From assembly GCA_045121195.1 (NCBI GenBank), contig JBGVFO010000044.1, forward strand, positions 3,899 through 67,898: 64,000 bases of DNA, written 5' to 3'. The notes beneath the pieces were generated by a model, which was given only the letters and a program-made list of their open reading frames with translations, ran no database searches and was not told where the DNA came from. This document shows positions 1 to 64,000 of the stretch, piece after piece; the first letter of the stretch is position 1, and the number at the start of each line of letters is the position of its first letter. A program made the position numbers and the translations under genes. The DNA comes from Eubacteriales bacterium. GTDB lineage: Bacteria; Bacillota; Clostridia; Oscillospirales; CAG-272.

Positions 1-2430
1 TTCGTCGTGCAGGGTGAAGCCGATGCCGACCGTGGGGGCAAACTGGATCTTCTCCTTCTTGAAGGAGGTGTTGAATTTTCTTCCCGCGCCATAAAGGAAG
101 CAGACGGGGAATTCCAATCCCTTGGAGTGGTGGATGGAGATCAGACGAACGGCGTCAAGATTGGATTCGCCGTCTTCATTTGTGATCTTGGTGCCTGCTT
201 CGATCACCTGGTTGATATAGCGGATAAATCCGTAAAGACCGCGGAATCCACCCGATTCAAAGCCCCGTGCATATTCATACAGACGAAGCAGATTGCTCTC
301 GCGGGCGTCCTGCATCGCAAGGACGGCAAAATCACGGTACAGCTCCCGAAGAAGACGGTCTACGGGAAGGGCGCGCGCCCGTTCCCTCCAATAGGAAAGG
401 GAGTCGAGAAAGGCACAGCATTTTGCGGCAAGCCCGTCCTTGTTCTCGGCGTATGCCGTGAGTGCGTCAAAGAGGGATACCGTATCCTCCGTGCCGTGAC
501 GGAGCGTGACAAGATCGTCTAGGGTGAAGCCGTAGAAGGGAGAGCAGAGTGCGCCCGTCAGAGGAATGTCGCGCTGGGGGTTGTCGATGGTGGAAAGCAG
601 GGAAAGAAGAAGCAGAACGTCCGGATTTTCAAAGAAGTTTCTTTCCTCGGAGCTGCAGGCGGGAATTCCCTCGCGAAGAAGGGTATCCATAAGATCCGCC
701 ATAGGGCGCTTGCTTCTCATAAGGATAGCAATATCAGCAGGGCGGATAGGGGAGCCATCCGCCTTTGTCATGGTGAGAAGCCTTTTGATCTCATTTACGA
801 TGTAGCGTGCTTCATCGTCTTTCCCGGCGGCAACCTCGTTTTTCTCTTCCTCCTCTTGCGGCGGCTGTGCTACCGCAACCACAACCTTGGGGGATCGATA
901 GCCTTCATGGGGGATCGCCTTGGAAAAGATCAGATCGTCCTTCTTGGAATATTCAATGCTTTCCCCGCAATTTTTGAAAAGATAGGAGGAAACCAGGTTG
1001 GAGAAGCGGATAATGCTTTCGTCACAACGGAAATTGTTCGACATAAAGATGGAGCAGGCATCGGCGTCTTCCGTTCCGAGAAGGGGCATTTTTCGCTTGT
1101 AGGAGGCAAAGATCGTGGGCTCCGCGCCGCGGAAGCTGTAGATGCTTTGCTTGATGTCGCCGACCATAAAGCGGTTGGTAGGCTTGGCGATGGTGCTGAA
1201 GATGAGATCCTGCACCTCGTCGGTGTCCTGATACTCGTCGATGTAGATCTCGTCAAAGCGCTCGCGAAGATCCAGCGCCAAGGGGGTTGCGTTGCCGTCC
1301 TTGTCGATGATCAGCTCCATTACGAAGCGGCGAATGTCCGAGAACACGCAAATGCCACGCTGGAGCTTTTCCCGCGCCAGCCTTTGGTCGAAGGCGGAAA
1401 GAAAGCGGTGTGCTACGTGACAAACGTCCGCCGTTGCCTCCATATGAGAGGCGATCTCCTCGGGCGTATAGTCGAAAAATTCAGCCTTCATGGTACGAAG
1501 CAGCTTGTGGGCGTCGGTTCGCAGATCCTTGAGGCGAACGGTATACTCGTCGCAGTCGCTCACCTTTTTCAGAGCTACCGCCTTGTAAGCGAGGAGGTAT
1601 TCTCTTGCCTCGGCGTAGCGGTTTTCCTTTACCAGCTGAAGCGCCGTTTCCGCGGTGACGCGGTCGTGACGGAAGGAGGGGAGATATTTTTCGGAGAGCA
1701 GGGGATCGTTTTCAAAATAGTCCTCCGCCGTTTGCATCGTATTCCGAATATATGAAAGGGTGGCGCAGATCTCCTCCTGTGCCGCTTTTCCGTAAGGCGT
1801 TTCAAAGAAATCGCGGGCAACGGAGTCGCGGAGCTGTCTTTCGCAGGCGGTGAGCATATTCACGCCGTCGCGGAAGGATAGAAGGGTTTCATAGATGGAG
1901 ATGAAAATATCCGCCACGCGATCGGTGCTTCGGATATCGGCAAAGTGGTCGACAAAATCCTCAAACGCGGGATCGGCGGTATAGAATTCGTCTATGGTAT
2001 CCTCCATAACCGAACGGTAAAGGAGCGCCATTTCCGACGTTTCCGCAATGCGGAGATTTCCGGGAAGCCCCAGCTTTTGGAAATTGCCCTTCAGAATATC
2101 GTAGTAAAAGGAGTCAATGGTACAGATGGTGGCGCTTCCCAGAAGCATGATCTGAGAGGCGAGATGACGGTTGGTGGGATCCTTTGCCAGCGCGTTTGCC
2201 AGCGCCTTGGAGATCTTGGTTTTGAGATCGGAGGCGGCAGCTCTCGTAAAGGTGACCACCAGAAGACGGGAAAGATCGGCGGGATCGTTTTCGCGGGTAA
2301 GGCTTTGGATAATGCGCTCGGTCAGCGTCGCGGTCTTACCGGAGCCGGCGGCGGCACTGACAAGAAGCGTCTTGCCTCGCGTGTTGATCGCGGAGAGCTG
2401 GGCGTCTGTCCAGGTATGTGTATTTGCCAT
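1..2430 (-). CDS. addA: ATP-dependent helicase/nuclease subunit A (AddA), N-terminal about 810 codons; C-terminus lies beyond the window start
   Basis: Reverse-strand ATG at 2430 follows AGGAGAAG. Translation MANTHTWTDAQLSAINTRGKTLLVSAAAGSGKTATLTERII has a UvrD-type Walker A. The frame stays open to position 1, so it is absent from the ORF track (no stop in window). It starts 18 nt downstream of addB. Confidence 0.9.
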   Translation of the reverse strand, partial: MANTHTWTDAQLSAINTRGKTLLVSAAAGSGKTATLTERIIQSLTRENDPADLSRLLVVTFTRAAASDLKTKISKALANALAKDPTNRHLASQIMLLGSATICTIDSFYYDILKGNFQKLGLPGNLRIAETSEMALLYRSVMEDTIDEFYTADPAFEDFVDHFADIRSTDRVADIFISIYETLLSFRDGVNMLTACERQLRDSVARDFFETPYGKAAQEEICATLSYIRNTMQTAEDYFENDPLLSEKYLPSFRHDRVTAETALQLVKENRYAEAREYLLAYKAVALKKVSDCDEYTVRLKDLRTDAHKLLRTMKAEFFDYTPEEIASHMEATADVCHVAHRFLSAFDQRLAREKLQRGICVFSDIRRFVMELIIDKDGNATPLALDLRERFDEIYIDEYQDTDEVQDLIFSTIAKPTNRFMVGDIKQSIYSFRGAEPTIFASYKRKMPLLGTEDADACSIFMSNNFRCDESIIRFSNLVSSYLFKNCGESIEYSKKDDLIFSKAIPHEGYRSPKVVVAVAQPPQEEEEKNEVAAGKDDEARYIVNEIKRLLTMTKADGSPIRPADIAILMRSKRPMADLMDTLLREGIPACSSEERNFFENPDVLLLLSLLSTIDNPQRDIPLTGALCSPFYGFTLDDLVTLRHGTEDTVSLFDALTAYAENKDGLAAKCCAFLDSLSYWRERARALPVDRLLRELYRDFAVLAMQDARESNLLRLYEYARGFESGGFRGLYGFIRYINQVIEAGTKITNEDGESNLDAVRLISIHHSKGLEFPVCFLYGAGRKFNTSFKKEKIQFAPTVGIGFTLHDE

Positions 2431-2448
2431 AGTCACTTCTCCTTTCTC

Positions 2449-5400
2449 TTAAAACTCTTGTACGGATCCGTTCGTCGCATCCGCGCGGCAGATCATTCGC
2501 ATTTTACAGTAGGTGCAGGGCGCGTCCTCAAGAGAGGGATCGCAGGTAAGGGCGCTTCCCGATTTCATTTCCAGGGCAATATTTCGGATGGTCTCGTGGA
2601 GCTCCTCCTCAAGACTTGTCAGTCCCTGCTCGGTGATCAGCGCGTTTCCCGAGACCCCGTCGTCCTTGACGGTAATGCCAGCCAAAAGCTTTTTGTCGTG
2701 GCTTCTGCTGACGGCGTCAAGCACCTCGTCGCGATCCAAAAGGATTCCCGAGCGCTTCATCTCGGCGCCCGCAAGACGGAGGACGTCCTGCGCTTCCGTT
2801 TTGCGATCCAGCTTCAGGGTGGAAAAGGCGGTGGACATATACAGCGCACCCGCGGGGGCGAGGGTCGCGTCGGGCGCGACCTTCAGCTTTTCCCGAAGCG
2901 TGGGGGAGGTATTGCCGCAAACGGCAAACAGATACAAAAGCAACTGAGTATTCAGTCCCTTTTTGATGTCCTTGAGAGAGAACTGCTTGCTTCCCGTTTT
3001 GTAATCGACGACCTTGACGTAAACGCGATCGTCGGTGCGGAATACGTCAATTCGGTCCACGACGCCGTAGAGGCAGACGCGGCTACCGTCTTCCAGCTCA
3101 ATGGTGGGAGGCTCGATGCCGCCCCGACCGATCCTCTCCTCAAAGAGGGCAGGGACGAAGTCGCTGTCCTTGAATTCGCGGTAAAGATCCAGCGCGATGG
3201 CGACGGCAAGTCGGGAAAGGCGGGCGAAAAGATGCGCAAGACGGGCGCCGAGGGCGGTCTTGCCGTGGTTGATCTCGGCAATATATCGCTCGGTCTCCCG
3301 AATGACCAGCGTGCGGATCTCCTCAAAGGTAACGTCGGCGCGAAGACCGTTTTCATCGGTCACCGCCTTCATAAACACCTCAAGAATGCGGTGGATCAAG
3401 GAGCCGGAGTCGGAAAAACGGAAGCCTGCCTGTCCGTTCTCCATCAGCTTCAGGACATAATTGCAATAATAGGAAAACTGGCAGGATACGTATTTATCGA
3501 TACGGGACTGCGTAAGACTTATGTTGTCCCCAAAGATCTGCTTTGCGGTGTCCTTTGTTACGGAGCAGGAGCGGTTGCTTACGGGAAGACGGCTTCGCTC
3601 CAGCAGAGTCGCGTAGCGCGGATTTTCGGAAAGAACGGCGATGAGAGACTCATACAGATCGGTGTTCCTCAAGGAGGGAAGCGCTTCAAAGGCAAGCTCG
3701 GGACACATCAGCCGATGGGCGGCGTTCGTGTTGCCGTATTCCTCTACCGCCACGTGGGGAAGAAGCTCACAGATTCGCCGAACAGCAAGGGAGGGGTAGC
3801 AAGCCTTTCCCGAGGCATCGGTATCGTGATACATCACGACCATCTTTTCCGAGGGCAGGGTCATAGCCCGATAGCAGTAGAGGAGCTCCTCCGTGGCACT
3901 GTCCCTCTTGTCGCCGGACAGGGAGATGCCAAGATCGGAGAGTGCCTTTCGGTCGTTGTCGGAGAAGAAGCCGCGATCCGAGGTGCGGGCAGGAAATTCT
4001 CCGTCGCATACGCCAAGAAGGATGGCGCAACGGATGCCGCCTGCGCGAAGCATGGAGGCAGAGCCGATCACCACCTCGTCGGCGGCGGTGGGAATGGAGC
4101 CGATCTCGGTGTTGTTCAGTACCAGACGGAGGGCGGTCGCAAATTCCTCAAGGGACATTTTCTCGTCGCCGACGGTGGAGGAGATTTTGGCGAGAACGTC
4201 GATTACGGAACGGAAGGTAGCGGCGGTTTCCGCAGCCTCTTTCTTATCGCCTCTCTGCATAGCGCGAAGGGAAAATTCCTTCATGCGCTCGGCGACGTTC
4301 ATAGCTTCAAGGAATCGGCGGAGTGCTTCGCAAAGCTCGCGTACCGTTTCGGCGGCACCCAGATGCAAAAACAGCTCCAGCAGGGGGGCGGTCACTTCAT
4401 TTTTTACTCGATTTGCCGTTTCCAGCATTTCTTTACCGCGCTCGGACATAGGGGCGGTATAGCCCTCGGGATTCATGACCCAAAGGTCCTCAAAAAATTT
4501 CGCGCCGTTTATGTTCCAGATGCTGACGTAATTTTCGAAAACGTCTGCTTCTCTGGGCGAAATATAAGGAATTCCCGTTTTTACGTACGCCATTACGTCG
4601 TTCATTCTCCAATTTCGCACCTTGATATTGATTGCCGCAAGGAGCATGGCGACCAGAGGCTTTGTGGGAAGGTCGGTCTTTTCCGAGAAGAAGAAGGGGA
4701 TCTCCGCTTTTTCGAAGGCAGAGTCAATAATACCGCGATAGGTATCTGCGTTGCGTGCGATGACGGCGATCTCGCGGCGCCGATAGCCTTGGCGGAGAAG
4801 AGAAAGGACCGTGTTGGCGGCGGCTTCCGCTTCCTCATACGGCGTCGCGCACCGAAGGATCGAAACCGCACCTTGCTCCGACTCGGGAATTTCGGGAAGC
4901 GTTTTTGCCGTTGTCTCAAATTGCCAAAGGGCTTGTCCGATACGGCAAAGCTCGGGCGAAGAAAAGCGGTGGAAGGTATCCAGCAGGATAAGCTCCGTGT
5001 CCTTGCCCGCCTCGTTCATCAAACGCTTTGCGGTTTCCTTGATGCTGGAGAGGGCGATGGCGTCGGAATGGGGGGAATCAATGCCAAGCGTTACGGTTAC
5101 GTTGTCAGCCTGGGCAAACAGTCTGCAAAGGATACGGTATTCCTGCGCCGTAAAGCTGGTAAAGGAGTCTATGTAAATATTGTATCCGTTAAAATAGCGG
5201 TGCTTTTCGAGAAGATCGGCAAGCTTTCCAAGGTCGTCGGCGTTGTCGTCGAAGGCGTTGCTGACCATGCCCTCGTAGGCGGCATAGATCAAGGAAAGAT
5301 CATCCAGCTTTGCGCGCAGGGCACTACCGTCGGGAAGCTTGTTCACGGCGTTTGAGAGCGCTACGGGGCTTACGTTGTATGCCTTGAATTCGTGTATTTG

Positions 5401-5766
5401 CGAGAGCATCATGGCGGGGAGCGCCGTGTCGGTTGAGGCGCGCGCGCCGTATTCGGTCAGCATTCCCGTAAGCTCGCGAAGGGTCTGCCACATAAGAAGA
5501 TGCTTGATTCCGGGCGTGATATAGTGATAGGAGAGCCCGCCGAACACGCGGAACAGCTTGTTGGCAAGACGGGTAAAGTTCAACACCTCAAAGGTCAGCT
5601 GAGCGGAGGCGGGAAGAAGGGAGAGCATAGTGCGCTCCGCCTCGACAGTTTGCTGCTCGGGGACGATGAGAAGGGACTGCTTGCCATTCTCAGCGTCTTC
5701 TTTGATTTTTTCGGTGATCCAGGCGGTCTTGCCTGTTCCGGGAAGACCAAAAACAAAACGAATCAT
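2449..5766 (-). CDS. addB: ATP-dependent helicase/nuclease subunit B (AddB/RexB)
   Basis: 1105 aa. N-terminal GLPGTGKT P-loop. C-terminal Cys cluster (CTYCKMRMIC) typical of the AddB Fe-S nuclease domain. Sits immediately upstream of addA. Confidence 0.9.
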   Translation of the reverse strand: MIRFVFGLPGTGKTAWITEKIKEDAENGKQSLLIVPEQQTVEAERTMLSLLPASAQLTFEVLNFTRLANKLFRVFGGLSYHYITPGIKHLLMWQTLRELTGMLTEYGARASTDTALPAMMLSQIHEFKAYNVSPVALSNAVNKLPDGSALRAKLDDLSLIYAAYEGMVSNAFDDNADDLGKLADLLEKHRYFNGYNIYIDSFTSFTAQEYRILCRLFAQADNVTVTLGIDSPHSDAIALSSIKETAKRLMNEAGKDTELILLDTFHRFSSPELCRIGQALWQFETTAKTLPEIPESEQGAVSILRCATPYEEAEAAANTVLSLLRQGYRRREIAVIARNADTYRGIIDSAFEKAEIPFFFSEKTDLPTKPLVAMLLAAINIKVRNWRMNDVMAYVKTGIPYISPREADVFENYVSIWNINGAKFFEDLWVMNPEGYTAPMSERGKEMLETANRVKNEVTAPLLELFLHLGAAETVRELCEALRRFLEAMNVAERMKEFSLRAMQRGDKKEAAETAATFRSVIDVLAKISSTVGDEKMSLEEFATALRLVLNNTEIGSIPTAADEVVIGSASMLRAGGIRCAILLGVCDGEFPARTSDRGFFSDNDRKALSDLGISLSGDKRDSATEELLYCYRAMTLPSEKMVVMYHDTDASGKACYPSLAVRRICELLPHVAVEEYGNTNAAHRLMCPELAFEALPSLRNTDLYESLIAVLSENPRYATLLERSRLPVSNRSCSVTKDTAKQIFGDNISLTQSRIDKYVSCQFSYYCNYVLKLMENGQAGFRFSDSGSLIHRILEVFMKAVTDENGLRADVTFEEIRTLVIRETERYIAEINHGKTALGARLAHLFARLSRLAVAIALDLYREFKDSDFVPALFEERIGRGGIEPPTIELEDGSRVCLYGVVDRIDVFRTDDRVYVKVVDYKTGSKQFSLKDIKKGLNTQLLLYLFAVCGNTSPTLREKLKVAPDATLAPAGALYMSTAFSTLKLDRKTEAQDVLRLAGAEMKRSGILLDRDEVLDAVSRSHDKKLLAGITVKDDGVSGNALITEQGLTSLEEELHETIRNIALEMKSGSALTCDPSLEDAPCTYCKMRMICRADATNGSVQEF

Positions 5767-5779
5767 AGTATCTCCTTTA

Positions 5780-6424
5780 TCAGTATATGAAAATCAGTTG
5801 CTTGATCAGGGGGAGGAGGACGTGTTGTCTCAAGGAAAAAAAGTAATGTCTGCGGACGAGATAGACGTTGCTTTTCTCGGCACGCAGGTTGAAATAAAAG
5901 CGCTTTCCTCCGGGGCCCTTTGCGGAAAGAAAATAGGGGGAAACCACAATGACGCACGCATCGCGACGCAAGGCGAGATCAAGGACGTTTGCCAGCCAGA
6001 AGGCGCCGCGTGCAAATTCACGGCGCTGGGGAAACACAACGTAGATCTTTTTCCCGAAAAGGCGCTCTGCCATACGCGCGTTGACCTCTCTGTAGCGGAG
6101 AGGCGCCGACGCGGCGAGGGAAAAGACCGCGATCACGAAAACGGGGATCAGGAAGACGGCAAGGGCTACCGCCGCGTACAGTAAGGTGTTCGTGCTGATC
6201 AGAAGAAGGATCCACGGAAGCAGTCGGACCGCCGTGGTAACAAAGCGAAATCGGCGAAAAAATCTGACGTATTTTTCCCACAGCCGGAACAGGCGTGAGC
6301 TCTTGAAAAGTCCGACGGAGAAGGAAAAGTAGCTTTGTCGCTCGGACAAATGGCTGAAGGTTCTTCGGAAAATGAGGTCGTCCTCATATCTCCTCGTTGG
6401 CTTTCTTCGGCGTAGCGCTCTCAT
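5780..6424 (-). CDS. hypothetical membrane protein
   Basis: 214-aa ORF with two clear hydrophobic helices (LLPWILLLISTNTLLYAAVALAVFLIPVFVIAVFSLAA). Lies between queG-like and addB on the same strand. The annotated ATG overlaps the upstream gene by 41 nt, so the start is uncertain. Confidence 0.45.
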   Translation of the reverse strand: MRALRRRKPTRRYEDDLIFRRTFSHLSERQSYFSFSVGLFKSSRLFRLWEKYVRFFRRFRFVTTAVRLLPWILLLISTNTLLYAAVALAVFLIPVFVIAVFSLAASAPLRYREVNARMAERLFGKKIYVVFPQRREFARGAFWLANVLDLALRRDACVIVVSPYFLSAKGPGGKRFYFNLRAEKSNVYLVRRHYFFSLRQHVLLPLIKQLIFIY

Positions 6425-7253
6425 TGCTTTGCTCCGTTACCGATAGATTGCGGAGGATGACGTGACGTCCGCGCCAGGCATAGGCGCGCTCGGAGAAGCT
6501 CTCGTCGGTCATGTCTTGGATCCGCCGGTATGTAAGAGCGGGAATGGGGTTTTCGTGGAAAAAGGGAATGGGTGAGGTTACCGTTCCGTTTCGTATTGCT
6601 CGTTTTGTGTGGGGACAGACCTCCTGACAGCGGTCGCAGCCCCAGACCGAGCCGAGGTCGGCGAGCTGCTTTCGTTCTCCGGCGGAAAGCTCGCCCTTCC
6701 TCTGTGTCAGGGCGGACAGGCATTCGGCGGTTTCTCCGCGCAGCATAGGACACGCAGAACGGCACGCGCCGCAGTCCTCACAAAGCGGAGGTGTGTCGGG
6801 AACGGAAAGTGCCAAAGGGGGAGGGGCGCTTGTGATCAGCTCTGCGAGGAAAACGTACGAGCCGTATGCTTCGGTGATCAGAAGTCCGTTTCTTCCGAGA
6901 ACGCCGAGCCCTGCCCGCGCCGCCGCGTTCCTCTCGTCAATAGGCGAGTGGTCGGAGAACATAGCGAAGCGCAAAGAAGGATATTTTTTCCGTAAAACGG
7001 GAAGGATCCGCTCGGATAATTGCTCGACGAACAGATGATAGTCCCGACCTACCGCATAGCGCGAGCAATTCCGTTCGGGGACTTCGCAGGCAGGGGTATG
7101 ATAGGGAATGGCAAAGAGCACGGCGGTGCCGTCGCAGCCGATGCCCACACGGTCCAGCAGATAGGGACGGGGAATCAGACAATCCGCAAGGGCAATGGGC
7201 GCGGAAAGCGCAATGCCGTTTTGCAGAAGCAGCGTTTTTATTTCATTCAGCAT
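6384..7253 (-). CDS. queG: epoxyqueuosine reductase-like 4Fe-4S protein (short QueG form)
   Basis: Motifs YAVGRDYH, GLGVLGRNGLLITEAYGSYVFLAELIT, CEDCGACRSACP and CDRCQEVCP match the QueG family as I recall it. I chose ATG 7253 (MLNEIK) because GGAGGG lies upstream; the track start at 7343 adds 30 poorly supported residues. Confidence 0.65.
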   Translation of the reverse strand: MLNEIKTLLLQNGIALSAPIALADCLIPRPYLLDRVGIGCDGTAVLFAIPYHTPACEVPERNCSRYAVGRDYHLFVEQLSERILPVLRKKYPSLRFAMFSDHSPIDERNAAARAGLGVLGRNGLLITEAYGSYVFLAELITSAPPPLALSVPDTPPLCEDCGACRSACPMLRGETAECLSALTQRKGELSAGERKQLADLGSVWGCDRCQEVCPHTKRAIRNGTVTSPIPFFHENPIPALTYRRIQDMTDESFSERAYAWRGRHVILRNLSVTEQSNESATPKKANEEI

Positions 7254-7442
7254 AGGATCCCTCCTTCCCGATCTTCTTCTGTTATATCTATTATACCATA
7301 TTCTTGCGTCACAATTATACCATATTGCGGTGGAAAATGCCATTCCTCTGTGAATTTTTCAAAATAAATTTTTATTCTTCAAAAAACTGTCACAATCAAG
7401 GTGTATAATGAGCCCGTAAACCAAAGGAAAGGCGGTTGACGT

Positions 7443-8780
7443 ATGAACCAAAATAATTTTGACAACAATTCGTCGGGACAAAACCCCTTTGACGGATATG
7501 ACGTATATTCCAAGCAGTACACACCCAACAAGGAGGGCTATTCCGAGCATAAGCAGCATCGGGGAGGTACCTCGGGGCGAAGCAAGGGAAGAAAACTCAG
7601 AGTCCTTGCCGTGATCTGCATTACGCTGGCGTTTGTACTCCTTTGCTCCGTTGCGGCGGTAATTTCGGCAAAGGTGGCGTTTTCTTATTACAGCAGCCGC
7701 TTTGAGAAAGAGCAGGCGGCACAGGACGCAGAGCGGGAAACCGAGGGGAAGGATACGCAAAGGCTTCCCGCAGAGGAGGCCGATCCGCCGTCCGAAACGG
7801 AAAATTTCTTTTTCTCCTCGGACGAGGACACCGAGATCAAGCTGTCCGACTCTCCCGCCATTCCCGTTGACGGCCAGGTAGGGGATCCCGATCTTACCAA
7901 GGCAGAGGTGGCGGCTCTCGTGGCGGCTTCCGTGGTAGAGATCACGACCTCTGAGACCCATTGGAACGGGCTGGCATATCAGAGCGGCGCGGGAAGCGGC
8001 GTCATCGTAAACGCCAGCGGTGTGATCATTACCAACAATCACGTGATCGAGGCGGCAACCAATATTTCGGTTCGTCTGACCAACGGTAACGTGTATAAGG
8101 CACTTCTCGTTGCAACCGATGCCGAGACCGATATTGCCGTTCTCAAGATTGAGCCGAATGAGGAGCTGACGGTTGCCGTTCGCGGAAACAGTGACAACAT
8201 TACGGTCGGTGAGGAGGTGCTTGCCATTGGCAATCCTCTCGGCGTTCTCGGCGGGACGGTGACCGACGGCATCATCAGCGCTCTTGGCCGCGAGGTGACG
8301 GTAGAGGGCGAAACCATGACGCTTCTTCAGCATAATGCCGCCATCAGTCCCGGTAACTCGGGCGGCGCGCTTTTCAATATGCGCGGCGAGCTGATCGGTA
8401 TCGTAAACGCTAAATATTCCAGTAGCGGCGCCGAGGGGCTTGGCTTTGCCATTCCCATGAACACCGTGATGGAGGTGTATGAGGATCTTTGCGAGTTTGG
8501 CTACGTAAAGGGACGCGCCGATCACGGCCTTACCATTACGACGGATCGTTATTATATCTTCCAGGGCTATCTCTACATTTACAGCTCCCGTTATACCGAT
8601 GAGCTGCAATACGGAGATCGCTTGCTGGCGATCGGGGACGAGTATCCCACAACGGTTGACGAAGCATACGCCATGCTCGATCAATACGAGATCGGCGACA
8701 CGGTTGAGATCACCGTTATCAGAAACGGAAAGCAGGTCAAGGTAAGTCTTGCCATCCGTGAATACGAGCCACAATCTTAA
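7443..8780 (+). CDS. htrA: HtrA/DegP-family trypsin-like serine protease, membrane anchored, C-terminal PDZ-like region
   Basis: 445 aa. N-terminal TM helix (VLAVICITLAFVLLCSVAAVI). Catalytic-region motifs TNNHVI, DIAVLKI and GNSGGALFN. Confidence 0.85.
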   Translation: MNQNNFDNNSSGQNPFDGYDVYSKQYTPNKEGYSEHKQHRGGTSGRSKGRKLRVLAVICITLAFVLLCSVAAVISAKVAFSYYSSRFEKEQAAQDAERETEGKDTQRLPAEEADPPSETENFFFSSDEDTEIKLSDSPAIPVDGQVGDPDLTKAEVAALVAASVVEITTSETHWNGLAYQSGAGSGVIVNASGVIITNNHVIEAATNISVRLTNGNVYKALLVATDAETDIAVLKIEPNEELTVAVRGNSDNITVGEEVLAIGNPLGVLGGTVTDGIISALGREVTVEGETMTLLQHNAAISPGNSGGALFNMRGELIGIVNAKYSSSGAEGLGFAIPMNTVMEVYEDLCEFGYVKGRADHGLTITTDRYYIFQGYLYIYSSRYTDELQYGDRLLAIGDEYPTTVDEAYAMLDQYEIGDTVEITVIRNGKQVKVSLAIREYEPQS

Positions 8781-8787
8781 ATATGGA

Positions 8788-8822
8788 GAAAAGCCGCGGA
8801 CAATAAATTTTCGCGGCTTTTC
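8788..8822 (+). terminator. intrinsic terminator after htrA
   Basis: GAAAAGCCGCG ... CGCGGCTTTTC inverted repeat ending in a T-rich run. Confidence 0.6.
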
Positions 8823-8889
8823 GCAAAGGCATTGCAAAAACGGGCAAAATATTATATAATATACATATTCTGAAAGGAAGGGGAAAGCG

Positions 8890-9579
8890 ATGTATCACAT
8901 TCTGGTGGTGGACGACGAGGTCAGGATCCGAAGTATGATCCGAAAGTATGCCGAGTTCGAGGGGCATACCGTTACCGAAGCAGGCGACGGCATGCAGGCG
9001 GTGCTTTTGGTAAGAGAAGGCGGATACGACATCGTAATTATGGATATTATGATGCCGGAGCTTGACGGCTTTTCCGCGTGCCGCGAGATCAGAAAGCGGT
9101 CGCAAATTCCTATCATTATGCTTTCCGCGCGCGGCGAGGAGTATGATCGGATCAACGGCTTTGAGGTCGGCATTGACGATTACGTGGTCAAGCCCTTCTC
9201 GCCCAAGGAGCTGATGCTTCGGGTCGAGGCGGTCATGAAGCGGACCAGACGGGGAACCGAAAAGACGGGGCAGGTTAACGAGATCGTTGAGCTTGACGGA
9301 GGCGGACTTCGCGCTGACCTTACGGCACGTATCGTCTGGGTGGACGGGGAACGGGTAGAAATGTCCCCCAAGGAGTACGATCTATTTTTCTACCTGCTGA
9401 CCAATAAAAATATTGCGTTGTCAAGAGAAAAGCTGCTCTCCGAGGTATGGGGATATGACTTTTACGGCGACGCGAGGACGCTTGACACACACATCAAGCT
9501 TTTGAGAAAAAGCCTTGGCAGATATGCGGATCGCATCGTGACGCTTCGCGGAATCGGCTATCGGTTTGAGGGAAGATAA
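8890..9579 (+). CDS. OmpR/PhoB-family response regulator
   Basis: 229 aa. Receiver domain (ILVVDDE ... DIVIMDIMMPELDG ... KPF) plus winged-helix C-terminus (LRGIGYRF). Confidence 0.9.
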   Translation: MYHILVVDDEVRIRSMIRKYAEFEGHTVTEAGDGMQAVLLVREGGYDIVIMDIMMPELDGFSACREIRKRSQIPIIMLSARGEEYDRINGFEVGIDDYVVKPFSPKELMLRVEAVMKRTRRGTEKTGQVNEIVELDGGGLRADLTARIVWVDGERVEMSPKEYDLFFYLLTNKNIALSREKLLSEVWGYDFYGDARTLDTHIKLLRKSLGRYADRIVTLRGIGYRFEGR

Positions 9580-9600
9580 CGAAAGCAAAGGAGGCGCGAT

Positions 9601-11115
9601 ATGCGGAAGACCGATCAAGGAAACAACAAAAAAACGATCAGCATCGGTTGGAAGCTGTTTGCCTTTTTACTTGCCTTCGTTCTTTTGATGCTGGGGGGGA
9701 TCTGGCTCTTTCAGATCCGCCTTTTGGACCATTTTTATCAAAAAACAAAATATAAGGAGCTTGAAACCATCTCAAGCATCCTTTCCGACTACGTGGGTAC
9801 CGATACGCTGGACGATGCCGTCTATTCCTGCGCGGTGGACTACTCCACCTGTATTCGTATTTTTCGGCAGAGCAATAACATTGCCGTAGAGGTGGCAAGC
9901 GCCGACGTGGCGAAGGATTGCCTCATACACAATATCTCGCAGACACGATTGAACGAATACTACCGAAACGCCAAGGAAAACGGCAACGTATATGCGGCAA
10001 CGCAGGAAATGACGCCCCAGATCGGCACCTTCTGGAGCGGGAGCGATCCCAAGACCACCCATTTGTTTGATCTGATCCGTGCGGACAGTAAAACGGTGGG
10101 AATGGTGTATAACGTTATCGTTACGGATGCTGTCGGTACCGAGTATATGATCATGCTCAATTCCGAGCTGACGCCGGTGGATGCGACGGTCAACACCCTC
10201 AAGACGCAGTTTGTTTGGATCGCGTGGGTCCTTGCCGCGGCGGCGCTCCTTCTTGCCGCTTTGATCTCGAGAAACATCTCCAAGCCCATCGAAAAAATGA
10301 ACCGTTCCGCGAAAAAGCTTGCCGAGGGCCGGTACGACGTGGAATTTGTCGGTCGGGGCTATAGGGAGGCAAGAGAGCTGGCGGATAGCTTGAACTTTGC
10401 GGCGGCGGAGCTTTCCCGTACCGATTCGCTTCAGCGGGAGCTGATCGCCAACGTATCTCACGATCTCCGTACGCCTCTGACGATGATCAAGGGCTATACC
10501 GAGGTCATGCGTGATATTCCGGGAGAAAACACACCGGAAAATCTGAACGTGATCGCGGAGGAGGCAAACCACCTAGGGGAGCTCGTCAACGATATGCTGG
10601 ATCTTTCCCGTATCCGTTCGGGCGTCCGCACACCGCAGATGACGGAATTTTGCCTGACCGACGCGGTTCGCGAGGTGATGAAGCGATACGATGCGCTGAT
10701 GAAAAATGACGGGTATACCATTGATTTTTCCGCGGATTGCGATGCGTGGATTACAGCGGATCGAATGATGATCCTTCAGGTGGTTTATAATCTCATCAAT
10801 AACGCGATCCACTACATTGGCGAGGATAAAACGGTGACGGTGATCCAGAGGACCCACGGGGATACCGTCAGACTTTCGGTCATCGATCACGGCGCAGGAA
10901 TCGCCCCCGATCAGTTGGATAGGATCTGGGACCGTTATTATAAGGTGGATCGCGTGCATAAGCGCGCCGCCGTGGGAACGGGACTCGGTCTTTCTATCGT
11001 AAAGGGGATTCTTGAATGTCATCGGGCAACCTACGGGGTGGAATCGGCGCAGGGTGTGGGAAGCTGCTTCTGGTTTTCCTTACCCGCTGAAAAAAGAGAG
11101 GAGGACACGGAATGA
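9601..11115 (+). CDS. sensor histidine kinase (two TM helices, HAMP, HisKA, HATPase)
   Basis: 504 aa. H-box ANVSHDLRTPLT, N-box LINNAIHY, G-boxes DHGAGI and GTGLGLSIV. Confidence 0.9.
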   Translation: MRKTDQGNNKKTISIGWKLFAFLLAFVLLMLGGIWLFQIRLLDHFYQKTKYKELETISSILSDYVGTDTLDDAVYSCAVDYSTCIRIFRQSNNIAVEVASADVAKDCLIHNISQTRLNEYYRNAKENGNVYAATQEMTPQIGTFWSGSDPKTTHLFDLIRADSKTVGMVYNVIVTDAVGTEYMIMLNSELTPVDATVNTLKTQFVWIAWVLAAAALLLAALISRNISKPIEKMNRSAKKLAEGRYDVEFVGRGYREARELADSLNFAAAELSRTDSLQRELIANVSHDLRTPLTMIKGYTEVMRDIPGENTPENLNVIAEEANHLGELVNDMLDLSRIRSGVRTPQMTEFCLTDAVREVMKRYDALMKNDGYTIDFSADCDAWITADRMMILQVVYNLINNAIHYIGEDKTVTVIQRTHGDTVRLSVIDHGAGIAPDQLDRIWDRYYKVDRVHKRAAVGTGLGLSIVKGILECHRATYGVESAQGVGSCFWFSLPAEKREEDTE

Positions 11116-11948
11116 AACGAATCGGTTTTATCCTTCGTATTCTTCTGCTCGCAATATGCGCGGCGGTCGTTCTTATTTGTCTTGGTCTGCTTGTCAGGAT
11201 CATAATGGGGTACCAAGAAGCCGACAAAACCTACGAAAGCATTAACGAGGGCTTTGAAACCCTTCCGCCCGAAACGGAAAGCGAGACCGAGTCCGAGGAG
11301 ACTGAGGAACCCGAGGAGCCCCGCGTGACCTACCGCACCGATATGACCGAGCAGATGAGAAAGCAGTACGAGTATCTGATGAAATTGAAGGCGCAATACC
11401 CCGACGTGGTGGGCTATATCAGCGTGCCGTCTGTTTCCATCAATTATCCCGTCGTGCAGACGAGCAATAACGATTACTATCTCAACCATCTGATCACGGG
11501 GGAAGAGAGCACCAGCGGTGCCGTCTTCCTCGACTATCGATGCGATCCTGACGCGCTGACCGCGAAAAACAGCGTGCTCTACGGTCATAATATGAATAAC
11601 GGCTCTATGTTTCATAACCTTGAGGCGCTCTTTGTGATCGACGCCTTTTTGGACGCCGAGGTGGAGTATATCTGTGAGGCGGGCATCTTTTTGTACAAGC
11701 CCCTTTCGGTATACCGAGCCGATGGGACCTACCCCTTTGCGCGGTATTTCTTTGCCGACGACGAGGCGTATCTGTCCTTTTGCCGTGCCGCAGAGGAAAG
11801 CTCTCGCTTTGCCAAGGGAGAGGACGTGACCTACGGCGCGGATTCCTCGGTGATCACGCTGATCACCTGCACCAATTCGATTACTTCGAAAACGGGTCGG
11901 TACGTATTCCAGGCGGTTCTTGACACCGTATATCTTGTGGAGGAATGA
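11112..11948 (+). CDS. class B-type sortase
   Basis: 278 aa. N-terminal TM anchor, acidic linker (ETESETESEETEEPEEP), YGHNMNNGSMF and catalytic TLITCT motifs. ATGA overlap with the kinase stop. Confidence 0.8.
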   Translation: MKRIGFILRILLLAICAAVVLICLGLLVRIIMGYQEADKTYESINEGFETLPPETESETESEETEEPEEPRVTYRTDMTEQMRKQYEYLMKLKAQYPDVVGYISVPSVSINYPVVQTSNNDYYLNHLITGEESTSGAVFLDYRCDPDALTAKNSVLYGHNMNNGSMFHNLEALFVIDAFLDAEVEYICEAGIFLYKPLSVYRADGTYPFARYFFADDEAYLSFCRAAEESSRFAKGEDVTYGADSSVITLITCTNSITSKTGRYVFQAVLDTVYLVEE

Positions 11949-11949
11949 C

Positions 11950-12801
11950 GTGAAGCAAATTTTTGAAGCGCTGATCTGTCCCGTGTGCGGCGCACCCGTG
12001 ACGAAAAGCGAGGACGCAAAAAGTATTATCTGTGAGGGCGGAGCCAAGGGGAACCGCGCCTGCCGCCGTCATTGCTTTGATTTTGCGGCGAGCGGCTACG
12101 TAAATCTTGCGCTCCCGTCCCAAAGCCTGTCGGGGGATTCCCGTGAGGCGGTACGCTCGAGAACACGATTCCTTGACGCGGATTATTACGCCCCCATCAG
12201 GGATGCGGTCTGTGAAATGATCGACACACACTGTCCGCGCGGCTTGGTTGTGGACGCGGGCTGTGGCGAGGGCTATTATACCGCCGCGATGGCAAAGCAC
12301 GCGGCGTCTGTGGTTGGATTTGACCTTTCCAAGTTCGGAATTGACGCGGCGGCGAAGCGCGCGCACCGCGAAGGTCTTGAAAACGCGCTGTTCGCCGTTT
12401 CGGGCATCTACGCTATGCCGCTTCGCGACGGTTGTGCCGACGGGATCGTCAGCCTGTTTGCGCCTTGCGCGGAGGAGGAGTTTTCCCGCGTTCTCCGTTC
12501 GGGGGGCGTTGTGATCGCCGTAGGAGCGGGGGAGGATCATTTGCTCGGTTTGAAAAAGGCGATCTACAACGAGGTCTATAAAAATACGCCCCGCGAGGAT
12601 ATGCCGAAGGCCATGAAAAAGCGGGAGGAGAAGCGCGTGTCCTTTTCGATCTCTCTCGAAAACAACGCCGCCATTCGCGATCTTTTTTCCATGACGCCCT
12701 ATTATTATCGGACGAGCGAGGAGGATCTTGGAAAGCTTTCCGCCCTTGAACACCTTGAGACCGAGGTGGACGTAACCGTTTCCGTTTATCAAAAAGCTTG
12801 A
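11950..12801 (+). CDS. RlmA-like SAM-dependent (rRNA) methyltransferase with N-terminal Zn-ribbon
   Basis: CPVCGAP ... C ... C N-terminus followed by the VVDAGCGEGYY SAM motif. GTG 11950 preferred over the track start at 11920, which lies inside the sortase gene. Confidence 0.65.
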   Translation: MKQIFEALICPVCGAPVTKSEDAKSIICEGGAKGNRACRRHCFDFAASGYVNLALPSQSLSGDSREAVRSRTRFLDADYYAPIRDAVCEMIDTHCPRGLVVDAGCGEGYYTAAMAKHAASVVGFDLSKFGIDAAAKRAHREGLENALFAVSGIYAMPLRDGCADGIVSLFAPCAEEEFSRVLRSGGVVIAVGAGEDHLLGLKKAIYNEVYKNTPREDMPKAMKKREEKRVSFSISLENNAAIRDLFSMTPYYYRTSEEDLGKLSALEHLETEVDVTVSVYQKA

Positions 12802-12816
12802 TCAGAGGATAGTAGT

Positions 12817-13536
12817 ATGAAATTTTCCCTTTGTATTCCCATGTATAATGAATCGTCCATCATTGCCGAAACCGCAAAGACCCTTTCGGCTTTTATGGAC
12901 GAGCATTTTGACGAGTATGAAATTGTGTTCTCGGATGACGGAAGCACCGACGGCTCCGCGGATCTCGTCCGTGACCTTGCGCTTTCCCATATTCGCGTGA
13001 TCGGCTATTCGCAGAACCGGGGCAAGGGAAGCGCCGTGCGCGAGGCTATGCTTGCCGCAGAGGGTGACGTGGTGATGTTTACCGATTCCGACCTTGCCTA
13101 CGGCACGGACGTGATCCTTGAGGTTGCCCGTCGGATGGCAGAGGAGGACGCCCCCGCCGTGCTCGTTGGTTCCCGCAATCTGTCCGAGGACGGTTACGAG
13201 GGCTATACGCCTGTGCGAAAGTTTGCTTCCAAGGCGTACATCAAGCTGCTTTGCGCCGTTGGCGGTCTTCGGCTTTCCGACTCCCAGTGTGGCTGCAAGG
13301 CGTTTTCACGGAAGGCGGCCGACGCCATCTTTTCCCGCGCTGAGGTCAACGGCTTTGCTTTTGACTTTGAGACCATTTTGCTGGCGGAAAAAATGGGCTT
13401 TTCCATCGGAGAATTTCCCGTCAAGGTGATCAATCACCGCGCCTCCAAGGTGCATCTGATCTCGGATGCCGCCCGTATGCTGAAGGAGCTTGGCGCCATC
13501 AAAAAAAGGGTGAAAAGACTGGATCTTGAAGGTTGA
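12817..13536 (+). CDS. family 2 glycosyltransferase (polyprenyl-phosphate hexosyltransferase-like)
   Basis: 239 aa. IPMYNE ... DDGSTDGS ... FTDSDL (DXD) motifs. Confidence 0.8.
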   Translation: MKFSLCIPMYNESSIIAETAKTLSAFMDEHFDEYEIVFSDDGSTDGSADLVRDLALSHIRVIGYSQNRGKGSAVREAMLAAEGDVVMFTDSDLAYGTDVILEVARRMAEEDAPAVLVGSRNLSEDGYEGYTPVRKFASKAYIKLLCAVGGLRLSDSQCGCKAFSRKAADAIFSRAEVNGFAFDFETILLAEKMGFSIGEFPVKVINHRASKVHLISDAARMLKELGAIKKRVKRLDLEG

Positions 13537-13578
13537 TGTATAATTTCCGTTTTTTTTGAAAAAATATTCAGAATTCTA

Positions 13579-13607
13579 TTGACAAACCCACGAGAAAGTG
13601 CTAAAAT
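13579..13607 (+). promoter_or_regulatory. sigma-A-type promoter of the T-box operon
   Basis: TTGACA (13579-13584), 17-nt spacer, TAAAAT (13602-13607), preceded by a TGC extended -10. Confidence 0.6.
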
Positions 13608-13635
13608 ACGACCATAGTTTCATATTCAATTCAAA

Positions 13636-13904
13636 GGCTATGACCGAAGAGAAGTAAGTGAGAAGAACACGCATAGAGAGTTGTCGGTTGGTGTAAGACA
13701 ACGGTGCCTCTTGCCGAAATACATTTCGTGAGCCGCACACCCAAAGGAACCAACGGGAACCGAGTAGGCTGTGACGGGTGCGCCCGTGATCGCGCTGGGG
13801 TATTTTTGTACCCGATAAGGCCGTTTGCCGTGAGGCGGCGGTGAATTGAGGTGGTAACACGGATTTTATTCGTCCTCTGTAACATTTTACAGGGGCGTTT
13901 TTTA
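13636..13904 (+). promoter_or_regulatory. T-box riboswitch leader, probable Tyr (UAC) specifier
   Basis: - K-turn halves AUGA 13640-43 and UGAGC 13729-33.
- Lower helix CGAAG 13645-49 / UUUCG 13724-28.
- S-turn AGUA 13653-56.
- AG bay AGAGAG 13675-80.
- Distal helix UUGUC/GACAA with loop GGUUGGUGUAA.
- Specifier loop GAAA-UAC-A (UAC = 13720-22).
- T-box sequence AAUUGAGGUGGUAACACGG 13845-62.
- Antiterminator helices GAGG/CCUC and ACGG/UCGU around a UGGUAAC bulge.
- Competing terminator 13874-13895 plus a U-run. Confidence 0.85.
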
Positions 13905-13930
13905 TAGCCCCGGAAAGGGAGGTACTCGAT

Positions 13931-15472
13931 ATGGTACTAAAAGTTGGTTTGTTGGTCGTTTTCTTTAGTGTGATGGTAGCCGTTGGTCTGTATTGTCGCA
14001 AAAACTCTACCGATGTCAAGGGTTTTGTTCTCGGCGGACGCGCGGTTGGACCGTGGCTTACGGCGTTTGCATACGGTACCTCGTATTTCTCCGCGGTTAT
14101 TTTTGTCGGATACGCGGGACAGTTCGGCTGGAAATTCGGTATTGCCTCTACCTGGATCGGTATCGGTAACGCAGTGCTTGGCTCTTTGCTTGCCTGGATC
14201 GTTCTCGGTCGCCGCACCCGCTTGATGAGTCAGCATCTGGAAACCTCTACGATGCCCGAATTCTTTGGAAAACGATACGGAAGCCCGGCGCTGAAGATCG
14301 CGGCGTCCGTGTTGGTCTTTATCTTCCTGATTCCGTATACCGCGTCGCTGTATAACGGTCTTTCACGCCTTTTTGAAATGGCGTTTCCCGGTGTCAGCTA
14401 CAACGTGTGCGTCATCGTAATGGCGGTACTGACGGGAATTTACGTCATTGCGGGCGGTTATATGGCAACGGCGATCAATGACTTTATTCAGGGCGTGATT
14501 ATGCTTGTGGGTATCGTCTTGGTCATTGCCGCGGTTCTCAATACGCAGGGCGGATTTGTGGAAGCGCTGAACGGTCTTGCCAATGTGCAGGTAGGCGAAA
14601 ACGCTCCCGGCGCGTTCAACTCCTTCTTCGGTCCCGATCCCTTGAACCTGATGTTCGTTGTGGTTCTTACGTCCTTGGGAACTTGGGGTCTTCCTCAGAT
14701 GGTGCAGAAATTTTACGCGATCAAGAGCGAAAATGACATCCATAAGGGAACGGTGATCTCCACGCTTTTTGCCGTTGTGGTTGCCGGAGGATGCTACTTC
14801 CTCGGTGGATTTGGTCGACTGTTTGCCGATAAGCTGAACGTTTCCGGTGATATGCCGGCAGGCGGTTACGACTCGATTATTCCCGCTATGCTGGAAAATC
14901 TTCCTAATATCGTGATCGCGGTTGTTATCGTCCTTGTTCTTTCGGCGTCTATGTCAACGCTTTCCTCCTTGGTTCTTGCCTCCAGCTCCACGTTGACGCT
15001 GGATATGATCAAGGGGCACGTGGTCAAAAAGATGACCGAGAAGAAGCAGGTGCTGATTATGCGCGCACTGATCGTTGTGTTTATCGTGATTTCCGCGGTG
15101 ATCGCGATCAACAAGGATAAGCTCGGCTATATTGCCGATATGATGGGAATTTCCTGGGGCGCCCTTGCCGGCGCGTTCCTCGCGCCCTTCCTTTACGGCT
15201 TGTACTCCAAGAAGGTCACCAAGGCGGCGTGCTGGGCGAGCTTTGTGTTCGGTGCCGGTCTTATGGTTGCCAATATGCTGTTCCGCGGCTCGTTCCCCGC
15301 GATCCTACAGTCTCCCATTAACAGCGGCGTGATCGCTATGCTGGGCGGACTTGTGATCGTTCCCATTGTCAGTCTGTTGACACCGAAGCAGGAAAAACGG
15401 GCTGTCGATGAAATGTTTGAATGTTACCAGAAAGAGGTAATGGTAACGTCCAAGGAATCCTTGGGCAAATAA
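13931..15472 (+). CDS. sodium:solute symporter (SSS) family transporter
   Basis: 513 aa, about 13 hydrophobic segments. N-terminal region resembles PutP/PanF/ActP-type SSS carriers. First gene after the T-box leader; RBS GGAAAGGGAGG. Confidence 0.85.
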   Translation: MVLKVGLLVVFFSVMVAVGLYCRKNSTDVKGFVLGGRAVGPWLTAFAYGTSYFSAVIFVGYAGQFGWKFGIASTWIGIGNAVLGSLLAWIVLGRRTRLMSQHLETSTMPEFFGKRYGSPALKIAASVLVFIFLIPYTASLYNGLSRLFEMAFPGVSYNVCVIVMAVLTGIYVIAGGYMATAINDFIQGVIMLVGIVLVIAAVLNTQGGFVEALNGLANVQVGENAPGAFNSFFGPDPLNLMFVVVLTSLGTWGLPQMVQKFYAIKSENDIHKGTVISTLFAVVVAGGCYFLGGFGRLFADKLNVSGDMPAGGYDSIIPAMLENLPNIVIAVVIVLVLSASMSTLSSLVLASSSTLTLDMIKGHVVKKMTEKKQVLIMRALIVVFIVISAVIAINKDKLGYIADMMGISWGALAGAFLAPFLYGLYSKKVTKAACWASFVFGAGLMVANMLFRGSFPAILQSPINSGVIAMLGGLVIVPIVSLLTPKQEKRAVDEMFECYQKEVMVTSKESLGK

Positions 15473-15496
15473 ATAACGGATACGAAAGGAAACGTC

Positions 15497-17131
15497 ATGC
15501 CGATTACCGAAATTTTACAAAAGAATGCGGATTTCTATCCCAACGATGTGAGCCTTGTGGAGATCAATCCTCAGCTTGAGAAGCAGACTCGTATGACGTG
15601 GAGAGAGTACTCTCTGATCGAGTCGAATCCCAACGAGGCGTACCGTCGCGAAATTACCTGGGGCGAGTTTAACAAGAAGGCGAATCGCTTTGCCAATCTT
15701 CTGCTGACGCGAGGCGTAAAGAAGGGCGATAAGGTTGCTATTCTTCTGATGAACTGCATTGAGTGGCTTCCGATCTATTTTGGCGTTCTCAAGGCGGGCG
15801 CTATGGCGGTGCCCTTGAACTACCGCTATGCCTCCGATGAGATCAAATACTGCCTTGAGCTTTCCGATTCCGATTTTATCGTTTTCGGTCCCGAGTTCAC
15901 GGGACGTGTAGAGCAGATCTGTTCTCGCGTGAAGCGCATCAAAACCTGGTTGTATGTGGGTGAGGACTGTCCCACCTTTGCGGAGAGCTACGACAGTCTT
16001 GTTTCCTACTGTTCCTCCAAGAGTCCTGCTATCAAGCTGACGGACGACGACGACGCGGCAATCTACTTCTCCTCGGGAACAACGGGCTTCCCCAAGGCGA
16101 TCATCCATAAGCACAGGAGTCTTGTTCACGCGGCAATGGTAGAGCAGAATCATCATTCCCAGACCAAGGACGACGTGTTCCTTTGCATTCCGCCTCTGTA
16201 TCATACGGGTGCGAAGATGCACTGGTTCGGCAGCTTCCTCGTTGGCGGTAAGGCGGTTCTTCTCAAGGGCATCAAGCCCGAGTGGATCCTTAAGGTCGCC
16301 TCGGAGGAAAAATGCTCCATCGTATGGCTGCTTGTGCCGTGGGCGCAGGATCTTCTGGATGCTGTGGAGCGCGGGGAGCTGAAGCTGGAGGATTACGATC
16401 TTTCACAGTGGCGCTTGATGCATATCGGCGCACAGCCCGTTCCCCCCAGCCTGATCCGTCGTTGGAAGCAGTACTTCCCGAATCACGCCTACGACACCAA
16501 CTACGGTCTTTCCGAGTCCATAGGCCCCGGTTGCGTACACCTTGGCGTGGAAAACGAACATAAGGTTGGCGCCATCGGTAAGGCAGGCTTTGGCTGGGAG
16601 ACCAAAATCGTTGACGAGCAGGGAAACACCGTTGCGCGCGGCGAGGTTGGCGAGCTTGCCGTCAAGGGCCCCGGCGTTATGACGGCGTACTACAAGGATG
16701 AAAAGGCGACTGCCGAGGTGCTTCGCGACGGCTGGCTCTTTACGGGCGATATGGCGACGGAGGACGAGGACGGCTTTATCTTCCTCGTTGACAGAAAGAA
16801 GGACGTTATTATTTCGGGCGGTGAGAACCTGTATCCCGTTCAGATCGAAGATTTCCTGCGCCGCAACGATAAGATCAGCGACGTAGCGGTGATCGGTCTT
16901 CCCGACGCGCGCCTTGGCGAGATCGCCACGGCGATCATTCAGGTCAAGGAGGGAATGACCCTGACCGAGGAGGAGGTCGAGGACTTCTGTCTTGACCTTC
17001 CCAGATACAAGCGTCCTCGCAAGATCATTTTCGCAGACGTTCCCAGAAATCCTACGGGAAAGATCGAGAAGCCCAAGCTTCGCGAGATCTACTGCGGCGG
17101 AAGTCTTGTAGCACAGCAGAACGAAATTTAA
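15497..17131 (+). CDS. AMP-forming acyl-CoA synthetase/ligase (FadD/ANL superfamily)
   Basis: 544 aa. YFSSGTTGFPKAI AMP-binding motif, TGD, and a C-terminal PRNPTGKI motif. Confidence 0.85.
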   Translation: MPITEILQKNADFYPNDVSLVEINPQLEKQTRMTWREYSLIESNPNEAYRREITWGEFNKKANRFANLLLTRGVKKGDKVAILLMNCIEWLPIYFGVLKAGAMAVPLNYRYASDEIKYCLELSDSDFIVFGPEFTGRVEQICSRVKRIKTWLYVGEDCPTFAESYDSLVSYCSSKSPAIKLTDDDDAAIYFSSGTTGFPKAIIHKHRSLVHAAMVEQNHHSQTKDDVFLCIPPLYHTGAKMHWFGSFLVGGKAVLLKGIKPEWILKVASEEKCSIVWLLVPWAQDLLDAVERGELKLEDYDLSQWRLMHIGAQPVPPSLIRRWKQYFPNHAYDTNYGLSESIGPGCVHLGVENEHKVGAIGKAGFGWETKIVDEQGNTVARGEVGELAVKGPGVMTAYYKDEKATAEVLRDGWLFTGDMATEDEDGFIFLVDRKKDVIISGGENLYPVQIEDFLRRNDKISDVAVIGLPDARLGEIATAIIQVKEGMTLTEEEVEDFCLDLPRYKRPRKIIFADVPRNPTGKIEKPKLREIYCGGSLVAQQNEI

Positions 17132-17150
17132 CCACGGAAAGGGTACACAT

Positions 17151-18884
17151 ATGAAGAAATTGATGCTTGGTAATGCGGCGGTGGCGCAGGGAGCATATGA
17201 AGCAGGCGTAAGCGTTGTCGCCTCCTATCCCGGCACCCCCAGCACCGAGATTACCGAAAATATCGTAAAATACGACGAGATCTACGCCGAGTGGTCGCCT
17301 AACGAAAAGGTGGCGGCAGAGGTTGCCATCGGTGCCGCCATCGGCGGTGCGAGAAGCATGTCCTGTATGAAGCACGTAGGTCTTAACGTTATGGCTGACC
17401 CCGTATTTACCGTCAGTTATACCGGCGTCAACGGCGGTCTGGTTTTCTGCGTAGCGGACGACCCCGGAATGCACTCCTCCCAGAACGAGCAGGATTCCCG
17501 ACACTACGCGAAGGCGTCCAAGATCCCTATGCTTGAGCCTGCGGATTCCTCGGAATGTAAGGAGTTCACAAAGCTTGCCTATGACCTCTCCGAGCAGTTT
17601 GACACGCCTATGTTCCTCCGTCTTTCCACCAGAGTTTCTCACTCGCAGAGCCTTGTGGAGATCGGCGAGAGAGCAGACGTGGCGCTTAAGCCTTACGAAA
17701 AAAATATCGGAAAATACGTGATGATGCCCGCCAATGCGGTCAAGCGTCACGTTGAGGTAGAGAAGAGAACCGACGCCCTCCGCGCGTTTGCGGAAAACTG
17801 CGAGCTCAATACCGTTGAGGATAACGGCGCCAAGATCGGCGTGATCTCTGCGGGCATCTCCTATATGTACGCCAAGGAAGCCCTTGGCGACAAGGTGAAT
17901 TATCTGAAGCTCGGTATGGTATGGCCGCTTCCCGAAAAGCTGATCCGTGAGTTTGCCACAAAGGTAGAAAAGCTGTACGTCATCGAGGAGCTGGATCCCT
18001 TTATCGAGGAGCACTGCAAGGCGCTTGGTGTAGAGGTGATCGGCAAGGATGTGTTCACCCTTCTTGGTGAGTACACCCCCGCAATGATCGCAAAGGCGAT
18101 CCTTGGCGAGGAGCCTGCTCCCTTCGCGGCGGCAGAGGAGACGATCCCCAACCGTCCTCCCGTTCTTTGCGCGGGCTGTCCTCACCGCGGAACCTTCTAC
18201 GTTCTGAAAAAGCTGGGTCTTGTGGTAAGCGGCGACATCGGATGTTATACTCTCGGTGCCGTTGCTCCCTTGGCTTCGGTAGATACCACCATTTGTATGG
18301 GGGCCTCCGTCAGCGCCGCCCTCGGTATGGCAAAAGCAAGAGGCGCGGAATTCAACAAAAAGCTGGTTTCGGTCATTGGTGACTCCACCTTTATGCACTC
18401 GGGTATTACGGGTCTTGTAGACATCGTATATAACAAGGGCGCCAATACCGTTATTATTCTCGATAACTCCATTACGGGTATGACCGGCCACCAGGACAAT
18501 CCCACCACGGGAAGAACCATTCGTGGCGAGGCAACCAAGCAGGTCGATCTGATCGCCCTTTGCAAATCCATCGGTGTGGAGCACGTCGTGGTTGCCGATC
18601 CCTTCGACGTAAAGAACTTTGAGAAGGTGGTCAAGGAAGAGGTGGATCGCGACGAGCCCTCGGTTATTATCGCCCAGCGTCCCTGCGCTCTCCTCAAAAC
18701 CGTTAAATACACCGGTTACTGCGAGGTGACCGATAAGTGCCGTAATTGTAAGATGTGTATGAAGCTTGGTTGTCCCGCCATTACCGCGGACGAAAAGGGC
18801 GTACATATCGATCCCAATCAGTGCAACGGATGCGGACTTTGCGTAAACGTATGTCCCTTCGGTGCCATTGAAAAGAAAGCGTAA
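17151..18884 (+). CDS. iorA: indolepyruvate:ferredoxin oxidoreductase subunit alpha
   Basis: 577 aa. TPP-enzyme architecture with a C-terminal 2x[4Fe-4S] ferredoxin motif (CRNCKMCMKLGCP ... CNGCGLCVNVCP). Followed by iorB. Confidence 0.9.
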   Translation: MKKLMLGNAAVAQGAYEAGVSVVASYPGTPSTEITENIVKYDEIYAEWSPNEKVAAEVAIGAAIGGARSMSCMKHVGLNVMADPVFTVSYTGVNGGLVFCVADDPGMHSSQNEQDSRHYAKASKIPMLEPADSSECKEFTKLAYDLSEQFDTPMFLRLSTRVSHSQSLVEIGERADVALKPYEKNIGKYVMMPANAVKRHVEVEKRTDALRAFAENCELNTVEDNGAKIGVISAGISYMYAKEALGDKVNYLKLGMVWPLPEKLIREFATKVEKLYVIEELDPFIEEHCKALGVEVIGKDVFTLLGEYTPAMIAKAILGEEPAPFAAAEETIPNRPPVLCAGCPHRGTFYVLKKLGLVVSGDIGCYTLGAVAPLASVDTTICMGASVSAALGMAKARGAEFNKKLVSVIGDSTFMHSGITGLVDIVYNKGANTVIILDNSITGMTGHQDNPTTGRTIRGEATKQVDLIALCKSIGVEHVVVADPFDVKNFEKVVKEEVDRDEPSVIIAQRPCALLKTVKYTGYCEVTDKCRNCKMCMKLGCPAITADEKGVHIDPNQCNGCGLCVNVCPFGAIEKKA

Positions 18885-18897
18885 GGAGGGAAAGAGC

Positions 18898-19470
18898 ATG
18901 ACAGATACGAAAAAGATCATGATCGTCGGCGTTGGCGGACAGGGAACCCTCCTCGCCAGCCGCATTCTCGGAAACACCGTGATCGGTGAGGGATATGACG
19001 TAAAGGTATCCGAGGTTCACGGAATGAGCCAGCGCGGCGGAAGCGTCGTGACCTACGTGAAGTACGGTGAAAAGGTCTGGTCTCCCATCATCGACAAGGG
19101 GGAGGCGGATCTGATCCTCGCCTTCGAGATGCTGGAGGCGTACCGTGCGTTGCCCTATCTTAAGAAGGGCGGCAAGATGATCGCCAACACCCAGGAGATG
19201 TCGCCGATGCCCGTGATTACGGGTGCGGCAAAGTATCCCGAGAATATTGCCGAGAAGCTTTCTTCCGCGGCGGATGTGACATGGATAGATGCCCTCGCCC
19301 TTGCCCGCGAGGCAGGAAACACCAAGGCAGTCAACGTGGTTCTTATCGGTCTTATGGCAAAGAACACTGAGATCCCCTATGAAAAGTGGGTCGAGGCGGT
19401 AAAGAAGACGGTTCCCGAGAAGTTCCTTGAGGTCAATCTCAAGGCGTTTGATCTCGGTTACAATCACTGA
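18898..19470 (+). CDS. iorB: indolepyruvate:ferredoxin oxidoreductase subunit beta
   Basis: MTDTKKIMIVGVGGQGTLLASRILG is the gamma-type oxidoreductase fold. ATG 18898 follows AAGGAGGG; the track start at 18862 lies inside iorA. Confidence 0.85.
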   Translation: MTDTKKIMIVGVGGQGTLLASRILGNTVIGEGYDVKVSEVHGMSQRGGSVVTYVKYGEKVWSPIIDKGEADLILAFEMLEAYRALPYLKKGGKMIANTQEMSPMPVITGAAKYPENIAEKLSSAADVTWIDALALAREAGNTKAVNVVLIGLMAKNTEIPYEKWVEAVKKTVPEKFLEVNLKAFDLGYNH

Positions 19471-19500
19471 ATTTTACAAAAAAAGAAAGGACTGATCCCT

Positions 19501-20811
19501 TTGGCATTCTATCAAAAAGAAATCGAATGTATGCCCCGTGAGGAGCTTCGCAAACTGCAAAGTGAGCGCCTCTGCTGGCAGGTAAACCGTATGTACGAGC
19601 GTGTTGAGCTGTTCCGCAAGCGTATGGATGAGCTTGGACTCAAGCCCTCGGATATCAAGGGTGTAGAGGACCTTCCCAAGCTTCCGTTCTCCTATAAGCA
19701 GGATCTGCGTGACTATTATCCTTACGGACTGTTCGCAGAGCCTATGAAGGACATCGTTCGTGTCCACGCTTCTTCGGGTACGACGGGAAAGAAGATCGTT
19801 GTCGGTTATACCAAGAAGGACCTTGAGGATTGGGCGGACGGTGTTGCCAGAATGCTGATCGCCATCGGCGAGGGAGCGGATTCCTTCGCGCAGGTCTCTT
19901 ACGGCTACGGTCTGTTTACCGGCGGTCTTGGCGCACACGGCGGCGCGGAGAAGATCGGTGCGACCGTGATTCCCACCTCTGCGGGCAATACCCAGATGCA
20001 GATCCAGACCATGATCGACTTTGGCTCAACGGTGCTGTTCTGTACCCCCTCTTACGCGCTTTACCTTGGCGAAACAGTTGAGGAAATGGGTGTGAAGGAT
20101 CAGCTTTCTCTTCGCGCGGGCGTGTTCGGTGCAGAGCCCTGGACCGAGGATATGCGCCGTGCCATTGAGGATAAGCTTGGCATCAAGGCATACGATATTT
20201 ACGGACTTTCCGAGATCATGGGTCCCGGTGTCAGCGGTGAGTGCGAGTACCAGTGCGGCATGCACGTTTGGGAGGATATGTTCATCCCCGAGATCATCGA
20301 TCCCGAAACCCTTGAAGTTCTTCCTTACGGAGAAAAGGGAGAGCTGGTATTCACTACCATTACCAAGGAGGGATTCCCCCTCATTCGCTACCGTACCCGT
20401 GATATCTGCTCTTTGAATGCCGAGCCCTGTAAGTGCGGCAGAACCCATATCCGTATGGCAAAGCCTACGGGACGAAGCGACGATATGCTGATCATTCGCG
20501 GCGTCAACGTCTTCCCGTCCCAGATCGAGGAGGTCCTCATCAAGTTCGGTGAGGCGTCAGGCATCACTCCCAACTATCAGATCATCGTTGACCGTGTCAA
20601 CAATAACGATACCTTTGACGTTATGGTAGAAATGAGCGAGCATCTGTTTGCCGATGACGTCAAATCCATCGAGAAGGTGGAAAAGACGCTGACCGAGCAG
20701 CTTCGCTCCACCCTTGGCATCGGCGCCAAGGTTCACCTCGTTAATCCCAAGTCGATCACGCGCAGCGAGGGAAAAGCAAAACGCGTTATCGATAAGCGTA
20801 AGCTTTCGTAA
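19501..20811 (+). CDS. paaK: phenylacetate-CoA ligase family protein (PaaK-like)
   Basis: 436 aa. N-terminus [18 protein letters not shown] and [14 protein letters not shown] are typical of PaaK-type ligases. TTG start; ATG 19531 is possible. Confidence 0.85.
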
Positions 20812-20823
20812 GGAGGAACCGAT

Positions 20824-21225
20824 ATGCTTGTAAAACAGCTTTCTATTTTCGTAGAGAATAAGCCCGGCAGACTGTCGGCTATTATCAATCTTCTTGGACA
20901 GCATCACGTAAACCTGAGCGCCCTGTCGCTGGCGGATACCACCAACTTCGGTGTACTGCGTCTGATTGCTGACAAGACCGACGTGGCGCAGGAGGTCCTC
21001 CGCGAGGAGGGCATCGTATCCAAGTGCGCCGACGTTCTGGCGGTTGCTATTGACGACACCCCCGGTTCGCTGACGGGAATTCTCGATCTCTTCAATGAGA
21101 ACGGCGTTTCCGTTGAGTATATGTACGCCTTCAGCGCAAAGCAGGAGGGCAAGGCACAGATGGTGGTCAAGACCGACTCCCTGGAGAAGGCGGAAGCCCT
21201 TCTTAAGGACTATATTGCAAAATAA
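20824..21225 (+). CDS. ACT-domain protein (tandem ACT)
   Basis: 133 aa. MLVKQLSIFVENKPGRLSAI and a second repeat VLAVAIDDTPGSLTGIL. This is the small ACT protein that commonly follows PaaK-like genes. Confidence 0.75.
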   Translation: MLVKQLSIFVENKPGRLSAIINLLGQHHVNLSALSLADTTNFGVLRLIADKTDVAQEVLREEGIVSKCADVLAVAIDDTPGSLTGILDLFNENGVSVEYMYAFSAKQEGKAQMVVKTDSLEKAEALLKDYIAK

Positions 21226-21231
21226 AATTTG

Positions 21232-21263
21232 CCCCGAGGCAACGCCTCGGGGCTTCTTTTTTT
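21232..21263. terminator. bidirectional intrinsic terminator between convergent operons
   Basis: CCCCGAGGC-aac-GCCTCGGGG (9 bp) followed by a T-run. A-rich on the other side. Confidence 0.7.
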
Positions 21264-22260
21264 ATGCCATCGTTTCCAGCATTTTGAGGGTGACCTCATA
21301 CTGACAGGGCTCGCCTGCGACGAAACGGTCAAATTCTTTCGCCATATATTTCGCCATACGGCAGGTCTCGGGACCAAGGCTTCCCGCGATATGAGGAGTC
21401 AGGAAGCAGTTGGGGAGAGAATAGAAGGGGTGTCCCTCGACGGGGGGCTCGGGAAAGGTAACGTCAAGCACTGCCGTAAGATCGGGGCGTTCCCGGAGGA
21501 TGCGTACGAGATCGTCCTCGACCACCTGCGCGCCACGACCGGTGTTTATGAAGGTAGCGCGGGGAAGCATCCGCTTGAAGCAATCGTAATTCAACATTCC
21601 CTGGGTCGCGGCATTGTTGGCAAGATGGTTGGAAACCACCGAGCAGGTGGAGAACAGCTCTTCAAGAGAGCAAGGGAATACGCCCAGCTCCTCGGCGCGC
21701 TCCTGTGACAGGAAGGGATCAAAGACCATGACCTTGAGATCAAAATTTCGGAGATGCTTCGCCACAAGAGAGCCGATCATTCCCGCACCGATGAGTCCCA
21801 CTCTTTGGCGGAAGTTGCCGGGAAAGGCGTCACGGATCGCTTGCGCCTCCGCTACGTTTCCACCCGACATAAGGGCGCTGTGCGTGTAGAAGCCCTTACC
21901 GGCAAGAAGAATTTGCGAGAGAGCGTACTCGGCAACGGGAACGGCGTTTGCCGCCCAGGCGCTGAATACGTGAACGCCGCAGTTCAGAAAGGGACGGGCA
22001 AAGCTTTGCACGGTACCCGCGGCGTAAAAGACGGCGCGGAGCTTCGGGAAGCAGCGCGTGATCTCCTCCTCGGAGAATCGGGGCATCCCCCAGGTGGAGA
22101 AAATAAATTCGGTGTCGGCAAAGCGTTCAGGCTCCGTCAGTACGTCCTCCTTGGAGAAGATGGTTTCACAGAGATCGGCAAAGCCCTTCAGATATGCCCT
22201 TGTATCTTCGTCGTATACGGTGGGAATGTGCTTGGTGCTGCCCAAAAAGATCGATTTCAT
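21262..22260 (-). CDS. D-isomer-specific 2-hydroxyacid dehydrogenase family protein
   Basis: 332 aa. NAD-binding VGLIGAGMIGSLVAKHL, and RGAQV ... TPHIAG catalytic region. Confidence 0.8.
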   Translation of the reverse strand: MKSIFLGSTKHIPTVYDEDTRAYLKGFADLCETIFSKEDVLTEPERFADTEFIFSTWGMPRFSEEEITRCFPKLRAVFYAAGTVQSFARPFLNCGVHVFSAWAANAVPVAEYALSQILLAGKGFYTHSALMSGGNVAEAQAIRDAFPGNFRQRVGLIGAGMIGSLVAKHLRNFDLKVMVFDPFLSQERAEELGVFPCSLEELFSTCSVVSNHLANNAATQGMLNYDCFKRMLPRATFINTGRGAQVVEDDLVRILRERPDLTAVLDVTFPEPPVEGHPFYSLPNCFLTPHIAGSLGPETCRMAKYMAKEFDRFVAGEPCQYEVTLKMLETMA

Positions 22261-23012
22261 TTTCTGTTTGCTCCTTCCATCAGCTTGTGAAGCGTTTCCG
22301 CCTCTTTCTTAAGGGATTCCGGCTTGTTGTCCGGCATAAATTCCAAAAGAAGCGCTTGCGAACCGTCAAAGCATGACAGATATTTTTCCCAAATCGCCAT
22401 CCCGTCGGCGAGGGGGAATTTCTCCTTTTCCTTCCATTGGAATACGTGAATATTCTCGGTATAGGGCGCGATCGCCTTCGCGTAGGCGAAATTGACCTCG
22501 TCGGTGCGGAACTGATTGGGCTGCCAGTACATACGAAGGGCGGGGGAGTTCACCGCCTCCATCAGCGTAAGTGCGCCTTTAAGGCAGTTGGTAAAGGTAT
22601 TGTTATGACATTCCATACAGAGAACTACGCTCTCCGCTTCCGCGATCTGTGCCGCCTTTTTTGCCTCGGTGAGAAGGTGATCTTTTTGCTCGGCGGTCAT
22701 ATCCTCATAGTTTTTGTCACCGCACCAAAGGCGAAGAATATGTGTGCCGAGGATCTTTGCGGCGGCAATATAGCCGTGAAGCTCGTCGGTATCGTGTACG
22801 CCAAGCTTGAAATAGGTTCCGTAGGAGGAGCAGGAGATCCCCGACTCCTTCTGCAAGGCTACGATATGGCGAAGCCGTTCCGTGTCGGCGTAAGGTGCGT
22901 GAACGTCACTCCCCCATTCAATAGCGGAGAGTCCGGCATCACGGCAAAGAGCAACGATCTGCTCGGGGGAAAGGGAACGGAAGGATATGGAAACAAGTCC
23001 CGATTGAAACAT
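22257..23012 (-). CDS. sugar phosphate isomerase/epimerase (xylose-isomerase-like TIM barrel)
   Basis: 251 aa. AP-endonuclease-2/TIM-barrel-type sequence (IEWGSDVHAP ... LCMECHNNT). 4-nt overlap with the downstream gene. Confidence 0.7.
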   Translation of the reverse strand: MFQSGLVSISFRSLSPEQIVALCRDAGLSAIEWGSDVHAPYADTERLRHIVALQKESGISCSSYGTYFKLGVHDTDELHGYIAAAKILGTHILRLWCGDKNYEDMTAEQKDHLLTEAKKAAQIAEAESVVLCMECHNNTFTNCLKGALTLMEAVNSPALRMYWQPNQFRTDEVNFAYAKAIAPYTENIHVFQWKEKEKFPLADGMAIWEKYLSCFDGSQALLLEFMPDNKPESLKKEAETLHKLMEGANRK

Positions 23013-23021
23013 GGTAGCCTC

Positions 23022-24890
23022 CTAATTTTCGATGGTTTCTCGGTATTCGCGCCACATGGACTCAAAGCAGGTATCGGCATTGGGAATGGGACGAACGTGG
23101 CGCCAGGTGATACGGCAGACGCCGTTGTCCATCCGCACCTCTTGAATACGCTCCCTTGCAGGTACCGCATCGGTAGCGCAGCTACATCCCTCATAGAGGG
23201 CAGAGCCACGGGAGATCCCCACGGTGTGGGCATAATCCAGCATGGCGGAGAGCACCGCTTCCTGCACCGTTAAGGTGTCGCGGAGACGGTAGCGCTGAGG
23301 AAGGGCGTCGTCCGCATGAAGAGCGGAGGGCAGGGCGTACAGACGCCGCGTCACAGCCTCTTTCATTGTCTGCATTTCTGCCGTGCTTCGTATTGCGGCG
23401 GCACAGCGACTCATTTCGTTTTGCGTCAAGGCAAGAAGATCCTTCGCGGCTTGACCGTCGGAAAGGCCGTCACGACAGAATTCTTGATTTTTTTCGATTG
23501 CCGCCGCGGCGATCCTGATAAATTTCGCTTCGTCGAGTAACGCCTTTGGTGCGCGGGAGATGTACTGTGCGGCGCGAAGCGCACCCACCTGTCCCGCATT
23601 CAAGGCGCTTCCGCCCGGGCGGGTCACACCGTGAGTGCCGGCGCACTCGCCAATGGCGAACAGTCCCTTGACGTCGGATTGCCAGTCGGCATCCACCGAA
23701 ATGCCGCCGTTATTATGCTGAGCGCAAAGAGCGATCTCAAGCGGCTCGAGGGTGAGATCCACGCCCTTTTCGGCATAAAGATCAATGGCGGGCTGATTCA
23801 TTTTGGAAAGCCGCTCGATGGGGGTACCAAAGCAGGCGCCCGCGTTTTTCAGGTAGACAAACGCTTCCTCCGACAGCTTTTCAAAGTCAATGCACTCCAA
23901 GCCGAAGGGGTTTTTTGTGAAATCAAGGAATACGCGCCGTCCCATGGACTGCTCACGGTGAACGAGAAGGTCGATCTGAGACGAGCCGCTTTTTGCTTTT
24001 CTTGCGTCAAAGGGCCACTGATAGCCCTTGAGGAAAAGCAGGGAAAGTGCTTCGTAAGGATCGGCAAAGGTATCCGCAAGGAACTCGCGCTCCTTGCCGT
24101 TTTCGTCCATCGCGATCAGACGGGGAAGTACCTGCCTATAGGTGCCGGATACGTTCCAGCGAGGCGCAACCGACGCAAGACCGTATTGCCATTCGGTCAT
24201 ATTCTGAAGGGATGCGCCTGCCGAGAGAGCCAGTCCCGTGGAGCCTGTTTGACTTTCGGGATACACGGTATTGGCATAGATGCCCGCAGGACCGCCCGTT
24301 GCCAAGATCACGTTTTCGCAACGGAACGTTACGAAGGTGTTGTCGGCAAGATTCAAGCAAAGAAGTCCGCAAGCTCGGTCGCCGTCCGTTAAGATCTCAA
24401 CGGCAAGAAGTCCGTCGTGAACGGGAACGCCGAGCGCCGCGGCTTTTCTTTCCAGTGCTTCGGTCATATACTTTGACGTGAGGGGACCTGCGCTTGTGGC
24501 GCGGGCGAAGGGATCGTGATCGGTCTTGTAGCCGATATACTCACCGTAAGCGTTGTGGGGAAAGGGAACGCCCGCCTCGCAGAGATAGTGGAAGCAACGG
24601 GCGGAGAGTGCCGCCTCGCAAAGGGCGTGATCCCCGTCGACACAGCCGCCGGCGAAAAGGTCGCTTGCCATAGCGCGGACGCTGTCTGGCGCGTCTCCGC
24701 CGAGCCCCAGCTTATAATAGGTCTGCTTGTCGCTTCCCGTGTTGCGGGAGGTGCCGCAACGGACGCCCTCGGTTACGATACAAACCGACTTGCGACCGTC
24801 CTCACGAATGCGACAAGCTGCGCTGAAGCCTGCGGCACCCGAGCCGATCACGACAGCGTCATATTGCAATATCATAGGATTCATACGCAC
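23022..24890 (-). CDS. FAD-binding oxidoreductase (fumarate reductase/succinate dehydrogenase flavoprotein-like)
   Basis: 622 aa. YDAVVIGSGAAGFSAA dinucleotide-binding motif. GLFAIGECAG ... HGVTRPGGSALN C-terminal FAD motif. Confidence 0.75.
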   Translation of the reverse strand: MRMNPMILQYDAVVIGSGAAGFSAACRIREDGRKSVCIVTEGVRCGTSRNTGSDKQTYYKLGLGGDAPDSVRAMASDLFAGGCVDGDHALCEAALSARCFHYLCEAGVPFPHNAYGEYIGYKTDHDPFARATSAGPLTSKYMTEALERKAAALGVPVHDGLLAVEILTDGDRACGLLCLNLADNTFVTFRCENVILATGGPAGIYANTVYPESQTGSTGLALSAGASLQNMTEWQYGLASVAPRWNVSGTYRQVLPRLIAMDENGKEREFLADTFADPYEALSLLFLKGYQWPFDARKAKSGSSQIDLLVHREQSMGRRVFLDFTKNPFGLECIDFEKLSEEAFVYLKNAGACFGTPIERLSKMNQPAIDLYAEKGVDLTLEPLEIALCAQHNNGGISVDADWQSDVKGLFAIGECAGTHGVTRPGGSALNAGQVGALRAAQYISRAPKALLDEAKFIRIAAAAIEKNQEFCRDGLSDGQAAKDLLALTQNEMSRCAAAIRSTAEMQTMKEAVTRRLYALPSALHADDALPQRYRLRDTLTVQEAVLSAMLDYAHTVGISRGSALYEGCSCATDAVPARERIQEVRMDNGVCRITWRHVRPIPNADTCFESMWREYRETIEN

Positions 24891-24894
24891 TCCG

Positions 24895-25644
24895 TTACAG
24901 TCGTCTTAAGTGGAAGCCGCCGTCAATATCGAGTGCCTGCCCCGTCATATAGGGGAGCCCACCCGAAAGAAGAGAAAATACGGCGGCGGCAATGTCCTCG
25001 GGGGTGCCCCATCGCTTGATGGGGAGCAAGCCGCCGTCAATCAGCGCATCGTATTTTTCCTTGACGCCGTCGGTCATATCGGTGGCGATGATGCCCGGAC
25101 GAATCTCGTTAACGGGAATGCCGTACTCCGCAAGGCGGTCGGCAAAGAGCTTCGTTATCATAGAAACTCCTGCCTTGGAAATGCAATACTCACCACGATT
25201 GGGGGAGCTGGTATAAGCGGACAGGGAAGAGATGTTACAGATCTGACCGCGAAGACCGTTTACGGGGGAATTGTTCCGCATCTCGCGTGCAACTGCTTGG
25301 GTGAGAAACAGCGTACCCTTGGTGTTGATGTCCATCACGTAGTCATAGCTTTCCTCGGTCATCTCCAGAAGATCGGCGCGGACGCGGGGGGCAACTCCTG
25401 CTACGTTAACAAGACCGTCGATCTGTCCGAAAGTGTCGAGGGCGTGCTTGACAAGCCGCGCCCTGTCCTCGCCGCAGGCAAGATCACCGGCGATGTATGT
25501 GAAATTCTCCGAGTTGAATTTCTTCGTAACGGTATCGGCGTCCGTACGGCTCATTCCCGTGACACGGTAGCCGTTATCAAGGAGAAGACGGACGACCGCC
25601 TCACCAATGCCGCGGGCGCAGCCGCTGACGATAATATGCTTCAT
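24895..25644 (-). CDS. short-chain dehydrogenase/reductase (SDR)
   Basis: 249 aa. SGCARGIGEA cofactor motif and YCISKAG catalytic motif. Confidence 0.85.
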   Translation of the reverse strand: MKHIIVSGCARGIGEAVVRLLLDNGYRVTGMSRTDADTVTKKFNSENFTYIAGDLACGEDRARLVKHALDTFGQIDGLVNVAGVAPRVRADLLEMTEESYDYVMDINTKGTLFLTQAVAREMRNNSPVNGLRGQICNISSLSAYTSSPNRGEYCISKAGVSMITKLFADRLAEYGIPVNEIRPGIIATDMTDGVKEKYDALIDGGLLPIKRWGTPEDIAAAVFSLLSGGLPYMTGQALDIDGGFHLRRL

Positions 25645-25645
25645 G

Positions 25646-27436
25646 TTATATTCTCCTTACGCGGATGGTAACGGTCTCTTGCTTTTCAAACGCGATATTG
25701 ATGCGATAGAGCACTGCGCTTTTCCAAGAGAGCTCCAGCTTTTTATTTCCGTCAAAGCGTACGTCCTCTACCGAGATCGCGCCGCCGTCGCAGGAAATTT
25801 CGTACTTGCCGTCAAGTATGACGACGTTGTCCTTGACCTCGGGGCAATAAGGTGTCATCAGATGCTCAACCACCGATCCGTTTTCGCCGACAAAGGTAAA
25901 GCGGTCGGTTACGGAAAGTTCCGCCTCGCCCAACTGAAGGGTTCTTGTGAAATCGCCAAGACCGCTTTCCTCGGGATAAGCCTTGGGCAAGGAAGTGGTA
26001 ACGCGTCCCTCCTCTGCAAGGAAGGAATCGGCACGGAATTTCCATCCGTCGTGTTGATCAATGCCGTTTACCGTGGGAAGATTATGGTAGCCCGACTGCA
26101 TCGTCCATATGGTATAACGTTCTTTTCCAAAGGTCTGACGGGTATAGTCGCCGACGCCCGCGTCAATAAGGACGGGCGTGCCGTTATCGTACAGAATAAA
26201 GTTTCCGACGTCGTTGTGATTGTGGAACTCTCCGTTATTTCCGCCCTTTGCTCCAAGAACGAATCCGTTGTTGCGGAGGGTCGCTACCTGAAGATCGGGG
26301 AGGTAATAAAGCGCGGGGGGCGCGAAGGGGGTATCGGTATTGAGGATCTCCTGTCGGAGAGAAAGATCAAGGAGAGCGCGGCGAATACAGATGGTGTCAA
26401 CGGAAAGACGGATATGAGAGACCTTTTTCTTAAGTTTGACGGCCTCCGCCGCAAGCGCGCACATTTGAGGCTGGTTGGTCTCCTTTCCGTAGGCGTAGAT
26501 CATCGTGATGGAGCTGAGATTTTGGCTGCCGTCACCGAAATTTGCCACCTTGCCGTTGCCAACGTATACCTTTGTAATGTAGGAGCCGATGTTTCGCACC
26601 TTCTCGTCAACAAACAGATCCAGCTTTCCGCCGGTTGCCACCTTCAGCTGATACAGGACCTCAAACAGGGAGGCACCTGCGCGGATCCAGTAGCCGGGAC
26701 CCTCGTCGCATCCACCGTCGGCGGGCATACAGTCGTAGTAATGGGTAACCTCGGTGAGGATCTTTTCAATCGCCTTGCGAAGACGGAGAGGATTATGCTC
26801 CAGAAGGAGAAAGGCGGAGAGAACGTTGGAGAGGATCCAAGGATTCCAGTTGTTTACCTTCTTGAAATATCCCATCCACCAGAAATCACGGTGAGTGAGG
26901 TAGGGAACGAAGATGCGGCGTTCCATTTCATAGTCAATTCGGTCGATGATCTCAGGGCAGAAGGCGAGAAGGGGGTCGCGGAGAAGCACGCTGATAAAGG
27001 CGAGATTTTCCGCCGTTTCTCCGGCGAACAGATCAATGTAAGGATATTCGGGACTCTGTATGTTGCCGGGAGCGCCGAACCAGTGTGCGGAAACACCCCA
27101 GTAGCTTTCCTCGCAGATGGTAAAAATGCCGTTGGTGATCTGAGGGAGGAAGCGTCCCTTGTTTTCCATCAATTCGCCGAGAGACAGACAAACGAGCGCA
27201 CGTCTGCGGGCGAAATGGATGTCTTCCATAATTATTCTGTCGCCCGTTTTTTTGAATTCCATATAGTCGGTCGCCTTGATGATGGGCCAATCGTATTCCA
27301 TATGCTTTTCCGCTTCGGCTATAATGACTTCGTCATAGTGAGCATCCCAGAAAGCACGGTCATTGACGTCGGGGAACAACCGGCCCGAAAAATCCAGGGT
27401 GGAAAGATCGGTATTTTTTATTATGGTCTTAAACAT
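25646..27436 (-). CDS. heparinase II/III-like family protein, no signal peptide
   Basis: 596 aa. HNHNDVGNFILY ... IDAGVGDYT ... SGYHNLPTVNG resembles the Hepar_II_III C-terminal region as I recall it. The N-terminus is not hydrophobic. Confidence 0.65.
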   Translation of the reverse strand: MFKTIIKNTDLSTLDFSGRLFPDVNDRAFWDAHYDEVIIAEAEKHMEYDWPIIKATDYMEFKKTGDRIIMEDIHFARRRALVCLSLGELMENKGRFLPQITNGIFTICEESYWGVSAHWFGAPGNIQSPEYPYIDLFAGETAENLAFISVLLRDPLLAFCPEIIDRIDYEMERRIFVPYLTHRDFWWMGYFKKVNNWNPWILSNVLSAFLLLEHNPLRLRKAIEKILTEVTHYYDCMPADGGCDEGPGYWIRAGASLFEVLYQLKVATGGKLDLFVDEKVRNIGSYITKVYVGNGKVANFGDGSQNLSSITMIYAYGKETNQPQMCALAAEAVKLKKKVSHIRLSVDTICIRRALLDLSLRQEILNTDTPFAPPALYYLPDLQVATLRNNGFVLGAKGGNNGEFHNHNDVGNFILYDNGTPVLIDAGVGDYTRQTFGKERYTIWTMQSGYHNLPTVNGIDQHDGWKFRADSFLAEEGRVTTSLPKAYPEESGLGDFTRTLQLGEAELSVTDRFTFVGENGSVVEHLMTPYCPEVKDNVVILDGKYEISCDGGAISVEDVRFDGNKKLELSWKSAVLYRINIAFEKQETVTIRVRRI

Positions 27437-27449
27437 AAAACGCCTCCTG

Positions 27450-28760
27450 TTATTTCTTGAAATACGTTTTGTAAAGCTCGGTATAAAGGGGATCGCGGAT
27501 CACGCAGCCGGGGGTGGAACCTCCGCGCATCAGCTCGGTGCACTTGGAGCAGCAGAGGCAAAGCTTTTCCTTTTTGAGCGTTCCGCAGGTCACGATATCC
27601 TCGGCAAAGCTGGGATATGCGAAAATCGTTCTTCCGAAGCCCGCAAAGTCAAATCCGCCGTTCTCGATCAGGGCGGCGGCAACGTGAGGTGCCGCAACGC
27701 CAAGATAGGAAAGTCCCGAGGAGATCAGCTTCATATCGGGAACTGATTTTTTCAGCTCGGCGGTACCGAGAAGCATTCGTGCCACGCCGGAAAGCGGATG
27801 CTCCTCAGGCTCGTAGCCGCCCTTTGCGAAGGGACGGTTAACGTGAGGATTGAAATAAGGGTTACCCATAGAAATATTCAAAAGCTTAACGCCGAGGGCG
27901 TCCAGCTCCTTAAGAAGCCACGTGGGCTCGGAGGGGTCAAAGGCGAGGCTTCCGTCCTTGGCAACGCCGAAGCCGTAGGGATAAGGAAAGCCGTCGTATA
28001 CGTTAAGACGAGAGGACACAAGGAAGTTCTGACCGCAAGCTTGCATAGAGCCCGCAATGCTTTCCCGTAGCAGGCGAGTGCGGTTTTCAAGGCTTCCGCC
28101 GTACCGCCCCTCGCGCTCGTATGCCGAAAGAAGCTCGGAGTTGAGGTAACGGTGACAGCACTTGATGTCGACACCGTCAAATCCCACCTCCTCGGCAAGT
28201 CTTGAGGAGTGAACCAGCTGCTCGCCGATGCGGTCAAGCTCGTCATCCGAAATGATGCGGCTCTTGTCGATGGGCGCATTCTTCTCAAAGATCGGATTGT
28301 TATAGGCAATGATGGGAGCAGGGGTGCCGTGGGGCTTACTGTATCTGCCCGAGTGGGTGTTTTGCATGATGATGAGGGGCGCGTGTCCACAGGCGCGTAT
28401 TGCCGTTTCCCGAATATCGTCCACGATCCTTTTGAAGTTGTCTTTGTTATTTTCGTGGAGCCAGAGCTGACGGGGATTGGCGCGTCCATCCTCGCGGCAC
28501 GCGGTTGCTTCGAACCAAATAATGCCCGCGCCACCCTCGGCAAAGCGGCGGTAGCGGCGCACGGTCAGTTCATCGGGGGAGCCGTCGGCGGTTCCGTCGC
28601 AACCTTCCATGGCTTGACATGCCAGTCGGTTCGGTGCGGTTTTGGTTCCTACCGTAACAGATTCTTTGAGAATCGCAGTATTCTCGGAAAAGGGGAGCCC
28701 GGTATTCAGGGCGTTGTTTTCTTCTAAAAATTCATTGTTGGTTGCATATACTTTTCTCAT
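27450..28760 (-). CDS. NADH:flavin oxidoreductase (Old Yellow Enzyme family) with C-terminal Cys-rich tail
   Basis: OYE-like TIM barrel (PNRLACQAMEG ... HSGRY ... GFDGVDIKCCHRYL). ATG 28760 lies 7 nt after AGGAGGG. The track start at 28928 adds 56 residues with no support. Confidence 0.75.
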   Translation of the reverse strand: MRKVYATNNEFLEENNALNTGLPFSENTAILKESVTVGTKTAPNRLACQAMEGCDGTADGSPDELTVRRYRRFAEGGAGIIWFEATACREDGRANPRQLWLHENNKDNFKRIVDDIRETAIRACGHAPLIIMQNTHSGRYSKPHGTPAPIIAYNNPIFEKNAPIDKSRIISDDELDRIGEQLVHSSRLAEEVGFDGVDIKCCHRYLNSELLSAYEREGRYGGSLENRTRLLRESIAGSMQACGQNFLVSSRLNVYDGFPYPYGFGVAKDGSLAFDPSEPTWLLKELDALGVKLLNISMGNPYFNPHVNRPFAKGGYEPEEHPLSGVARMLLGTAELKKSVPDMKLISSGLSYLGVAAPHVAAALIENGGFDFAGFGRTIFAYPSFAEDIVTCGTLKKEKLCLCCSKCTELMRGGSTPGCVIRDPLYTELYKTYFKK

Positions 28761-28896
28761 AATCATCCCTCCTGCCGCTATTATACCGCGTTTTGTGGAG
28801 CAGGTGTTATAAACATATTGCGTATTTTTATGTAAATCTTGCTTTTTTTCAAAAAATATGCTACAATGTAACCGAAAAGGAAGCGAGGGGTGAAAT

Positions 28897-29703
28897 ATGC
28901 GTATTTTATCTGTTAAGTACTCGGACAATCCGGTTCGGCTGAAGCGTCACTATCACGACGGTCATCAGATCCTGTACGTTGCGTCGGGAGCGGTGACGGT
29001 GATCATAGACGGGGAGGCGCATCGGGTAGAGGCTGGCTCACTGGTCATACTGAGCCGCTTTGAGGAGCATTCGATCCAGGTGGAGGCGGGGGAATACCGT
29101 CGCTATACGTTGCGTATTTCCTCCGAAGCATCTGCGAAATTTGCGGAGGATTATCTGCTGTCCTCGGTGCTTGTGAACCGTTCCTCGCGGTTCCGCCACG
29201 TGGTTGACGTGAGAGATATGCGGAATAAATTTGAAGGACTTCTTTCCGATATGGTTCTTGAGTTTGGAAAGGAGGGTGCGATGCGGGAGGAGATGCTGGA
29301 TCTTTACCTGAAGCAATTTTTCATTCTCCTGTATCGGTGCGCGCCCGATATCTTTCTGTCCGCGGTCAATCGGAATACTATGCTGGTTCGCGAGGTGCAG
29401 AGCCGTATGGAGCGGGAGTGCGGACAGCCCTTCTCCCTTGCCGAGCTGGCATCAGAGCTTCACGTAAGTGCCTCCTATTTTTCCCATCTTTTCAAGGACG
29501 TCACGGGATACGCCCCCATTGAATATCTGATGCTTTGCAGAATTTCTTCGGCAAAGCGATATCTCTGCGAAACCGATCTCTCCGTCAGAGAGCTCGTGGA
29601 GAGGTGCGGATTCGGCGATGAAAGCAATTTCAGCCGTACCTTCAAGGCAAAGACCTCGATGACGCCAACGGCATTTCGGCAAAAATTCCGCAGGGAACCA
29701 TAA
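28897..29703 (+). CDS. AraC-family transcriptional regulator (cupin sensor plus HTH)
   Basis: 268 aa. N-terminal cupin (HYHDGHQILYV), C-terminal AraC HTH (SASYFSHLFK ... GFGDESNFSRTFK). Divergent from the six-gene operon. Confidence 0.85.
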   Translation: MRILSVKYSDNPVRLKRHYHDGHQILYVASGAVTVIIDGEAHRVEAGSLVILSRFEEHSIQVEAGEYRRYTLRISSEASAKFAEDYLLSSVLVNRSSRFRHVVDVRDMRNKFEGLLSDMVLEFGKEGAMREEMLDLYLKQFFILLYRCAPDIFLSAVNRNTMLVREVQSRMERECGQPFSLAELASELHVSASYFSHLFKDVTGYAPIEYLMLCRISSAKRYLCETDLSVRELVERCGFGDESNFSRTFKAKTSMTPTAFRQKFRREP

Positions 29704-29712
29704 AATCAGCAA

Positions 29713-29749
29713 AAACGCTCTATGGAAGCAACCGTTCCACAGAGCGTTT
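29713..29749. terminator. hairpin between convergent genes (probable bidirectional terminator)
   Basis: AAACGCTCTATGGAA ... TTCCACAGAGCGTTT, one mismatch. Confidence 0.55.
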
Positions 29750-29754
29750 CGTTC

Positions 29755-31788
29755 TTATATATCCGCGTCCTTTACGTACTCGCTTCCGTGCTCGGTAATA
29801 AAGCGCTTCCGCGCCTCCAGATTGTCGCCAAGAAGGGTATCGAAAATTTCAAAGGTCTTCTGCGCGTCGGTTGTGGTGACGGCGATCAGACGGCGCGTTT
29901 CGGGATTCATGGTGGTCTTCCACATCATATCGGGCTCGTTCTCACCCAGCCCCTTGGAGCGCTGGAGTGTGTATTTCTTGCCCTCAAGCTTCTTCAGGAT
30001 CTCCGTCTTTTCAAACTCGTTGTAGGCGAAGTAGATATCGTCCTTTACCGTGATCTCAAACAGGGGGGATTCGGCGATGAACACCTTTCCCGCAGACAGG
30101 AGAGAGGGGAGCAGACGGTAGAAGATGGTGAGGAGAAGGGTTCGGATCTGGAAGCCGTCCTCGTCGGCATCGGTACAGATAATGATCTTGGACCAACGAA
30201 GATTTTCCATATCGAAGGCGGGCATATCGGTCTTGACCTTGCCGTGGATCTCCACGCCGCAGCCGATGACGCGAAGCAGATCGGTGATGATCTCGCTCTT
30301 GAAGATCTTGTCGTAGGTGCTCTTCAGACAGTTCAAGGTCTTTCCGCGAACGGGGATGATCGCCTGGTATTCCGCGTTACGTCCCAATTTACAGGACGAA
30401 AGCGCAGAGTCACCCTCCACGATGTAGAGCTCGCGGATGGCGGGGTCCTTGGAGCGGCAGTTGACGAATTTCTCCACGCGGTTGGCGATGTCGAGGGTAC
30501 CCGTCAGCTTCTTCTTGATGTTCAGTCTTGCGCTCTCGGCGGACTCGCGGCTTCTCTTGTTGATCAGGACCTGATTGGCGAACGCCTCGGCGTAGGTAGG
30601 ATTCTCGGTAAAGAAGATCTCAAGATTGGTCTTGATCGATTCGCACATTGCCTCGTAAATAAAGGCGTTTGTGATCGCCTTCTTGGTCTGGTTCTCGTAG
30701 GAGGCGATGGTGGAGGAGCTGTTGATGACGAGGATCAGGCAGTCGCTGATATCCACGAAAGTGATCTTAGACTCGGTCTTATTGTATTTTCCGTTGTTCT
30801 TGAGATATCGGTCAAGAGCGTAAACGAAGGCGATCTTTGCCGCCTTGTCGGGGGCGCCGCCGTGCTCCAGATAACTGGAGTTGTGGTAATATTCAATGGT
30901 GTTTTCGGTGTTGGAGATACAGAAGGAAAAATCAGCCTTCAGCTTATATTCAGGCTTGTCCTCGCGGTCGCGTCCCTTTGCCTCCAGATGCCAGGTGTAG
31001 GGAGGTGTCAGCGCCGACTCGCCCGCGATCTCGGTTACGTAATCGGTGATACCGTTTTCGTAGTAAAACTCTTGGGTCTCGAACTTTCCGTCTGCCTGCT
31101 CCAGGCGGAGGACAAAGCGGATTCCCGTGTTGACCACCGACTGACGGCGCATAGTTTCAATGAAAAATTCGGCGGGGATATTGATGTCAGTAAAGACCTC
31201 AATATCGGGGCGCCAGCGGATGGTGGTACCCGTGCGGCGATTGCGCTTATCCAAAAGCTCCTCGGAAAGCTCGGAGCACACCTCGCCCTTTTTGAAATGG
31301 ATGGAGCGAACGTAGGTGCCGTCGTAGGAGGTAACGTCCATAAATTCCGAGCTGTACTGGGTCGCGCAGGCGCCAAGACCGTTCAGACCCAGAGAGAACT
31401 CGTAGGAAGCACCCTCCTCGTTGTTGTCGTATTTACCGCCTGCGTAAAGCTCACAGTAAATGAGATCCCAGTTCCAACGTCCCTCCGCCTCGTTGTAGCC
31501 AAGGGGAACACCGCGTCCGTGGTCGTCAACCTCAATGGTATGGTCAGAAAAGGCAGTAACGGTGATCTCTTTTCCATAGCCCTCCTTCGCCTCGTCAACC
31601 GAGTTGGAGAGGATCTCAAAGAAGGAATGCTCGCAGCCCTCAAGTCCGTCCGAGCCGAAGATAACGCTGGGGCGTTTCCTGACACGGTCGGGACCCTTCA
31701 GCGCCTTGATGCTTTGATCGTTGTAGCTTGCTTTTGCTTTTTCTGTGTTCTTTACTGCCACGGTAACAGTTCCTTTCATGGGTTTCAC
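29755..31788 (-). CDS. type IIA DNA topoisomerase subunit B (GyrB/ParE family)
   Basis: 677 aa. GHKL ATPase (EILSNSVDE ... DDHGRGVP ... GLNGLGA), Toprim (ELYIVEGDSA ... IIICTDADEDG) and a C-terminal tail. No A subunit adjacent. Confidence 0.85.
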   Translation of the reverse strand: MKPMKGTVTVAVKNTEKAKASYNDQSIKALKGPDRVRKRPSVIFGSDGLEGCEHSFFEILSNSVDEAKEGYGKEITVTAFSDHTIEVDDHGRGVPLGYNEAEGRWNWDLIYCELYAGGKYDNNEEGASYEFSLGLNGLGACATQYSSEFMDVTSYDGTYVRSIHFKKGEVCSELSEELLDKRNRRTGTTIRWRPDIEVFTDINIPAEFFIETMRRQSVVNTGIRFVLRLEQADGKFETQEFYYENGITDYVTEIAGESALTPPYTWHLEAKGRDREDKPEYKLKADFSFCISNTENTIEYYHNSSYLEHGGAPDKAAKIAFVYALDRYLKNNGKYNKTESKITFVDISDCLILVINSSSTIASYENQTKKAITNAFIYEAMCESIKTNLEIFFTENPTYAEAFANQVLINKRSRESAESARLNIKKKLTGTLDIANRVEKFVNCRSKDPAIRELYIVEGDSALSSCKLGRNAEYQAIIPVRGKTLNCLKSTYDKIFKSEIITDLLRVIGCGVEIHGKVKTDMPAFDMENLRWSKIIICTDADEDGFQIRTLLLTIFYRLLPSLLSAGKVFIAESPLFEITVKDDIYFAYNEFEKTEILKKLEGKKYTLQRSKGLGENEPDMMWKTTMNPETRRLIAVTTTDAQKTFEIFDTLLGDNLEARKRFITEHGSEYVKDADI

Positions 31789-31955
31789 AATATCTTGTGT
31801 GTATCATTCCTATTATAGCAAATATTTTCCGTTTTGAAAAGGGGGTATCGGTAAAAAACTTTCGGTTTTTTGAAAATAATTTCCCGATATTTGTTGCAAG
31901 TTTGAGGAAAATATTATATAATAAAAAAGTATATATTCGGAGGGAGGTTGACCGT

Positions 31956-33377
31956 TTGAAAAACATACAGCTTCTTGAAAAAATAAAAGAGAGTAAATGC
32001 GCCGTGCTTGGCTTCGGCGTTTCCAACCGTCCCTTGCTCACCTTTTTGCTGGAGCTTGGCGTCAAGGATATTACGGTGCACGATAAAAAGAGTGTCCGTG
32101 AGCTTGGCGACGAGGCAGAGCGGCTGATGGAGCAGGGAGTGAGATTTGTTACGGGTGACGATTATCTTGCCGTGATCGACGCGGAGGTGATCTTCCGCTC
32201 GCCCGGGATCCGCGACGATTTGGAGGGAATTGCCCGCGCCGTGAAGGACGGAGCGTGGCTGACCTCGGAGATGGAGCTGTTTTTCGCGCTCACGCCCGCC
32301 ACGGTGATCGGTATTACGGGTAGCGACGGAAAAACGACGACCACCACCCTCTGTGCCAAGATCCTTGAGGAGGAGCTGACGGGGAAGGATGCCCGTGTTT
32401 ATCTAGGCGGTAACATTGGAGAGCCTCTTCTCCCCCACGTAAAAAAGATGACCGAGCGGGATTTTGCCGTGGTAGAGCTGTCAAGCTTTCAGCTTAAGAC
32501 CTTCTGTCAATCGCCCTCCCGTGCCGCCATTACCAATCTGTCGCCCAATCATTTGGACTGGCACACGGGTATGGAGGAGTACGTAGAATCCAAATTCAAT
32601 ATTTGCAGGTATCCCGAGCTTACCCGACTGGTTACCAACGCGGAGAACGAAACCACGTTGCGGCTGGCGGAGCGGTTGGGTTCCCGCGTTACGCTGTTTT
32701 CCTCCAAGCGGAGCGACTATCGGGAGATCTGCGGCGATGCTTCGGGACGCAAGGCGGTATTTGAGCGCGACGGCGAGATCGTCCTCAGCGACGGAACGGT
32801 AGAGCGCATCATTATGAAGACCTCGGATATCAAGCTTCTCGGCCGTCATAACGTGGAAAATTATATGACGGCGATCGGTATGCTTGACGGATGGGTGACG
32901 GCAAAGAGCGTCCGTAACGTGGCGCGTACCTTTGGCGGTGTGGCTCACCGAATGGAGTTCGTTCGCACCCTTGACGGCGTTTCCTATTATAACAGCTCTA
33001 TTGACTCCAGCCCCACGAGAACGGCGGCGGCGATCTCTATGGTGGACCGCAAGCCTATCGTGATCTGCGGCGGCTATGATAAGCACATTCCGTTCGCCCC
33101 TTTGGGCAAAACACTTTGCGAGCGGGCGAAGGGCGTGGTGCTTACGGGTGCTACCGCGACGGCAATAAAAGAGGCGATCGAAAACGCCGAGGGCTATGGC
33201 GAGAGCGGACTTTCCGTTGTGAGCTGTCCCGTATTCGAGGATGCGGTCAATGCCGCAAGACAAATGGCGAAGGAAGGGGATATCGTGATGCTTTCTCCCG
33301 CTTGCGCAAGCTTTGACGCCTTCCGCAATTTTGAGGAGCGGGGCGAGCGCTTTAAGGATATTGTAAATCGTTTTTAA
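31956..33377 (+). CDS. murD: UDP-N-acetylmuramoyl-L-alanine--D-glutamate ligase
   Basis: GITGSDGKTTTT P-loop and overall Mur ligase layout. TTG 31956 lies 8 nt after GGAGGGAGG. The track start at 31797 falls in the intergenic promoter region. Confidence 0.85.
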   Translation: MKNIQLLEKIKESKCAVLGFGVSNRPLLTFLLELGVKDITVHDKKSVRELGDEAERLMEQGVRFVTGDDYLAVIDAEVIFRSPGIRDDLEGIARAVKDGAWLTSEMELFFALTPATVIGITGSDGKTTTTTLCAKILEEELTGKDARVYLGGNIGEPLLPHVKKMTERDFAVVELSSFQLKTFCQSPSRAAITNLSPNHLDWHTGMEEYVESKFNICRYPELTRLVTNAENETTLRLAERLGSRVTLFSSKRSDYREICGDASGRKAVFERDGEIVLSDGTVERIIMKTSDIKLLGRHNVENYMTAIGMLDGWVTAKSVRNVARTFGGVAHRMEFVRTLDGVSYYNSSIDSSPTRTAAAISMVDRKPIVICGGYDKHIPFAPLGKTLCERAKGVVLTGATATAIKEAIENAEGYGESGLSVVSCPVFEDAVNAARQMAKEGDIVMLSPACASFDAFRNFEERGERFKDIVNRF

Positions 33378-33395
33378 GAGGAAAGAGAAGACACT

Positions 33396-34652
33396 ATGGA
33401 TTTTTCGAAAAAAATAAAAGGATTGGTCTGCGAGGCGGAAGGCAAGCTTGCCGCGCGCTTTGCGGAGATCGAGGCGATCTCCCTTGCCAATACGGCGCGC
33501 GTGATGGACGCTTTCCGCGAGCATCGCGTCAGTGAGGCAATGTTCAATCCCACGAGCGGATACGGATACGACGATAAGGGTCGGGATACCCTCGACGAGA
33601 TCTGGGCAGAGGTGATGGGTGCCGAGGCGGCATTCGTGCGCCACAATATCGTCAGCGGCACTCATGCTCTTACCATCGCGCTTTTCGGTCTGCTTCGCCC
33701 CAATGATATTATGCTTTCCATTGCGGGAAAGCCGTACGATACGCTGGAGGAGGTCATCGGCATTGCGGGAACGCCGGGGGACGGATCGCTTCTCGATTTT
33801 GGTGTGACCTACTCCCAGATCGATCTGCTTGAAGACGGCTCCTTCGATCTGCCGAGGATCGAGAAAGCACTTCACGAAAACGGAAACCGCGTCAAGGTGG
33901 TCTTTATTCAGCGCTCCAAGGGATATCTGAATCGCAAGACCCTCAGCGTTGACGAGATCGGTGAAGCGGTGAAATTTGTGAAGGCAATTTTACCCGATTG
34001 CTACGTTGTGGTTGATAATTGCTACGGCGAATTTGTAGAAGAAAAGGAGCCGACTGCGGTGGGCGCCGATATGATCGTCGGCTCCCTGATCAAGAACCCC
34101 GGCGGCGGAATGGCGGAAACGGGCGGCTATATCGCGGGAACCAAGCGCGCCGTCGAGCTTGCCTCTTACCGCTTGACCTCGGTTGGCGTTGGCTGTGAAA
34201 CAGGTGCCACCTTCGGCTTCAACAAGAGCCTTTACAAGGGACTTTTCTATGCGCCTCACACCGTGGCGCAGGCGATCAAGACTGCACACCTCGCCGCCTA
34301 TATGTTTGAGGCGCTGGGATATGACGTGGAGCCCCGATATGACGAGCCCCGTCACGACATTATTCAGAGTGTGATCACCCATTCTCCCGAGGCGCTTTGC
34401 GCCCTTTGCCGCGGCATTCAGAAGGGCTCCCCCGTGGATGCCTATGTGACCCCCGAGCCGTGGGCAATGCCGGGATACAGCGATCCCGTCATTATGGCGG
34501 CGGGTGCGTTTACCCAAGGCTCATCCATTGAGCTTTCGGCAGACGGACCGCTTCGCGAGCCGTACACTGCCTTCCTGCAGGGCGGTCTTACCTATGAAAG
34601 CGGCAAGATCGGCATTATGTGCGCGGCTGAGGAGATGGCAAAGCTGTCATAG
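33396..34652 (+). CDS. PLP-dependent Cys/Met-metabolism family protein (methionine gamma-lyase-like / YnbB-type)
   Basis: 418 aa. SGYGYDDKGRDTLD ... SGTHA ... SLIKNPGG resembles the aluminium-resistance/YnbB group. Confidence 0.65.
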   Translation: MDFSKKIKGLVCEAEGKLAARFAEIEAISLANTARVMDAFREHRVSEAMFNPTSGYGYDDKGRDTLDEIWAEVMGAEAAFVRHNIVSGTHALTIALFGLLRPNDIMLSIAGKPYDTLEEVIGIAGTPGDGSLLDFGVTYSQIDLLEDGSFDLPRIEKALHENGNRVKVVFIQRSKGYLNRKTLSVDEIGEAVKFVKAILPDCYVVVDNCYGEFVEEKEPTAVGADMIVGSLIKNPGGGMAETGGYIAGTKRAVELASYRLTSVGVGCETGATFGFNKSLYKGLFYAPHTVAQAIKTAHLAAYMFEALGYDVEPRYDEPRHDIIQSVITHSPEALCALCRGIQKGSPVDAYVTPEPWAMPGYSDPVIMAAGAFTQGSSIELSADGPLREPYTAFLQGGLTYESGKIGIMCAAEEMAKLS

Positions 34653-34741
34653 CTCCGATTTGTTTACAAAAAGGTAGTAGACAAAAGACAGAGTTTTTGG
34701 TATAATACTTTAGAACCATAAAAGAAAGGTTGGTAAATCCA

Positions 34742-35746
34742 ATGAAAAAGATTCTTGCAGCACTTCTCGTGCTTATTATGCTGGTGGGAGCGGTCGGATG
34801 CTCCTCGGATAAGGCTCCGGAAGGATATATGCTGGTCTCTCTTGAGGACGAGATCTTCAATCTTTACGTTCCCAAAACGTGGCAGAACAACGCCTCAAGC
34901 GGCATTTCCAGCGCTTACTACGCCCAGGGAAGCGGCATTATCGTAAGCGCCACCTCCCAGCGGTCTGGCGTTCTGGGCGTTGAGCTTTCCGATTATATCA
35001 ACGCGGTGCTTGACAGCTATGAGAGCACTCTTGTGGATTACGAGCAGGTTACCGAGCCCAAGAGCACAACGCTGGATTCCTTCGCGGCATATACCTTTGA
35101 CTACAAGGCAAAGGTGGCGGACAAGACGGTTCTGTTCCGTTGCGTGATCGCCAAGAATGAAAATATGTTCACGACCCTGACCTACTGCGCGCCCGAGGAG
35201 GAGTTTGAGTCCCTTCTTTCGGACTTTGAGGGAATCGTTGACGCGTTCCGCTTCCGCAAATTCGAGGTCGAGACCGACGAGCCTTTTATCTTCAAGGATG
35301 AGCATACCCCCGATGGCTTTAAGATGGCGTCCGGAAGCAAGTACGAGTTCCGCTTCTTCGTTCCCGAAAGCTGGGACGTTGATGTAAGGGCAGCAATTCC
35401 TTCCGCCAGCTATTCGGAAACCGAGCTTTCCAACGTCAGTCTGAACTCCTTTATGGTAATGGAGAACATCAAGAACGGTAAGCAGTACTGGGAGGCGTTC
35501 AAGGAAAACTACGACTATGAGCTGACTGAGATTTCGAGAAACGAAAACGCCAAGATGGGCGGCTTCGACGCGTTTGAGGTAGAGTACGTTTCGAAAATCG
35601 CGGACTTTGAGTACCATATCAAGCAGGTGTTCATCACCACCTCTAATATGATCTATATTTTCACCTATACCTCCGACGCGGAGAATTACGCGCTCCATAT
35701 GGACGACGTGAATTCGATGATCGAGGTCTTCGAGTTCAAGAAATAA
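34742..35746 (+). CDS. putative lipoprotein, function unknown
   Basis: MKKILAALLVLIMLVGAVGCSS is a signal peptide with a lipobox (VGAVGC). Confidence 0.65.
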   Translation: MKKILAALLVLIMLVGAVGCSSDKAPEGYMLVSLEDEIFNLYVPKTWQNNASSGISSAYYAQGSGIIVSATSQRSGVLGVELSDYINAVLDSYESTLVDYEQVTEPKSTTLDSFAAYTFDYKAKVADKTVLFRCVIAKNENMFTTLTYCAPEEEFESLLSDFEGIVDAFRFRKFEVETDEPFIFKDEHTPDGFKMASGSKYEFRFFVPESWDVDVRAAIPSASYSETELSNVSLNSFMVMENIKNGKQYWEAFKENYDYELTEISRNENAKMGGFDAFEVEYVSKIADFEYHIKQVFITTSNMIYIFTYTSDAENYALHMDDVNSMIEVFEFKK

Positions 35747-35758
35747 AATACCGACGCG

Positions 35759-36925
35759 ATGAAAGAGATCTATCTTGACAACAGCGCCACAACGCCGCTT
35801 TGCACGGAGGCTATCGACGCGATGACCGAGGCGATGGCGGTGTACGGCAATCCCTCGTCCCTCCATTCGGTAGGACTGGCGGCAGAGCGTCTGTTGGATC
35901 GCGCAAGAGAGGCCATTGGAAGTGCGCTCGGGGTTCGGGTCATGAAGCCGGGGCAGTTGATCTTCACCTCCTGCGGGACCGAGGCAACGAACCTTGCGAT
36001 CCGCGGGTGCGTATACGCCAAGACAAGACGGGGTGCCAATAAGATCATTACCACCGATTCCGAGCATCCCGCCACGGAAAATACCCTTCACGCCCTGGAG
36101 TCGGACGGTTTCCACGTTGTTCGGATCGCCACCCGAGGCGGCGTGCTGGATATGGCGCAGGTAGAGAGGGAATTGGACGCGGAGACCCTGATGGTAACGA
36201 TGATGCTCGTGAACAACGAAACAGGTGCGCGGTACGATCTGGAAAGGGTATTTGCGTTAGCAAAGCAGAAAAATCCTCAGGTCGTTACCCACTGTGACGC
36301 GATCCAGGGCTTTATGAAATGCAAATTTACCCCCGCTTCTCTCGGTGCCGATCTTATCAGCATCAGTGCCCACAAGGTTCACGGACCCAAGGGCGTGGGC
36401 GCGTTATACGTGAGCGCGGACGTTTTGAAGCAGAGAAGGCTGACCCCCATTCTGCACGGCGGCGGTCAGGAATTCGGTTTCCGTTCGGGAACCGAAAATG
36501 TCATCGGAATTACAGGCTTCGGTGCGGCGGTCAAAGCGGTGTTGCCCACACTGGGGGAAAGCATTGCGAAAATGGCGGCGCTTCGGGAATATACGGTTCT
36601 GAAGCTGTCAGCGCTTGACGTGCGCTTGAATATTCCGCTTGGAGCTGCGGCACCGCATATTATCAATTTCACGTTGCCCAACATCAAGAGTGAAACGATG
36701 CTCCACTATTTATCGGGAGAGGGCGTGTTCGTTTCCAGCGGCTCTGCCTGCTCCTCCCATTCCCGTGAGCCAAGCAGAGCACTGACGGCGTTCGGTCTTT
36801 CGGCACAGGATGCCGATTGCTCGATCCGCGTCAGCCTTTCGGCGGAAAATACCGAGGCGGATATCGATACGTTTATTGAGCGCCTTCGCAACGGACTTTG
36901 TGTTCTGGTAAGAACCAAGCGCTAA
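35759..36925 (+). CDS. cysteine desulfurase (NifS/IscS class V aminotransferase)
   Basis: 388 aa. LDNSATTP ... SAHKVHGPKGVGALY (PLP lysine) ... SSGSACSS (active-site Cys). Confidence 0.85.
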   Translation: MKEIYLDNSATTPLCTEAIDAMTEAMAVYGNPSSLHSVGLAAERLLDRAREAIGSALGVRVMKPGQLIFTSCGTEATNLAIRGCVYAKTRRGANKIITTDSEHPATENTLHALESDGFHVVRIATRGGVLDMAQVERELDAETLMVTMMLVNNETGARYDLERVFALAKQKNPQVVTHCDAIQGFMKCKFTPASLGADLISISAHKVHGPKGVGALYVSADVLKQRRLTPILHGGGQEFGFRSGTENVIGITGFGAAVKAVLPTLGESIAKMAALREYTVLKLSALDVRLNIPLGAAAPHIINFTLPNIKSETMLHYLSGEGVFVSSGSACSSHSREPSRALTAFGLSAQDADCSIRVSLSAENTEADIDTFIERLRNGLCVLVRTKR

Positions 36926-36926
36926 A

Positions 36927-36970
36927 AAGAAAAGACGGAAGCAACCCTTCGGTTGCTTCCGTCTTTTTTA
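36927..36970. terminator. bidirectional intrinsic terminator
   Basis: AGACGGAAGCAACC-cttc-GGTTGCTTCCGTCT (14 bp) flanked by an A-run and a T-run. Confidence 0.8.
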
Positions 36971-37831
36971 TTATTTCGTCGCTTCATAAAGCCTGTCGGC
37001 AAGATCAATGAACATATTGACGTCCAGCTTTTCTCCGCGGATGTCGGGGCGGTGACCGCCTGCGGCGATCGCGTCGGCAAGCTGCTCCTTCGGGATCTCG
37101 GGGAAGGCGAAGGACAGGGCGTTCAGAAGGGTCTTGCGTCGTTGCTCAAACGCTGCCTTGATGACCTTGAAAAAGAGTGCCTCGTCAAGCGGCTTTCTCG
37201 GCGGCTCCTTGTAAAGCTTGATGCGAACCACGCTGGAGTTGACCTTGGGCGGGGGAACGAATCTGTCGGCGGGAACGGTAAACAGCTTTTCCGCTTCTCC
37301 GTAATAGGCAAGAACGGCGGTGATCGCCCCGCAGTCGCGGCTGCCCGGCTTGGCACAAAGTCGGTCTGCCACCTCGGATTGGATCATCAGGGTGATGTAA
37401 TCAAAGGGGAGGCGAGATTCCAACAGCTTCATCAAAATCGGCGTGGTGATATAATAGGGAATGTTGGCGCAGACCGAAACGCCCTCCGCAAAGAAGGGAG
37501 CAAGGATCGACTCAAGGTCTGCCTTCATCACGTCCTCATTGATGACGGTTACATTTTTGTAGCTGTCCAGCGTATAGGAGAGGACAGGGATCAGTCCCTT
37601 GTCAATTTCCAGGGAAATAACACGCTCGTAGCGCTCTGCGAGAGCGGCGGTCAGGGTTCCGATGCCGGGACCGATCTCAAGAATGGTCTTCGAGTCGCCG
37701 TTACAGCAATAGTCGGCAATGTCTTCGACCACCATTCTGTCGGTGAGAAAGTTTTGCCCGAACTCCTTGTGAAATTTGATGCCGTAGACCGACATGATCT
37801 GTTTTATGGTTTTAATATCGCAAAGATTCAT
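36971..37831 (-). CDS. rsmA: 16S rRNA (adenine1518/1519-N6)-dimethyltransferase
   Basis: FGQNFL, LEIGPGIGTLT and NIPYYITT motifs. ATG 37831 has better SD spacing than 37840. Confidence 0.9.
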   Translation of the reverse strand: MNLCDIKTIKQIMSVYGIKFHKEFGQNFLTDRMVVEDIADYCCNGDSKTILEIGPGIGTLTAALAERYERVISLEIDKGLIPVLSYTLDSYKNVTVINEDVMKADLESILAPFFAEGVSVCANIPYYITTPILMKLLESRLPFDYITLMIQSEVADRLCAKPGSRDCGAITAVLAYYGEAEKLFTVPADRFVPPPKVNSSVVRIKLYKEPPRKPLDEALFFKVIKAAFEQRRKTLLNALSFAFPEIPKEQLADAIAAGGHRPDIRGEKLDVNMFIDLADRLYEATK

Positions 37832-37989
37832 TGATTTCATCCTTTATTATGTTCTTTTTTTATTCTATCACAAATTTCCGAGAAATGCAACAGCAAATAT
37901 TTTGGCGCAAAAATCGCAAGATACGTCTTGAAATATTGAAAAAAAACTGCTATAATGGTGAAAGATTATCATGAGGAAGGAGAAGCGGT

Positions 37990-39774
37990 ATGCTGGAAAG
38001 AAGAAAGCTGCAGACCGAGCTGTGCGTGATAGGCGGCGGTCTTGCCGGAATGTGTGCGGCGATTGCCGCGGCAAGGGAGGGACTTCAGGTAGTCCTGATG
38101 CAGGAGCGCCCCGTGCTGGGTGGAAATACCTCCTCGGAGATCCGTATGTGGATCTGCGGCGCTCGTGGCTTTGGCAATCGGGAAACGGGAATTATTGAGG
38201 AGATCCTACTTGAAAATCTTCGCAGAAATCCCACCAAGAATATATACGTTTGGCAGATGGTCCTCAATGAGTTTGTCGAGCGTGAAAAAAACATCACCCT
38301 TCTTCTCAACTGCACCTGTAACGATGCCGAGGTGGAGACGGGCGAATTTGAGGACGGAAGAACGGTCCGCATCAAACGGATCAGCGGTTATCAGATGACT
38401 ACCCAGCGCTTTATCGACGTAGAAGCGAAGCTGTACGCCGATTGCTCGGGTGACAGTATTCTGGCCCCCCTTACCGGGGCAGAGTTCCGCATCGGTCGCG
38501 AAAGCGCCGAGGAATTTGGCGAGGACACGTCGGTTACCGTTGCCGATAAGATGACTATGGGTAACAGTTGCCTTCTGCAGGGCAGAGAAACCACGGGAAA
38601 GATCCCCTTCGTGACACCGCCCGACGCCGTGCAGTTTGAACCCGAGGTGATTGCCCGCCGAAAGCCCAAGATGGAGCGCAATATCGAAAACTTCTGGTAT
38701 CTGGAGCTTGGTGGCGATCGGGATATCATTGCCGATGCCGAGGAGATCGCGGCAGATCTGGTTCCTCTTGCCAAGGGAATGTGGAACTACGTGAAGAACT
38801 CGGGTGAGTACGAGACAGACAACTGGGATCTTGAATTTTTCGGATTCCTTCCCGGAAAGCGCGAATCCCGCCGTATGATGGGCGAATATATCATAACCGA
38901 GCGGGATATTGCAGGGGATACGATCTTTCCCGATACCGTCGCCTTTGGCGGATGGGGACTTGACGATCACTATCCTGCGGGCTTCTACTATGCGGGTCAC
39001 CCCAATAAAGACGTAAAAACGCCTGCGCCCTATTGTATCCCGTACCGCGCCCTGTATTCGAAAAACGTGGAGAATCTGTACTTTGCGGGACGCAATATCA
39101 GTATGACGCATATGGCGATGAGCAGTGTTCGCGTGATGGCGACCTGCGCGCTTCTCGGTGAGGCGGTGGGAACGGCGGCGTCGGTGGCGGTTCGTCACGG
39201 CGTAACTCCTCACGGCGTGTATAAGGAGCATCTGGAGGAGCTACAGGGCATTCTTATGAAAAACGATTGTTTCCTGCCGCATTTTGAACGGGAACGCGCT
39301 CCTATCTGTATGCTTACCCCCGTGGAAAACGGAGAGGATTCTCTCAAGGACGGACAGGACCGACCCAATCATATATATGGCACCGAGACCTGCGGCTGCA
39401 AGGTAAAAAACGGAACTCCCGTTGCGTATCGGTTCTGGAACGCCGTGCAGGTTCATTCGGTACATATCGTCTTTGACAGTGACCTTGAGCGAGAGACGCT
39501 CCCGGGCGACCGTTGTGAGCAGACCCATTCGATCCGCTGTAATATCCATCTGGATAGCCCGATGAACTTCTCGCTCCCCGCGACCCTCTGCCGCAGCTTC
39601 CGTCTTGACATAGTGACGGAGGAGGGAAGACGGACGGTTGCCGAGGCGAAGGAAAACGTTCGCCGTGCATACGATTTTGTTATCGATGAGAGCGTAACCG
39701 CCATCGAGCTTACCGTGATCGATAACTATGGAGATACGGATACTACGGGTCTTTTCTCCTTTGATTTCCAATAA
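37990..39774 (+). CDS. FAD-dependent oxidoreductase (FAD_oxidored family)
   Basis: 594 aa. CVIGGGLAGMCAAIAAAREG dinucleotide-binding motif, then ERPVLGGNTSSE. Confidence 0.7.
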   Translation: MLERRKLQTELCVIGGGLAGMCAAIAAAREGLQVVLMQERPVLGGNTSSEIRMWICGARGFGNRETGIIEEILLENLRRNPTKNIYVWQMVLNEFVEREKNITLLLNCTCNDAEVETGEFEDGRTVRIKRISGYQMTTQRFIDVEAKLYADCSGDSILAPLTGAEFRIGRESAEEFGEDTSVTVADKMTMGNSCLLQGRETTGKIPFVTPPDAVQFEPEVIARRKPKMERNIENFWYLELGGDRDIIADAEEIAADLVPLAKGMWNYVKNSGEYETDNWDLEFFGFLPGKRESRRMMGEYIITERDIAGDTIFPDTVAFGGWGLDDHYPAGFYYAGHPNKDVKTPAPYCIPYRALYSKNVENLYFAGRNISMTHMAMSSVRVMATCALLGEAVGTAASVAVRHGVTPHGVYKEHLEELQGILMKNDCFLPHFERERAPICMLTPVENGEDSLKDGQDRPNHIYGTETCGCKVKNGTPVAYRFWNAVQVHSVHIVFDSDLERETLPGDRCEQTHSIRCNIHLDSPMNFSLPATLCRSFRLDIVTEEGRRTVAEAKENVRRAYDFVIDESVTAIELTVIDNYGDTDTTGLFSFDFQ

Positions 39775-39844
39775 AAAACACAAAAGGGCGGTCTTTTTTG
39801 AGGCTGCCCTTTTTTCAGAACCTGTTTATTTTGATAAAAATCTC

Positions 39845-39873
39845 TTGACAAAATATGGAGGGAAGCGTATAAT
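39845..39873 (+). promoter_or_regulatory. sigma-A-type promoter of the riboswitch-ATPase unit
   Basis: TTGACA (39845-50), 17-nt spacer, TATAAT (39868-73). Confidence 0.6.
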
Positions 39874-39891
39874 AGGAGCATACTCATAGAC

Positions 39892-39984
39892 CGTGGGGGA
39901 GTAGTTCGCGCGCAAGCGAGGTATGTCAACAGCTCTGCTCGAGTAAAGGCTCGAACTGGCGTACCGTAAGGAACGAGACCCATG
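39892..39984 (+). promoter_or_regulatory. yybP-ykoY-like (Mn2+) riboswitch aptamer
   Basis: Closing helix CGUGGG (39892-97) / CCCAUG (39979-84). Conserved GGGGAGUAG (39896-39904) and the 3' GAGACC box (39975-80). Internal helices UUCGC/GCGAG and GGUAUG/CGUACC. Located in the 5' leader of a P-type ATPase, a known genomic context for this class. Confidence 0.6.
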
Positions 39985-40018
39985 TACAGATTCTGTACAG
40001 TCCCTTGCGGTTGCAGGA

Positions 40019-40050
40019 CCAAGTACAGGAAGTACTTGGTATTTTTTTTT
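40019..40050 (+). terminator. intrinsic terminator of the riboswitch expression platform
   Basis: CCAAGTAC-aggaa-GTACTTGG followed by a run of 9 T. Lies 18 nt upstream of the ATPase start. Confidence 0.7.
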
Positions 40051-40068
40051 GCAGAAAGGAAGAAAACT

Positions 40069-42708
40069 ATGAACTTCTATTCGGACGCTAAGGAAGCCGT
40101 TCTCAAGGAACTTTCCGCCACAGAAGAAGGTCTTTCTTCGGCGGAAGCGGCGGCTCGGCTTGAAAAGTACGGAAAGAACAAGCTGAAAGAGGGGAAGAAG
40201 GACGGCATCGTCAAGATGTTCTTAAAGCAGCTTGCCGATCCCATGATTATCGTGCTTCTGGTTGCGGCGGTTTTGTCAGCGGTCACGGCAATCTACAGCG
40301 GTGAATCCTTGGCGGATGTCTTTATTATTCTTTTTGTCGTGATCCTGAACGCCGTTCTCGGTGTCATTCAAGAGAGCAAGGCGGAAGAAGCGATCGAAGC
40401 GTTGAAAACCATGACGGCATCTACCTCAAAGGTGATCCGTGACGGAAAGCTTTGTATTATCAAGAGCGAGGATCTCGTAGTCGGTGATATCATTCATCTG
40501 GAGGCGGGTGACGCAGTTCCCGCGGATGCGCGAATTCTGGAATGCGCCTCTATGAAGATCGAGGAGGCGGCACTGACGGGCGAGTCGGTTCCCGTCCTCA
40601 AGACCGACGAAGCACTGGAAAGCGCCGAGGTACCCCTCGGTGACCGAAAGAATATGGTCTATATGGGTAGCACCGTGGTTTACGGACGCGGTACTGCCGT
40701 CGTTACCGGCACGGGTATGAGCACGGAGATGGGGAAGATCGCAGATGCGTTGACCCAAGCGAAGGAGGAGGCGACTCCCCTTCAGGTCAAGCTGGCAGGT
40801 CTTAGCCGTACGCTTACCAAGCTGGTCCTTATCATCTGTGTTCTGATCTTCGCGGTCAACCTGATCCGTGCAGGCAGCTTTGGCATAGATGTGGCGTTGG
40901 ATTCCTTTATGCTTGCCGTCAGCCTTGCGGTTGCGGCAATTCCCGAGGGACTTGCTACCGTGGTCACCATCGTGCTTTCCATCGGGGTTACCAAGATGTC
41001 CAAGAGAAATGCGGTGATCCGCAAGCTTACCGCGGTGGAAACGCTGGGATGCGCGCAGGTTATCTGCTCGGATAAGACGGGAACGCTGACGCAGAACAAA
41101 ATGACGGTTGTAGACGAATACGGCGCGGCACAGGAAAAGCTGGCGCACGCCATGGCGCTTTGCTCGGATGCTGAATTCGACGAGCAGGCTGGAACCGCCG
41201 TGGGTGAGCCCACCGAGTGTGCGCTCGTCAACTACGCACATAAGCTGTCCTATAACCGCAATCAACTCAAGGTCGAATATCCCCGCGTCAGCGAGGCACC
41301 CTTCGATTCTATGAGAAAGATGATGTCCACGGTGCATCGGGATATTCACGGTTTCGTGCAGTATACCAAGGGCGCTCCCGATGAGGTCCTGAAGCGATGC
41401 ACGCATATCCTTACGGAAAACGGTGTAGAGGAGATGCGCGAAGAGCACGTTGCCGCGATCCGCGAAAAGAACAAATCCATGGCAGATAACGCGCTTCGCG
41501 TTTTGTCCGCCGCGTACCGCACGTATGAAGCGATTCCCGAGGATTGCTCCGCAGAGGTGCTTGAACGGGATATGATCTTCTTGGGGCTCTACGGTATGAT
41601 CGACCCTGTCAGACCCGAGGTAAAGGCGGCGGTCGATCAGTGCCGAACGGCGGGCATTAAGGCAGTTATGATCACGGGCGACCATATTGATACTGCCGTT
41701 GCCATCGCAAAAGAGCTTGGTATCATTAACGATGCCTCCGAAGCAATCATGGGACAGGCGCTTGACGCGCTTTCCGATGAGGAGCTGGAGGAGCAGATCG
41801 ACCAATATTCGGTTTACGCCCGCGTTCAGCCCGAGCACAAGGTCAGGATCGTTGCCGCTTGGAAGAAGCGCGGAAAGATCACCGCAATGACGGGTGACGG
41901 CGTCAATGACGCTCCCAGCATTAAGACCGCCGATATTGGCGTTGGTATGGGTATCACGGGTACCGACGTTACCAAGAACGTGGCAGATATGATTCTTGCC
42001 GATGATAATTTTGCTACTATCGTTTCCGCGGTAGGAGAGGGAAGAAAGATCTATGCGAATATCCGCAAGGCGATCCAGTTCCTTCTGTCCTCCAACCTGA
42101 GTGAGGTTCTCGGTGTGTTTGCCGCTACTATGATGGGCTTTACCCTGTTTAAGCCGGTTCATATTCTTTGGATCAATCTGATTACCGACAGTCTTCCTGC
42201 CCTTGCACTCGGCGTGGAGCACGGGGAGGCAGACGCGATGCAGAAGCCTCCCAGAGATTCCAAGGCAGGAATCTTCGCGGGCGGTGTCGGTCTTGATATT
42301 GCGTATCAGGGACTTATCGTTACGGTTCTGGTTCTCGTATCCTACTTTGTTGGACACTTTATGGAGTCGGGTCTTTGGGAGATCGCCGAGAGTCCCGACG
42401 GTATGACGATGGCGTTCCTTACCATGTCGATGGCAGAGATCTTCCAATCCTTCAATATGCGATCGCGTCGCGGATCGCTCTTTACGCTCAAAAAGCAGAA
42501 CGTAATGCTTTGGGGTGCGGCAGGGCTTGCGTTGCTCTTGACGACGGCGGTGATCTACGTTCCGTTCCTCAAGAATCTGTTCGGATTTACCGAGATCTCC
42601 CTTGCTGAGTACGGTATGGCGTTGGCGCTTGCGATTTTGATCATTCCTGCAGTTGAGCTGGTGAAGCTCTTCCAGCGTCTTGCGGCAAGGCTCCGCGCCA
42701 AGAAATAA
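40069..42708 (+). CDS. cation-translocating P-type ATPase (P2-type, Ca2+/Mn2+-like)
   Basis: 879 aa from ATG 40069 (RBS GAAAGGAAG). TGES, CSDKTGTLT, MITGD and GDGVNDAP motifs. Confidence 0.9.
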   Translation: MNFYSDAKEAVLKELSATEEGLSSAEAAARLEKYGKNKLKEGKKDGIVKMFLKQLADPMIIVLLVAAVLSAVTAIYSGESLADVFIILFVVILNAVLGVIQESKAEEAIEALKTMTASTSKVIRDGKLCIIKSEDLVVGDIIHLEAGDAVPADARILECASMKIEEAALTGESVPVLKTDEALESAEVPLGDRKNMVYMGSTVVYGRGTAVVTGTGMSTEMGKIADALTQAKEEATPLQVKLAGLSRTLTKLVLIICVLIFAVNLIRAGSFGIDVALDSFMLAVSLAVAAIPEGLATVVTIVLSIGVTKMSKRNAVIRKLTAVETLGCAQVICSDKTGTLTQNKMTVVDEYGAAQEKLAHAMALCSDAEFDEQAGTAVGEPTECALVNYAHKLSYNRNQLKVEYPRVSEAPFDSMRKMMSTVHRDIHGFVQYTKGAPDEVLKRCTHILTENGVEEMREEHVAAIREKNKSMADNALRVLSAAYRTYEAIPEDCSAEVLERDMIFLGLYGMIDPVRPEVKAAVDQCRTAGIKAVMITGDHIDTAVAIAKELGIINDASEAIMGQALDALSDEELEEQIDQYSVYARVQPEHKVRIVAAWKKRGKITAMTGDGVNDAPSIKTADIGVGMGITGTDVTKNVADMILADDNFATIVSAVGEGRKIYANIRKAIQFLLSSNLSEVLGVFAATMMGFTLFKPVHILWINLITDSLPALALGVEHGEADAMQKPPRDSKAGIFAGGVGLDIAYQGLIVTVLVLVSYFVGHFMESGLWEIAESPDGMTMAFLTMSMAEIFQSFNMRSRRGSLFTLKKQNVMLWGAAGLALLLTTAVIYVPFLKNLFGFTEISLAEYGMALALAILIIPAVELVKLFQRLAARLRAKK

Positions 42709-42734
42709 TCGAATACAAAAAGGGGATGCACTTG

Positions 42735-42767
42735 GCGCACCTGCGATAAAGCAGGTGCGCCATTTTC
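42735..42767 (+). terminator. intrinsic terminator after the ATPase
   Basis: GGCGCACCTGC-gataaa-GCAGGTGCGCC followed by ATTTTCTT. Confidence 0.7.
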
Positions 42768-42796
42768 TTGACTTTACAGTGGATTTATGATATAAT
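42768..42796 (+). promoter_or_regulatory. near-consensus promoter of the AT-rich orphan gene
   Basis: TTGACT (42768-73), 17-nt spacer, TG-a-TATAAT (TATAAT = 42791-96). Confidence 0.6.
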
Positions 42797-42826
42797 AGAT
42801 ATTAAAATGAGGAGGTGACAAGGAAT

Positions 42827-43270
42827 ATGGAATATCGAGGATTCTTGAATCTATCCGTACTTGATGATCTTATAGCTGTGCCTATTGTCATTACACATAA
42901 AGAGTTGAATGTTGGTGCAGAAGTTGTTATAAAAATAGAATACAAAGAGAATACATATTTAGGAACAGGAAAAAGTCTCGAATGGACAGATGCCTTTGCA
43001 AATCTTCAAAAGGCTTTGCCGGACGGTGTGAATATATGTTGCTGTATGACATGCAAACATGGAACACTATGCCCATACGGAAACATTCCTGACTATATTC
43101 TTTGTTCGAAAAATGTAGTAATCAATGACAAGAACGATGTCATTGATTGGCTTGACAAGGCAGACGTAGAAGCTATTAAAAAATCTTCTTTGGGTTTATG
43201 TGAGCAATATGAGGCTTCAAATGTAAATGACTACACCTATAACGACTACTCATACTATCTAAATTATTAA
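42827..43270 (+). CDS. hypothetical Cys-rich protein (147 aa), AT-rich
   Basis: ATG 42827 follows GAGGAGGTGA. Central Cys cluster ICCCMTCKHGTLCPYG ... ILC ... LC. C-terminal Tyr/Asn-rich tail. I recognise no family. Confidence 0.55.
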   Translation: MEYRGFLNLSVLDDLIAVPIVITHKELNVGAEVVIKIEYKENTYLGTGKSLEWTDAFANLQKALPDGVNICCCMTCKHGTLCPYGNIPDYILCSKNVVINDKNDVIDWLDKADVEAIKKSSLGLCEQYEASNVNDYTYNDYSYYLNY

Positions 43271-43354
43271 AAGGTGTAAATTGAAATTAGCTTTGTGTCC
43301 ACAAAAGCAGTGCTTGTCAGGAAATTTGACAAGGCATAGATGAACATAAAGAAA

Positions 43355-43477
43355 GGCTCCCTTGTGTAAAGGGAGCTGTCACCGAAGGTGACTGAGGGAT
43401 TGTTTTACGATGAAATTTTTGCTTTTACAATCCCTCCGTCTTGCTTCGCAAGCCACCTCCCTTTACACAAGGGAGGC
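43355..43477. repeat. inverted doublet of two ~50-nt hairpin-containing units (REP/BIME-like)
   Basis: - Left unit 43355-43403: GGCTCCCTTGTGTAAAGGGAGC-TGTCACCGAAGGTGAC-T-GAGGGATTGT.
- Right unit 43427-43477, read as reverse complement: GCCTCCCTTGTGTAAAGGGAGG-TGGCTTGCGAAGCAAGAC-G-GAGGGATTGT.
- A 23-nt AT-rich spacer separates them. Confidence 0.7.
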
Positions 43478-43542
43478 TCATTACCTCCCGACAGTAAAAC
43501 TATAAGGTGTAACACACTATACCTTGAAGATCAAGGCGTGTG

Positions 43543-43580
43543 AAAAAAGACAGAGAATTTTCACATTCTCTGTCTTTTTT
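43543..43580. terminator. bidirectional intrinsic terminator
   Basis: A-run, then AGACAGAGAAT-tttcac-ATTCTCTGTCT (11 bp), then a T-run. Sits between convergent transcription units. Confidence 0.7.
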
Positions 43581-43582
43581 CC

Positions 43583-43630
43583 GTAGGGGCGAACTGCGTT
43601 CGCCCGCGGGCGTTCACAGAACGCCCCTAC
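43583..43630. repeat. 48-nt twin-hairpin repeat element, copy 1
   Basis: GTAG-GGGCGAAC-tgc-GTTCGCCC-GC-GGGCGTTC-aca-GAACGCCC-CTAC. The second copy is at 56159-56206. Confidence 0.8.
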
Positions 43631-43712
43631 GAGGATGATTATCCATCGGCAAGTAAAACCTGCTTTATGGAAGACACCCATTGTGCATTCCCTTTTTGAT
43701 TGACAAATGGAT

Positions 43713-43847
43713 TTATTTGCGGTTGTTGCTCTGATTCTGATTGTTCTGGTTATTGCTCTGGTTTTGATTGTTGTTCTGATTCTGATTGTTATTCTGGTTC
43801 TGGTTATTGTTCTGATTCTTATTCTGGTTCTGATTGTTGTTCTGCAT
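43713..43847 (-). CDS. candidate micro-ORF encoding a 44-aa Asn/Gln-repeat peptide
   Basis: MQNNNQNQNKNQNNNQNQNNNQNQNNNQNQSNNQNNQNQSNNRK. AAAGGA lies 9 nt upstream of the ATG. Same strand as, and directly downstream of, the secA-linked membrane genes. Coding status unproven because the DNA is a degenerate tandem repeat. Confidence 0.35.
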   Translation of the reverse strand: MQNNNQNQNKNQNNNQNQNNNQNQNNNQNQSNNQNNQNQSNNRK

Positions 43848-43948
43848 AGAGAGATTCCTTTCGACTCTGTACTTGGTTTTGTAATCTTGGATTACACCCA
43901 TAGTATGTCCGATTTTGAAATCTGTATACAGATAAAAGGAAAATTTCG

Positions 43949-45433
43949 TTAAGCCAGCAAATATTTGTATTCAACCTCTTGCGTAATGGCATTCAGGGTA
44001 AGAATGGCATAAATCGCGAGGGCGGTGCAGATCAGAAAATCTACGATCCACATAAAGGTCACCGCCTTGACGAGCAGGATATAGCAGACGCCGCTGACAA
44101 GGCAAAGGGCAGAAAGGATCGCAAGAACAACAAGACGTTTGCACAGCATATTGTGTACGTACCGTATTTTGTCATCCATCTGCACGTTTCCGTCTCTGAC
44201 GGGCGCAAAGCCGGTATATTGCTTGATAACGGCAGACAGAACGGGAAGGAGAGAGATCATCATCGCGAAGAAGAGAAGGGAATCGGCGATCTCTACCACC
44301 TGAAGCTGACGGAACGCCTCGTACGATTCCAACCGAATATCGGTCAAGCTCAAGGTGTGCTTGAGGAAAAACTGTGACGAGGTGATCTGTGTAAATACCG
44401 AGAACACACCGTATACGGCACAGAACACGTAGGAATATACGGGAATCTTCACCAGCTTTTTCAGAAGAAGAAGGGCAACCAATATCAGCGCGGCACAAAT
44501 CACGTCGGGCAGAATATTGACGGTGTTGCTTTCCATATAGATGTCTGCGCAGAAGACAAGTCCTACGCTCATTACGAGGAAGGCGAACTTTACGGCGCGC
44601 TGAATGAATATGTAGGTTTTCGGTTCTACCTCGGTGACGTATTTTTGGATGAGTGCCTCCATGAAGCCCCGATCCTTCATGATAGAAAAGACGTATCGAA
44701 GAACACGGATCAGCCAAACGATACCGAAGGGAAGAACCAGGAAAATGGCAAAGGTACGGAACATTCCGATAAAATCGTAGAGGAAGTTGAAGCGGCTGGC
44801 TTCGTCATAGGACGAGAGCGTCAGCGCGGAGAACTCGGGCAATACGGTTATGAGGGCACGGAATACGATAAAGAGCGTCGTAAGGTGCGCGGTTCCCACC
44901 GTAGCGTTTTTCGGCTTGGGAATCTCCCGTATCGGGCGTTCGGGCAAGCCCTTCTGTCGGCGGCGTCTGTTTTCCGCTTCAAGACGCCGTTCCTCTTTTG
45001 CGCGTCGCGCTTCGTAGCGTCGTTTTGCGCCCTCGGAGATTCTGAATACGGCGGACGCCTCCATGCGAGAGCCTAAATAGAGAAAGCCCTCAAAGAATTC
45101 ATTGTAGGCACGAAGCAAAAACAGGATCTCAACGGCGGCAAAAATGAAGGAGAGAAGAAGAAACGTGGTCGGACGTTCTTTTCCTGTTACCATTCCAAAG
45201 AGAAGGAAGATCGAGAGAAACTGAACGACGCTTGCGATCAGCATCCTCTTGAAATATTTTAAGGATTCCTCAAAATGATAATTCATATCGGCAAGCTGCG
45301 TGACGCCGATACAGATCAGCCAATAGCCAATGAAGTCGGGAAGGGGATCGATGATACTTGCCGTAGGGTTAAAGAGGAACAGAAACGCCGCCAAGACGAA
45401 TCCGAGTCCCAGATTTTTGCGAGCTTTTCCCAT
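43949..45433 (-). CDS. hypothetical polytopic membrane protein (494 aa) with internal Arg/Glu-rich helix
   Basis: About 10 hydrophobic segments. Charged insert RRYEARRAKEERRLEAENRRRRQKG. The N-terminal region resembles the upstream 245-aa protein. Confidence 0.6.
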   Translation of the reverse strand: MGKARKNLGLGFVLAAFLFLFNPTASIIDPLPDFIGYWLICIGVTQLADMNYHFEESLKYFKRMLIASVVQFLSIFLLFGMVTGKERPTTFLLLSFIFAAVEILFLLRAYNEFFEGFLYLGSRMEASAVFRISEGAKRRYEARRAKEERRLEAENRRRRQKGLPERPIREIPKPKNATVGTAHLTTLFIVFRALITVLPEFSALTLSSYDEASRFNFLYDFIGMFRTFAIFLVLPFGIVWLIRVLRYVFSIMKDRGFMEALIQKYVTEVEPKTYIFIQRAVKFAFLVMSVGLVFCADIYMESNTVNILPDVICAALILVALLLLKKLVKIPVYSYVFCAVYGVFSVFTQITSSQFFLKHTLSLTDIRLESYEAFRQLQVVEIADSLLFFAMMISLLPVLSAVIKQYTGFAPVRDGNVQMDDKIRYVHNMLCKRLVVLAILSALCLVSGVCYILLVKAVTFMWIVDFLICTALAIYAILTLNAITQEVEYKYLLA

Positions 45434-45442
45434 AGAAGGACC

Positions 45443-46180
45443 TCACTTTTTCTTGTTCTTTTTGCGAGACGGTTTTTGTTTTGTCTCGCTTTTTTCTTCC
45501 AACTTTTGCTGATAGCTTTCCCGAAGCTTGCGAACCTCCTCCGCCTTTTGCTCCCGCTCCTCGCGCAGGCGGTTGACAAAGGCGAAGCGCGAAGGGCGTA
45601 CCGCCATTTCGGTGTCGTCGGGAGCGCATATTTTTGCGTAGCAGGAAAACAGAAAGGCAAGAACGACCACGGGATAGAGAAGGCTGGCGAGAGCCGCGCC
45701 CAGTGTCAGAAGACGGAAGGCGTTACTGCTCTCAACGGTCGGGATGGTGCCAAGCACCGAAAGCGCCAGCTTCCAGACGCCCACAAGACAAACGACGATC
45801 ATACACCAGACCGCCCGCGGAGGAATCCCGTCCGCTTCCGCATCCTTGGCGATCTCCCGAATTCCAACCAAAAGAAGCACTTGAAACAGGGTGGAAAGCA
45901 CCACGGACAGGAGGGAGACCAAGAACACGTTTTGCTCAGAAAAGAGGGAGAGCGGGAGCGACGTGAGCGTGGCAAGCAGGTGTCCTGCGTCAAACAGTGC
46001 ACACAGGGACAGCAAAAAGAGGGGAACGGTGGTGTGGGAAAGACGGTGCTTATACTCCGAAAGCTTTCCAATGGCGGAAAACATAATGGCGTAGCCCACG
46101 ATTCGGAAGGCAAAGCCGTAATTGTTGACCGACATCAGAAAGGCGATGAAATATCCGATAAATAAAAGTCCGAAGCCCAT
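45443..46180 (-). CDS. hypothetical membrane protein (245 aa) with C-terminal Lys/Glu-rich tail
   Basis: About 6 hydrophobic segments, then RLREEREQKAEEVRKLRESYQQKLEEKSETKQKPSRKKNKKK. Starts 9 nt after the secA stop. Confidence 0.6.
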   Translation of the reverse strand: MGFGLLFIGYFIAFLMSVNNYGFAFRIVGYAIMFSAIGKLSEYKHRLSHTTVPLFLLSLCALFDAGHLLATLTSLPLSLFSEQNVFLVSLLSVVLSTLFQVLLLVGIREIAKDAEADGIPPRAVWCMIVVCLVGVWKLALSVLGTIPTVESSNAFRLLTLGAALASLLYPVVVLAFLFSCYAKICAPDDTEMAVRPSRFAFVNRLREEREQKAEEVRKLRESYQQKLEEKSETKQKPSRKKNKKK

Positions 46181-46189
46181 AGTTTCTCC

Positions 46190-48955
46190 TTACTGTTGGC
46201 TATCCTTAAGACCACAGCACTTTTTGTACTTTTTGCCGCTTCCGCAAGGGCAGAGAGCATTGCGGTCGATCTTCTCCGAAGCCTTTTTCACTACCGTTTT
46301 CTTCGCGATTGCGCCTTCAAAGCCCTCGGTGGTAGGGGTAGCTACCGCTACGCGCTTGGTCATCGCGGTTGCGGGAACTGCGGTGAGGACGTTGCGAACG
46401 GTGGTTTCACGAATCTCATCCACCATCGCGTCGAACATATCCGAACCCTGAATGCGGTATTCAATGGCAGGATTTCTCTGGGCGTAGGAGTGCAGATTGA
46501 TAGAGGACTTCAGATCGTCCATCATATCGATATGCTCCATCCAGTTGACGTCGACGGCGCGAAGGAGGATAGATCTTTCCACCTCGCGGAAGATCTCCTC
46601 GCCAAACAGCGCGGGCTTGCCTTCGTAAAGCTCGATCGCCCTGTCGCACAACAGGTCGCGAAGCTCGGTTCGGTCGAGAGTCTTGAGCTCCTCGGGGGTA
46701 TATACAAAATCCTCCTCGGTGCAGAGAAGCCCCTTGTATTTGTCGCGAATTCCGTCGAGATTCCAGTTTTGGGGATCCTCGTCGACGGTGAATTGCTCCA
46801 CCGCCATAGAAATGGTGGTGATGATCATATTGCGGATCTTTTCGGAAATGTCCTCGCCGTCCAGCACCTCGCGTCTTTGCTTGTAGATGATGGTTCGTTG
46901 CTGATTCATCACGTCATCGTAGGTCAGCACGTTCTTACGGCGCTTGAAGTTGTTGTCCTCGATCTGCTTCTGCGCGCTTTCAATGGAATTGGAAAGAATG
47001 CGAGCGTCGATTTGGGTATCTTCCTCAAGACCGAGGCGCTCCACGATCTTCACGATGCGCTCGCTTCCAAAGAGGCGCATCAGATCGTCCTCAAAGGAAA
47101 GATAGAATCGGGATTCACCGGGGTCACCCTGGCGTCCCGAACGACCGCGGAGCTGATTGTCGATACGTCGGCTTTCGTGACGCTCGGTTCCGAGAATGAA
47201 CAGACCGCCCGCTTTGCGGACCGCCTCTGCCTCGGGCGCGATTTCCGCCTTGAATTTTTCATACAGCTCGCGGAAGATCCTGCGTGCGTTTTGTACGTTT
47301 TCGTCGTCGATCTCCGCCGTTCCCGTCGCCATCGCGATCAGATCCTCGTCGATCTCCATCTTCCGCATTTCCTTTTTTGCCATATGCTCGGGATTGCCGC
47401 CCAACATAATATCGGTTCCGCGCCCCGCCATATTGGTGGAAATGGTGACCGCGCCAAGCTTACCTGCCTGTGCGACGATCTCCGCCTCCTTCTCGTGATG
47501 CTTGGCGTTGAGGACCGCGTGGGGAATCTTGTGATCCTTGAGGGCTTTGGAGAGCTCTTCGGATTTTTCAATGGATACGGTACCCACAAGAACAGGCTGT
47601 CCTTTTTTATGGCAAGCGATGACCTGCTGGATGATGGCGTTATACTTGCCCTTTACGTTCTTGTAAACGGCATCCTCGTGGTCCTTGCGGATCATAGGCT
47701 TGTTTGTGGGGATCTCGATCACGTCAAGGTGATAGATGTCCTGGAATTCCGCCTCCTCGGTCAGCGCCGTTCCCGTCATGCCCGAAAGCTTTTCGTACAT
47801 ACGGAAGTAGTTCTGGAAGGTGATCGTCGCCAGGGTCTTGTTTTCCTTTTCGATCTTGACGTGCTCTTTTGCCTCGATCGCCTGATGCAGACCGTTGGAG
47901 TAACGGCGTCCCGGCATCAGACGGCCCGTGAAGGAATCAACGATCATGACACCGTTTTCGTTCACCACGTAATCTACGTCCCGATGCATAATACCGTGAG
48001 CGCGGATCGCTTGATTGATGTGGTGCGCCAGCTCTGCGTTTTCTGCCTCGGTAAGGGCGGATCTGCTCTCGTCGTCAAAGGTATCAAGATTGAAGAATTT
48101 TTCTGCCTTTTTTGTGCCGCGGGGGGTGAGGGTCACGTTCCGTGCCTTCTCATCCACGATGTAGTCCGCGTCGATATTGTCAACCTCTTCTTTGCTATCG
48201 GATTCTTTGATAACAAGCTTTTTCAGCGTGCGGACAAAGGCGTCTGCACGGTCGTAGAGATCGGTTGCCTTTTCACCTGCACCTGAAATAATAAGGGGGG
48301 TGCGTGCTTCGTCGATAAGGATCGAGTCCACCTCGTCCACGATGGCGTATACATGTCCGCGCTGTACGATGCGCTCGCGGTAAAGTGCCATATTGTCGCG
48401 CAGATAGTCAAAGCCGAACTCGTTATTGGTTCCGTAGGTGATATCCGCGTCGTATGCTTCGTGCTTTTCCTTTTGGCTCTGTCCGTGCACGACAAGTCCT
48501 GTCTTGAGTCCCATAAAGGCGTAGACCCGTCCCATTTCCTCACTGTCGCGGCGAGCGAGATAGTCGTTTACCGTGACGATGTGGACACCGCGCCCCGTTA
48601 AGGCGTTGAGGTAGGCGGGCATGGTTGCAACCAAGGTCTTACCCTCACCGGTCTTCATTTCCGCGATCCTGCCTTGATGCAGAATAATACCGCCGATCAG
48701 CTGGACGCGGAAGGGACGCTTCCCTAAGATTCTGTCGTCCGCCTCACGAACGGCGGCGAAGGCGTCTGGCAAAATATCATCCAGCGTCTCGCCTGCCGCA
48801 AGGCGGTCCTTGAGGAGAGACGTAGTCGCAGCAAGCTGCTCGTTGGTCATAGCGTTATATTTGTCGGCAAGTGCTTCGATCGCGTCGACCGTGGCGCGGA
48901 TCTTCTTCAGTTGCTTTTCACTGTACGTGCCGAAGAGTTTTGTTGCAAGTCCCAT
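46190..48955 (-). CDS. secA: preprotein translocase ATPase SecA
   Basis: DEAD-like motor motifs (MKTGEGKTL, DEVDSILIDEARTPLIISG, TNMAGRGTDI) and a C-terminal Zn finger CPCGSGKKYKKCCG. ATG 48955 (MGLATKLFG) preferred on SD spacing. Confidence 0.95.
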   Translation of the reverse strand: MGLATKLFGTYSEKQLKKIRATVDAIEALADKYNAMTNEQLAATTSLLKDRLAAGETLDDILPDAFAAVREADDRILGKRPFRVQLIGGIILHQGRIAEMKTGEGKTLVATMPAYLNALTGRGVHIVTVNDYLARRDSEEMGRVYAFMGLKTGLVVHGQSQKEKHEAYDADITYGTNNEFGFDYLRDNMALYRERIVQRGHVYAIVDEVDSILIDEARTPLIISGAGEKATDLYDRADAFVRTLKKLVIKESDSKEEVDNIDADYIVDEKARNVTLTPRGTKKAEKFFNLDTFDDESRSALTEAENAELAHHINQAIRAHGIMHRDVDYVVNENGVMIVDSFTGRLMPGRRYSNGLHQAIEAKEHVKIEKENKTLATITFQNYFRMYEKLSGMTGTALTEEAEFQDIYHLDVIEIPTNKPMIRKDHEDAVYKNVKGKYNAIIQQVIACHKKGQPVLVGTVSIEKSEELSKALKDHKIPHAVLNAKHHEKEAEIVAQAGKLGAVTISTNMAGRGTDIMLGGNPEHMAKKEMRKMEIDEDLIAMATGTAEIDDENVQNARRIFRELYEKFKAEIAPEAEAVRKAGGLFILGTERHESRRIDNQLRGRSGRQGDPGESRFYLSFEDDLMRLFGSERIVKIVERLGLEEDTQIDARILSNSIESAQKQIEDNNFKRRKNVLTYDDVMNQQRTIIYKQRREVLDGEDISEKIRNMIITTISMAVEQFTVDEDPQNWNLDGIRDKYKGLLCTEEDFVYTPEELKTLDRTELRDLLCDRAIELYEGKPALFGEEIFREVERSILLRAVDVNWMEHIDMMDDLKSSINLHSYAQRNPAIEYRIQGSDMFDAMVDEIRETTVRNVLTAVPATAMTKRVAVATPTTEGFEGAIAKKTVVKKASEKIDRNALCPCGSGKKYKKCCGLKDSQQ

Positions 48956-49119
48956 TTTGATTTCCTTTCTCATGAGGCGTTGTTACCTCTTATTATACTA
49001 CATTATTGATAATAAAGAAATAGATATTTGTAAATTTTATTGAATTCTTTCAAAATTCTCTTGAAAAGCGCCCCGAAAAATAATATAATAGAGGGGACAC
49101 CCGAAAAGGAGGGAAGGAC

Positions 49120-49629
49120 ATGACGAAACTTCATATTATTCTTCACGAACCGGAGATCCCTCAGAATACGGGGAACATTGCGAGAACCTGCGCGGCGACG
49201 GGGGCATCGTTGCACATTATCCGCCCCATGGGCTTTGAGATCGACGATAAAAAGCTGAAGCGCGCCGGACTTGACTATTGGCATCAGCTTGACATTACCT
49301 ATTATGACGATTTCGCGGATTTTTGCGCCAAGCATCCCGACGCGTCCATCTACTATTTTTCCACCAAAGCGCCCCGCGCTTACACAGAGATCCGTTATTG
49401 CGAAAGCGACGTCTTTTTGATGTTCGGTAAGGAGACCCGCGGGCTTCCCGAAGAGCTTCTTTACGCCAATCCCGACCGATGTGTTCGCATCCCTATGCGG
49501 GACAAGCTCAGAAGCCTGAATCTGTCCAACTCCGTGGCGATCGCCGTTTACGAGGTGCTTCGACAGCAGGACTTCGAGGGGCTTCGCGAGGACGGGGAAT
49601 TGACTCAATTTTCCTGGAGCGAGGGCTAA
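49120..49629 (+). CDS. trmL: tRNA (cytidine/uridine34-2'-O)-methyltransferase (SpoU/TrmL)
   Basis: 169 aa. LHEPEIPQNTGNIARTC ... GKETRGLP ... IPM ... RSLNLSNSVAI. Confidence 0.85.
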   Translation: MTKLHIILHEPEIPQNTGNIARTCAATGASLHIIRPMGFEIDDKKLKRAGLDYWHQLDITYYDDFADFCAKHPDASIYYFSTKAPRAYTEIRYCESDVFLMFGKETRGLPEELLYANPDRCVRIPMRDKLRSLNLSNSVAIAVYEVLRQQDFEGLREDGELTQFSWSEG

Positions 49630-49632
49630 CGG

Positions 49633-50667
49633 ATGAAGAAGGTTATGTTAGGAATGAGCGGAGGCGTTGACAGTACCGTCGCCGCTTATCTTGTTAAAAA
49701 AGAAGGATACGAGGTCGTGGGCGTGACCCTTTCTCTGTACCCGGAGAACGGTCTTGCCGAGGCGGAGGAGGCGCGTCGCGTTGCGGCGGCAATGGGGATC
49801 GCCCACGAAACGGTGGATCTTTCCGCGCCCTTTCACAAAGAGGTGATCGAACGCTTTATTTGCGCGTATCAGGCAGGAGCAACCCCCAATCCGTGCATCG
49901 ATTGCAATCGCTATATCAAATTTGGCGAGATGCTTCGTTATGCGGAGGAAAGAGCGGCTGATCTCGTGGGAACGGGACATTACGCAAGAATCGAGCGGGA
50001 TGCGAACGGCAGATATCTGCTCAAGCGCGCCGTGGATATTACCAAGGACCAGACCTACGTTCTGTATTCTCTCAATCAGCAACAGCTTGCCCATACCCTG
50101 CTTCCTCTTGGCGGATACCGCAAGAGTGAGATCCGCGAGATCGCGGAGGCGGAGGGATTTATCAACGCGAGAAAGCACGACAGTCAGGATATCTGCTTCG
50201 TGCCCGATGGAGATTATGCGTCCTTTATTGAGAGGTACACGGGCAAAACCTTTGCGGAGGGAGACTTTGTTGACAAGAACGGCGTCGTTCTCGGTCGGCA
50301 TCGCGGTATGATCCGCTATACCGTGGGACAGCGCAAGGGTCTTGGGATCGCGTTGGGTAAGCCCGCCTTCGTCTGTGCGAAATGCGCGGCGACCAACACC
50401 GTGACCCTCGGAGAGAACGCCGACCTGTTTTCAAAGGACTTGACGGCACATGACGTCAATCTGATCGCCTGCGATTCCATCCCCACGCCGATCCGCGTGA
50501 CGGCAAAGATCCGATACGGACAAAACGAAACGCCCGCCACGGTGGAGCAGATCGGGGAAGGGCGCATCCACGTAGAATTTGATACGCCCCAAAGAGCGAT
50601 CGCCAAGGGACAGTCGGTGGTGCTTTATGACGGCGATACCGTCGTAGGAGGCGGTATTATAGAATGA
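49633..50667 (+). CDS. mnmA: tRNA 2-thiouridine(34) synthase
   Basis: 344 aa. MSGGVDSTVAAYL PP-loop, NPCIDCN, KDQTYVL. Confidence 0.9.
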   Translation: MKKVMLGMSGGVDSTVAAYLVKKEGYEVVGVTLSLYPENGLAEAEEARRVAAAMGIAHETVDLSAPFHKEVIERFICAYQAGATPNPCIDCNRYIKFGEMLRYAEERAADLVGTGHYARIERDANGRYLLKRAVDITKDQTYVLYSLNQQQLAHTLLPLGGYRKSEIREIAEAEGFINARKHDSQDICFVPDGDYASFIERYTGKTFAEGDFVDKNGVVLGRHRGMIRYTVGQRKGLGIALGKPAFVCAKCAATNTVTLGENADLFSKDLTAHDVNLIACDSIPTPIRVTAKIRYGQNETPATVEQIGEGRIHVEFDTPQRAIAKGQSVVLYDGDTVVGGGIIE

Positions 50668-50685
50668 AAAGAAAAGGAAAAAGCA

Positions 50686-53085
50686 ATGACACTTGAACAA
50701 CGGTATATCAGCGTCAAACGGGCGCTTTTCGATAAAGCTTACAAAAATCTCAACGATATGCAGCGACAGGCGGTGTTCACCGTCAACGATCCGCTTTTGA
50801 TCATTGCGGGGGCGGGAAGCGGAAAGACCACCGTGCTCGTCCGCAGGATCGCCTTCATCATTAAATACGGAAACGCCTACATGAGCGAGGCGGTTCCTTT
50901 CGGAATTGACGAAACGCACGTAAAGGAGTTGGAGGAGGCGCTTGTCTCGCCTCTCGGCTTCGACGAGAAGCTGCTGGAGGGCTTTGCCTCCGATCCCTGT
51001 CCGCCGTGGCGTATGCTTGCCATCACCTTCACCAATAAGGCGGCGCGGGAGATCAAGGAGCGCTTGACCAAGGAGATCGGCGATCCCGATGTGTCCAAGG
51101 AGATATGGGCAGGCACCTTCCACTCGATCTGTATGCGGATCCTCCGCATCTACGGAGAGAAGGTGGGTTACCGTCCCGGCTTCTCTATTTACGATACCGA
51201 GGACTCCAAAAAAGCGGTTGCCTCGGCAATGAAGGCGCTGAACATCGATGATAAGGCGTTCCCCCTCAAGAGCGTGGTGAACGTGATCAGCGATGCCAAA
51301 AACCGCCTGATGACACCCGAGATGCTGGCAGAGGATGGCGCAAAGGACTTCCGAATCAGCAAGATCGCCAAGATCTATCAGCGCTATCAGGACGAAATGA
51401 TGAAGTCCAACGTTCTGGACTTTGACGACATCATTATGAAAACGGTGGAGCTGCTCAAAAAGCACGAGGACGTGCGGACCTATTATCAGAACCGCTTCCG
51501 CTACGTCTGCGTGGACGAGTATCAGGACACCAACACCGCACAGTTCGTGTTGACCGCCCTTTTGGCAGGTGGTTACCGCAACCTTATGGTAGTCGGTGAC
51601 GACGACCAGAGCATCTATAAGTTCCGCGGCGCTACCATAGAAAATATTCTGAACTTTGACCGCACCTTCAAGGGAGCCGCGGTTATCAAGCTGGAGCAGA
51701 ATTACCGTTCTACGCAGACCATTCTCGACGCGGCAAACGCCGTGATCGCCCACAACCTCGGACGGAGAGGAAAGAATCTTTGGACGAACGCGGGCGAGGG
51801 TGAAAAGATCCTTGTCAAAAAGGTGGACGATCAGAACGCGGAATCCCGCTTTATCGTAGACCGCATCCACGCGATGGTGGCGGCAAAGACGGCGGAATAT
51901 CGGGATTTCGCGGTGCTTTACCGCAACAACGCGCAGTCGGGTACCATCGAGCGTACCTTTGTAAAAAGCGGCATTCCTTACCGCATGCTTGGGGGAACGC
52001 GCTTCAACGAGCGTAAGGAAATACGGGATATCGTAGCCTACCTGCATCTGATCGAGAACCACAATGACCGCGAGCGACTTCTCCGTATCATCAATGAGCC
52101 CAAGCGAAAGATCGGCGACGTTACCCTTGCCGCCGTATCGGAGCTTGCCGCGACGGAGGGGGTCACGATGTTTGAGATCCTTGAGCACGCCGACCGCTAT
52201 CCCGCCCTCAAATCCTCCGCACCCCGTCTTATGGAGTTCGCGAATCTGATCAACTATCTGTCGGGCTTGCTTGGGGACGTTTCTTTGGAGACCCTCGTGC
52301 GGGAGACCCTTGACCGCTCGGGATACCGCCAGATGCTGATCGACGGCGGAGAGCCCGAGAAGGACCGCCTTGATAACATCGAGGAATTTGTGTCCAGCGT
52401 CATTGAGTATGAGCGCGCTATGGCGGAGGAACGCCCCGATGAGGCACCTACACTGACCGGCTTCCTTGAGGAAACCGCTTTGGTCGCCGACGTGGATAAA
52501 TACGACGAATCGGCAGACGCCGTCGTGATGATGACGGTACATAGCGCCAAGGGACTTGAATTTCCCATCGTCTTTTTGCCCGGTATGGAGGACGGGATCT
52601 TCCCCGGCTCTCAGGCGGTGATGGAGGGAGATAGCGAGATCGAGGAGGAGCGCCGTCTGGCGTACGTGGCGATCACGAGAGCCAAGCGAGAGCTTTGCAT
52701 CTCGTATGCCAACTGTCGCTTGCTTTACGGCAGGACGCAGTACAATCCGCCCTCTCGCTTTATCAAGGAGATTCCCGAGGCTTTAGTCAATAATCCCACA
52801 AAGGAACGTCGCCCGTATACGTCGGGAACGACGACCTCCTTCAGCGGCTTTTCTCCTCGGAGAGAAACACTCACCGTGGGCACAACGCCCGCCGTTCCCC
52901 GACCCGCAAGCGCTACGAGGGAGCGGTTCGCGGAGGGAGATCGGGTCTTGCATCCCACATTTGGAGAGGGCGATATTCTGTCCGCCAAGCAGCTTGGTGC
53001 TGATGTTCTGTACGAGATCGCTTTCGACCGCGCGGGGACCAAAAAGCTGATGGCAACCTTTGCCAAGCTGAAAAAGATCAACTGA
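50686..53085 (+). CDS. pcrA: ATP-dependent DNA helicase PcrA (UvrD/Rep family)
   Basis: 799 aa. AGAGSGKTTVL, VDEYQDTN, QNYRST, MTVHSAKGLEF, and the C-terminal Tudor-like HPTFGEG. Confidence 0.9.
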   Translation: MTLEQRYISVKRALFDKAYKNLNDMQRQAVFTVNDPLLIIAGAGSGKTTVLVRRIAFIIKYGNAYMSEAVPFGIDETHVKELEEALVSPLGFDEKLLEGFASDPCPPWRMLAITFTNKAAREIKERLTKEIGDPDVSKEIWAGTFHSICMRILRIYGEKVGYRPGFSIYDTEDSKKAVASAMKALNIDDKAFPLKSVVNVISDAKNRLMTPEMLAEDGAKDFRISKIAKIYQRYQDEMMKSNVLDFDDIIMKTVELLKKHEDVRTYYQNRFRYVCVDEYQDTNTAQFVLTALLAGGYRNLMVVGDDDQSIYKFRGATIENILNFDRTFKGAAVIKLEQNYRSTQTILDAANAVIAHNLGRRGKNLWTNAGEGEKILVKKVDDQNAESRFIVDRIHAMVAAKTAEYRDFAVLYRNNAQSGTIERTFVKSGIPYRMLGGTRFNERKEIRDIVAYLHLIENHNDRERLLRIINEPKRKIGDVTLAAVSELAATEGVTMFEILEHADRYPALKSSAPRLMEFANLINYLSGLLGDVSLETLVRETLDRSGYRQMLIDGGEPEKDRLDNIEEFVSSVIEYERAMAEERPDEAPTLTGFLEETALVADVDKYDESADAVVMMTVHSAKGLEFPIVFLPGMEDGIFPGSQAVMEGDSEIEEERRLAYVAITRAKRELCISYANCRLLYGRTQYNPPSRFIKEIPEALVNNPTKERRPYTSGTTTSFSGFSPRRETLTVGTTPAVPRPASATRERFAEGDRVLHPTFGEGDILSAKQLGADVLYEIAFDRAGTKKLMATFAKLKKIN

Positions 53086-53097
53086 CGGAGGTTCGTT

Positions 53098-53985
53098 ATG
53101 CGAGAATATCTCTCTTGGTTTTTCAAGGAGTTTGCCTATGCGGACGAGGCAGCCGCCGCTTTGAGGGCGGGATACGACGGCGTTTATGAAAATCCCGAGG
53201 CTGCCCGGATCTTTGACGGGATCCTTGCCGCATACAGGCAGGATTATTCCTGCGATTACAAGGCTCTCCTCTTGGACTGCGATAAGGCGGCGGCGCTTTG
53301 CGGCGTTCATTCTTATACCGTCCGCTTGCTTGCCTTTATCTGTATGAGCCGTCGCCTTCGGGAGCTGTATTGCGAGAAGGGATTTGACCTTGCCGTGTGG
53401 CACAACAGTATGCTGGATCTTAAATATAAGCTGATCGAGTGTAAGATGATTAAGGGAATTTACGGCTCCTTCGTGGCAAGCTGGTTCGACCGCTTCTTCA
53501 ATATGACGCGGTTTGCGCTTGGCAGATTGCAGTTTGAGGTGGTGCCATTCAAGCACGTCTATGAGAAGGACGGCAAGCGGCTTGCCCCCGATTCACCCGT
53601 TATCAACGTGCATATCCCCAGAACCGAAACCCCTCTGGACAGACAGAGCTGTCTTGACGCCTACGCTATGGCAAGGGCGTTTTTCAAGGATTCCTTTCAG
53701 GAAACGCCCATGGCGTTTGTGTGCGGATCCTGGCTGTTGTTTGAAAAGCTTCGCGAGCTTCTTCCCGAAACGGCGAACATCATTCGCTTTATGAATGATT
53801 ACGATGTTATTGAAACAACCTACGCCAAGGAGGGAGATTACGCCGGCATTTGGACGATCTTCGGAATGGATTGCCCCGAGGAGCTGGACGAGCTTCCCGA
53901 GGATTCCACCCTGAGAAGGAGATACAAGGCGTACCTCAAGGACGGAGGCTGTCACGGTCGCGGCTTTGGCGTCTTCTTTGCATAG
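53098..53985 (+). CDS. conserved hypothetical protein (possibly the acyltransferase-like DUF5596/GNAT-like family)
   Basis: 295-aa ORF with RBS GACGGAGG. Family assignment is from memory of similar sequences only. Confidence 0.45.
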   Translation: MREYLSWFFKEFAYADEAAAALRAGYDGVYENPEAARIFDGILAAYRQDYSCDYKALLLDCDKAAALCGVHSYTVRLLAFICMSRRLRELYCEKGFDLAVWHNSMLDLKYKLIECKMIKGIYGSFVASWFDRFFNMTRFALGRLQFEVVPFKHVYEKDGKRLAPDSPVINVHIPRTETPLDRQSCLDAYAMARAFFKDSFQETPMAFVCGSWLLFEKLRELLPETANIIRFMNDYDVIETTYAKEGDYAGIWTIFGMDCPEELDELPEDSTLRRRYKAYLKDGGCHGRGFGVFFA

Positions 53986-54016
53986 AAAAAAGCTGTCCTT
54001 GGGACAGCTTTTTTTA
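53985..54016. terminator. bidirectional intrinsic terminator
   Basis: A-run, then AGCTGTCC-ttg-GGACAGCT, then a T-run. Confidence 0.75.
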
Positions 54017-54973
54017 TCAGAATACCGTTTCGATCAGCTTCGACGAGCATTCGGGGGAATATCGCCAGTATGACATATGGCGGCAGGTCTCTCCGTCAAC
54101 GAAATACCGCAAGGGCATTTTTCGGATCTCGCCGTGATAGCAATCAACGAGAACAAGCTTCACCTTCATTCGCTCGGGAATGATGTTCTTTATGTAGACC
54201 GCCGTGTATTGTCCGATCAGATGCTCGGGGGAGGAAATGCTTCCGTCAGTGCGAAGCTCGGCAAGTCCCGCAAGATTGGGAGCAAGCTCAACAAAAATTC
54301 CGTAGGGCTCCACGCTTCTTACAATGCCCGCCACCGTTTGTCCCATCTCAAACTCCGCGGCGTTTTGCTCCCAGGTGCCAAGCAGCTCGCGCATAGAAAC
54401 GAAGATCCGCTTGTTTTCCTGATCGACGGTCTTTACCGCGACCCAGACCGACTGTCCCACCGAAAGGCGGTCGCGCGGATGGGAGATGCGGGATACCGAG
54501 ATGCAATCGATGGAGAGCAGGGAAATGATGCCGCATCCGATGTCGACGAAGGCGCCAAAGGATTCCATATGGGTGATCTTCGCGGGAATAATATCCCCGC
54601 AGGTAAGGCGCGAGGTGAAGGCGAAGAAGCACTCGCGCTGTGCTTCCTTTCGCGAAAGACGGGCAACCGTCCGTCCGCCGATCTGCTCAAAGCCCAGCAC
54701 CTTAAAGCAAACGGGCTTTCCCACCCGCGTGATCACGGCAATATCCTTGGAGGGCTCACCGTCGGGAGAAAAGACGGCTTGATCTTTTTCAATAATGCCG
54801 TCGATTCCGTAAAGATCCACGTGAAGACGCATTTGATTGTCGCAAAGAAGAACGGGGGCTTCCAGGATCTTCCCCGTGGCCATCGCCTTTTCAAGGCCTG
54901 CGAGAGAGGAGAGTCCTTCGGTGTTTTCCGGGGTGCCGATGCGCGTCCCCTCAGGCGTGTACGTGTTTGACAT
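54017..54973 (-). CDS. S1 RNA-binding domain protein (tandem S1 domains)
   Basis: GDIIPAKITHMESFGAFVDIG and GQTVAGIVRSVEPYGIFVELA S1 signatures. ATG 54973 follows AAAGGAAAGGAA. Confidence 0.75.
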   Translation of the reverse strand: MSNTYTPEGTRIGTPENTEGLSSLAGLEKAMATGKILEAPVLLCDNQMRLHVDLYGIDGIIEKDQAVFSPDGEPSKDIAVITRVGKPVCFKVLGFEQIGGRTVARLSRKEAQRECFFAFTSRLTCGDIIPAKITHMESFGAFVDIGCGIISLLSIDCISVSRISHPRDRLSVGQSVWVAVKTVDQENKRIFVSMRELLGTWEQNAAEFEMGQTVAGIVRSVEPYGIFVELAPNLAGLAELRTDGSISSPEHLIGQYTAVYIKNIIPERMKVKLVLVDCYHGEIRKMPLRYFVDGETCRHMSYWRYSPECSSKLIETVF

Positions 54974-55157
54974 ACTTATGGATTCCTTTCCTTTTTTCGT
55001 GATTTCTGCTATCACTATATTGAAAAGGGGTAGAGAATATGCCAACAAAAAATGAGATGGCGAGGGAGATATAATGCCAAAAACGCGAGAAAATCGAAGA
55101 AAATAAGAGGTTGCAATGCGCTAAATTAAAATTTTCAAACTTTTTTTCAAAAAGGGG

Positions 55158-55186
55158 TTGACAAAGATAGAAACCCATGATATAAT
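55158..55186 (+). promoter_or_regulatory. rplM-rpsI promoter
   Basis: TTGACA (55158-63), 17-nt spacer, TG-a-TATAAT (55181-86). Confidence 0.6.
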
Positions 55187-55236
55187 GACCGAGTCAAATT
55201 GAAAAAGACTGTATTTTACAAAGGAGAAAAGCAAAA

Positions 55237-55665
55237 ATGTCCACATTTATGGCTAAGAAAGAAACCATTGAGCGCAAGTGGTACGTCATCGACGCTGCCG
55301 ATAAGCCTCTTGGTAAGACTGCTGTTGCGGCTGCAAACATCCTCCGCGGCAAGCATCGTCCCGAGTTCACCCCTCACGTTGATTGCGGCGAGTACGTGAT
55401 CATTATCAATGCAGAGAAGGCAGTTCTCACCGGCAAGAAGCTGGAGCAGAAGTACTATCGCCGTCATTCCGGTTATATCGGAGGACTTAAGGAAGTTCAG
55501 TACAAGACCCTTATGGCAACCAAGCCCGAGCTTGCTATGGAGCTTGCAGTAAAGGGAATGCTTCCTCACAACTCCATCGGCGCAAAGTCTGCAACCCGTC
55601 TTAAGGTATTTGCAGGCGCCGCTCACAACCACGACGCACAGAAGCCTGTTGCCGTCGAAGTATAA
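55237..55665 (+). CDS. rplM: 50S ribosomal protein L13
   Basis: 142 aa. [20 protein letters not shown] ... [14 protein letters not shown]. Confidence 0.95.
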
Positions 55666-55687
55666 TTAGGAAAGGACGGACAAAGAA

Positions 55688-56089
55688 ATGTATACCAGTG
55701 CAAAGCCTTATTTCTACGGCACCGGCAGAAGAAAGAAGTCGGTTGCCCGTGTTCGCATCGTTCCCGGAACGGGCGTAATCACCATTAACGGCAGAGACGT
55801 TGACAACTACTTCGGTCTTGAGACCCTGAAGCTTATCGTAAACCAGCCCTTCGGCGTAACCGGTACTGCAGGCAAGTTCGATATCATCGCAACTGTTGCA
55901 GGCGGCGGTATCTCCGGTCAGGCAGGTGCTATCCGTCACGGTCTTGCAAGAGCTCTCGTTCAGTCTGATGAGGCTCTTAAGCCCGTACTCAAGGCTGCAG
56001 GCTTCCTTACCCGTGACCCCAGAATGAAGGAAAGAAAGAAGTACGGTCTCAAGGCTGCACGTCGTGCGCCTCAGTTCAGCAAGAGATGA
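55688..56089 (+). CDS. rpsI: 30S ribosomal protein S9
   Basis: 133 aa. [13 protein letters not shown] ... [19 protein letters not shown]. Confidence 0.95.
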
Positions 56090-56120
56090 TCACAGCCTTA
56101 CGGCGATTATTTCAATATAC

Positions 56121-56148
56121 AAAAAGCTCTGCTATGCAGGGCTTTTTG
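56121..56148 (+). terminator. intrinsic terminator after rpsI
   Basis: AGCTCTGC-tat-GCAGGGCT (one G-U pair) followed by TTTTT. Confidence 0.65.
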
Positions 56149-56158
56149 TTTTATATTT

Positions 56159-56206
56159 GTAGGGGCGACCATTGGTCGCCCGCGGGCGTTCAATGAACGC
56201 CCCTAC
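56159..56206. repeat. 48-nt twin-hairpin repeat element, copy 2
   Basis: GTAG-GGGCGACC-att-GGTCGCCC-GC-GGGCGTTC-aat-GAACGCCC-CTAC. Same length and flanks as copy 1. Confidence 0.8.
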
Positions 56207-56251
56207 AAGAACAATGAAAGGGCGGTTCAATTTGCAAAGAATTTCATCGTC

Positions 56252-56326
56252 CTATTTACTTTTGATGAAAATTATGATATAATGTAACTGTTAGATAAAC
56301 TTGAATTTGACGAGGTGATGAAAGTG
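56252..56326 (+). promoter_or_regulatory. promoter-leader module, copy A
   Basis: TG-a-TATAAT at 56278-83, leader GTAACTGTTAGATAAACTT, SD GAGG, GTG 56324. Aligns without gaps to 56963-57037. Confidence 0.55.
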
Positions 56327-56548
56327 AAATCTTACAAAAAGAAAATGATTGTACCAATTATAATCACTTTCATTGTGGTGTTATATTATGTTGTTTACTT
56401 TGGCTTTTTAATTTCACTGCTCAATACGGTATGGAAATATGCCTTTGGCATTATTCCACTTGTATTTTCAGTAATAATGGTCAAGGTTTGCATAGAAAGA
56501 ATAAATGAAATCAAGAAAGGTGAAGAAGATGATCTTAGTAAATACTGA
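56324..56548 (+). CDS. small hypothetical membrane protein (about 74 aa, two TM helices)
   Basis: IVPIIITFIVVLYYVVYFGFLISLL and YAFGIIPLVFSVIMVKV. AT-rich. Start ambiguous (56315/56318/56324); 56324 aligns with the start of module copy B. Confidence 0.45.
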   Translation: MKSYKKKMIVPIIITFIVVLYYVVYFGFLISLLNTVWKYAFGIIPLVFSVIMVKVCIERINEIKKGEEDDLSKY

Positions 56549-56846
56549 TTACATTAGCGGAAAAGAGTTGGAAACCCTTGCTCTGGTAAAGGGGAGTACA
56601 ATTCAATCAAAGCATATCGGAAAAGATATTGCACAAAGCTTTAAAACTCTGGTAGGTGGAGAATTGAAGGCCTATAACGAAATGATGAATGACGCAAGAG
56701 CACTTGCCACCAAAAGAATGGTCGAGGAAGCTGAAGCTCTGGGAGCGGATGCGATCATAAATATTCGTTATGCTTCCTCCGCTGTTATGCAAGGTGCTGC
56801 TGAGGTTATTGTTTACGGTACCGCGGTTAAAATTGTGAACAAGTAA
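56529..56846 (+). CDS. YbjQ-family protein (UPF0145)
   Basis: MILVNTDYISGKELETLALVKGSTIQSKHIGKDI ... GADAIINIRYASSAVMQGAAEVIVYGTAVKI is typical of YbjQ/UPF0145. The start overlaps the upstream small ORF by 20 nt. Confidence 0.75.
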   Translation: MILVNTDYISGKELETLALVKGSTIQSKHIGKDIAQSFKTLVGGELKAYNEMMNDARALATKRMVEEAEALGADAIINIRYASSAVMQGAAEVIVYGTAVKIVNK

Positions 56847-56962
56847 GCAAATTCCAATTTGTCGAGCAGAACAGCGTTGTATGCCTATGTGATCCTGGTG
56901 CAACATGATCTATGAAGCCAAACAACGCGCGTAAAGCTCCAAGAGATATTTTGTTTTTTCTT

Positions 56963-57037
56963 CTATTTATTTTTAGCAAAAATTGTGGTATAATGTAACC
57001 GTTGGATCAACTTAGCATTGAGGAGGCGAATGTAATG
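56963..57037 (+). promoter_or_regulatory. promoter-leader module, copy B
   Basis: TG-g-TATAAT at 56989-94, leader GTAACCGTTGGATCAACTT, SD GAGGAGG, ATG 57035. Confidence 0.55.
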
Positions 57038-57214
57038 GCAAAGAAAAAGAGATTTATAAAAGCCTATAGTCAGGATATGGGCTCCACTATGGTTTTGGTT
57101 GACAAGGAAACGGGAATCAATTATTTGTTTGCTTCAAGCGGTTATGCCGGCGGACTGACCGTTCTGCTTGACAAGGACGGCAAGCCCGTCGTCACGCCGA
57201 TTGAGGATCAATAA
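57035..57214 (+). CDS. small conserved hypothetical protein (59 aa; resembles the DUF6440-type family from memory)
   Basis: MAKKKRFIKAYSQDMGSTMVLVDKETGINYLFASSGYAGGLTVLLDKDGKPVV. Good SD 8 nt upstream. Confidence 0.55.
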   Translation: MAKKKRFIKAYSQDMGSTMVLVDKETGINYLFASSGYAGGLTVLLDKDGKPVVTPIEDQ

Positions 57215-57456
57215 AGCGCGGCTTGCCGAAAAAACGGAGCTGAAGCACTGACACTTTTTCGCAAACGAAACCCTCGGAATGCTCGTAGCTCCGAGGGCTT
57301 TCTTGTTCACGGATCCATCTAAAAAGAGGACAACGCTTGCAAAAAAATATAGAGCATATAATTTTGGGAATTCTGTTGACGGCAAGCGGGAAAAGATGTA
57401 TAATAAGGAAAACGACCGTCCGAAATGGGGCGGAATATTTCATTTCGGAGGAAAAT

Positions 57457-57942
57457 ATGAAAAAGATTGTTGTTTCCGTTCTCGCGTTGGTTCTTGCGGG
57501 GCTTCTTCTCGTTGGTTGCGCGGAAAAGTATGAGCCCAAGGATTTCATGTGCGGCGATCTTGAGATCGAGCTGACCGACGGCTTTGAAAAGAAGGTTTCC
57601 GAGAAGCATAAGGGCTATTATCTGTCCAAGACCATGGGCGTTTACGTTGACGAGTGGCAGTTTGACGATTTTGACGATCCGGAGGCGGCTGCGGAAATGG
57701 ACGTAGACGAGTTTGCGGAGGAGATCGTGGATGCCGGCAATTACCTTACCACGGTCAAGCTGGAAAAGGGTCTTACCACCTTCTCCTACAGAGAGAAGCT
57801 GGGCGGCGAGAAGTACACCTTCTGTGCCTTTGCGTACAAGAGTGACGAGGCGTTTTGGTTGGTAACCTTCTTTACCAGAAGCGAAGCCTTTAAGGATATG
57901 GAGGATACCATTTTCGACTACGCTTGGTCGGTTGAATTCTAA
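57457..57942 (+). CDS. putative lipoprotein, function unknown
   Basis: MKKIVVSVLALVLAGLLLVGCAEK is a signal peptide with a lipobox. Own promoter: TTGACG 57376-81, 17-nt spacer, TATAAT 57399-404. Confidence 0.65.
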   Translation: MKKIVVSVLALVLAGLLLVGCAEKYEPKDFMCGDLEIELTDGFEKKVSEKHKGYYLSKTMGVYVDEWQFDDFDDPEAAAEMDVDEFAEEIVDAGNYLTTVKLEKGLTTFSYREKLGGEKYTFCAFAYKSDEAFWLVTFFTRSEAFKDMEDTIFDYAWSVEF

Positions 57943-57945
57943 TAG

Positions 57946-57976
57946 AAAATCCTCCGCATTTGCGGAGGATTTTTTA
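57946..57976. terminator. bidirectional intrinsic terminator
   Basis: AAAA-TCCTCCGCA-tt-TGCGGAGGA-TTTTTT. Confidence 0.75.
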
Positions 57977-58852
57977 CAGATTCATCAGAACCACGGCGAC
58001 TGTTCCCACAAGAACGCCGATCCATTGACGAAGACGGATCCGCTCCTTGAGGAAGAGGATCGATGCGGCAAGGGTCATAATAAAATTCAGCACACTTAAC
58101 ACGGGGAAAAGCACTGCGCTTGTGAAATATGCCCGTGCCTGAACCTCGATGATCAGCGTGTTATAAAGACTCAGCGCCACGCCTATTATGGCAATGCCAC
58201 AGAAGAATTTAGGATCGACCTTGAAAAGGTCGGTCTTTTTTTCTTTTTTCATGGCAAGCGCTGTGATGAAGCTGAGGAGGGCGCCAATGACGTAGCCGAT
58301 AACGATGAAGCTATCCTTTTCCTCAGAGGGAAAATATTTTCCGTATGCCGATTGGAGAATCCCCGTGAAGCCGCTGGTGACCATCGTGAGCAGGGAAAGC
58401 AAGAGCCACTTGAAGCTTGCCTTCTTTTCGGTTCCGCTACTCGGCCTATTCAAAAGGATCATCGCAACGGCGACCAGAGCGAAGCCAACCCACTGATAGG
58501 GACCGATCTCCTCCTTGAACACGAGAGCGCCAAAGGGGATGATAACGATCATGTTGAAGTTACAAATGATCGAGGTCAGCGAGACGGGGCCCGCGCGAAA
58601 GGCAGAGGAATAAGATACCTGGTACACGTAGTTTACCACACCGAAGAGCAGGGCAAACAGCAGGGTGCTCGTTGAGGGAAGAGCTCGGAAGGAGAAAACG
58701 CCCGTGATAAGTGCGATGGCGGCGAAGATAAAGCCCGTGAGATAAAAGGTGTCAGCGAGGGATCCTACCTTGGATTTCGAATAATGTCCTTGAAGCAAGA
58801 CCTTGGTCGTAACTAGGATCGGCAAAAGCAGCAGAAAAAGATATTTTATCAT
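57974..58852 (-). CDS. EamA/DMT-superfamily transporter
   Basis: 292 aa, 10 hydrophobic segments in a two-fold EamA-like arrangement. Confidence 0.8.
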   Translation of the reverse strand: MIKYLFLLLLPILVTTKVLLQGHYSKSKVGSLADTFYLTGFIFAAIALITGVFSFRALPSTSTLLFALLFGVVNYVYQVSYSSAFRAGPVSLTSIICNFNMIVIIPFGALVFKEEIGPYQWVGFALVAVAMILLNRPSSGTEKKASFKWLLLSLLTMVTSGFTGILQSAYGKYFPSEEKDSFIVIGYVIGALLSFITALAMKKEKKTDLFKVDPKFFCGIAIIGVALSLYNTLIIEVQARAYFTSAVLFPVLSVLNFIMTLAASILFLKERIRLRQWIGVLVGTVAVVLMNL

Positions 58853-58948
58853 GGAAACTCCGTCCTTTCAGATTACGACGCTATTATAGCCGTTTTCTGA
58901 TGTGCCGTCAATGAGGAAAACAAACGGTTTTTTACGAAAAACAAACTT

Positions 58949-59686
58949 TTAATAAAGGAGAGTGACATCCTTGACCGAAAGGGGATCCGGCGGTGCCGCG
59001 TTGGTGACGGCGAGGTCGAAGTCGGAGAGTCTTGCAACTCTGTGAATGCCGCTTGCGTCATACTTGGAGGCGTCAAACACAAGAAGGCGAAATTTGCTTC
59101 GGGAAAAGGCGGCTGTTTTGATCTCCTTTTGCTCAAGGGACCGCTCAAGAGCCTCTCCGTTTTTTACGGCGGCACAGGAGCAGAGCATAAGATCAAAGGA
59201 AAATTCGCCAAGCTGACGCGCCGCGAGGCTTCCCGTTGCCGAAACCGTATTGTGCTGCACGCTTCCGCCCAGCACGATCAGATGAACGTCCCGCTTTTTG
59301 GAGAGCTGGATCGCCGCCTGTAGGTTGTTGGTTACCACGGTTTTGTGGGAAAGATCCATTCGCTCGGCAAGCGCCAGCGCGGTGGAGGAGCTATCCAGAA
59401 AGACCGATTGAAAGGGGGGGAGATGGGGCAGGGCGTTTGTGACGGCATGCTCCTTTTCCTGCGCGTTCTTGTTCATTCGAATAAAAATGGAAACCTCCTC
59501 GGCGTTCTCCGAGAGAATAGCGCCGCCGTGACTGCGCTCCAGAAGCCCCAGCCCTTTCATTTCCGTGAGATCCCGCCGTACGGTGGCTTCGCTTACGAAT
59601 AAGTGCTTCGCCAGATCGTTGACCGAGGCGGTTTTCGTTTCCTTCAGTATCGATAGGATCTTATTTTGCCGTTCGTTCAGATGCAT
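58949..59686 (-). CDS. DeoR-family transcriptional regulator
   Basis: MHLNERQNKILSILKETKTASVNDLAKHLFVSEATVRRDLTEM is an HTH followed by a DeoR C-terminal sugar-binding domain. ATG 59686 follows AGGAGA. The rest of the 559-aa track ORF is a shadow of rhaB. Confidence 0.85.
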   Translation of the reverse strand: MHLNERQNKILSILKETKTASVNDLAKHLFVSEATVRRDLTEMKGLGLLERSHGGAILSENAEEVSIFIRMNKNAQEKEHAVTNALPHLPPFQSVFLDSSSTALALAERMDLSHKTVVTNNLQAAIQLSKKRDVHLIVLGGSVQHNTVSATGSLAARQLGEFSFDLMLCSCAAVKNGEALERSLEQKEIKTAAFSRSKFRLLVFDASKYDASGIHRVARLSDFDLAVTNAAPPDPLSVKDVTLLY

Positions 59687-59824
59687 AAACGTTTCTCCTG
59701 CGCGATTTTGATCGTATTTGATTATATTGTACAACGAAAATGCTTTTTTGTCAAGTTTGCAAAAAGAGGTGGACGAAAAAAAGAAACTGTGGTACAATGA
59801 AAAAGAAGATAGGGAGGCGAAACT

Positions 59825-61204
59825 ATGAAATACTATCTTGCCGTCGATATCGGGGCTTCGTCGGGACGTCATCTTTTGGGATGGCTGGAGGGCGGACACC
59901 TTATCACCGAGGAAATATACCGATTTTCCAACGCGCCAAAAAGCGGCGCATCCGGTCTTGTTTGGGACGTGGAGCGCCTTTACGAGGAGATCGTAAACGG
60001 TCTTGCTAAGGCGGGAGAAATGGGATGCGTGCCGTATTCCGTGGGAATTGATACCTGGGGCGTGGATTACGTTTTGTTGGATAAAAACGATACCGTGTTG
60101 GGGGACGCGTTTTGCTACCGCAATCAACGAACCGCCGAGGCGGTGCCGAGGGTTCATGCCGTTCTTCCCTTCGAGAGCCTCTACGAAAAAACAGGCATTC
60201 AATTCGCAAGCTTTAATACCGTTTATCAGCTGTTTTGCGACAAGGAGAGCGGAAAGCTTGACCGCGCCGAGTCCCTTCTCATGCTTCCCGATTATTTCCA
60301 TTTCCGCCTGACGGGTGTGAAGCGGCAGGAGTATACCAACGCAACAACCACGGGGATGGTGAATGCAGAAACTCACACGTGGGACACGGACATCATAGAT
60401 GCGCTCGGTTTCCCAAAGAAGCTGTTTGGTCCGTTGACACAGCCGTGTGCCGACGTGGGTGAATTTACCGAAGCGATAGCAAAGCGGGTGGGGTATCGCG
60501 CGAAGGTAGTCCTTCCCGCCACCCACGATACCGCAAGCGCGGTGCTGGCAGCTCCGCTTTCGGAGGGGGCGCCGTACATTTCCAGCGGCACCTGGTCGCT
60601 TTTGGGTGCGGAACAGCCTATGGCGCATACGGAGGAGGGGGCAAGGCTCGCCAACTACTCCAACGAGGGCTCTGTGAACGGCACCTTCCGCTTACAGAAA
60701 AATATTATGGGGCTTTGGATGATCCAACAGGTGCGGCACGAAGCCGAGGATGTCTACAGCTTTGAGGAGCTTGCGGCAATGGCGCGCGCGTCGGCGGTGT
60801 CCGATACGGTGCGCGTCAACGACGGACGGTTTCTTGCTCCCGAGAATATGACGGAGGAGATCGCGGTGGCAGTCGGCAGACCTCTTTCGCTGGGGGAGAC
60901 CGCGTACATAATTTACGATAGCCTTGCCAGATCGTATGCCGAAGCCATGACAGAGCTTGAAGGGATCACGGGGCGTCAATATACTACGCTGAACATTATT
61001 GGCGGCGGCAGTAAGAACCGTTTTCTTAACGAGCTGACCGCAACCTACACCAAACGGAGGATCATCACGGGCCCTGCAGAGGGAACCGCTATTGGCAATA
61101 TGTTGATGCAGATGATCGGCGCGGGCGACGTCAAGGACGTTGCCGAAGGACGGAGGATCGTAAAGCGCTCCTTCGACATTGAAGAATTGGAGGAAAAGCA
61201 ATGA
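59825..61204 (+). CDS. rhaB: rhamnulokinase
   Basis: 459 aa. FGGY kinase with AVDIGASSGR ... GIDTWGVDYVLLD ... GIQFASFNTVYQL. Confidence 0.85.
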   Translation: MKYYLAVDIGASSGRHLLGWLEGGHLITEEIYRFSNAPKSGASGLVWDVERLYEEIVNGLAKAGEMGCVPYSVGIDTWGVDYVLLDKNDTVLGDAFCYRNQRTAEAVPRVHAVLPFESLYEKTGIQFASFNTVYQLFCDKESGKLDRAESLLMLPDYFHFRLTGVKRQEYTNATTTGMVNAETHTWDTDIIDALGFPKKLFGPLTQPCADVGEFTEAIAKRVGYRAKVVLPATHDTASAVLAAPLSEGAPYISSGTWSLLGAEQPMAHTEEGARLANYSNEGSVNGTFRLQKNIMGLWMIQQVRHEAEDVYSFEELAAMARASAVSDTVRVNDGRFLAPENMTEEIAVAVGRPLSLGETAYIIYDSLARSYAEAMTELEGITGRQYTTLNIIGGGSKNRFLNELTATYTKRRIITGPAEGTAIGNMLMQMIGAGDVKDVAEGRRIVKRSFDIEELEEKQ

Positions 61205-62442
61205 CAAGATACGAACAGGCAAAGAAGATCTATGCTGCTTACGGCGTGGATACCGAGGCGGCGCTTGCGCGTCTGTCCCGCATTCCCGTCAGCGTGCATT
61301 GTTGGCAGGGGGACGACGTGATCGGCTTTGACGGTGCCGCATCCCTCTCGGGTGGCATTCAGACTACGGGCAACTATCCCGGTCGCGCGCGGAGCAAGGA
61401 GGAGCTGTTCGACGATATCCGTCGCGCCTTCGCGCTGATGCCCGGCAAAAAGCGGGTGAACGTACACGCCTGCTACGCCGTTCTCGGAGAGGACGCGGGC
61501 AAGGTGGACAGAGATGCCTATACCTATAAGTATTTTGAGCCCTGGGTGGCGCTCGCCAAGGAGTGCGGACTTGAGGGCGTGGATTTCAACCCCACGTTCT
61601 TTGGACACCCTATGATGAAGGACGGTCTTTCTCTTTCCTCGCCCGATGAGGAAACCCGAAAATTCTGGGTGCGCCACGGACGCGCGTGCCTTGCCATCGC
61701 TGCCGAAATGGGACGCGCTATGGGTAGCCCCTGTATGGTGAATATCTGGATCCCCGACGGCTATAAGGATATTCCTGCGGACAGAGTCGAGCCTCGTTTT
61801 CGCCTTAAGAGATCTCTTGACGAGATGCTTGAGGGATACGATCGCGAATGGGTGATTCCCGCGGTGGAGAGCAAGGTGTTTGGAATCGGTATTGAAAGCT
61901 ATACCGTCGGAAATAACGAATTTTATCAGAACTACGCGGCGGGCGCGGGTATCTGCTGTCTTCTGGACACGGGACACTACCACCCCACCGAGGTGGTTTC
62001 GGATAAGCTGCCCTCGCTTCTCGCCTTCTACGATAAGGTGGCGCTTCACGTTTCGCGTCCCGTTCGTTGGGACAGTGACCACGTGGTCATTCTTGACGAC
62101 GAGCTTCGCGAGCTTGCCAAGGAGATCGTTCGCGGCGGTGAGGAAAAGGTTTTGATCGGGCTTGATTATTTTGATGCCAGCATCAACCGACTTCTCGCGT
62201 GGGTCATGGGCGTTCGCTCCATGCAAAAGGCGTTGCTTGCCGCGCTCCTTCTTCCTTCCGAGGAGATGAAGGCTTTGCAGGACGAAAACAACTTCACCAA
62301 GATCATGTACCTGAACGAAAAATTCAAGACTATGCCCATGGGTGACGTATGGGAAGAGTATCTTGCGCGAGAGGGCTTATCGGACGATTGGTTTGACGCC
62401 GTGGAAGCCTTTGAACGTGATGTGATCGCAGCGAGAAAATAA
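61201..62442 (+). CDS. rhaA: L-rhamnose isomerase
   Basis: 413 aa. SVHCWQGDDV ... typical RhaA. ATGA overlap with rhaB. Confidence 0.9.
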   Translation: MTRYEQAKKIYAAYGVDTEAALARLSRIPVSVHCWQGDDVIGFDGAASLSGGIQTTGNYPGRARSKEELFDDIRRAFALMPGKKRVNVHACYAVLGEDAGKVDRDAYTYKYFEPWVALAKECGLEGVDFNPTFFGHPMMKDGLSLSSPDEETRKFWVRHGRACLAIAAEMGRAMGSPCMVNIWIPDGYKDIPADRVEPRFRLKRSLDEMLEGYDREWVIPAVESKVFGIGIESYTVGNNEFYQNYAAGAGICCLLDTGHYHPTEVVSDKLPSLLAFYDKVALHVSRPVRWDSDHVVILDDELRELAKEIVRGGEEKVLIGLDYFDASINRLLAWVMGVRSMQKALLAALLLPSEEMKALQDENNFTKIMYLNEKFKTMPMGDVWEEYLAREGLSDDWFDAVEAFERDVIAARK

Positions 62443-62457
62443 ACGGAAAGGAAAATC

Positions 62458-63267
62458 ATGAAAAATATCTTGAAAGCGCCTTTTTTGCGCGAAATGTGTG
62501 ACGCTACGGCGAATATGTACCGCCTCGGCTGGGATGAGCGAAACGGCGGAAATATCAGCTATATGCTGGACGAGAGGGAAGTGGCAAAGTATCTTCGCCT
62601 TGACCGCGTTATCCGTACCATTCCCACAGGCTTTGACGCCCATGCCCTGATCGGTAAGCTCTTTATGGTGACGGGAACGGGAAAATATTTCAAAAACGTA
62701 GAAAAGGATCCCGAGCGCAATCTCGGAATCGTTCGGATCGCCGAGGACGGAACCACCGCAGAGCTTCTTTGGGGCTATTCGGACGGCGGCAGATTCACCT
62801 CGGAATTTCCCGCCCATATGATGAGTCACATTTCCCGTCTTGCGGTAGATCCCGAACACCTCGTGGTGATGCATACCCATCCTACCTATACCATTGCTAT
62901 GAATACCGTTTGTCCTCTCGATGAAAAGGACTTTACTCACAGACTCTGGCAGTCCAATACCGAGGCGGTCGTCGTATTTCCCGATGGCGTGGGCGTGCTT
63001 CCGTGTATGATCTGCGGAACTAACGAGATCGGTGAAGCCACGGCGGAGAAAATGAAGACCTTTCGCCTTGTGGTTTGGACCAACCATGGCATCTACGGAA
63101 CGGGAAAGAGCGTGGATGAGGCATTTGGCCTGATCGAAACGGTGGAGAAGACGGCGCAGATCTATATGCTGACCTTAGGGCACGCCGTGAACGTGATTCC
63201 CGACGAGATCATCAAAGGCCTTGCCGATCTTTGGAACCTTACGCCCTTGGACGGCATCTTGAAATAA
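62458..63267 (+). CDS. rhaD: rhamnulose-1-phosphate aldolase (class II aldolase)
   Basis: 269 aa. GWDERNGGNISYML ... HTHP ... fits RhaD. Follows rhaA. Confidence 0.85.
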   Translation: MKNILKAPFLREMCDATANMYRLGWDERNGGNISYMLDEREVAKYLRLDRVIRTIPTGFDAHALIGKLFMVTGTGKYFKNVEKDPERNLGIVRIAEDGTTAELLWGYSDGGRFTSEFPAHMMSHISRLAVDPEHLVVMHTHPTYTIAMNTVCPLDEKDFTHRLWQSNTEAVVVFPDGVGVLPCMICGTNEIGEATAEKMKTFRLVVWTNHGIYGTGKSVDEAFGLIETVEKTAQIYMLTLGHAVNVIPDEIIKGLADLWNLTPLDGILK

Positions 63268-63273
63268 ATCAAA

Positions 63274-63305
63274 GGGCCTGCGTGAATTTCACGCAGGTCC
63301 TTTTT
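63274..63305 (+). terminator. intrinsic terminator after rhaD
   Basis: GGGCCTGCGTGA-att-TCACGCAGGTCC followed by TTTTT. Confidence 0.7.
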
Positions 63306-63518
63306 ATAGAAATCGGGCGCTCGGGGAATACTAAATAATATAGAGGAATGTCCCGATGCGCCGAGAAAAATTTCTTCCGATAATATTATGCAAAAAGGTA
63401 AATTTCGGTTGACAAAATTTGCATTATGTGTTATGATGAAGTATAATCGGGGAAAAGTGGTATTCTTCAAAAAATACCGCGCAAAACTTTCCCAACAGAA
63501 CGAATTTGGAGGCTACTT

Positions 63519-64000
63519 ATGGAGAAAAGAAGCACGATAGGTGCAGAGAAGATCAACGCGCTTTTTGATGCGGGTACCTTTGTGGAGATCGGCTCCTACG
63601 TTCGCAGAAGCAATCGCGCCGAGGAATACGAGGGCGTGGTTTGCGGCTACGGCTCTGTGGACGGAAAGCTGGTGTTCGCCTTCTCTCAGGATAGCGACCG
63701 TATGAAGGGCGCATTCGACGAGGTTCACGCGAGAAAGATCGAAAAGCTCTACGAGATGGCAATTGCCAACGGCGCGCCCGTTGTGGCAATGCTGGACAGC
63801 GCAGGCGCTGTGATTTATGAAGGCTCGGCCGTTCTTTCCGGTTACGGCAGAGTGATGAAGTGTGTTTCCGAGGCATCGGGCATCATTCCCCAGATCGGCA
63901 TGATTACGGGCGTGTGCGCCGGTATGTCCGCTACCATCGCGGCAATGCTTGACCTTGTCGTAACGGTAAAGGATCAGTCCAAGCTTTACGTAAACGCTCC
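63519..64000 (+). CDS. acyl-CoA carboxyltransferase-domain protein (methylmalonyl-CoA decarboxylase/carboxyltransferase alpha-like), N-terminal part
   Basis: ATG 63519 follows TGGAGG. MEKRSTIGAEKINALFDAGTFVEIGSYV ... GYGSVDGKLVFAFSQD ... GAPVVAMLDSAGA. Open to the window end, so not in the ORF track. Confidence 0.8.
   Translation, partial: MEKRSTIGAEKINALFDAGTFVEIGSYVRRSNRAEEYEGVVCGYGSVDGKLVFAFSQDSDRMKGAFDEVHARKIEKLYEMAIANGAPVVAMLDSAGAVIYEGSAVLSGYGRVMKCVSEASGIIPQIGMITGVCAGMSATIAAMLDLVVTVKDQSKLYVNA

Follow-up and report, generated by a model that had tools for sequence, protein, structure and literature searches.

Results

The window analysed here is a 64,000-nucleotide stretch of Eubacteriales bacterium DNA (GCA_045121195.1), in which a promoter, a T-box leader with its terminator/antiterminator pair, six same-strand genes and a strong terminator form one unit on the plus strand at positions 13579-21263. 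The Sigma-70-type promoter (13579-13607) is composed of a -35 element TTGACA (13579-13584), a 17-nt spacer and an extended -10 element TGcTAAAAT (13599-13607), and is near-consensus, with 11 of 12 matches to TTGACA-17-TAAAAT and the upstream TG present. It precedes the T-box leader RNA (13631-13905) and the genes for a 513-aa permease of the sodium:solute symporter (SSS) family (13931-15472; PF00474), a 544-aa FadD/4CL-type AMP-forming ligase (15497-17131; PF00501 and PF13193), the 577-aa alpha subunit IorA (17151-18884; TIGR03336) and the 190-aa beta subunit IorB (18898-19470; NF005325) of a predicted indolepyruvate:ferredoxin oxidoreductase (IOR), a 436-aa PaaK-type arylacetate-CoA ligase with a TTG start (19501-20811; TIGR02155 below its cut-off, and solved PaaK structures) and a 133-aa protein carrying a pair of ACT domains (20824-21225; PF19571, ACT_8). 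The operon terminator (21231-21263), a 10-bp stem with nine GC pairs (21231-21253) plus a T run, is bidirectional and common to the convergent gene at 21262-22260. All elements named in the initial annotation, a promoter, a T-box leader and six same-strand genes, were recovered with two small coordinate corrections; the start of iorB is ATG 18898 with the ribosome-binding site AGGAGGG rather than GTG 18862.

The intergenic gaps are short (24, 19, 13, 30 and 12 nt in gene order) and each holds a ribosome-binding site. The T tails of terminator-like matches within the genes are poor, and the total shows no excess (13 found against 11.6 +/- 2.9 in shuffles), and the search for internal plus-strand promoters in the unit returned only a weak 9/12 match inside iorA. 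With gaps of 12-30 nt and no convincing internal terminator or promoter, the single-unit claim made earlier stands, and on sequence grounds the six genes are one transcription unit.

The leader comprises stem I with its specifier loop, a stem II/IIA-B region, stem III, the antiterminator/T-box sequence and an intrinsic terminator. Positions 13631-13880 match Rfam family RF00230 at 107.4 bits (gathering score 93, E 9e-23), the sole Rfam match across the 64 kb window, and seven of seven related leaders tested also pass the threshold (93.4-118.5 bits). The specifier codon UAC (Tyr; 13720-13722) occupies the canonical position at the 3' end of the specifier loop, in the context GAA-A-UAC-A (13716-13723) with a purine after the codon, and base pairing restarts one base past that purine; the distal stem I motifs AGAGAG and GGUUGGUGUAAG (of the AGAGA and GGUGNRA type) are found upstream. 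The T-box sequence AAUUGAGGUGGUAACACGG is located at 13844-13862. In the antiterminator (13848-13877), GAGG (13848-13851) pairs with CCUC (13874-13877) and leaves the bulge UGGU (13852-13855). The discriminator base of bacterial tRNA-Tyr is A73, and a tRNA with A at that position ends in ACCA, to which the bulge would be complementary. The leader terminator (13874-13905) reads CCUCUGUAA-CAUU-UUACAGGGG followed by CGUUUUUUAU, that is, a stem at 13874-13895 and then a T run; because its 5' arm and the antiterminator's 3' arm share CCUC, the two folds are mutually exclusive.

Alignment of 33 leaders (the window and 32 homologues) revealed that the UAC specifier and the UGGU bulge are invariant, as is GGUGGUA, while the stems vary. 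In the covariation analysis 96.3% of cells were paired, compared with 39-53% in slid controls, and compensatory double changes were seen at 26 pairs as opposed to 9-14 in those controls; none of 500 shuffles reached the observed values. The alignment therefore reads as clear purifying and compensatory selection on the leader structure. Together, the RF00230 score, the terminator/antiterminator pair and the covariation bear out the earlier T-box call, and the invariant UAC narrows the aromatic amino acid proposed there to tyrosine; by its sequence, the leader is a bona fide, tyrosine-specific T-box.

Both oxidoreductase subunits exceed the cut-offs of their NCBIfam equivalog profiles, IorA with 749.1 bits against 650.9 for the IOR equivalog TIGR03336 and IorB with 285.9 bits against 230 for NF005325, in agreement with their earlier identification. 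IorA carries the TPP motif (GDS...N) and two Fe-S cysteine clusters. The pair is designated a predicted indolepyruvate (arylpyruvate):ferredoxin oxidoreductase; characterised IORs take phenyl-, hydroxyphenyl- and indolepyruvate (PMC13285125). The reversibility of the IOR reaction counts against a firm anabolic reading.

The FadD-type ligase matches PF00501 (256 bits) and PF13193 (42.8 bits), and its motifs SSGTTGFPK, YGLSE and PTGKI, representing the P-loop, the A5 motif and the A10 lysine, are intact. FadD13, FadD5, feruloyl-CoA synthetase and 4CL are the nearest solved structures, and the protein is accordingly a predicted class I adenylate-forming (ANL) acyl-CoA ligase of the FadD/4CL type. 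No cut-off was reached among the NCBIfam equivalog profiles, no characterised close relative was found and the names given to it are generic; it is a candidate 4-hydroxyphenylacetate-CoA ligase whose substrate could be another acid. The PaaK-like protein scores 542 bits with TIGR02155, under the equivalog cut-off of 646.3, and matches solved PaaK structures very closely (2y27, E 1.6e-132; 4r1l, E 1e-115) with its motifs intact; since the cut-off is missed yet the structures are so near, it is classified as PaaK-type with a putative substrate. Family and catalytic motifs thus agree for both ligases with the earlier statement that they are AMP-forming.

The ACT-pair protein matches PF19571 (ACT_8) at 96.7 bits against a gathering score of 23.5, and PDB 2f06, deposited as a conserved hypothetical protein, at E 3e-23. 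Its gene adjoins paaK almost always among related loci, and it is a putative amino-acid-binding regulatory partner. The permease belongs to PF00474 (191.5 bits), and all its NCBIfam matches are far below the equivalog cut-offs (PutP 205 of 515 bits, PanF 155 of 328, MctC 57 of 670, ActP 24 of 1099); among solved structures SGLTs come nearest, with an E value of just 1e-15. As it is nearer to the PutP and PanF profiles than to the monocarboxylate and acetate permeases, it could import tyrosine.

The comparison set consisted of 80 related species-level loci from rumen and gut MAGs. A homologous leader is present in 32 of the 80, which answers the earlier suggestion to look for T-boxes before iorA in other Clostridia. 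All 32 T-box loci encode the FadD-type ligase immediately upstream of iorA, the position it also takes in most other loci, and a T-box is found in none of the nine iorAB loci lacking the ligase (Fisher p = 0.002 for co-occurrence of T-box and FadD-type ligase). The permease is missing from 13 of the 32, the leader then standing directly before the ligase gene, and paaK-ACT from eight; the conserved core is therefore the Tyr T-box, the FadD-type ligase and IorAB. By this gene-content comparison the permease is optional in T-box operons, and paaK-ACT looks like a two-gene module that can be detached from the rest. The earlier grouping of T-box, IorAB and PaaK is accordingly retained for T-box and IorAB and given up for PaaK, the FadD-type ligase being the constant partner. 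A second PaaK paralog sits where the FadD-type ligase normally does in locus L027, and this swap suggests that the roles of the two ligases are equivalent. About 26 related ligase-iorAB operons are devoid of any T-box, so control by tyrosine starvation is not obligatory for the module; nevertheless, T-box-bearing operons are scattered over the whole IorA tree, and the leader has therefore long been retained.

Discussion

T-boxes activate genes when the cognate tRNA is uncharged (Wels 2008, PMC2494555). In the mechanism proposed here, uncharged tRNA-Tyr would bind the leader at two points, the UAC specifier through its GUA anticodon and the UGGU bulge through its 3' end; the antiterminator would then win over the terminator (13874-13905), and RNA polymerase could proceed into the six-gene operon. 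The SSS permease would import the substrate, 4-hydroxyphenylacetate or possibly tyrosine itself, and the FadD-type ligase would convert the acid into 4-hydroxyphenylacetyl-CoA; the PaaK-type ligase may do likewise, or act on phenylacetate or indoleacetate. With reduced ferredoxin and CO2, IorAB would carboxylate the thioester to 4-hydroxyphenylpyruvate, which an aminotransferase encoded elsewhere would turn into tyrosine, while the ACT-pair protein probably acts as an amino-acid-sensing partner of PaaK. T-box control is predicted to reach the enzymes as well as the permease, given the short gaps with no convincing internal terminator or promoter, the leader directly before the ligase gene in 13 loci, the co-occurrence of T-box and FadD-type ligase, and the spread of T-box operons over the IorA tree. 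No aminotransferase, tyrA or aro genes lie within the 64 kb window. We infer which way the IOR runs, what the permease and the two ligases act on, and what the ACT-pair protein does, and regard the explanation as a whole, a Tyr T-box-switched operon supplying tyrosine from an external aryl acid, as somewhat better supported than not. Of the aryl-acid salvage reading put forward in the initial annotation, the T-box (now specific for tyrosine), the single unit, the AMP-forming ligases and IorAB stand, and the salvage chemistry keeps the status of a proposal.

Catabolic clusters leading from tyrosine to 4-hydroxyphenylacetate employ Pta plus a kinase, or ADP-forming ligases, and an AMP-forming ligase beside an IOR has been argued to indicate biosynthesis (2026 paper, PMC13285125). 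The operon has no genes for Pta, an acyl-kinase or an ADP-forming ligase, the markers of catabolic clusters in that work. Predicted induction by tyrosine starvation, two AMP-forming ligases and the absence of Pta and kinase genes favour reductive carboxylation of 4-hydroxyphenylacetate to tyrosine. The chemistry has precedents, in that incorporation of aryl acids in Methanococcus maripaludis is IOR-dependent (Porat et al., as cited in PMC4162585) and rumen anaerobes make phenylalanine from phenylacetate (Allison 1965, as cited in PMC7356843). As a counterpoint, an IOR beside a PaaK-type ligase in Bacteroides thetaiotaomicron was reported to have a part in producing phenylacetate, which is the catabolic direction (PMC13285125).

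The leader is built like Tyr T-boxes of the Bacillus subtilis tyrS type, with the same UAC specifier, UGGN bulge and switch between terminator and antiterminator. In the B. cereus group such T-boxes precede an NhaC transporter, a tyrosine biosynthesis operon and phenylalanine-4-hydroxylase, following the same logic by which uncharged tRNA-Tyr turns on genes that raise tyrosine supply (PMC2494555). Unlike in these systems, the genes under control here encode an SSS permease, a pair of acyl-CoA ligases and an oxidoreductase for 2-oxoacids that depends on ferredoxin, gene classes that are missing from the 2008 survey (PMC2494555) and do not occur with 'T-box' in the searchable literature. M. maripaludis follows the proposed chemistry, from aryl acetate through aryl-acetyl-CoA to arylpyruvate by IOR and on to transamination (as cited in PMC4162585); that system, however, is archaeal and without a T-box, whereas the present operon is bacterial, with a FadD-type ligase as partner and tyrosine-specific control. 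The Bacteroides iorAB-paaK clusters share IorA, IorB and the PaaK-type AMP-forming ligase (4r1l is a close relative of the PaaK described here), and a biosynthetic role was suggested for them on the same thermodynamic argument; compared by description only, they differ in that T-box and FadD-type ligase are absent from the account in PMC13285125. The HpdDEFG/HpdJ/HpdK cluster of Clostridium scatologenes handles the same metabolites, likewise with a ferredoxin-dependent 2-oxoacid oxidoreductase, but is catabolic from tyrosine to 4-hydroxyphenylacetate, has a four-subunit enzyme of VOR-like type, makes ATP through a phosphotransacylase and a kinase, and is induced when cells grow on tyrosine, in contrast to the IOR type, AMP-forming ligases and predicted induction by tyrosine shortage of the present operon. 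The rumen anaerobes of Allison 1965 match the related rumen and gut loci in physiology and habitat; that study, cited in PMC7356843, is physiological work on phenylalanine and assigns no genes or regulation.

Three other readings share part of this evidence. If regulation and enzymology are left unchanged, the permease may import tyrosine while the aryl acid enters by another route or by diffusion; T-box-controlled transporters match the specifier amino acid in surveys (PMC2494555), the best permease profiles are PutP and PanF (205 and 155 bits, against 57 and 24 for MctC and ActP), and 13 T-box operons manage without the permease. We nonetheless hold this to be rather unlikely, as each of those profile matches is far below its equivalog cut-off and the permease is, by prediction, co-transcribed with acid-activating enzymes. 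To our knowledge there is no SSS-family tyrosine transporter. The family is also missing from the T-box-regulated transporter families of 2008 (PMC2494555). It is less likely still that ligase and IorAB work anabolically on several aryl or other acids, turning them into 2-oxoacids, with the Tyr T-box of this lineage a proxy for general aromatic amino-acid shortage: UAC is found in 33 of 33 leaders across a deep tree, none with Phe or Trp codons, and T-box and FadD-type ligase co-occur strictly, even though characterised IORs accept three arylpyruvates (PMC13285125), one operon holds two different ligases and many relatives carry the ligase-IorAB module without a T-box.

A catabolic operon, in which oxidation of arylpyruvate to arylacetyl-CoA yields energy and the T-box is non-functional or serves the permease only, appears very improbable. 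The IOR is reversible and the B. thetaiotaomicron enzyme is tied by experiment to phenylacetate production (PMC13285125), but an operon induced by uncharged tRNA-Tyr would in that case break down the precursor of the amino acid in short supply. Moreover, AMP-forming ligases do not save the energy of the thioester, genes for Pta, kinase and ADP-forming ligase are absent, and the leader is under clear purifying and compensatory selection and stands directly before the ligase in 13 loci.

Overall, we present an operon whose chemistry, iorAB-paaK cluster and T-box mechanism are already known individually, and in which the combination of T-box, iorAB and paaK with a FadD-type ligase partner appears undescribed in the searchable literature. 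No paper in the open-access collection searched contains 'T-box' together with 'indolepyruvate', in line with the earlier remark that no described T-box-controlled iorAB/paaK operon was known to its author. Whether gut bacterial clusters of IOR and arylacetate ligase make or break aromatic amino acids is debated on thermodynamic arguments and one catabolic phenotype, and a switch on these genes that senses the cognate tRNA speaks, independently and at the level of sequence, for biosynthesis. It is regulatory evidence, not proof, that the carriers, many of them uncultured gut and rumen Clostridia, rebuild tyrosine from a fermentation waste acid. The FadD-type ligase is put forward as a specific candidate for the missing bacterial 4-hydroxyphenylacetate-CoA ligase. 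Tentatively, and at somewhat less than even odds in our estimation, it is dedicated to that acid and, with IorAB, carries out a tyrosine-specific reductive carboxylation switched by uncharged tRNA-Tyr, by which a wide clade of uncultured gut and rumen Oscillospiraceae would turn the waste of their neighbours into tyrosine, perhaps replacing tyrA-dependent synthesis. The finding points to a sink for the aryl acids 4-hydroxyphenylacetate and phenylacetate, precursors of the host-relevant p-cresol and phenylacetylglutamine; if true, carriers would tap the 4-hydroxyphenylacetate pool from which p-cresol is also produced, and precursor salvage by reductive carboxylation would join synthetases, de novo biosynthesis and amino-acid transporters in the known T-box regulon.

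Leader RNA and operon structure

The T-box leader (RF00230) at 13631-13880 of the forward strand is the only above-threshold Rfam match in the 64 kb window; it is full-length, scores 107.4 bits against a gathering score of 93 (E 9e-23), and is preceded by a near-consensus promoter, TTGACA-17-TAAAAT with a TG extension (13579-13607, +). The tyrosine specifier UAC (13720-13722, +) is located on the 3' side of the specifier loop, which reads GAA-A-UAC-A in the Rfam alignment, the specifier being followed by the usual purine before the stem resumes. The T-box bulge UGGU (13852-13855, +), which contacts the tRNA acceptor end, is expected to pair with a tRNA having A as discriminator base, and bacterial tRNA-Tyr carries A at this position (A73); a tRNA-Tyr gene was sought in the tRNA clusters of the related loci to check this base, and none was found there. 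The CCUC of the antiterminator GAGG/CCUC helix is also the 5' arm of the terminator, so that the two structures are mutually exclusive, and the terminator stem-loop (13874-13895, +) is followed by CGUUUUUUAU. Single-sequence minimum free energy folding was uninformative for this leader (z = 0.01, with a non-canonical fold), and therefore the covariance model and comparative analysis were used. Among T-boxes, this RNA is unexceptional.

Six forward-strand genes follow, namely a sodium:solute symporter (SSS) family permease (13931-15472), a FadD/4CL-type AMP-binding ligase (15497-17131), the indolepyruvate:ferredoxin oxidoreductase (IOR) subunits IorA (17151-18884; TIGR03336, 749 bits against a cut-off of 651) and IorB (NF005325, 286 bits against 230), a PaaK-type ligase (19501-20811, with a TTG start at 19501) and an ACT-pair protein (20824-21225; PF19571). 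Reading of the junctions placed the iorB start at ATG 18898 instead of GTG 18862, and the five gaps are 24, 19, 13, 30 and 12 nt, with a Shine-Dalgarno sequence in each. The unit ends at a terminator with a 10-bp stem of 9 GC pairs and a T run (stem 21231-21253, +), while the terminator-like matches inside genes had poor T tails and did not exceed shuffled expectation in number. Since the promoter, leader, six ORFs, gaps and terminator were all found, the initial annotation was correct in describing a T-box and six genes as one unit with an end terminator. The catalytic motifs are kept in both ligases, whose kinship is at superfamily level only, as are the TPP and Fe-S motifs of IorA, and IorAB is an ordinary IOR.

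The operon terminator is bidirectional and also serves a convergent gene for a D-isomer-specific 2-hydroxyacid dehydrogenase (21262-22260, -), an enzyme that could in principle interconvert aryl-lactate and arylpyruvate. The flanking genes, this dehydrogenase included, were rejected as pathway members, being not syntenic in the 80 related loci. An oxidoreductase-type cluster (22257-29703, -) encoding a xylose-isomerase-like TIM barrel, an FAD_binding_2 protein (622 aa), an SDR, a heparinase II/III-like protein and an OYE-like flavoprotein, adjoined by a divergent AraC-family regulator, may be a locus for the use of sugar acids or glycans. Within the 64-kb window, no aromatic aminotransferase, tyrA or aro gene was found, and the Aminotran_5 gene at 35759-36925 was ruled out as the pathway aminotransferase because it belongs to a different (class-V) family.

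Conservation of the leader in related loci

T-box leaders before iorA in other Clostridia, which the initial annotation had proposed to look for, do occur. With IorA as query and one genome taken per species, 80 loci of close relatives (IorA 76-91% identical) were gathered, all from uncultured gut or rumen Clostridia/Oscillospiraceae MAGs, and were mapped by tblastn for the six proteins and by nhmmer for the leader. A homologous leader is present in 32 of the 80, always on the coding strand and directly upstream of the first gene; the order T-box-SSS-ligase-IorAB is seen in 19 of these and T-box-ligase-IorAB without the permease in the other 13, and paaK-ACT continues the operon in 22 and is clearly absent in 8. 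The Rfam threshold was passed at the predicted place by seven related leaders, the most divergent included.

Alignment of the window leader with its 32 homologues revealed invariant UAC and GGUGGUA among variable helices. The consensus structure is paired in 96.3% of cells, compared with 39-53% when the partners are slid, compensatory double changes occur in 26 of 39 pairs (9-14 in the slid controls), and none of 500 shuffles reached the observed covariation values. The invariant specifier and the covariation together indicate a functional RNA that has long been under selection with its tyrosine specificity fixed. On the IorA tree, T-box-bearing operons occur throughout the clade, intermixed with operons that lack the leader, a distribution that fits repeated loss of an ancestral leader. 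At one locus (L005:7992-8082) all that can be recognised in front of the ligase is the 3' T-box part, the terminator region, with no Rfam call; it looks like a decaying leader and is consistent with such losses.

Further leaders were observed in the sample. In four loci that lack the T-box (L052, L065, L067 and L078), the permease is a distinct SSS paralog, about 40% identical, and its start is preceded at a distance of about 150 nt by a common short leader. This leader contains repeated GTAGTAYGG-like motifs, with one copy close to the promoter and another that overlaps the ribosome-binding site, and it may act on the same pathway as a further, unclassified regulatory element. In L017 (16712-16460, -) and L031 (18060-18255, +), a second T-box-like leader lies a few kb away from the ior operon and precedes a 762-770 aa fusion of HTH (XRE), cupin and AMP-binding ligase domains; such a putative fusion of regulator and ligase is an unusual gene to find behind a T-box. 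L004 has an additional T-box (10071-10308) immediately after its ACT gene; the apparent specifier UGC and bulge UGGA of this T-box are consistent with cysteine specificity, and it is upstream of an unannotated 429-aa ORF, with an ORF about 2 kb downstream that resembles cysS by eye in its N-terminal sequence.

Genes under T-box control

The control by the T-box appears to reach the enzymes and not the permease alone, because the FadD-type ligase is immediately downstream of the leader in 13 loci and the intergenic gaps of the window are too small for promoters. This ligase is present in all 32 T-box loci, and a T-box is found in none of the nine iorAB loci lacking it that have enough upstream sequence (Fisher p = 0.002). 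PaaK and ACT move as a pair and are dispensable. In L027, with the order SSS-PaaK'-IorAB-PaaK-ACT, a second PaaK paralog (4077-5363; 53% identity to that of the window) stands where the FadD-type ligase is usually found, in what looks like a non-orthologous replacement, suggesting equivalent jobs for the two ligase types. A homologue search with the FadD-type ligase returned only relatives of at least 83% identity with generic names; it did not extend into other clades and gave no functional lead.

Variations in gene content were also encountered. An Amidohydro_2 (PF04909) gene of about 265 aa stands between permease and FadD-type ligase in three T-box operons (L012:2935-3726, L023:7552-8343, L055:7438-8241), a similar sequence was noted by eye just upstream of the ligase in L060, and this family has reversible aromatic (de)carboxylases among its members. 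The iorA-iorB pair is tightly coupled apart from one interruption (1416 nt gap), where a 448-aa ORF with weak GH26 and Big_7 matches is inserted (L006:6561-7907). In the closest relative, L001 (IorA identity 91%), ligase and iorA are about 250 nt apart (4512-4766), as are iorB and paaK (7084-7335), and these intervals may hold internal regulatory elements; the matching gaps in the window are 19 and 30 nt.

Probable direction of the pathway

T-boxes activate genes when the cognate tRNA is uncharged, and the specifier fits the function of the controlled gene in every verified case (Wels 2008, PMC2494555). The operon, predicted to be induced by tyrosine shortage, should therefore raise tyrosine supply. 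An aryl acetate would be converted to aryl-acetyl-CoA by an AMP-forming ligase, IOR would carboxylate it to the arylpyruvate with reduced ferredoxin and CO2, and an aminotransferase encoded elsewhere would yield the amino acid. Such chemistry is documented for M. maripaludis, as cited in PMC4162585, and physiologically for phenylalanine in rumen anaerobes (Allison 1965, as cited in PMC7356843). Which way the reaction runs, what the enzymes act on and what the ACT protein does are inferred here.

The opposite direction would make the operon catabolic, for which it can be said that IOR is reversible and that a link between the IOR of B. thetaiotaomicron and the formation of phenylacetate has been reported (PMC13285125). 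However, in catabolic clusters leading from tyrosine to 4-hydroxyphenylacetate the oxidoreductase is accompanied either by a phosphotransacylase plus a kinase or by ADP-forming ligases (2026, PMC13285125). These catabolic partners are all missing from the window operon, whose two ligases are AMP-forming; an AMP-forming ligase beside a Bacteroides IOR was itself argued to indicate biosynthesis (PMC13285125), and a catabolic role is unlikely. Owing to the predicted tyrosine-shortage control, the known chemistry and this ligase content, tyrosine salvage from 4-hydroxyphenylacetate is favoured as the probable function, albeit with moderate confidence. The ligase-IorAB module may instead be a general system of aryl-acid salvage, the Tyr T-box being the signal choice of one lineage, as nothing more than a plain promoter or a short unclassified leader precedes about 26 related ligase-iorAB operons; in seven T-box-less relatives no Rfam leader of another family was found, only such promoters and leaders. 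Likewise, the permease may import tyrosine and not an aryl acid, its best, though sub-threshold, profile matches being PutP and PanF, and its solved-structure relatives are too distant for substrate assignment.

Novelty and significance

Open-access full-text search returned no paper for "T-box" with "indolepyruvate" and no relevant paper for "T-box", "specifier" and "phenylacetate". The 2008 survey places Tyr T-boxes only before tyrS, an NhaC transporter, a tyrosine biosynthesis operon and phenylalanine hydroxylase, and includes no oxidoreductase genes, salvage genes or SSS transporters (PMC2494555), so the search and the survey bear out the initial annotation, which knew of no described T-box-controlled iorAB/paaK operon. 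An earlier description is possible, as the comparison covers Wels 2008 and the full-text search. Neither the aryl-acid pathway nor the iorAB-paaK-(ACT) cluster is a new idea; what appears to be new is that a Tyr T-box is connected to this pathway, that the conserved partner of IOR is a FadD-type ligase and that an SSS-family permease is controlled by a T-box.

Overall, the finding would not astonish a specialist, but it presents the FadD-type ligase as a concrete candidate enzyme, and the direction in which bacterial IOR clusters work, a matter of debate, gains an independent line of evidence from regulation.

Follow-up and report, generated by a model that had tools for sequence, protein, structure and literature searches.

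Which amino acid is sensed by the RNA leader in front of a sodium:solute symporter gene, and what does the answer tell about the genes that follow? These are the questions raised by one locus in the 64,000 nucleotide stretch of DNA that we analysed as a whole, here called the window. Our answer to the first, to which we give a probability of about 0.9, is that the leader is a transcription-attenuating T-box riboswitch of the ordinary type, specific for tRNA-Tyr (anticodon GUA) and placed 5' of a seven-kilobase operon of six genes. The RNA element itself is a textbook T-box, and its value lies in what it labels: the downstream genes are more interesting than the RNA, and the regulon is the moderately interesting, unusual part. 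The answer to the second question is less firm, and has to be weighed against other ways of reading the operon.

A complete T-box leader

The Rfam family RF00230 (T-box) matches the + strand at 13631-13880 along its whole model (positions 1-219 of 219). Its 107.4 bits exceed the gathering score of 93 (E 9.1e-23), and it is the sole Rfam family over threshold in the 64 kb window. The preliminary description of this DNA had named a complete T-box with the canonical parts in the right order, and had proposed a search with RF00230 as a check; the significant, full-length match and the covariation in 31 homologous leaders (30 of Tyr type and the Phe leader L072) both bear this out. The parallel that it drew with stem I of glyQ(S) was also correct, as K-turn, lower helix, AGUA...GAA loop, codon, single base and helix follow each other in the sequence and in the covariance model.

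Every part by which a T-box is recognised was found. The K-turn is followed by the AGUA/GAA S-turn, the codon, one base and the closing helix; the AG bulge (13675-79) and the distal loop segment GGUUGGUG (13686-93) occupy columns that are invariant or near-invariant in the 31 leaders; stem II, the IIA/B pseudoknot and stem III are present; and the T-box sequence AAUUGAGGUGGUAACACGG at 13844-13862 belongs to an antiterminator with a UGGN bulge that is mutually exclusive with a terminator, the two having 13871-13877 in common. Coordinates of these parts and of the operon genes are collected in Table 1.

In the alignment of 31 leaders, 92.1% of the cells in the drawn structure are paired, against 38-49% when the partners are slid 1-3 columns. 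Of the 51 pairs, 34 have changed in a compensatory way, and none of 500 shuffles reaches any of the observed covariation measures. The lower helix, whose letters CGAAG/UUUCG stand exactly as first described, is 98.7% paired with four of its five pairs compensatory (helix 2), and in the three central pairs of the IIB pseudoknot pairing is complete (100%), both partners having changed in 8, 12 and 14 sequences. For the antiterminator helices (9 and 10) the figure is 97-100%, and GGUGGUA is invariant in the 31 leaders. The hairpin at 13798-13813, which is absent from the Rfam consensus, is 94.7% paired with four compensatory pairs and is also seen in the fold. The minimum-energy fold of stem I alone misses the T-box fold (z 0.2), and it is the covariance model together with covariation that supports the structure of the leader.

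The promoter-like site has 11 of 12 matches, 17-nt spacing and the TG extension, and orthologous leaders have the same TTGAC...TG.TAnAAT layout. The folding energy of the terminator is -13.1 kcal/mol (z -5.6, matched by none of 200 shuffles), and a check of flanking signals picked out a terminator-like hairpin at 13874-13895; the competing antiterminator is weaker, at -6.5 kcal/mol.

Table 1. Features of the leader and of the operon, in window positions
Feature	Positions	Strand	Details
Sigma-70-type promoter	13579-13607	+	-35 TTGACA 13579-13584; TG extension 13599-13600; -10 TAAAAT 13602-13607
Complete T-box leader	13631-13904	+	Rfam match 13631-13880, terminator and U-run
Stem I	13637-13733	+	Pairs 13637-38/13732-33 (Rfam structure line and sequence)
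K-turn strands	13639-13644, 13729-13731	+	UAUGAC and UGA (Rfam alignment, sequence)
Lower helix closing specifier loop	13645-13649/13724-13728	+	CGAAG/UUUCG; G-U pair on top
Specifier loop	13650-13656, 13716-13723	+	5' side AGAAGUA, 3' side GAAA-UAC-A (sequence, covariance model)
Specifier codon	13720-13722	+	UAC (tyrosine), then A13723
AG bulge	13675-13679	+	AGAGA; predicted tRNA-elbow platform
Distal helix	13680-85/13697-702	+	Helix 3: 90% paired, 4 pairs compensatory
Distal loop	13686-13696	+	GGUUGGUGUAA; predicted tRNA-elbow platform
Stem II	13736-13773	+	CACACCC/GGCUGUG, internal GAGUAGG motif; helix 4, 4 pairs compensatory
Stem IIA hairpin	13774-78/13783-87	+	Covariation helices 5 and 6 (IIA/IIB)
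IIB pseudoknot	13779-82 (loop) with 13793-96	+	Region 13774-13796
Extra conserved hairpin	13798-13813	+	Between stem IIA/B and stem III; helix 7
Stem III	13820-13842	+	Helix 8: 8/9 pairs compensatory; seen in fold
T-box sequence and antiterminator	13844-13877	+	Helices 13848-51/13874-77 and 13859-63/13869-73; bulge UGGUAAC 13852-13858
UGGU	13852-13855	+	Predicted pairing with tRNA 3' ACCA; U13855 would read A73; invariant in 31 leaders
Intrinsic terminator	13871-13897 (stem), 13898-13903 (U-run)	+	Conserved in orthologues
Sodium:solute symporter family protein	13931-15472	+	513 aa; first regulated gene; RBS AAGGGAGG 13915-13922
AMP-forming acyl-CoA ligase	15497-17131	+	544 aa; FadD / 4-coumarate-ligase-like
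IorA (indolepyruvate:ferredoxin oxidoreductase alpha subunit)	17151-18884	+	TIGR03336, 749.1 bits, cut-off 650.9
IorB	18898-19470	+	NF005325, 285.9 bits, cut-off 230
PaaK-family phenylacetate-CoA-ligase-like AMP-forming ligase	19501-20811	+	PF14535
ACT-domain-pair protein	20824-21225	+	133 aa; PF19571, 96.7 bits
Bidirectional intrinsic terminator closing the operon	21231-21253	.	10-bp stem, 9 G-C pairs, T-runs on both strands

Specifier, discriminator and switching

The reading of UAC as a tyrosine specifier, made at first from the letters of the window, holds when it is placed among its relatives. In the covariance model, UAC falls in the 'uuc' columns of the consensus GAAauuca, just before the 'a' and the closing helix, and the alignment of orthologues has UAC at the same columns in all 30 leaders that precede an orthologous symporter or ligase-symporter pair; three metagenome leaders have it as well. 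U13720 and C13722 are invariant in the 31 leaders, and A13721 is found in 30 of them, the exception being L072. This leader and its homologue in L107 both carry UUC (Phe) at the specifier position. As positive controls, the specifier columns hold UGG in the L141 leader, which lies in front of a TrpB-like gene, and AAC in another leader, where the bulge is UGGC. UAC never changes to UAU among the leaders compared and so gives no synonymous covariation from the codon itself; the position of the codon is fixed solely by the covarying helix and by the comparisons with Phe, Trp and Asn leaders.

It is established for T-boxes that UGGN pairs with the 3' end of the tRNA and its discriminator, and bacterial tRNA-Tyr generally carries A73, with which the UGGU found here would be consistent. 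A scan of the window and of 141 related loci found no tRNA-Tyr gene, and A73 is thus assumed from general knowledge.

From what is established for T-boxes, tRNA binding and charge-dependent switching would proceed as follows. Transcription would begin at the promoter, and stem I would offer UAC to the anticodon, with the AG bulge and the distal loop stacked against the tRNA elbow. An uncharged tRNA would pair through its 3' ACCA with UGGU and stabilise the weak antiterminator, and RNA polymerase would read into the operon; with a charged tRNA, the stronger terminator with its U-run would form and transcription would stop.

The tyrS leader of Bacillus subtilis, reportedly the founding tyrosine T-box (Grundy and Henkin), has the UAC specifier, the UGGU bulge (A73) and attenuation control in common with the leader described here, as well as stem I, stem II, the IIA/B pseudoknot, stem III and a competing antiterminator and terminator. 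It differs in what it controls, a tRNA synthetase rather than an operon of symporter, ligases and IOR, and the leader in the window has in addition the covarying hairpin between IIA/B and stem III, and an S-turn spacing of GAAA rather than GAA. The glyQS leaders are not known to have stem II or the IIA/B pseudoknot, both of which are present and covarying here, where an extra A also stands between GAA and the codon.

This extra A, correctly noted at the outset, had left AUA (isoleucine) as a formal alternative frame, since GAAAUACA, when the window is read by itself, exceeds the glyQS template by one base. We now reject that frame and consider it practically out of the question. The orthologues nearly all read GAA-UAC-(A/C) with no extra A (29 of the 30 Tyr-type leaders), so that AUA would sit two bases off the adjoining, covarying helix, and the covariance-model columns put UAC where the control leaders show UGG and AAC. 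The Phe leaders have the same spacing (GAAA-UUC-A), and GAAA is therefore a normal variant; the downstream genes, moreover, concern aromatic acid metabolism and not a branched-chain pathway. Hardly more probable is that the leader is a decayed and non-functional relic of a T-box. Some close relatives, L002 and L003, do have the same operon behind a plain promoter with no leader, but against decay stand the full-length Rfam match over the gathering score, the intact motifs, the compensatory changes that keep every helix across the 31 leaders, and an intact terminator opposed by a weaker antiterminator, as would be expected of a working switch.

The operon and its neighbourhood in other genomes

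The leader is followed by six genes, which the preliminary description had passed over, in the order sodium:solute symporter, acyl-CoA ligase, IorA, IorB, PaaK-like ligase and ACT protein, with intergenic gaps of 12-30 nt (24 nt between symporter and ligase). In the gaps between the operon genes there is no terminator comparable to the strong one at 21231-21253.

How closely the proteins can be named varies. IorA and IorB both score above their NCBIfam equivalog cut-offs and are members of the IOR family; the probable start of IorB is an ATG at 18898, the longest open reading frame beginning with a GTG at 18862, and family alignments start at residues 14-18 of that long frame. The symporter matches PF00474 at 191 bits and reaches 205.6 bits with the PutP equivalog TIGR02121, far below its cut-off of 515.5, and is thus PutP-like with PF00474 as its only assignment. 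Its best family matches are PutP and PanF, and not the branch of acetate/phenylacetate permeases. The second ligase is PaaK-like by family only, at 542 bits under the TIGR02155 equivalog cut-off of 646.3. The closest solved structures are sugar transporters for the symporter and FadD13, feruloyl-CoA and 4-coumarate-CoA ligases for the first ligase, and being generic they are uninformative on substrate.

Gene neighbourhoods were counted in 80 related genome loci. The leader lies directly before the symporter in 28 of them, and in 16 of these 28 the unit continues into ligase or IOR genes. In 12 loci a UAC leader precedes the symporter as a single gene; two cultured species, Brotomerdimonas butyrica and Lentihominibacter hominis (NSJ-24), are among them. 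The closest relatives, L002 and L003, and also L039 carry the operon but no T-box, which counts against the link. The acyl-CoA ligase adjoins the symporter, in either order, in 34 of the 80 loci, which come from several taxonomic orders and two phyla; in one case (L035) the UAC leader precedes ligase and then symporter. The leaders of L139, L142 and L144 (126 bits, UAC) stand before ligase, symporter, IorA, IorB, PaaK, ACT and an aminotransferase-like gene. The UUC leaders of L072 and L107 precede TrpR-like, IorA and IorB genes, with PaaK added in L072, where a class I/II aminotransferase also lies in a divergent ligase operon. By family, the genes downstream belong to the metabolism of aromatic 2-oxoacids and arylacetates, and their association recurs from locus to locus. 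Two further T-boxes seen in this material, one in L016 (- strand, probably AUC) and one in L077 (AAC), are unrelated units. Genes for a glycosyltransferase, a methyltransferase and a 2-hydroxyacid dehydrogenase near the operon were considered as members of the module, but they are not conserved beside it elsewhere.

Direction of the pathway

Since only a shortage of its amino acid induces a T-box, the presence of a tyrosine T-box before a symporter, two AMP-forming ligases and IOR is evidence, from regulation, that the cluster serves to make aromatic amino acids and not to break them down. It has been argued that IOR beside AMP-forming arylacetate-CoA ligases is likely biosynthetic, while catabolic clusters have Pta and a kinase, or ADP-forming ligases (PMC13285125). 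Because the operon would be induced by tyrosine starvation and has two ligases of the AMP-forming kind, we consider it probable that the operon is biosynthetic and salvages arylacetates into tyrosine via reductive carboxylation. An aromatic acid, e.g. 4-hydroxyphenylacetate, would be imported and activated to its CoA thioester, IOR would carboxylate the thioester reductively to 4-hydroxyphenylpyruvate, and transamination would give tyrosine. On balance we also lean towards the more specific hypothesis that the genes marked by the tyrosine T-box are those of a route long known from rumen and gut anaerobes but genetically unassigned, the carboxylation of arylacetates: the symporter would import 4-hydroxyphenylacetate or a related precursor, the FadD-type ligase would make the CoA thioester, IOR running in reverse would form 4-hydroxyphenylpyruvate, and an aminotransferase would complete the synthesis. 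The idea that the second ligase is needed because PaaK cannot use 4-hydroxyphenylacetate was abandoned, as HPA-CoA has been made with a PaaK enzyme (PMC13285125).

Comparable clusters are known from other organisms. In Bacteroides and methanogens, IorAB likewise stands beside a PaaK-type AMP-forming ligase, and reductive carboxylation of arylacetyl-CoA to arylpyruvate has been proposed to serve aromatic amino-acid synthesis (PMC13285125); the operon in the window adds the FadD-type ligase, the symporter, the ACT protein and starvation control by a T-box. The CD2382-iorAB-butK operon of Clostridioides difficile also has IorA and IorB within an aromatic amino-acid operon of Clostridia, but it is catabolic (aminotransferase and kinase) with a SigL-dependent promoter and, unlike the one described here, has neither a T-box nor AMP-forming ligases (PMC7438776). 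Our literature search on T-boxes together with indolepyruvate or iorA found no report of T-box control of such a cluster. For transporters, Wels et al. 2008 used the T-box specifier to predict the substrate and tabulated the families ABC, APC, DAACS, LIVCS, MFS, NHAC and NSS (PMC2494555), among which the sodium:solute symporter family PF00474 is not found; the transporter in the window also differs from theirs in sharing its operon with CoA ligases and IOR.

The strongest competitor of arylacetate salvage, though a rather unlikely one, accepts the same tyrosine T-box and makes the symporter a plain sodium/tyrosine importer, with ligases and IOR co-transcribed for some reason other than making tyrosine from an imported acid. 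The 12 loci with a UAC leader on the symporter alone are explained no worse by import of tyrosine than by import of an arylacetate, the families that match best, PutP and PanF, carry amino acids and vitamins, and transporters under T-box control have generally been assigned the cognate amino acid (PMC2494555). It accounts less well for the ligase that adjoins the symporter in so many loci, orders and phyla, which argues that both act on the same carboxylic acid, or for the short gap with no terminator between the two genes, by which the T-box necessarily drives the ligases and IOR too; and the Phe-specific homologous leaders stand before an IorA cluster that has no transporter. Much less probable is a catabolic operon, in which IOR would oxidise imported tyrosine or arylpyruvate to arylacetyl-CoA for energy and the T-box would be incidental. 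IOR is reversible, some gut bacteria use it to make phenylacetate (cited in PMC13285125), and C. difficile does have a catabolic iorAB operon (PMC7438776). Uncharged tRNA-Tyr would, however, then turn on the destruction of a precursor exactly when tyrosine is short, both ligases are of the AMP-forming kind that favours thioester synthesis and not of the type (Pta and kinase, or ADP-forming) used by catabolic clusters (PMC13285125), and in L072 the cluster is accompanied by an aminotransferase and a TrpR-family gene.

The cluster is widespread in the gut and rumen. Which way IOR runs in gut bacteria is under debate, since it has also been linked to the formation of phenylacetate, which matters to the host. 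For an uncharacterised branch of sodium:solute symporters and for the acyl-CoA ligase next to it, the specifier gives a substrate prediction. If arylacetate salvage is the true role of the operon, homologous leaders that differ at the middle base of the specifier, with UUC in place of UAC, would tie this module to phenylalanine in other species.

The leader and its specifier

The leader is a T-box with all structural parts present, and as RNA it is ordinary. The covariance-model search that the preliminary description had proposed gives a match to RF00230 (T-box leader) at 13631-13880 on the + strand, with 107.4 bits (E 9.1e-23) against a gathering score of 93, over model positions 1-219 of 219, and RF00230 is the sole family over threshold in the entire 64 kb window. 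This match and the covariation of each helix bear out the claim of a complete leader, and the positions first proposed for the lower helix, UAC, the following A, UGGU and the terminator are base-exact against the sequence. In folding, the terminator hairpin reached -13.1 kcal/mol (z -5.6), equalled by no shuffle, and the antiterminator only -6.5 kcal/mol, with 13871-13877 common to the two. A terminator stronger than the antiterminator is the asymmetry expected of a switch that needs tRNA to keep the antiterminator open.

Judged from sequence, the specifier is UAC, and three lines of evidence concur. In the Rfam alignment UAC falls on the columns where the consensus GAAauuca reads 'uuc', just ahead of its 'a' and the closing helix. 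That these columns are the specifier follows from two related loci, since they hold UGG in a leader whose downstream gene is TrpB-like (L141) and AAC in a leader with a UGGC bulge (L077), a combination that points to asparagine; in L016 and L035 they hold UAC. The alignment of orthologues, also proposed earlier, returned the same triplet: UAC occupies identical columns in 30/30 leaders preceding a symporter or a ligase-symporter pair, neither U13720 nor C13722 varies among 31 aligned leaders, and three further metagenome leaders (L139, L142 and L144, 126 bits each) read GAA-UAC-C. A change from UAC to UAU was never seen among the aligned leaders, so the codon is without synonymous variation. 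The isoleucine frame AUA, formerly kept as a formal alternative, is rejected, as nearly all orthologues read GAA-UAC-A or GAA-UAC-C, mostly without the extra A, and the covarying helix that begins one base past the C fixes UAC and would leave AUA two bases away. GAAA is a normal spacer variant, since phenylalanine leaders (GAAA-UUC-A) have it too.

The element belongs to the standard T-box class. Its nearest likeness is the Bacillus subtilis tyrS leader, with which it shares UAC, UGGU, stem II and the pseudoknot, and from which it differs by an extra hairpin and different cargo genes. The glyQS T-box, which had served as the template, lacks stem II and the pseudoknot, unlike the leader described here. 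From established T-box knowledge, the anticodon GUA of tRNA-Tyr would pair with UAC, the tRNA elbow would stack on the AG bulge and the distal loop, which together make its platform, and the free 3' ACCA of an uncharged tRNA would pair with U13852-G-G-U13855 and hold the antiterminator. A charged tRNA would be unable to pair its 3' end with UGGU and hold the antiterminator, and for that reason the terminator would form. The tyrosine reading of the leader is supported, with A73 presumed for the host tRNA-Tyr.

Features of the window and of related loci (L-numbers), by position
Feature	Position	Strand	Remark
Response-regulator and histidine-kinase pair, small membrane protein, methyltransferase-like gene, family 2 glycosyltransferase	8890-11115		upstream of operon
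Promoter-like site, TTGACA-17 nt-TAAAAT with TG extension	13579-13607	+	strong; 5' of leader
Stem I lower helix, CGAAG with UUUCG	13645-13649 with 13724-13728	+	sequence
AG bulge, tRNA-elbow platform	13675-79	+	
Distal loop, tRNA-elbow platform	13686-96	+	
Specifier UAC	13720-13722	+	sequence
A after UAC	13723	+	sequence
UGGU bulge	13852-13855	+	sequence
Terminator U-run	13898-13903	+	sequence
Sodium:solute symporter (PF00474)	13931-15472	+	PutP-like, far under any equivalog cut-off
FadD-type AMP-forming acyl-CoA ligase	15497-17131	+	AMP-binding Pfam domains; fatty-acid-CoA-ligase matches under cut-off
IorA	17151-18884	+	over equivalog cut-off
IorB	18898-19470	+	over equivalog cut-off
PaaK-like ligase	19501-20811	+	542 bits, under 646 equivalog cut-off
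ACT-pair protein	20824-21225	+	PF19571
Bidirectional terminator	21231-21253	both	10-bp stem, 9 G-C pairs; ends operon
D-2-hydroxyacid dehydrogenase	21262-22260	-	converges on operon, common terminator
T-box, probably AUC	L016:12838-13079	-	94.4 bits; second in locus
tmRNA gene	L016:13448-13797	-	adjoins second T-box
Trp-repressor-family gene (PF01371)	L072:3564-3878	-	
T-box, AAC, UGGC bulge	L077:4513-4751	-	107.6 bits; divergent from symporter gene
Trp-repressor-family gene before IorA	L081-84, 86, 87, 89, 93, 95, 97, 98, 104, 105, 107, 116, 121, 126, 128, 129		
T-box-like match	L141:491-781	-	59.7 bits, weaker; opposite strand to UGG T-box
T-box, GAA-UGG-U	L141:1311-1564	+	72.6 bits, under gathering score; Rfam

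Conservation of the leader and its genes

With the downstream symporter as query we fetched 80 loci from species-representative genomes, for the most part of uncultured gut and rumen Clostridia, the closest being Acutalibacteraceae MAGs with 81-83% protein identity. A profile made from the leader found a homologue immediately 5' of the symporter in 28 of the 80, and one further, in L035, 5' of a ligase-symporter pair. Covariation was counted for a hand-drawn T-box structure on the 31-leader alignment, where 92.1% of cells are paired, as compared with 38-49% once the partners are displaced by 1-3 columns; both sides change in 34 of 51 pairs, and none of 500 shuffles equalled any observed measure. 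The lower helix of stem I is 98.7% paired and compensatory in 4/5 pairs, stem III is compensatory in 8/9, and the three central pairs of the IIB pseudoknot are 100% paired with 8, 12 and 14 sequences altered on both sides. The distal helix, stem II, stem IIA and both antiterminator helices are each individually supported. The extra hairpin (13798-13813), which lies past the IIA/B pseudoknot and before stem III, is likewise conserved, with covariation, in this lineage of leaders; the Rfam consensus lacks it and has an unmodelled insertion at its position.

Many loci repeat the order symporter, ligase, IorA, IorB, PaaK, ACT; of the 28 that have the leader, 16 run on into ligase or IOR genes. A second fetch, from metagenomes and anchored on IorA of L072 (Lawsonibacter), found the module in many arrangements. 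In L139, L142 and L144 a UAC leader heads a run of ligase, symporter, IorA, IorB, PaaK and ACT genes plus an aminotransferase-like gene. L072 and L107 carry homologous leaders with the phenylalanine specifier (nhmmer E 1e-37 and 1e-40; Rfam 81.6 and 82.4 bits, under the gathering score) 5' of a Trp-repressor-family gene, IorA and IorB, and in L072 also PaaK; a divergent operon in L072 holds a FadD-type ligase, a class I/II aminotransferase, pyruvate kinase and the symporter. The specifiers of the T-boxes detected before the module in these loci are all aromatic, Tyr or Phe, whose codons differ by one base.

Three loci have the operon behind a plain promoter and no T-box leader (L002, L003 and L039), and evidently the control of the module has been swapped repeatedly. 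Upstream of position 9001, L002 and L003, whose operons are the nearest relatives of the one in the window, show a plain TTGACA promoter with a short leader; in L039 a gene for an AraC-type regulator lies close upstream. The Trp-repressor-family gene (~100 aa) stands immediately before IorA in roughly 20/80 gut-metagenome loci, itself behind the Phe T-box in L072 and L107, and may offer the same module another means of aromatic amino-acid control, one that relies on a protein.

Some neighbours were seen beside the module. In some operons an Amidohydro_2 (PF04909) gene separates symporter from ligase, at L020:10595-11410, L021:10651-11442, L026:1603-2394 and L028:10630-11421, with weaker relatives near the cluster in L097, L101, L104, L130, L135 and L141. 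The UGG T-box of L141 precedes a TrpB-like ORF (459 aa, 1685-3064) directly beside the ligase/IOR cluster. The second T-box of L016 precedes an 806-aa ORF with an AMP-binding-like region, and the adjacent tmRNA has the tag ANKNLAYAA. In the window, the methyltransferase-like and glycosyltransferase genes were checked, and related loci do not conserve them next to the operon; the D-2-hydroxyacid dehydrogenase, considered as a possible aryl-lactate dehydrogenase, was rejected as not conserved beside it elsewhere.

Function of the operon

Six genes follow the leader with intergenic gaps of 12-30 nt, and the T-box gates the entire operon, since a strong terminator ends it and none comparable was found between the six genes. 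For an operon induced when tyrosine runs short, a role in degradation is implausible. The most likely reading, to which we give a probability of about 0.6, is that 4-hydroxyphenylacetate or a related acid would be taken up, activated to its CoA thioester, reductively carboxylated by IOR to 4-hydroxyphenylpyruvate and transaminated to tyrosine. The two ligases are of the AMP-forming type, which favours making the thioester; catabolic clusters have phosphotransacylase and kinase or ADP-forming ligases, and the same biosynthetic argument has been made for Bacteroides IOR (Jiang et al. 2026, PMC13285125). The catabolic aminotransferase-iorAB-butK operon of C. difficile is SigL-dependent (PMC7438776), and rumen synthesis of phenylalanine from phenylacetate has, as cited in PMC7356843, long been known.

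The main alternative, a symporter that simply imports tyrosine, is possible although rather unlikely. Its PutP-like sequence would fit, as would the 12 loci in which the UAC leader governs the symporter only, but the tight linkage with the ligase speaks against it: the two genes adjoin, in either order, in 34 of the 80 loci, Lachnospiraceae and Treponema included, which argues that both act on one carboxylic acid.

The transporter families tabulated in the 2008 T-box catalogue are ABC, APC, DAACS, LIVCS, MFS, NHAC and NSS, without the sodium:solute symporter family (PMC2494555). A full-text literature search of incomplete coverage found no report of a T-box with an indolepyruvate/iorA regulon. 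The regulon is the moderately interesting result. Control by tyrosine starvation, with phenylalanine control in relatives, supports a biosynthetic role of the widespread symporter/ligase/IOR/PaaK module and gives testable predictions of its substrates.

Follow-up and report, generated by a model that had tools for sequence, protein, structure and literature searches.

Results

The window, by which we mean the whole 64,000-nucleotide stretch of DNA analysed, holds six closely spaced genes on the minus strand (21262-28760) together with a divergently transcribed cupin-AraC gene, all located by open reading frames and Pfam. In the order of transcription, the spacings between the six genes are 13, 1, 4, 9, and -4 nt, the 4-nt gap becoming 10 nt if it is counted from the flavoprotein ATG at 24884. 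A two-way intrinsic terminator at 21231-21253, with T runs on either strand and nine GC pairs in its 10-bp stem, closes this operon and the convergent upstream operon. On the right, the unit is bounded by a long hairpin at 29712-29750, which lies between araC and a convergent GyrB/ParE-like gene and was scored on the minus strand with a stem of 16 pairs. The plus-strand ORF at 29722-31818 had no match in Pfam. No transporter or glycosidase gene was found within the unit or adjoining the closest related cassettes. A first-pass annotation of this DNA had reported the same genes and spacing, the divergent AraC gene with a 136-nt control region, and the missing transporter and glycosidase, all of which agree with the coordinates and matches obtained here.

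The control region (28761-28896, 136 nt) was analysed by sequence reading and by aligning the AraC-OYE intergenic regions of six different genomes. An operator-like motif, GCAAGATTTACATA on the operon strand, occupies plus-strand positions 28829-28842, and 11 of its 14 positions are invariant in that alignment. A second copy of the TTACA half-site lies at 28865-28873, and a TATAAT -10 box for the operon was read at 28780-28785. The Rfam search of 28761-28896 returned no family. The regulator itself (28897-29703, plus strand, 268 aa) matches Cupin_2 (3e-9), AraC_binding (4e-12), and HTH_18 (3e-23), and an AraC-type gene occupies the equivalent position in at least 10 related loci.

The first gene of the operon encodes an OYE-family FMN barrel (27450-28760, minus strand, 436 aa; Pfam Oxidored_FMN, E 8e-20), which starts at an ATG at 28760 preceded by a GGAGGG ribosome-binding site and has GVDIKCCHRYL as its active-site stretch. 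Its C-terminal motif, C401-x2-C404-x2-C407-x11-C419, is of the 4Fe-4S type and was kept in all 37 orthologues examined; this motif had gone unremarked in the first-pass annotation. The usual NAD(P)H/FAD domain was not found in the protein. A GltD-like NAD(P)H module is fused to the OYE in four genomes, showing the cluster to be an electron wire.

The second gene (25646-27436, minus strand, 596 aa; Pfam Hepar_II_III_C, E 3e-10), previously described only as heparinase-like, encodes a polysaccharide lyase of family 33 (PL33), matching the solved hyaluronan/heparosan lyases with an E value of 9e-114 for PDB 8r73 and about 2e-108 for PDB 8r75 and 8r6z. The alignment showed that the catalytic residues (N196, Y249, H405), the glucuronate-site and platform residues (R67, H118, L136, W186, W197, W200), and the tunnel-loop residues (Y431, F436) are present, with roles assigned after PMC11848413. 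Equivalents of R103, H154, L174, W224, N238, W239, W242, Y291, H444, Y470, and F475 of BtPL33 are thus all found in the operon lyase, and among 16 clade members 10 of these 11 residues are invariant, W186 being kept in at least 90%. PMC11848413 describes the +1 site of PL33 enzymes as GlcA-specific, and with all site residues kept the lyase is predicted to be functional and glucuronate-specific. No signal peptide was found, as the first-pass annotation had noticed, and the N-terminus (MFKTIIKNTDLSTLDFSG...) has no hydrophobic stretch, whereas in homologues of Gram-negative phyla the protein is extended by 24-50 residues that include one; the operon lyase is, on this sequence evidence, predicted to be cytoplasmic.

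The third gene encodes a short-chain dehydrogenase/reductase (SDR; 24895-25644, minus strand, 249 aa; adh_short_C2, E 2e-50), which scores 286 against the cut-off of 250 for NF009386 (PRK12745). Its assignment as a KduD equivalog was rejected (TIGR01832, 151 bits against a cut-off of 339). The fourth product is an FrdA/SdhA-like FAD flavoprotein (23022-24884, minus strand, 620 aa; FAD_binding_2, E 5e-30); the longest ORF, 23022-24890, opens at a GTG at 24890, and the start of a 620-aa database twin corresponds to the ATG at 24884. It has more than 8000 homologues, the top 120 of which are at least 59% identical, and its fold matches FrdA/SdhA over the full length (TM about 0.7), followed by the adenylylsulfate/PAPS reductase alpha subunits and NadB. 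When aligned to FrdA and NadB, the protein lacks the histidine for covalent FAD, has a glycine at the FrdA H232 position, and keeps the R390-like arginine; its capping domain fails to align.

The fifth gene encodes a xylose-isomerase-like TIM barrel (22257-23012, minus strand, 251 aa; AP_endonuc_2, E 2e-15), whose invariant residues include E32, D36, H38, E134, H136, Q164, H189, and E224. A search with its structure model (pLDDT 96.7) gave AsbF, UlaE, the C-glycoside deglycosidase DgpB-C, and ketose 3-epimerases as the closest folds, all of which deprotonate adjacent to a keto group, and the identity to AsbF, UlaE, the ketose epimerases, and the deglycosidases is 12-18%. The last gene, which overlaps the TIM-barrel gene by 4 nt, encodes a D-isomer-specific 2-hydroxyacid dehydrogenase (21262-22260, minus strand, 332 aa; 2-Hacid_dh_C, E 9e-42), for which no NCBIfam equivalog attains its cut-off.

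The co-conservation check suggested in the first-pass annotation gave a clear answer: the same genes lie together in many genomes, far beyond chance, and the full set of six reappears in MAGs of gut Clostridia, arranged in two different orders. The OYE, SDR, and FrdA-like flavoprotein genes form a trio in 56 of 399 sampled Clostridia genomes; the conserved part of the cassette is this trio, to which the genes for the lyase, TIM barrel, and 2-hydroxyacid dehydrogenase are additions. It is joined to lyases from at least two well-separated PL33 clades, and the PL33 tree needs at least three changes of cassette label. Across 47 core loci, the neighbours are mostly sugar-acid genes, and this sugar-acid context includes PfkB kinases in three loci, UxaC in two, Gfo/Idh/MocA oxidoreductases, GH4, GH78 (rhamnosidase), DUF2264, BNR_4, and heparinase-like genes of another type. 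In one locus (L114), a fused KDPG aldolase-PfkB kinase gene directly follows the lyase gene.

The canonical uronate enzymes were sought in the eight genomes (65-96% complete) that carry both the lyase and the trio. KduI was found in none of the eight, and a clear GH88/GH105 was not found in seven; the sole clear case is the present genome, with one GH88-like gene outside the operon. Among 398 Clostridia genomes, strong KduI matches were rarer with the core (3/55 vs 62/343; odds ratio 0.26, p 0.017, a statistic that ignores kinship), a modest depletion, and no association between the core and GH88 was found in the Clostridia genome sample. The present genome also encodes UxaC and two KDPG-type aldolases outside the operon. 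The first-pass annotation was right that KdgK and KdgA are missing from the operon itself, but the statement does not extend further, given these aldolases and the aldolase-kinase fusion in the related locus.

Discussion

An intact PL33 lyase is tied here to five redox/isomerase-type enzymes, in a pathway for which we found no published description; neither the use of this lyase family in such a cassette nor the enzyme combination turned up in the literature, in keeping with the first-pass annotation, which could name no fitting pathway. To the reading we favour we assign about an even chance: the operon would serve the AraC-controlled, cytoplasmic breakdown of oligosaccharides with 4-linked glucuronic acid, the redox enzymes replacing the usual hydrolase, isomerase, and reductase. 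Of the two logics considered in that annotation, uronate processing is preferred, on the grounds of a bona fide PL33 protein, an intact glucuronate site, and core partners that are mostly sugar-acid genes. Also in favour of the glucuronate pathway are signs of functional linkage (the recurrence of the six genes in two orders, the attachment of lyases from separate PL33 clades to the core, and the operator-like motif ahead of the operon in six genomes), the scarcity of the canonical downstream enzymes, a TIM barrel whose closest folds deprotonate beside a keto group, and an onward route offered by UxaC and the two KDPG-type aldolases of this genome.

We infer the substrate and the order of steps, the first step from strong homology and those from the second onward from enzyme-family chemistry and gene neighbourhoods. 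The PL33 lyase would take glucuronate in its +1 site and break the bond at glucuronate O4 by beta-elimination, so that the new non-reducing end carries a 4,5-unsaturated glucuronate. The other five enzymes probably replace the usual route for this product, standing in place of the unsaturated glucuronyl hydrolase, KduI or DhuI, and KduD or DhuD. Exchange between hydroxyl and keto groups would fall to the SDR and the 2-hydroxyacid dehydrogenase. The metal-dependent TIM barrel would enolise adjacent to a keto group, leading to epimerisation or elimination of a leaving group, and the two flavoproteins would saturate or introduce a C=C bond adjacent to a carbonyl or carboxylate. The end product may be a KDG-type keto-deoxy sugar acid, passed to a kinase and an aldolase encoded elsewhere in the genome.

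Several observations weigh against this glucuronate pathway. Only one reductase is needed to convert free unsaturated uronate to KDG, so that five enzymes including two flavoproteins are a surplus; the cassette has no transporter gene within it or nearby; the present genome does hold a GH88-like gene; and 38 of 40 class-sample loci have the core but no lyase. The surplus of redox enzymes would be explained if the alpha,beta-unsaturated carboxylate produced by the lyase served mainly as an internal electron acceptor for the FrdA-like and OYE flavoproteins, comparable to the use of fumarate or urocanate, the operon then serving fermentation redox balance and not carbon supply. The full-length fumarate-reductase fold with its carboxylate-binding arginine, and the Fe-S wire motif of an OYE that is elsewhere fused to an NAD(P)H-oxidising module, are consistent with this, but the kinase, aldolase, and UxaC genes within related cassettes point to carbon catabolism, the flavoprotein has a glycine in place of FrdA H232 and a capping domain that fails to align, and C4=C5 reduction on a sugar-linked uronide would yield a stable glycoside uncleavable by the operon enzymes; we regard it as distinctly improbable. 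We give a small but appreciable chance to a route without any hydrolase, in which oxidation by the SDR (or the flavoprotein) turns one ring hydroxyl of the unsaturated disaccharide into a ketone, the TIM barrel removes the adjacent sugar by elimination, in the manner of the 3-keto-glycoside and C-glycoside pathways, and the ene-reductases and 2-hydroxyacid dehydrogenase then reduce the enone and keto acid. A gut cluster with oxidoreductases and 'sugar-phosphate isomerases' cleaves glucuronides likewise (bioRxiv 10.1101/2024.03.25.586180), related cassettes hold Gfo/Idh/MocA oxidoreductases and a GH4 enzyme, GH88 has no clear match in most lyase-bearing genomes, and the matches of the TIM-barrel model include DgpB-C (rank 4) and a Microbacterium C-glucosyl deglycosidase (rank 21). 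However, AsbF, UlaE, and the ketose epimerases fit equally or better, so that a lyase role is not singled out by the fold; the identity to every fold match is low, and the present operon has no Gfo/Idh/MocA enzyme.

The second logic of the first-pass annotation, in which the operon would act reductively on an enone (for example a steroid, bile acid, or flavonoid) and the lyase-fold protein would have a non-glycan role, is very unlikely. The OYE, SDR, and fumarate-reductase-like flavoprotein set resembles bile-acid 7-dehydroxylation genes. It is also the enzyme set of the equol pathway, whose genes include OYE, SDR, and Frd-like members (PMC4965515), and the mix remains a fair chemical analogy. 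Nevertheless, the lyase keeps all its glucuronate-binding and cleaving residues, the operon OYE lacks the NAD(P)H/FAD domain present in daidzein reductase and the BaiCD/BaiH types, and none of the 47 core neighbourhoods, many of which hold sugar-acid genes, contained steroid or flavonoid genes or genes for a CoA ligase/transferase, racemase, dehydratase, or bile-acid transporter. We see scarcely any prospect that the PL33-like protein is a C5-epimerase of the glucuronate-to-iduronate type, with the redox enzymes acting on the epimerised sugar: PMC11848413 describes a fold, tunnel, and catalytic apparatus common to PL33 and mammalian glycosaminoglycan epimerases, but by sequence the protein is much nearer to proven lyases, and none of the N/Y/H residues that PL33 members invariably share is missing from it.

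Within the favoured glucuronate pathway, we propose, purely from domain logic, that the Fe-S OYE and the FrdA-like flavoprotein are an electron-transfer pair, because the OYE has no electron-input domain and the FrdA-like protein has no Fe-S partner, while its best fold matches (FrdA/SdhA-type proteins and the alpha subunit of adenylylsulfate reductase) all partner an Fe-S subunit. Against this pairing, the FrdA-like gene persists in lineages in which the OYE has the fused NAD(P)H module. The OYE-SDR-flavoprotein trio is a widespread core, and the lyase, TIM barrel, and dehydrogenase would be modules fitting it to this substrate. In some genomes the core adjoins peptidase genes, 5-oxoprolinase genes, or an amino-acid-type ABC transporter; since it is also mostly lyase-free, its own substrate may not be a uronate. 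The split into a conserved core and an added lyase had been missed in the first-pass annotation.

Organization and putative regulation of the operon

The ORF list and the Pfam scan bore out the arrangement reported in the first-pass annotation, namely six minus-strand genes and a divergent regulator. The minus-strand genes encode, in this order, an OYE-type protein (27450-28760, Pfam Oxidored_FMN), a heparinase II/III-like lyase (25646-27436, Hepar_II_III_C), an SDR (24895-25644, adh_short), a flavoprotein (23022-24890, FAD_binding_2), a TIM-barrel protein (22257-23012, AP_endonuc_2), and a 2-hydroxyacid dehydrogenase (21262-22260, 2-Hacid_dh_C), and the cupin-AraC regulator lies on the plus strand at 28897-29703 (Cupin_2, AraC_binding, HTH_18). 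The gene spacing, with 13 nt as the widest gap and a 4-nt overlap at the other extreme, was also as described there, as was the 136-nt control region. For the OYE gene, the start codon is ATG 28760, which sits behind a GGAGGG; a longer TTG-started ORF is an artefact. The database twin of the flavoprotein is 620 aa long, and its start was therefore placed at ATG 24884.

The annotation had also stated that the unit contains no transporter and no glycosidase, and the Pfam results for the unit agree with this. The left neighbours form a separate plus-strand operon (an SSS transporter, CoA ligases, IorAB, and an ACT protein), and to the right lies a minus-strand GyrB/ParE-like gene (29755-31788), which is 80-82% identical in same-genus genomes. 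A plus-strand ORF of 698 aa at 29722-31818 had no Pfam match and overlaps the GyrB/ParE-like ORF on the opposite strand; it was rejected as a gene and is probably the shadow of the latter.

A strong two-way terminator acting on both strands (21231-21253) ends the operon, and a long hairpin (29712-29750) lies 3' of the araC gene. The counts of predicted promoters and terminators were not above those in shuffled sequences, and only the two strong hairpins and one conserved motif were relied on. This motif, GCAAGATTTACATA, was common to, and almost invariant in, the aligned AraC-OYE intergenic regions of six different genomes, and it is found in the window at 28829-28842 on the plus strand. The control region also holds a further TTACA half-site, as well as a TATAAT -10 box at 28780-28785. 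GCAAGATTTACATA is a candidate operator and supports control of the operon by the AraC protein. No Rfam family was found in the window between 20500 and 30500.

The lyase belongs to family PL33

The lyase matched the solved PL33 structures over residues 21-519 of its 596 residues, with phmmer E-values of 9e-114 (8r73), 1.8e-108 (8r75), 1.9e-108 (8r6z), and 3e-107 (8r70); this is significant full-length similarity to characterised catalytic domains. The four matched structures are among those determined for PL33 lyases by Loiodice et al. 2025 (PMC11848413; PDB 8R6Z, 8R70-8R73, and 8R75), where BtPL33-HA BT4410, BcPL33-HA, BsPL33-heparosan, and ObPL33-gellan/CS are characterised members and cleavage of hyaluronan, chondroitin, heparosan, or gellan is described. 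In that study, N238, Y291, and H444 (BtPL33 numbering) are the catalytic residues, invariant throughout the family, R103 and H154 are the ligands of O2/O3 of glucuronate, the +1 site is specific for GlcA, L174, W224, W239, and W242 form a hydrophobic platform, and the tunnel-loop residues Y470 and F475 are highly conserved, with F475 controlling processivity (PMC11848413).

The same features were identified in the lyase of the window. The catalytic residues correspond to N196 (motif NNWNPW), Y249 (GPGYW), and H405 (FHNHND); the +1 subsite and the platform correspond to R67, H118, L136, W186, W197, and W200, and the tunnel loop to Y431 and F436. All eleven key residues were identical at a single offset of 8 in the alignment to 8r75, and when the 16 closest relatives were aligned, ten of the eleven were invariant and W186 was conserved in at least 90%. 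At BtPL33 position 301, both printed chains have Asp. The -1 site of the lyase has at its base a Trp of the PL33_1 type.

The characterised PL33 enzymes thus share with the lyase the catalytic Asn/Tyr/His, the glucuronate +1 site, the hydrophobic platform, and the tunnel-loop Tyr/Phe; unlike them, the lyase has no signal peptide and is encoded in a redox operon rather than in a polysaccharide utilisation locus. Its N-terminus contains no hydrophobic stretch, whereas the homologues of Bacteroidota, Acidobacteriota, and other Gram-negatives have 24-50 extra N-terminal residues that include one. On the tree, its Clostridia clade has no rows from the organisms of the characterised enzymes. Judged by sequence, the protein is a new member of the known family PL33, and by homology it is concluded to be an active, cytoplasmic lyase that would act on 4-linked glucuronate. 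Removal of methanol from 4-O-methyl-glucuronate by this lyase is a matter of speculation.

The redox enzymes

The OYE consists of an FMN barrel (Oxidored_FMN) followed by the motif C401-x2-C404-x2-C407-x11-C419, which we take to be of the 4Fe-4S type of FadH and the enoate reductases, so that the cluster is predicted from the motif. The motif was kept in 37 of the 37 OYE orthologues examined. In this architecture the OYE resembles FadH, the clostridial 2-enoate reductases, BaiCD/BaiH, and BilR; unlike them, it ends after the cluster motif, 17 residues past the last Cys, with no Pyr_redox match and no C-terminal FAD and NAD(P)H domain on the same chain, and its gene, unlike those of FadH-type enzymes, is always accompanied by genes for an SDR and a FrdA-like flavoprotein. 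The weak NCBIfam matches (BilR, BaiCD, and the mycofactocin FadH/OYE models) were all far below the cut-offs. In four Clostridia genomes (L128:11790-14414 and the loci L131, L135, and L145), the OYE is about 880 aa long and is fused to Fer4_20, a GltD/DPD-type 4Fe-4S domain, and Pyr_redox_2, an NAD(P)H domain, which fits the role of an electron wire for the cluster. The operons of these fused OYEs also encode an M14 peptidase, the 5-oxoprolinase PxpABC, a GH78 rhamnosidase, and a distantly related heparinase-like protein.

The flavoprotein (Pfam FAD_binding_2, E 5e-30) was modelled with a mean pLDDT of 77 as a full-length FrdA/SdhA type (TM ~0.7), with E. coli FrdA matched by Foldseek at E 5e-30 and TM 0.72 over ~635 alignment columns; the alpha subunits of adenylylsulfate/PAPS reductases and NadB ranked next. 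The model thus predicts the FAD_binding_2 fold, including its capping and C-terminal helical domains. The dicarboxylate site of E. coli FrdA (His232, Arg287, His355, and Arg390) is not preserved as a whole: the position of H232 is Gly (WQYGLAS), that of H355 is Gln, next to which a His follows, the region of R287 could not be aligned, and R390 is kept. The covalent-FAD histidine is absent, and the scores were far below all NCBIfam equivalog cut-offs (for example, 113 bits against 453 for nadB). The protein was therefore rejected as a plain fumarate reductase or aspartate oxidase, as it lacks H232 and falls far below every equivalog. Its family is very large and very conserved, with more than 8000 matches, the top 120 of which are at least 59% identical, and nearly all homologues are named just 'FAD-binding protein'.

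The TIM barrel was modelled with a pLDDT of 96.7, and its nearest folds were AsbF (3-dehydroshikimate dehydratase), UlaE (a keto-sugar-phosphate 3-epimerase), the C-glycoside deglycosidase DgpB-C, and ketose 3-epimerases, families that use metal-based deprotonation of the carbon beside a keto group. The SDR was rejected as KduD (TIGR01832, 151 bits against a cut-off of 339; NF005390, 134 against 369), and the 2-hydroxyacid dehydrogenase fitted no NCBIfam equivalog.

Conservation of the cassette and its core

When species-representative genomes were searched with the lyase alignment, 80 loci were obtained, and in 12 of them the lyase lay in the same cassette; all 12 were from Clostridia MAGs of animal and human guts. 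These cassettes contain the OYE, lyase, SDR, and flavoprotein; the TIM barrel and dehydrogenase are usually present too, and a divergent AraC gene is frequent. A second six-gene order (OYE, SDR, flavoprotein, lyase, dehydrogenase, and TIM barrel), as in locus L104, occurs in same-family genomes. The neighbourhood check suggested by the first-pass annotation thus found the same genes together across many genomes, in two gene orders. The flanks of the closest lyase cassettes contained housekeeping genes and no transporter. In one relative of the same genus a lyase-less variant (52-59% identity, compared with 81% for the GyrB-like neighbour gene) lies on another contig, and in a second relative no variant of the cassette was found, which indicates that the cassette belongs to the flexible genome.

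Orthologues of the flavoprotein (E at most 1e-100) were present in 56 of 399 sampled Clostridia genomes and in 36 of 217 genera, and cultured carriers of the core include Thermoclostridium stercorarium (flavoprotein AGC67076.1) and Alkalibacter rhizosphaerae. Among 40 fetched core loci, OYE, SDR, and flavoprotein occurred together in that order almost always, the TIM barrel in about 8, and the dehydrogenase in about 8; tblastn detected a PL33 gene in only 2, and four further loci had a more distant Hepar_II_III_C gene. As the trio is nearly constant and the other genes are sporadic, the trio is a conserved core and the rest is modular. In a maximum-likelihood tree of 83 PL33 homologues, the cassette-linked lyases fell into at least two well-supported separate clades, and the cassette label required at least 3 changes. 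Lyase and core have thus been joined on more than one occasion, and this speaks for a functional connection.

The partners of the core include Gfo/Idh/MocA oxidoreductases (5 loci), PfkB kinases (3 loci, including L124 and L133), UxaC (2 loci), Amidohydro_2, GH4, DUF2264, BNR_4, and, in 4 loci, a GH78 rhamnosidase together with another, distantly related heparinase-like gene; M14 and M20 peptidases and 5-oxoprolinase genes were also found, and the regulators are LacI and AraC. In locus L114, a fused KDPG-aldolase/PfkB gene lies directly 3' of the lyase. A sugar-acid theme therefore dominates these neighbourhoods without being exclusive. In Alkalibacter rhizosphaerae (L110:11915-19214), a URO-D-like gene comes first and five genes for a branched-chain-amino-acid-type ABC transporter interrupt the core, so the substrate of the core may differ between lineages.

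Canonical uronate enzymes

The canonical route employs UGL (GH88/GH105), KduI or DhuI, KduD or DhuD, KdgK, and KdgA (reviewed in PMC12838403). The operon contains neither GH88/GH105 beside the lyase nor KduI, KduD/DhuD, KDG kinase, or KDPG aldolase. Outside the operon, the genome of the window (91% complete) encodes UxaC, two KDPG-type aldolases, and, on another contig, one GH88-like gene. KduI, searched for with PF04962, was not found in this genome or in the 7 other genomes with lyase and core; these 7 also gave no clear match to GH88/GH105, so that among the eight only the window genome has one.

Strong KduI matches were present in 3 of 55 core-bearing genomes and 62 of 343 other Clostridia genomes when relatives were counted as independent, and KduI was accordingly rarer with the core at an odds ratio of 0.26 (p 0.017, kinship ignored). 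An association of the core with GH88/GH105 was rejected in the class sample (odds ratio 1.09). The weak PF04962 matches (~1e-30) showed no depletion with the core and were rejected as KduI, since they probably represent IolB-like or fused proteins. In many genomes of the class sample, such PF04962 (KduI/IolB) matches lie inside open frames of 545-570 aa, which suggests a cupin fused to another domain.

Two further sugar-acid clusters were seen in the window genome. The first (contig C43, L106:2494-9072) comprises genes for a xylose-isomerase-like TIM barrel of 323 aa, a membrane transporter of the AEC family, an SDR, and a protein of 430 aa that has no Pfam match, together with a GH88-like gene that matches only model positions 96-350. 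The other (contig C76, L107:1594-5733) comprises a 2-keto-3-deoxy-galactonokinase, a KDPG-type aldolase, a DHDPS-family protein, and a 549-aa SMP-30 lactonase-SDR fusion, and it looks like a galactonate-type (De Ley-Doudoroff) route.

Discussion

Acidic glycans, such as host glycosaminoglycans, plant gums, and bacterial capsules, are major nutrients in the gut, and their breakdown after the lyase step is considered settled: a hydrolase, an isomerase, and a reductase. The present computational data support the gene and family identities, the intactness of the lyase site, the Fe-S motif of the OYE, co-conservation in modules, and the sugar-acid neighbourhood, as well as the result that the canonical enzymes were not found in the genomes searched for them. 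They point to a gap in uronate catabolism, in which a proven lyase family occurs in genomes seemingly without the usual enzymes, beside an unassigned redox set. The first-pass annotation had stated that no named pathway fits, and this held up in literature searches on the enzyme combination, on PL33, and on T. stercorarium expression data, which found no description of the cassette.

Like the canonical route, the operon starts from a lyase product and probably ends in a KDG-type acid, given the fused aldolase-kinase of L114 and the KDPG aldolases and UxaC of the genome. Unlike that route, it has no GH88 and no KduI, and its SDR scores below the KduD cut-offs; in place of GH88/KduI/KduD it has two flavoproteins, a TIM barrel, and a 2-hydroxyacid dehydrogenase. 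The operon as a whole would represent uronate catabolism in a new form, with a redox core of no assigned pathway. In the mechanism that we propose, the five other enzymes would convert unsaturated glucuronate, free or still attached, into the KDG-type acid, and the OYE and the FrdA-like flavoprotein would form an electron-transfer pair. A version in which the pathway is an electron sink is kept as a rival, and a pathway through a pyranone such as comenic acid is speculation.

Another rival that is kept would proceed by oxidation and elimination, without a hydrolase. Nasseri et al. (bioRxiv 10.1101/2024.03.25.586180) described 3-keto-glycoside oxidation-elimination pathways, including the glucuronide-cleaving P2B11 cluster. 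The operon resembles these and the C-glycoside (DgpA/DgpB-C) pathways in the glycoside breakdown without a hydrolase proposed here, and the 3-keto-glycoside pathways in combining redox enzymes with a xylose-isomerase-like TIM barrel; P2B11 has no transporter or regulator nearby, and the operon likewise has no transporter. Lyases of the DgpB-C and AL1 type use a xylose-isomerase-like barrel to expel the aglycone of a 3-keto sugar, and their partner is a Gfo/Idh/MocA or GMC oxidase. The TIM-barrel model does match the DgpB-C fold (E 2e-11, TM 0.70; sequence identity ~16%), but AsbF and UlaE match better. The 3-keto-glycoside clusters, unlike the operon, contain Gfo/Idh/MocA oxidoreductases and no lyase, OYE, or FrdA-like flavoprotein; the operon itself has no Gfo/Idh/MocA gene, and such genes are present in related cassettes. 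As P2B11 has Gfo/Idh/MocA enzymes and neither lyase nor flavoprotein, it serves as an analogy only.

A non-carbohydrate function has its closest parallel in the equol genes of Eggerthella and Lactococcus, DZNR (OYE), DHDR (SDR), and THDR (fumarate-reductase-like) (PMC4965515). Compared by enzyme class, the core likewise encodes these three classes together and shares the chemical logic of ene-reduction, keto-reduction, and then a flavin-dependent step. DZNR carries an NAD(P)H domain that is absent from the OYE of the window, and the equol genes stand in a context of isoflavone metabolism, whereas the core stands among sugar-acid genes. The steroid or flavonoid logic raised in the first-pass annotation found no such partner genes in any core locus examined, and a non-carbohydrate reading is unlikely.

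Carried furthest, our glucuronate reading would make the trio an undescribed, widespread two-flavin system of anaerobes whose flavoproteins are a split electron-transfer pair, and, with the TIM barrel and the 2-hydroxyacid dehydrogenase, a hydrolase-free and KduI-free route from lyase-made unsaturated glucuronides to central metabolites. We hold this full version to be rather improbable; if true, unsaturated uronates would have a third catabolic solution in addition to KduI/KduD and DhuI/DhuD. The core is present in about 1 in 7 of the sampled Clostridia genomes, and solving one cassette would annotate thousands of genes now called 'FAD-binding protein' and 'NADH:flavin oxidoreductase'. The operon also offers a testable enzyme design, in which an Fe-S OYE without a reductase domain is paired with a fumarate-reductase-like protein without an Fe-S subunit.

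Two kinds of additional proteins were observed next to related cassettes. A soluble protein of about 563 aa, with no Pfam match and no PDB sequence match, is encoded 3' of the dehydrogenase gene in three loci (L024:16105-17799, L023:7554-9242, and L021:16456-18120) and could be a missing step of the pathway. In one MAG, a 370-aa protein without Pfam match follows the cassette (L031:15373-16485) and shows a weak likeness to oligogalacturonate lyase (PDB 3pe7, E 0.003).
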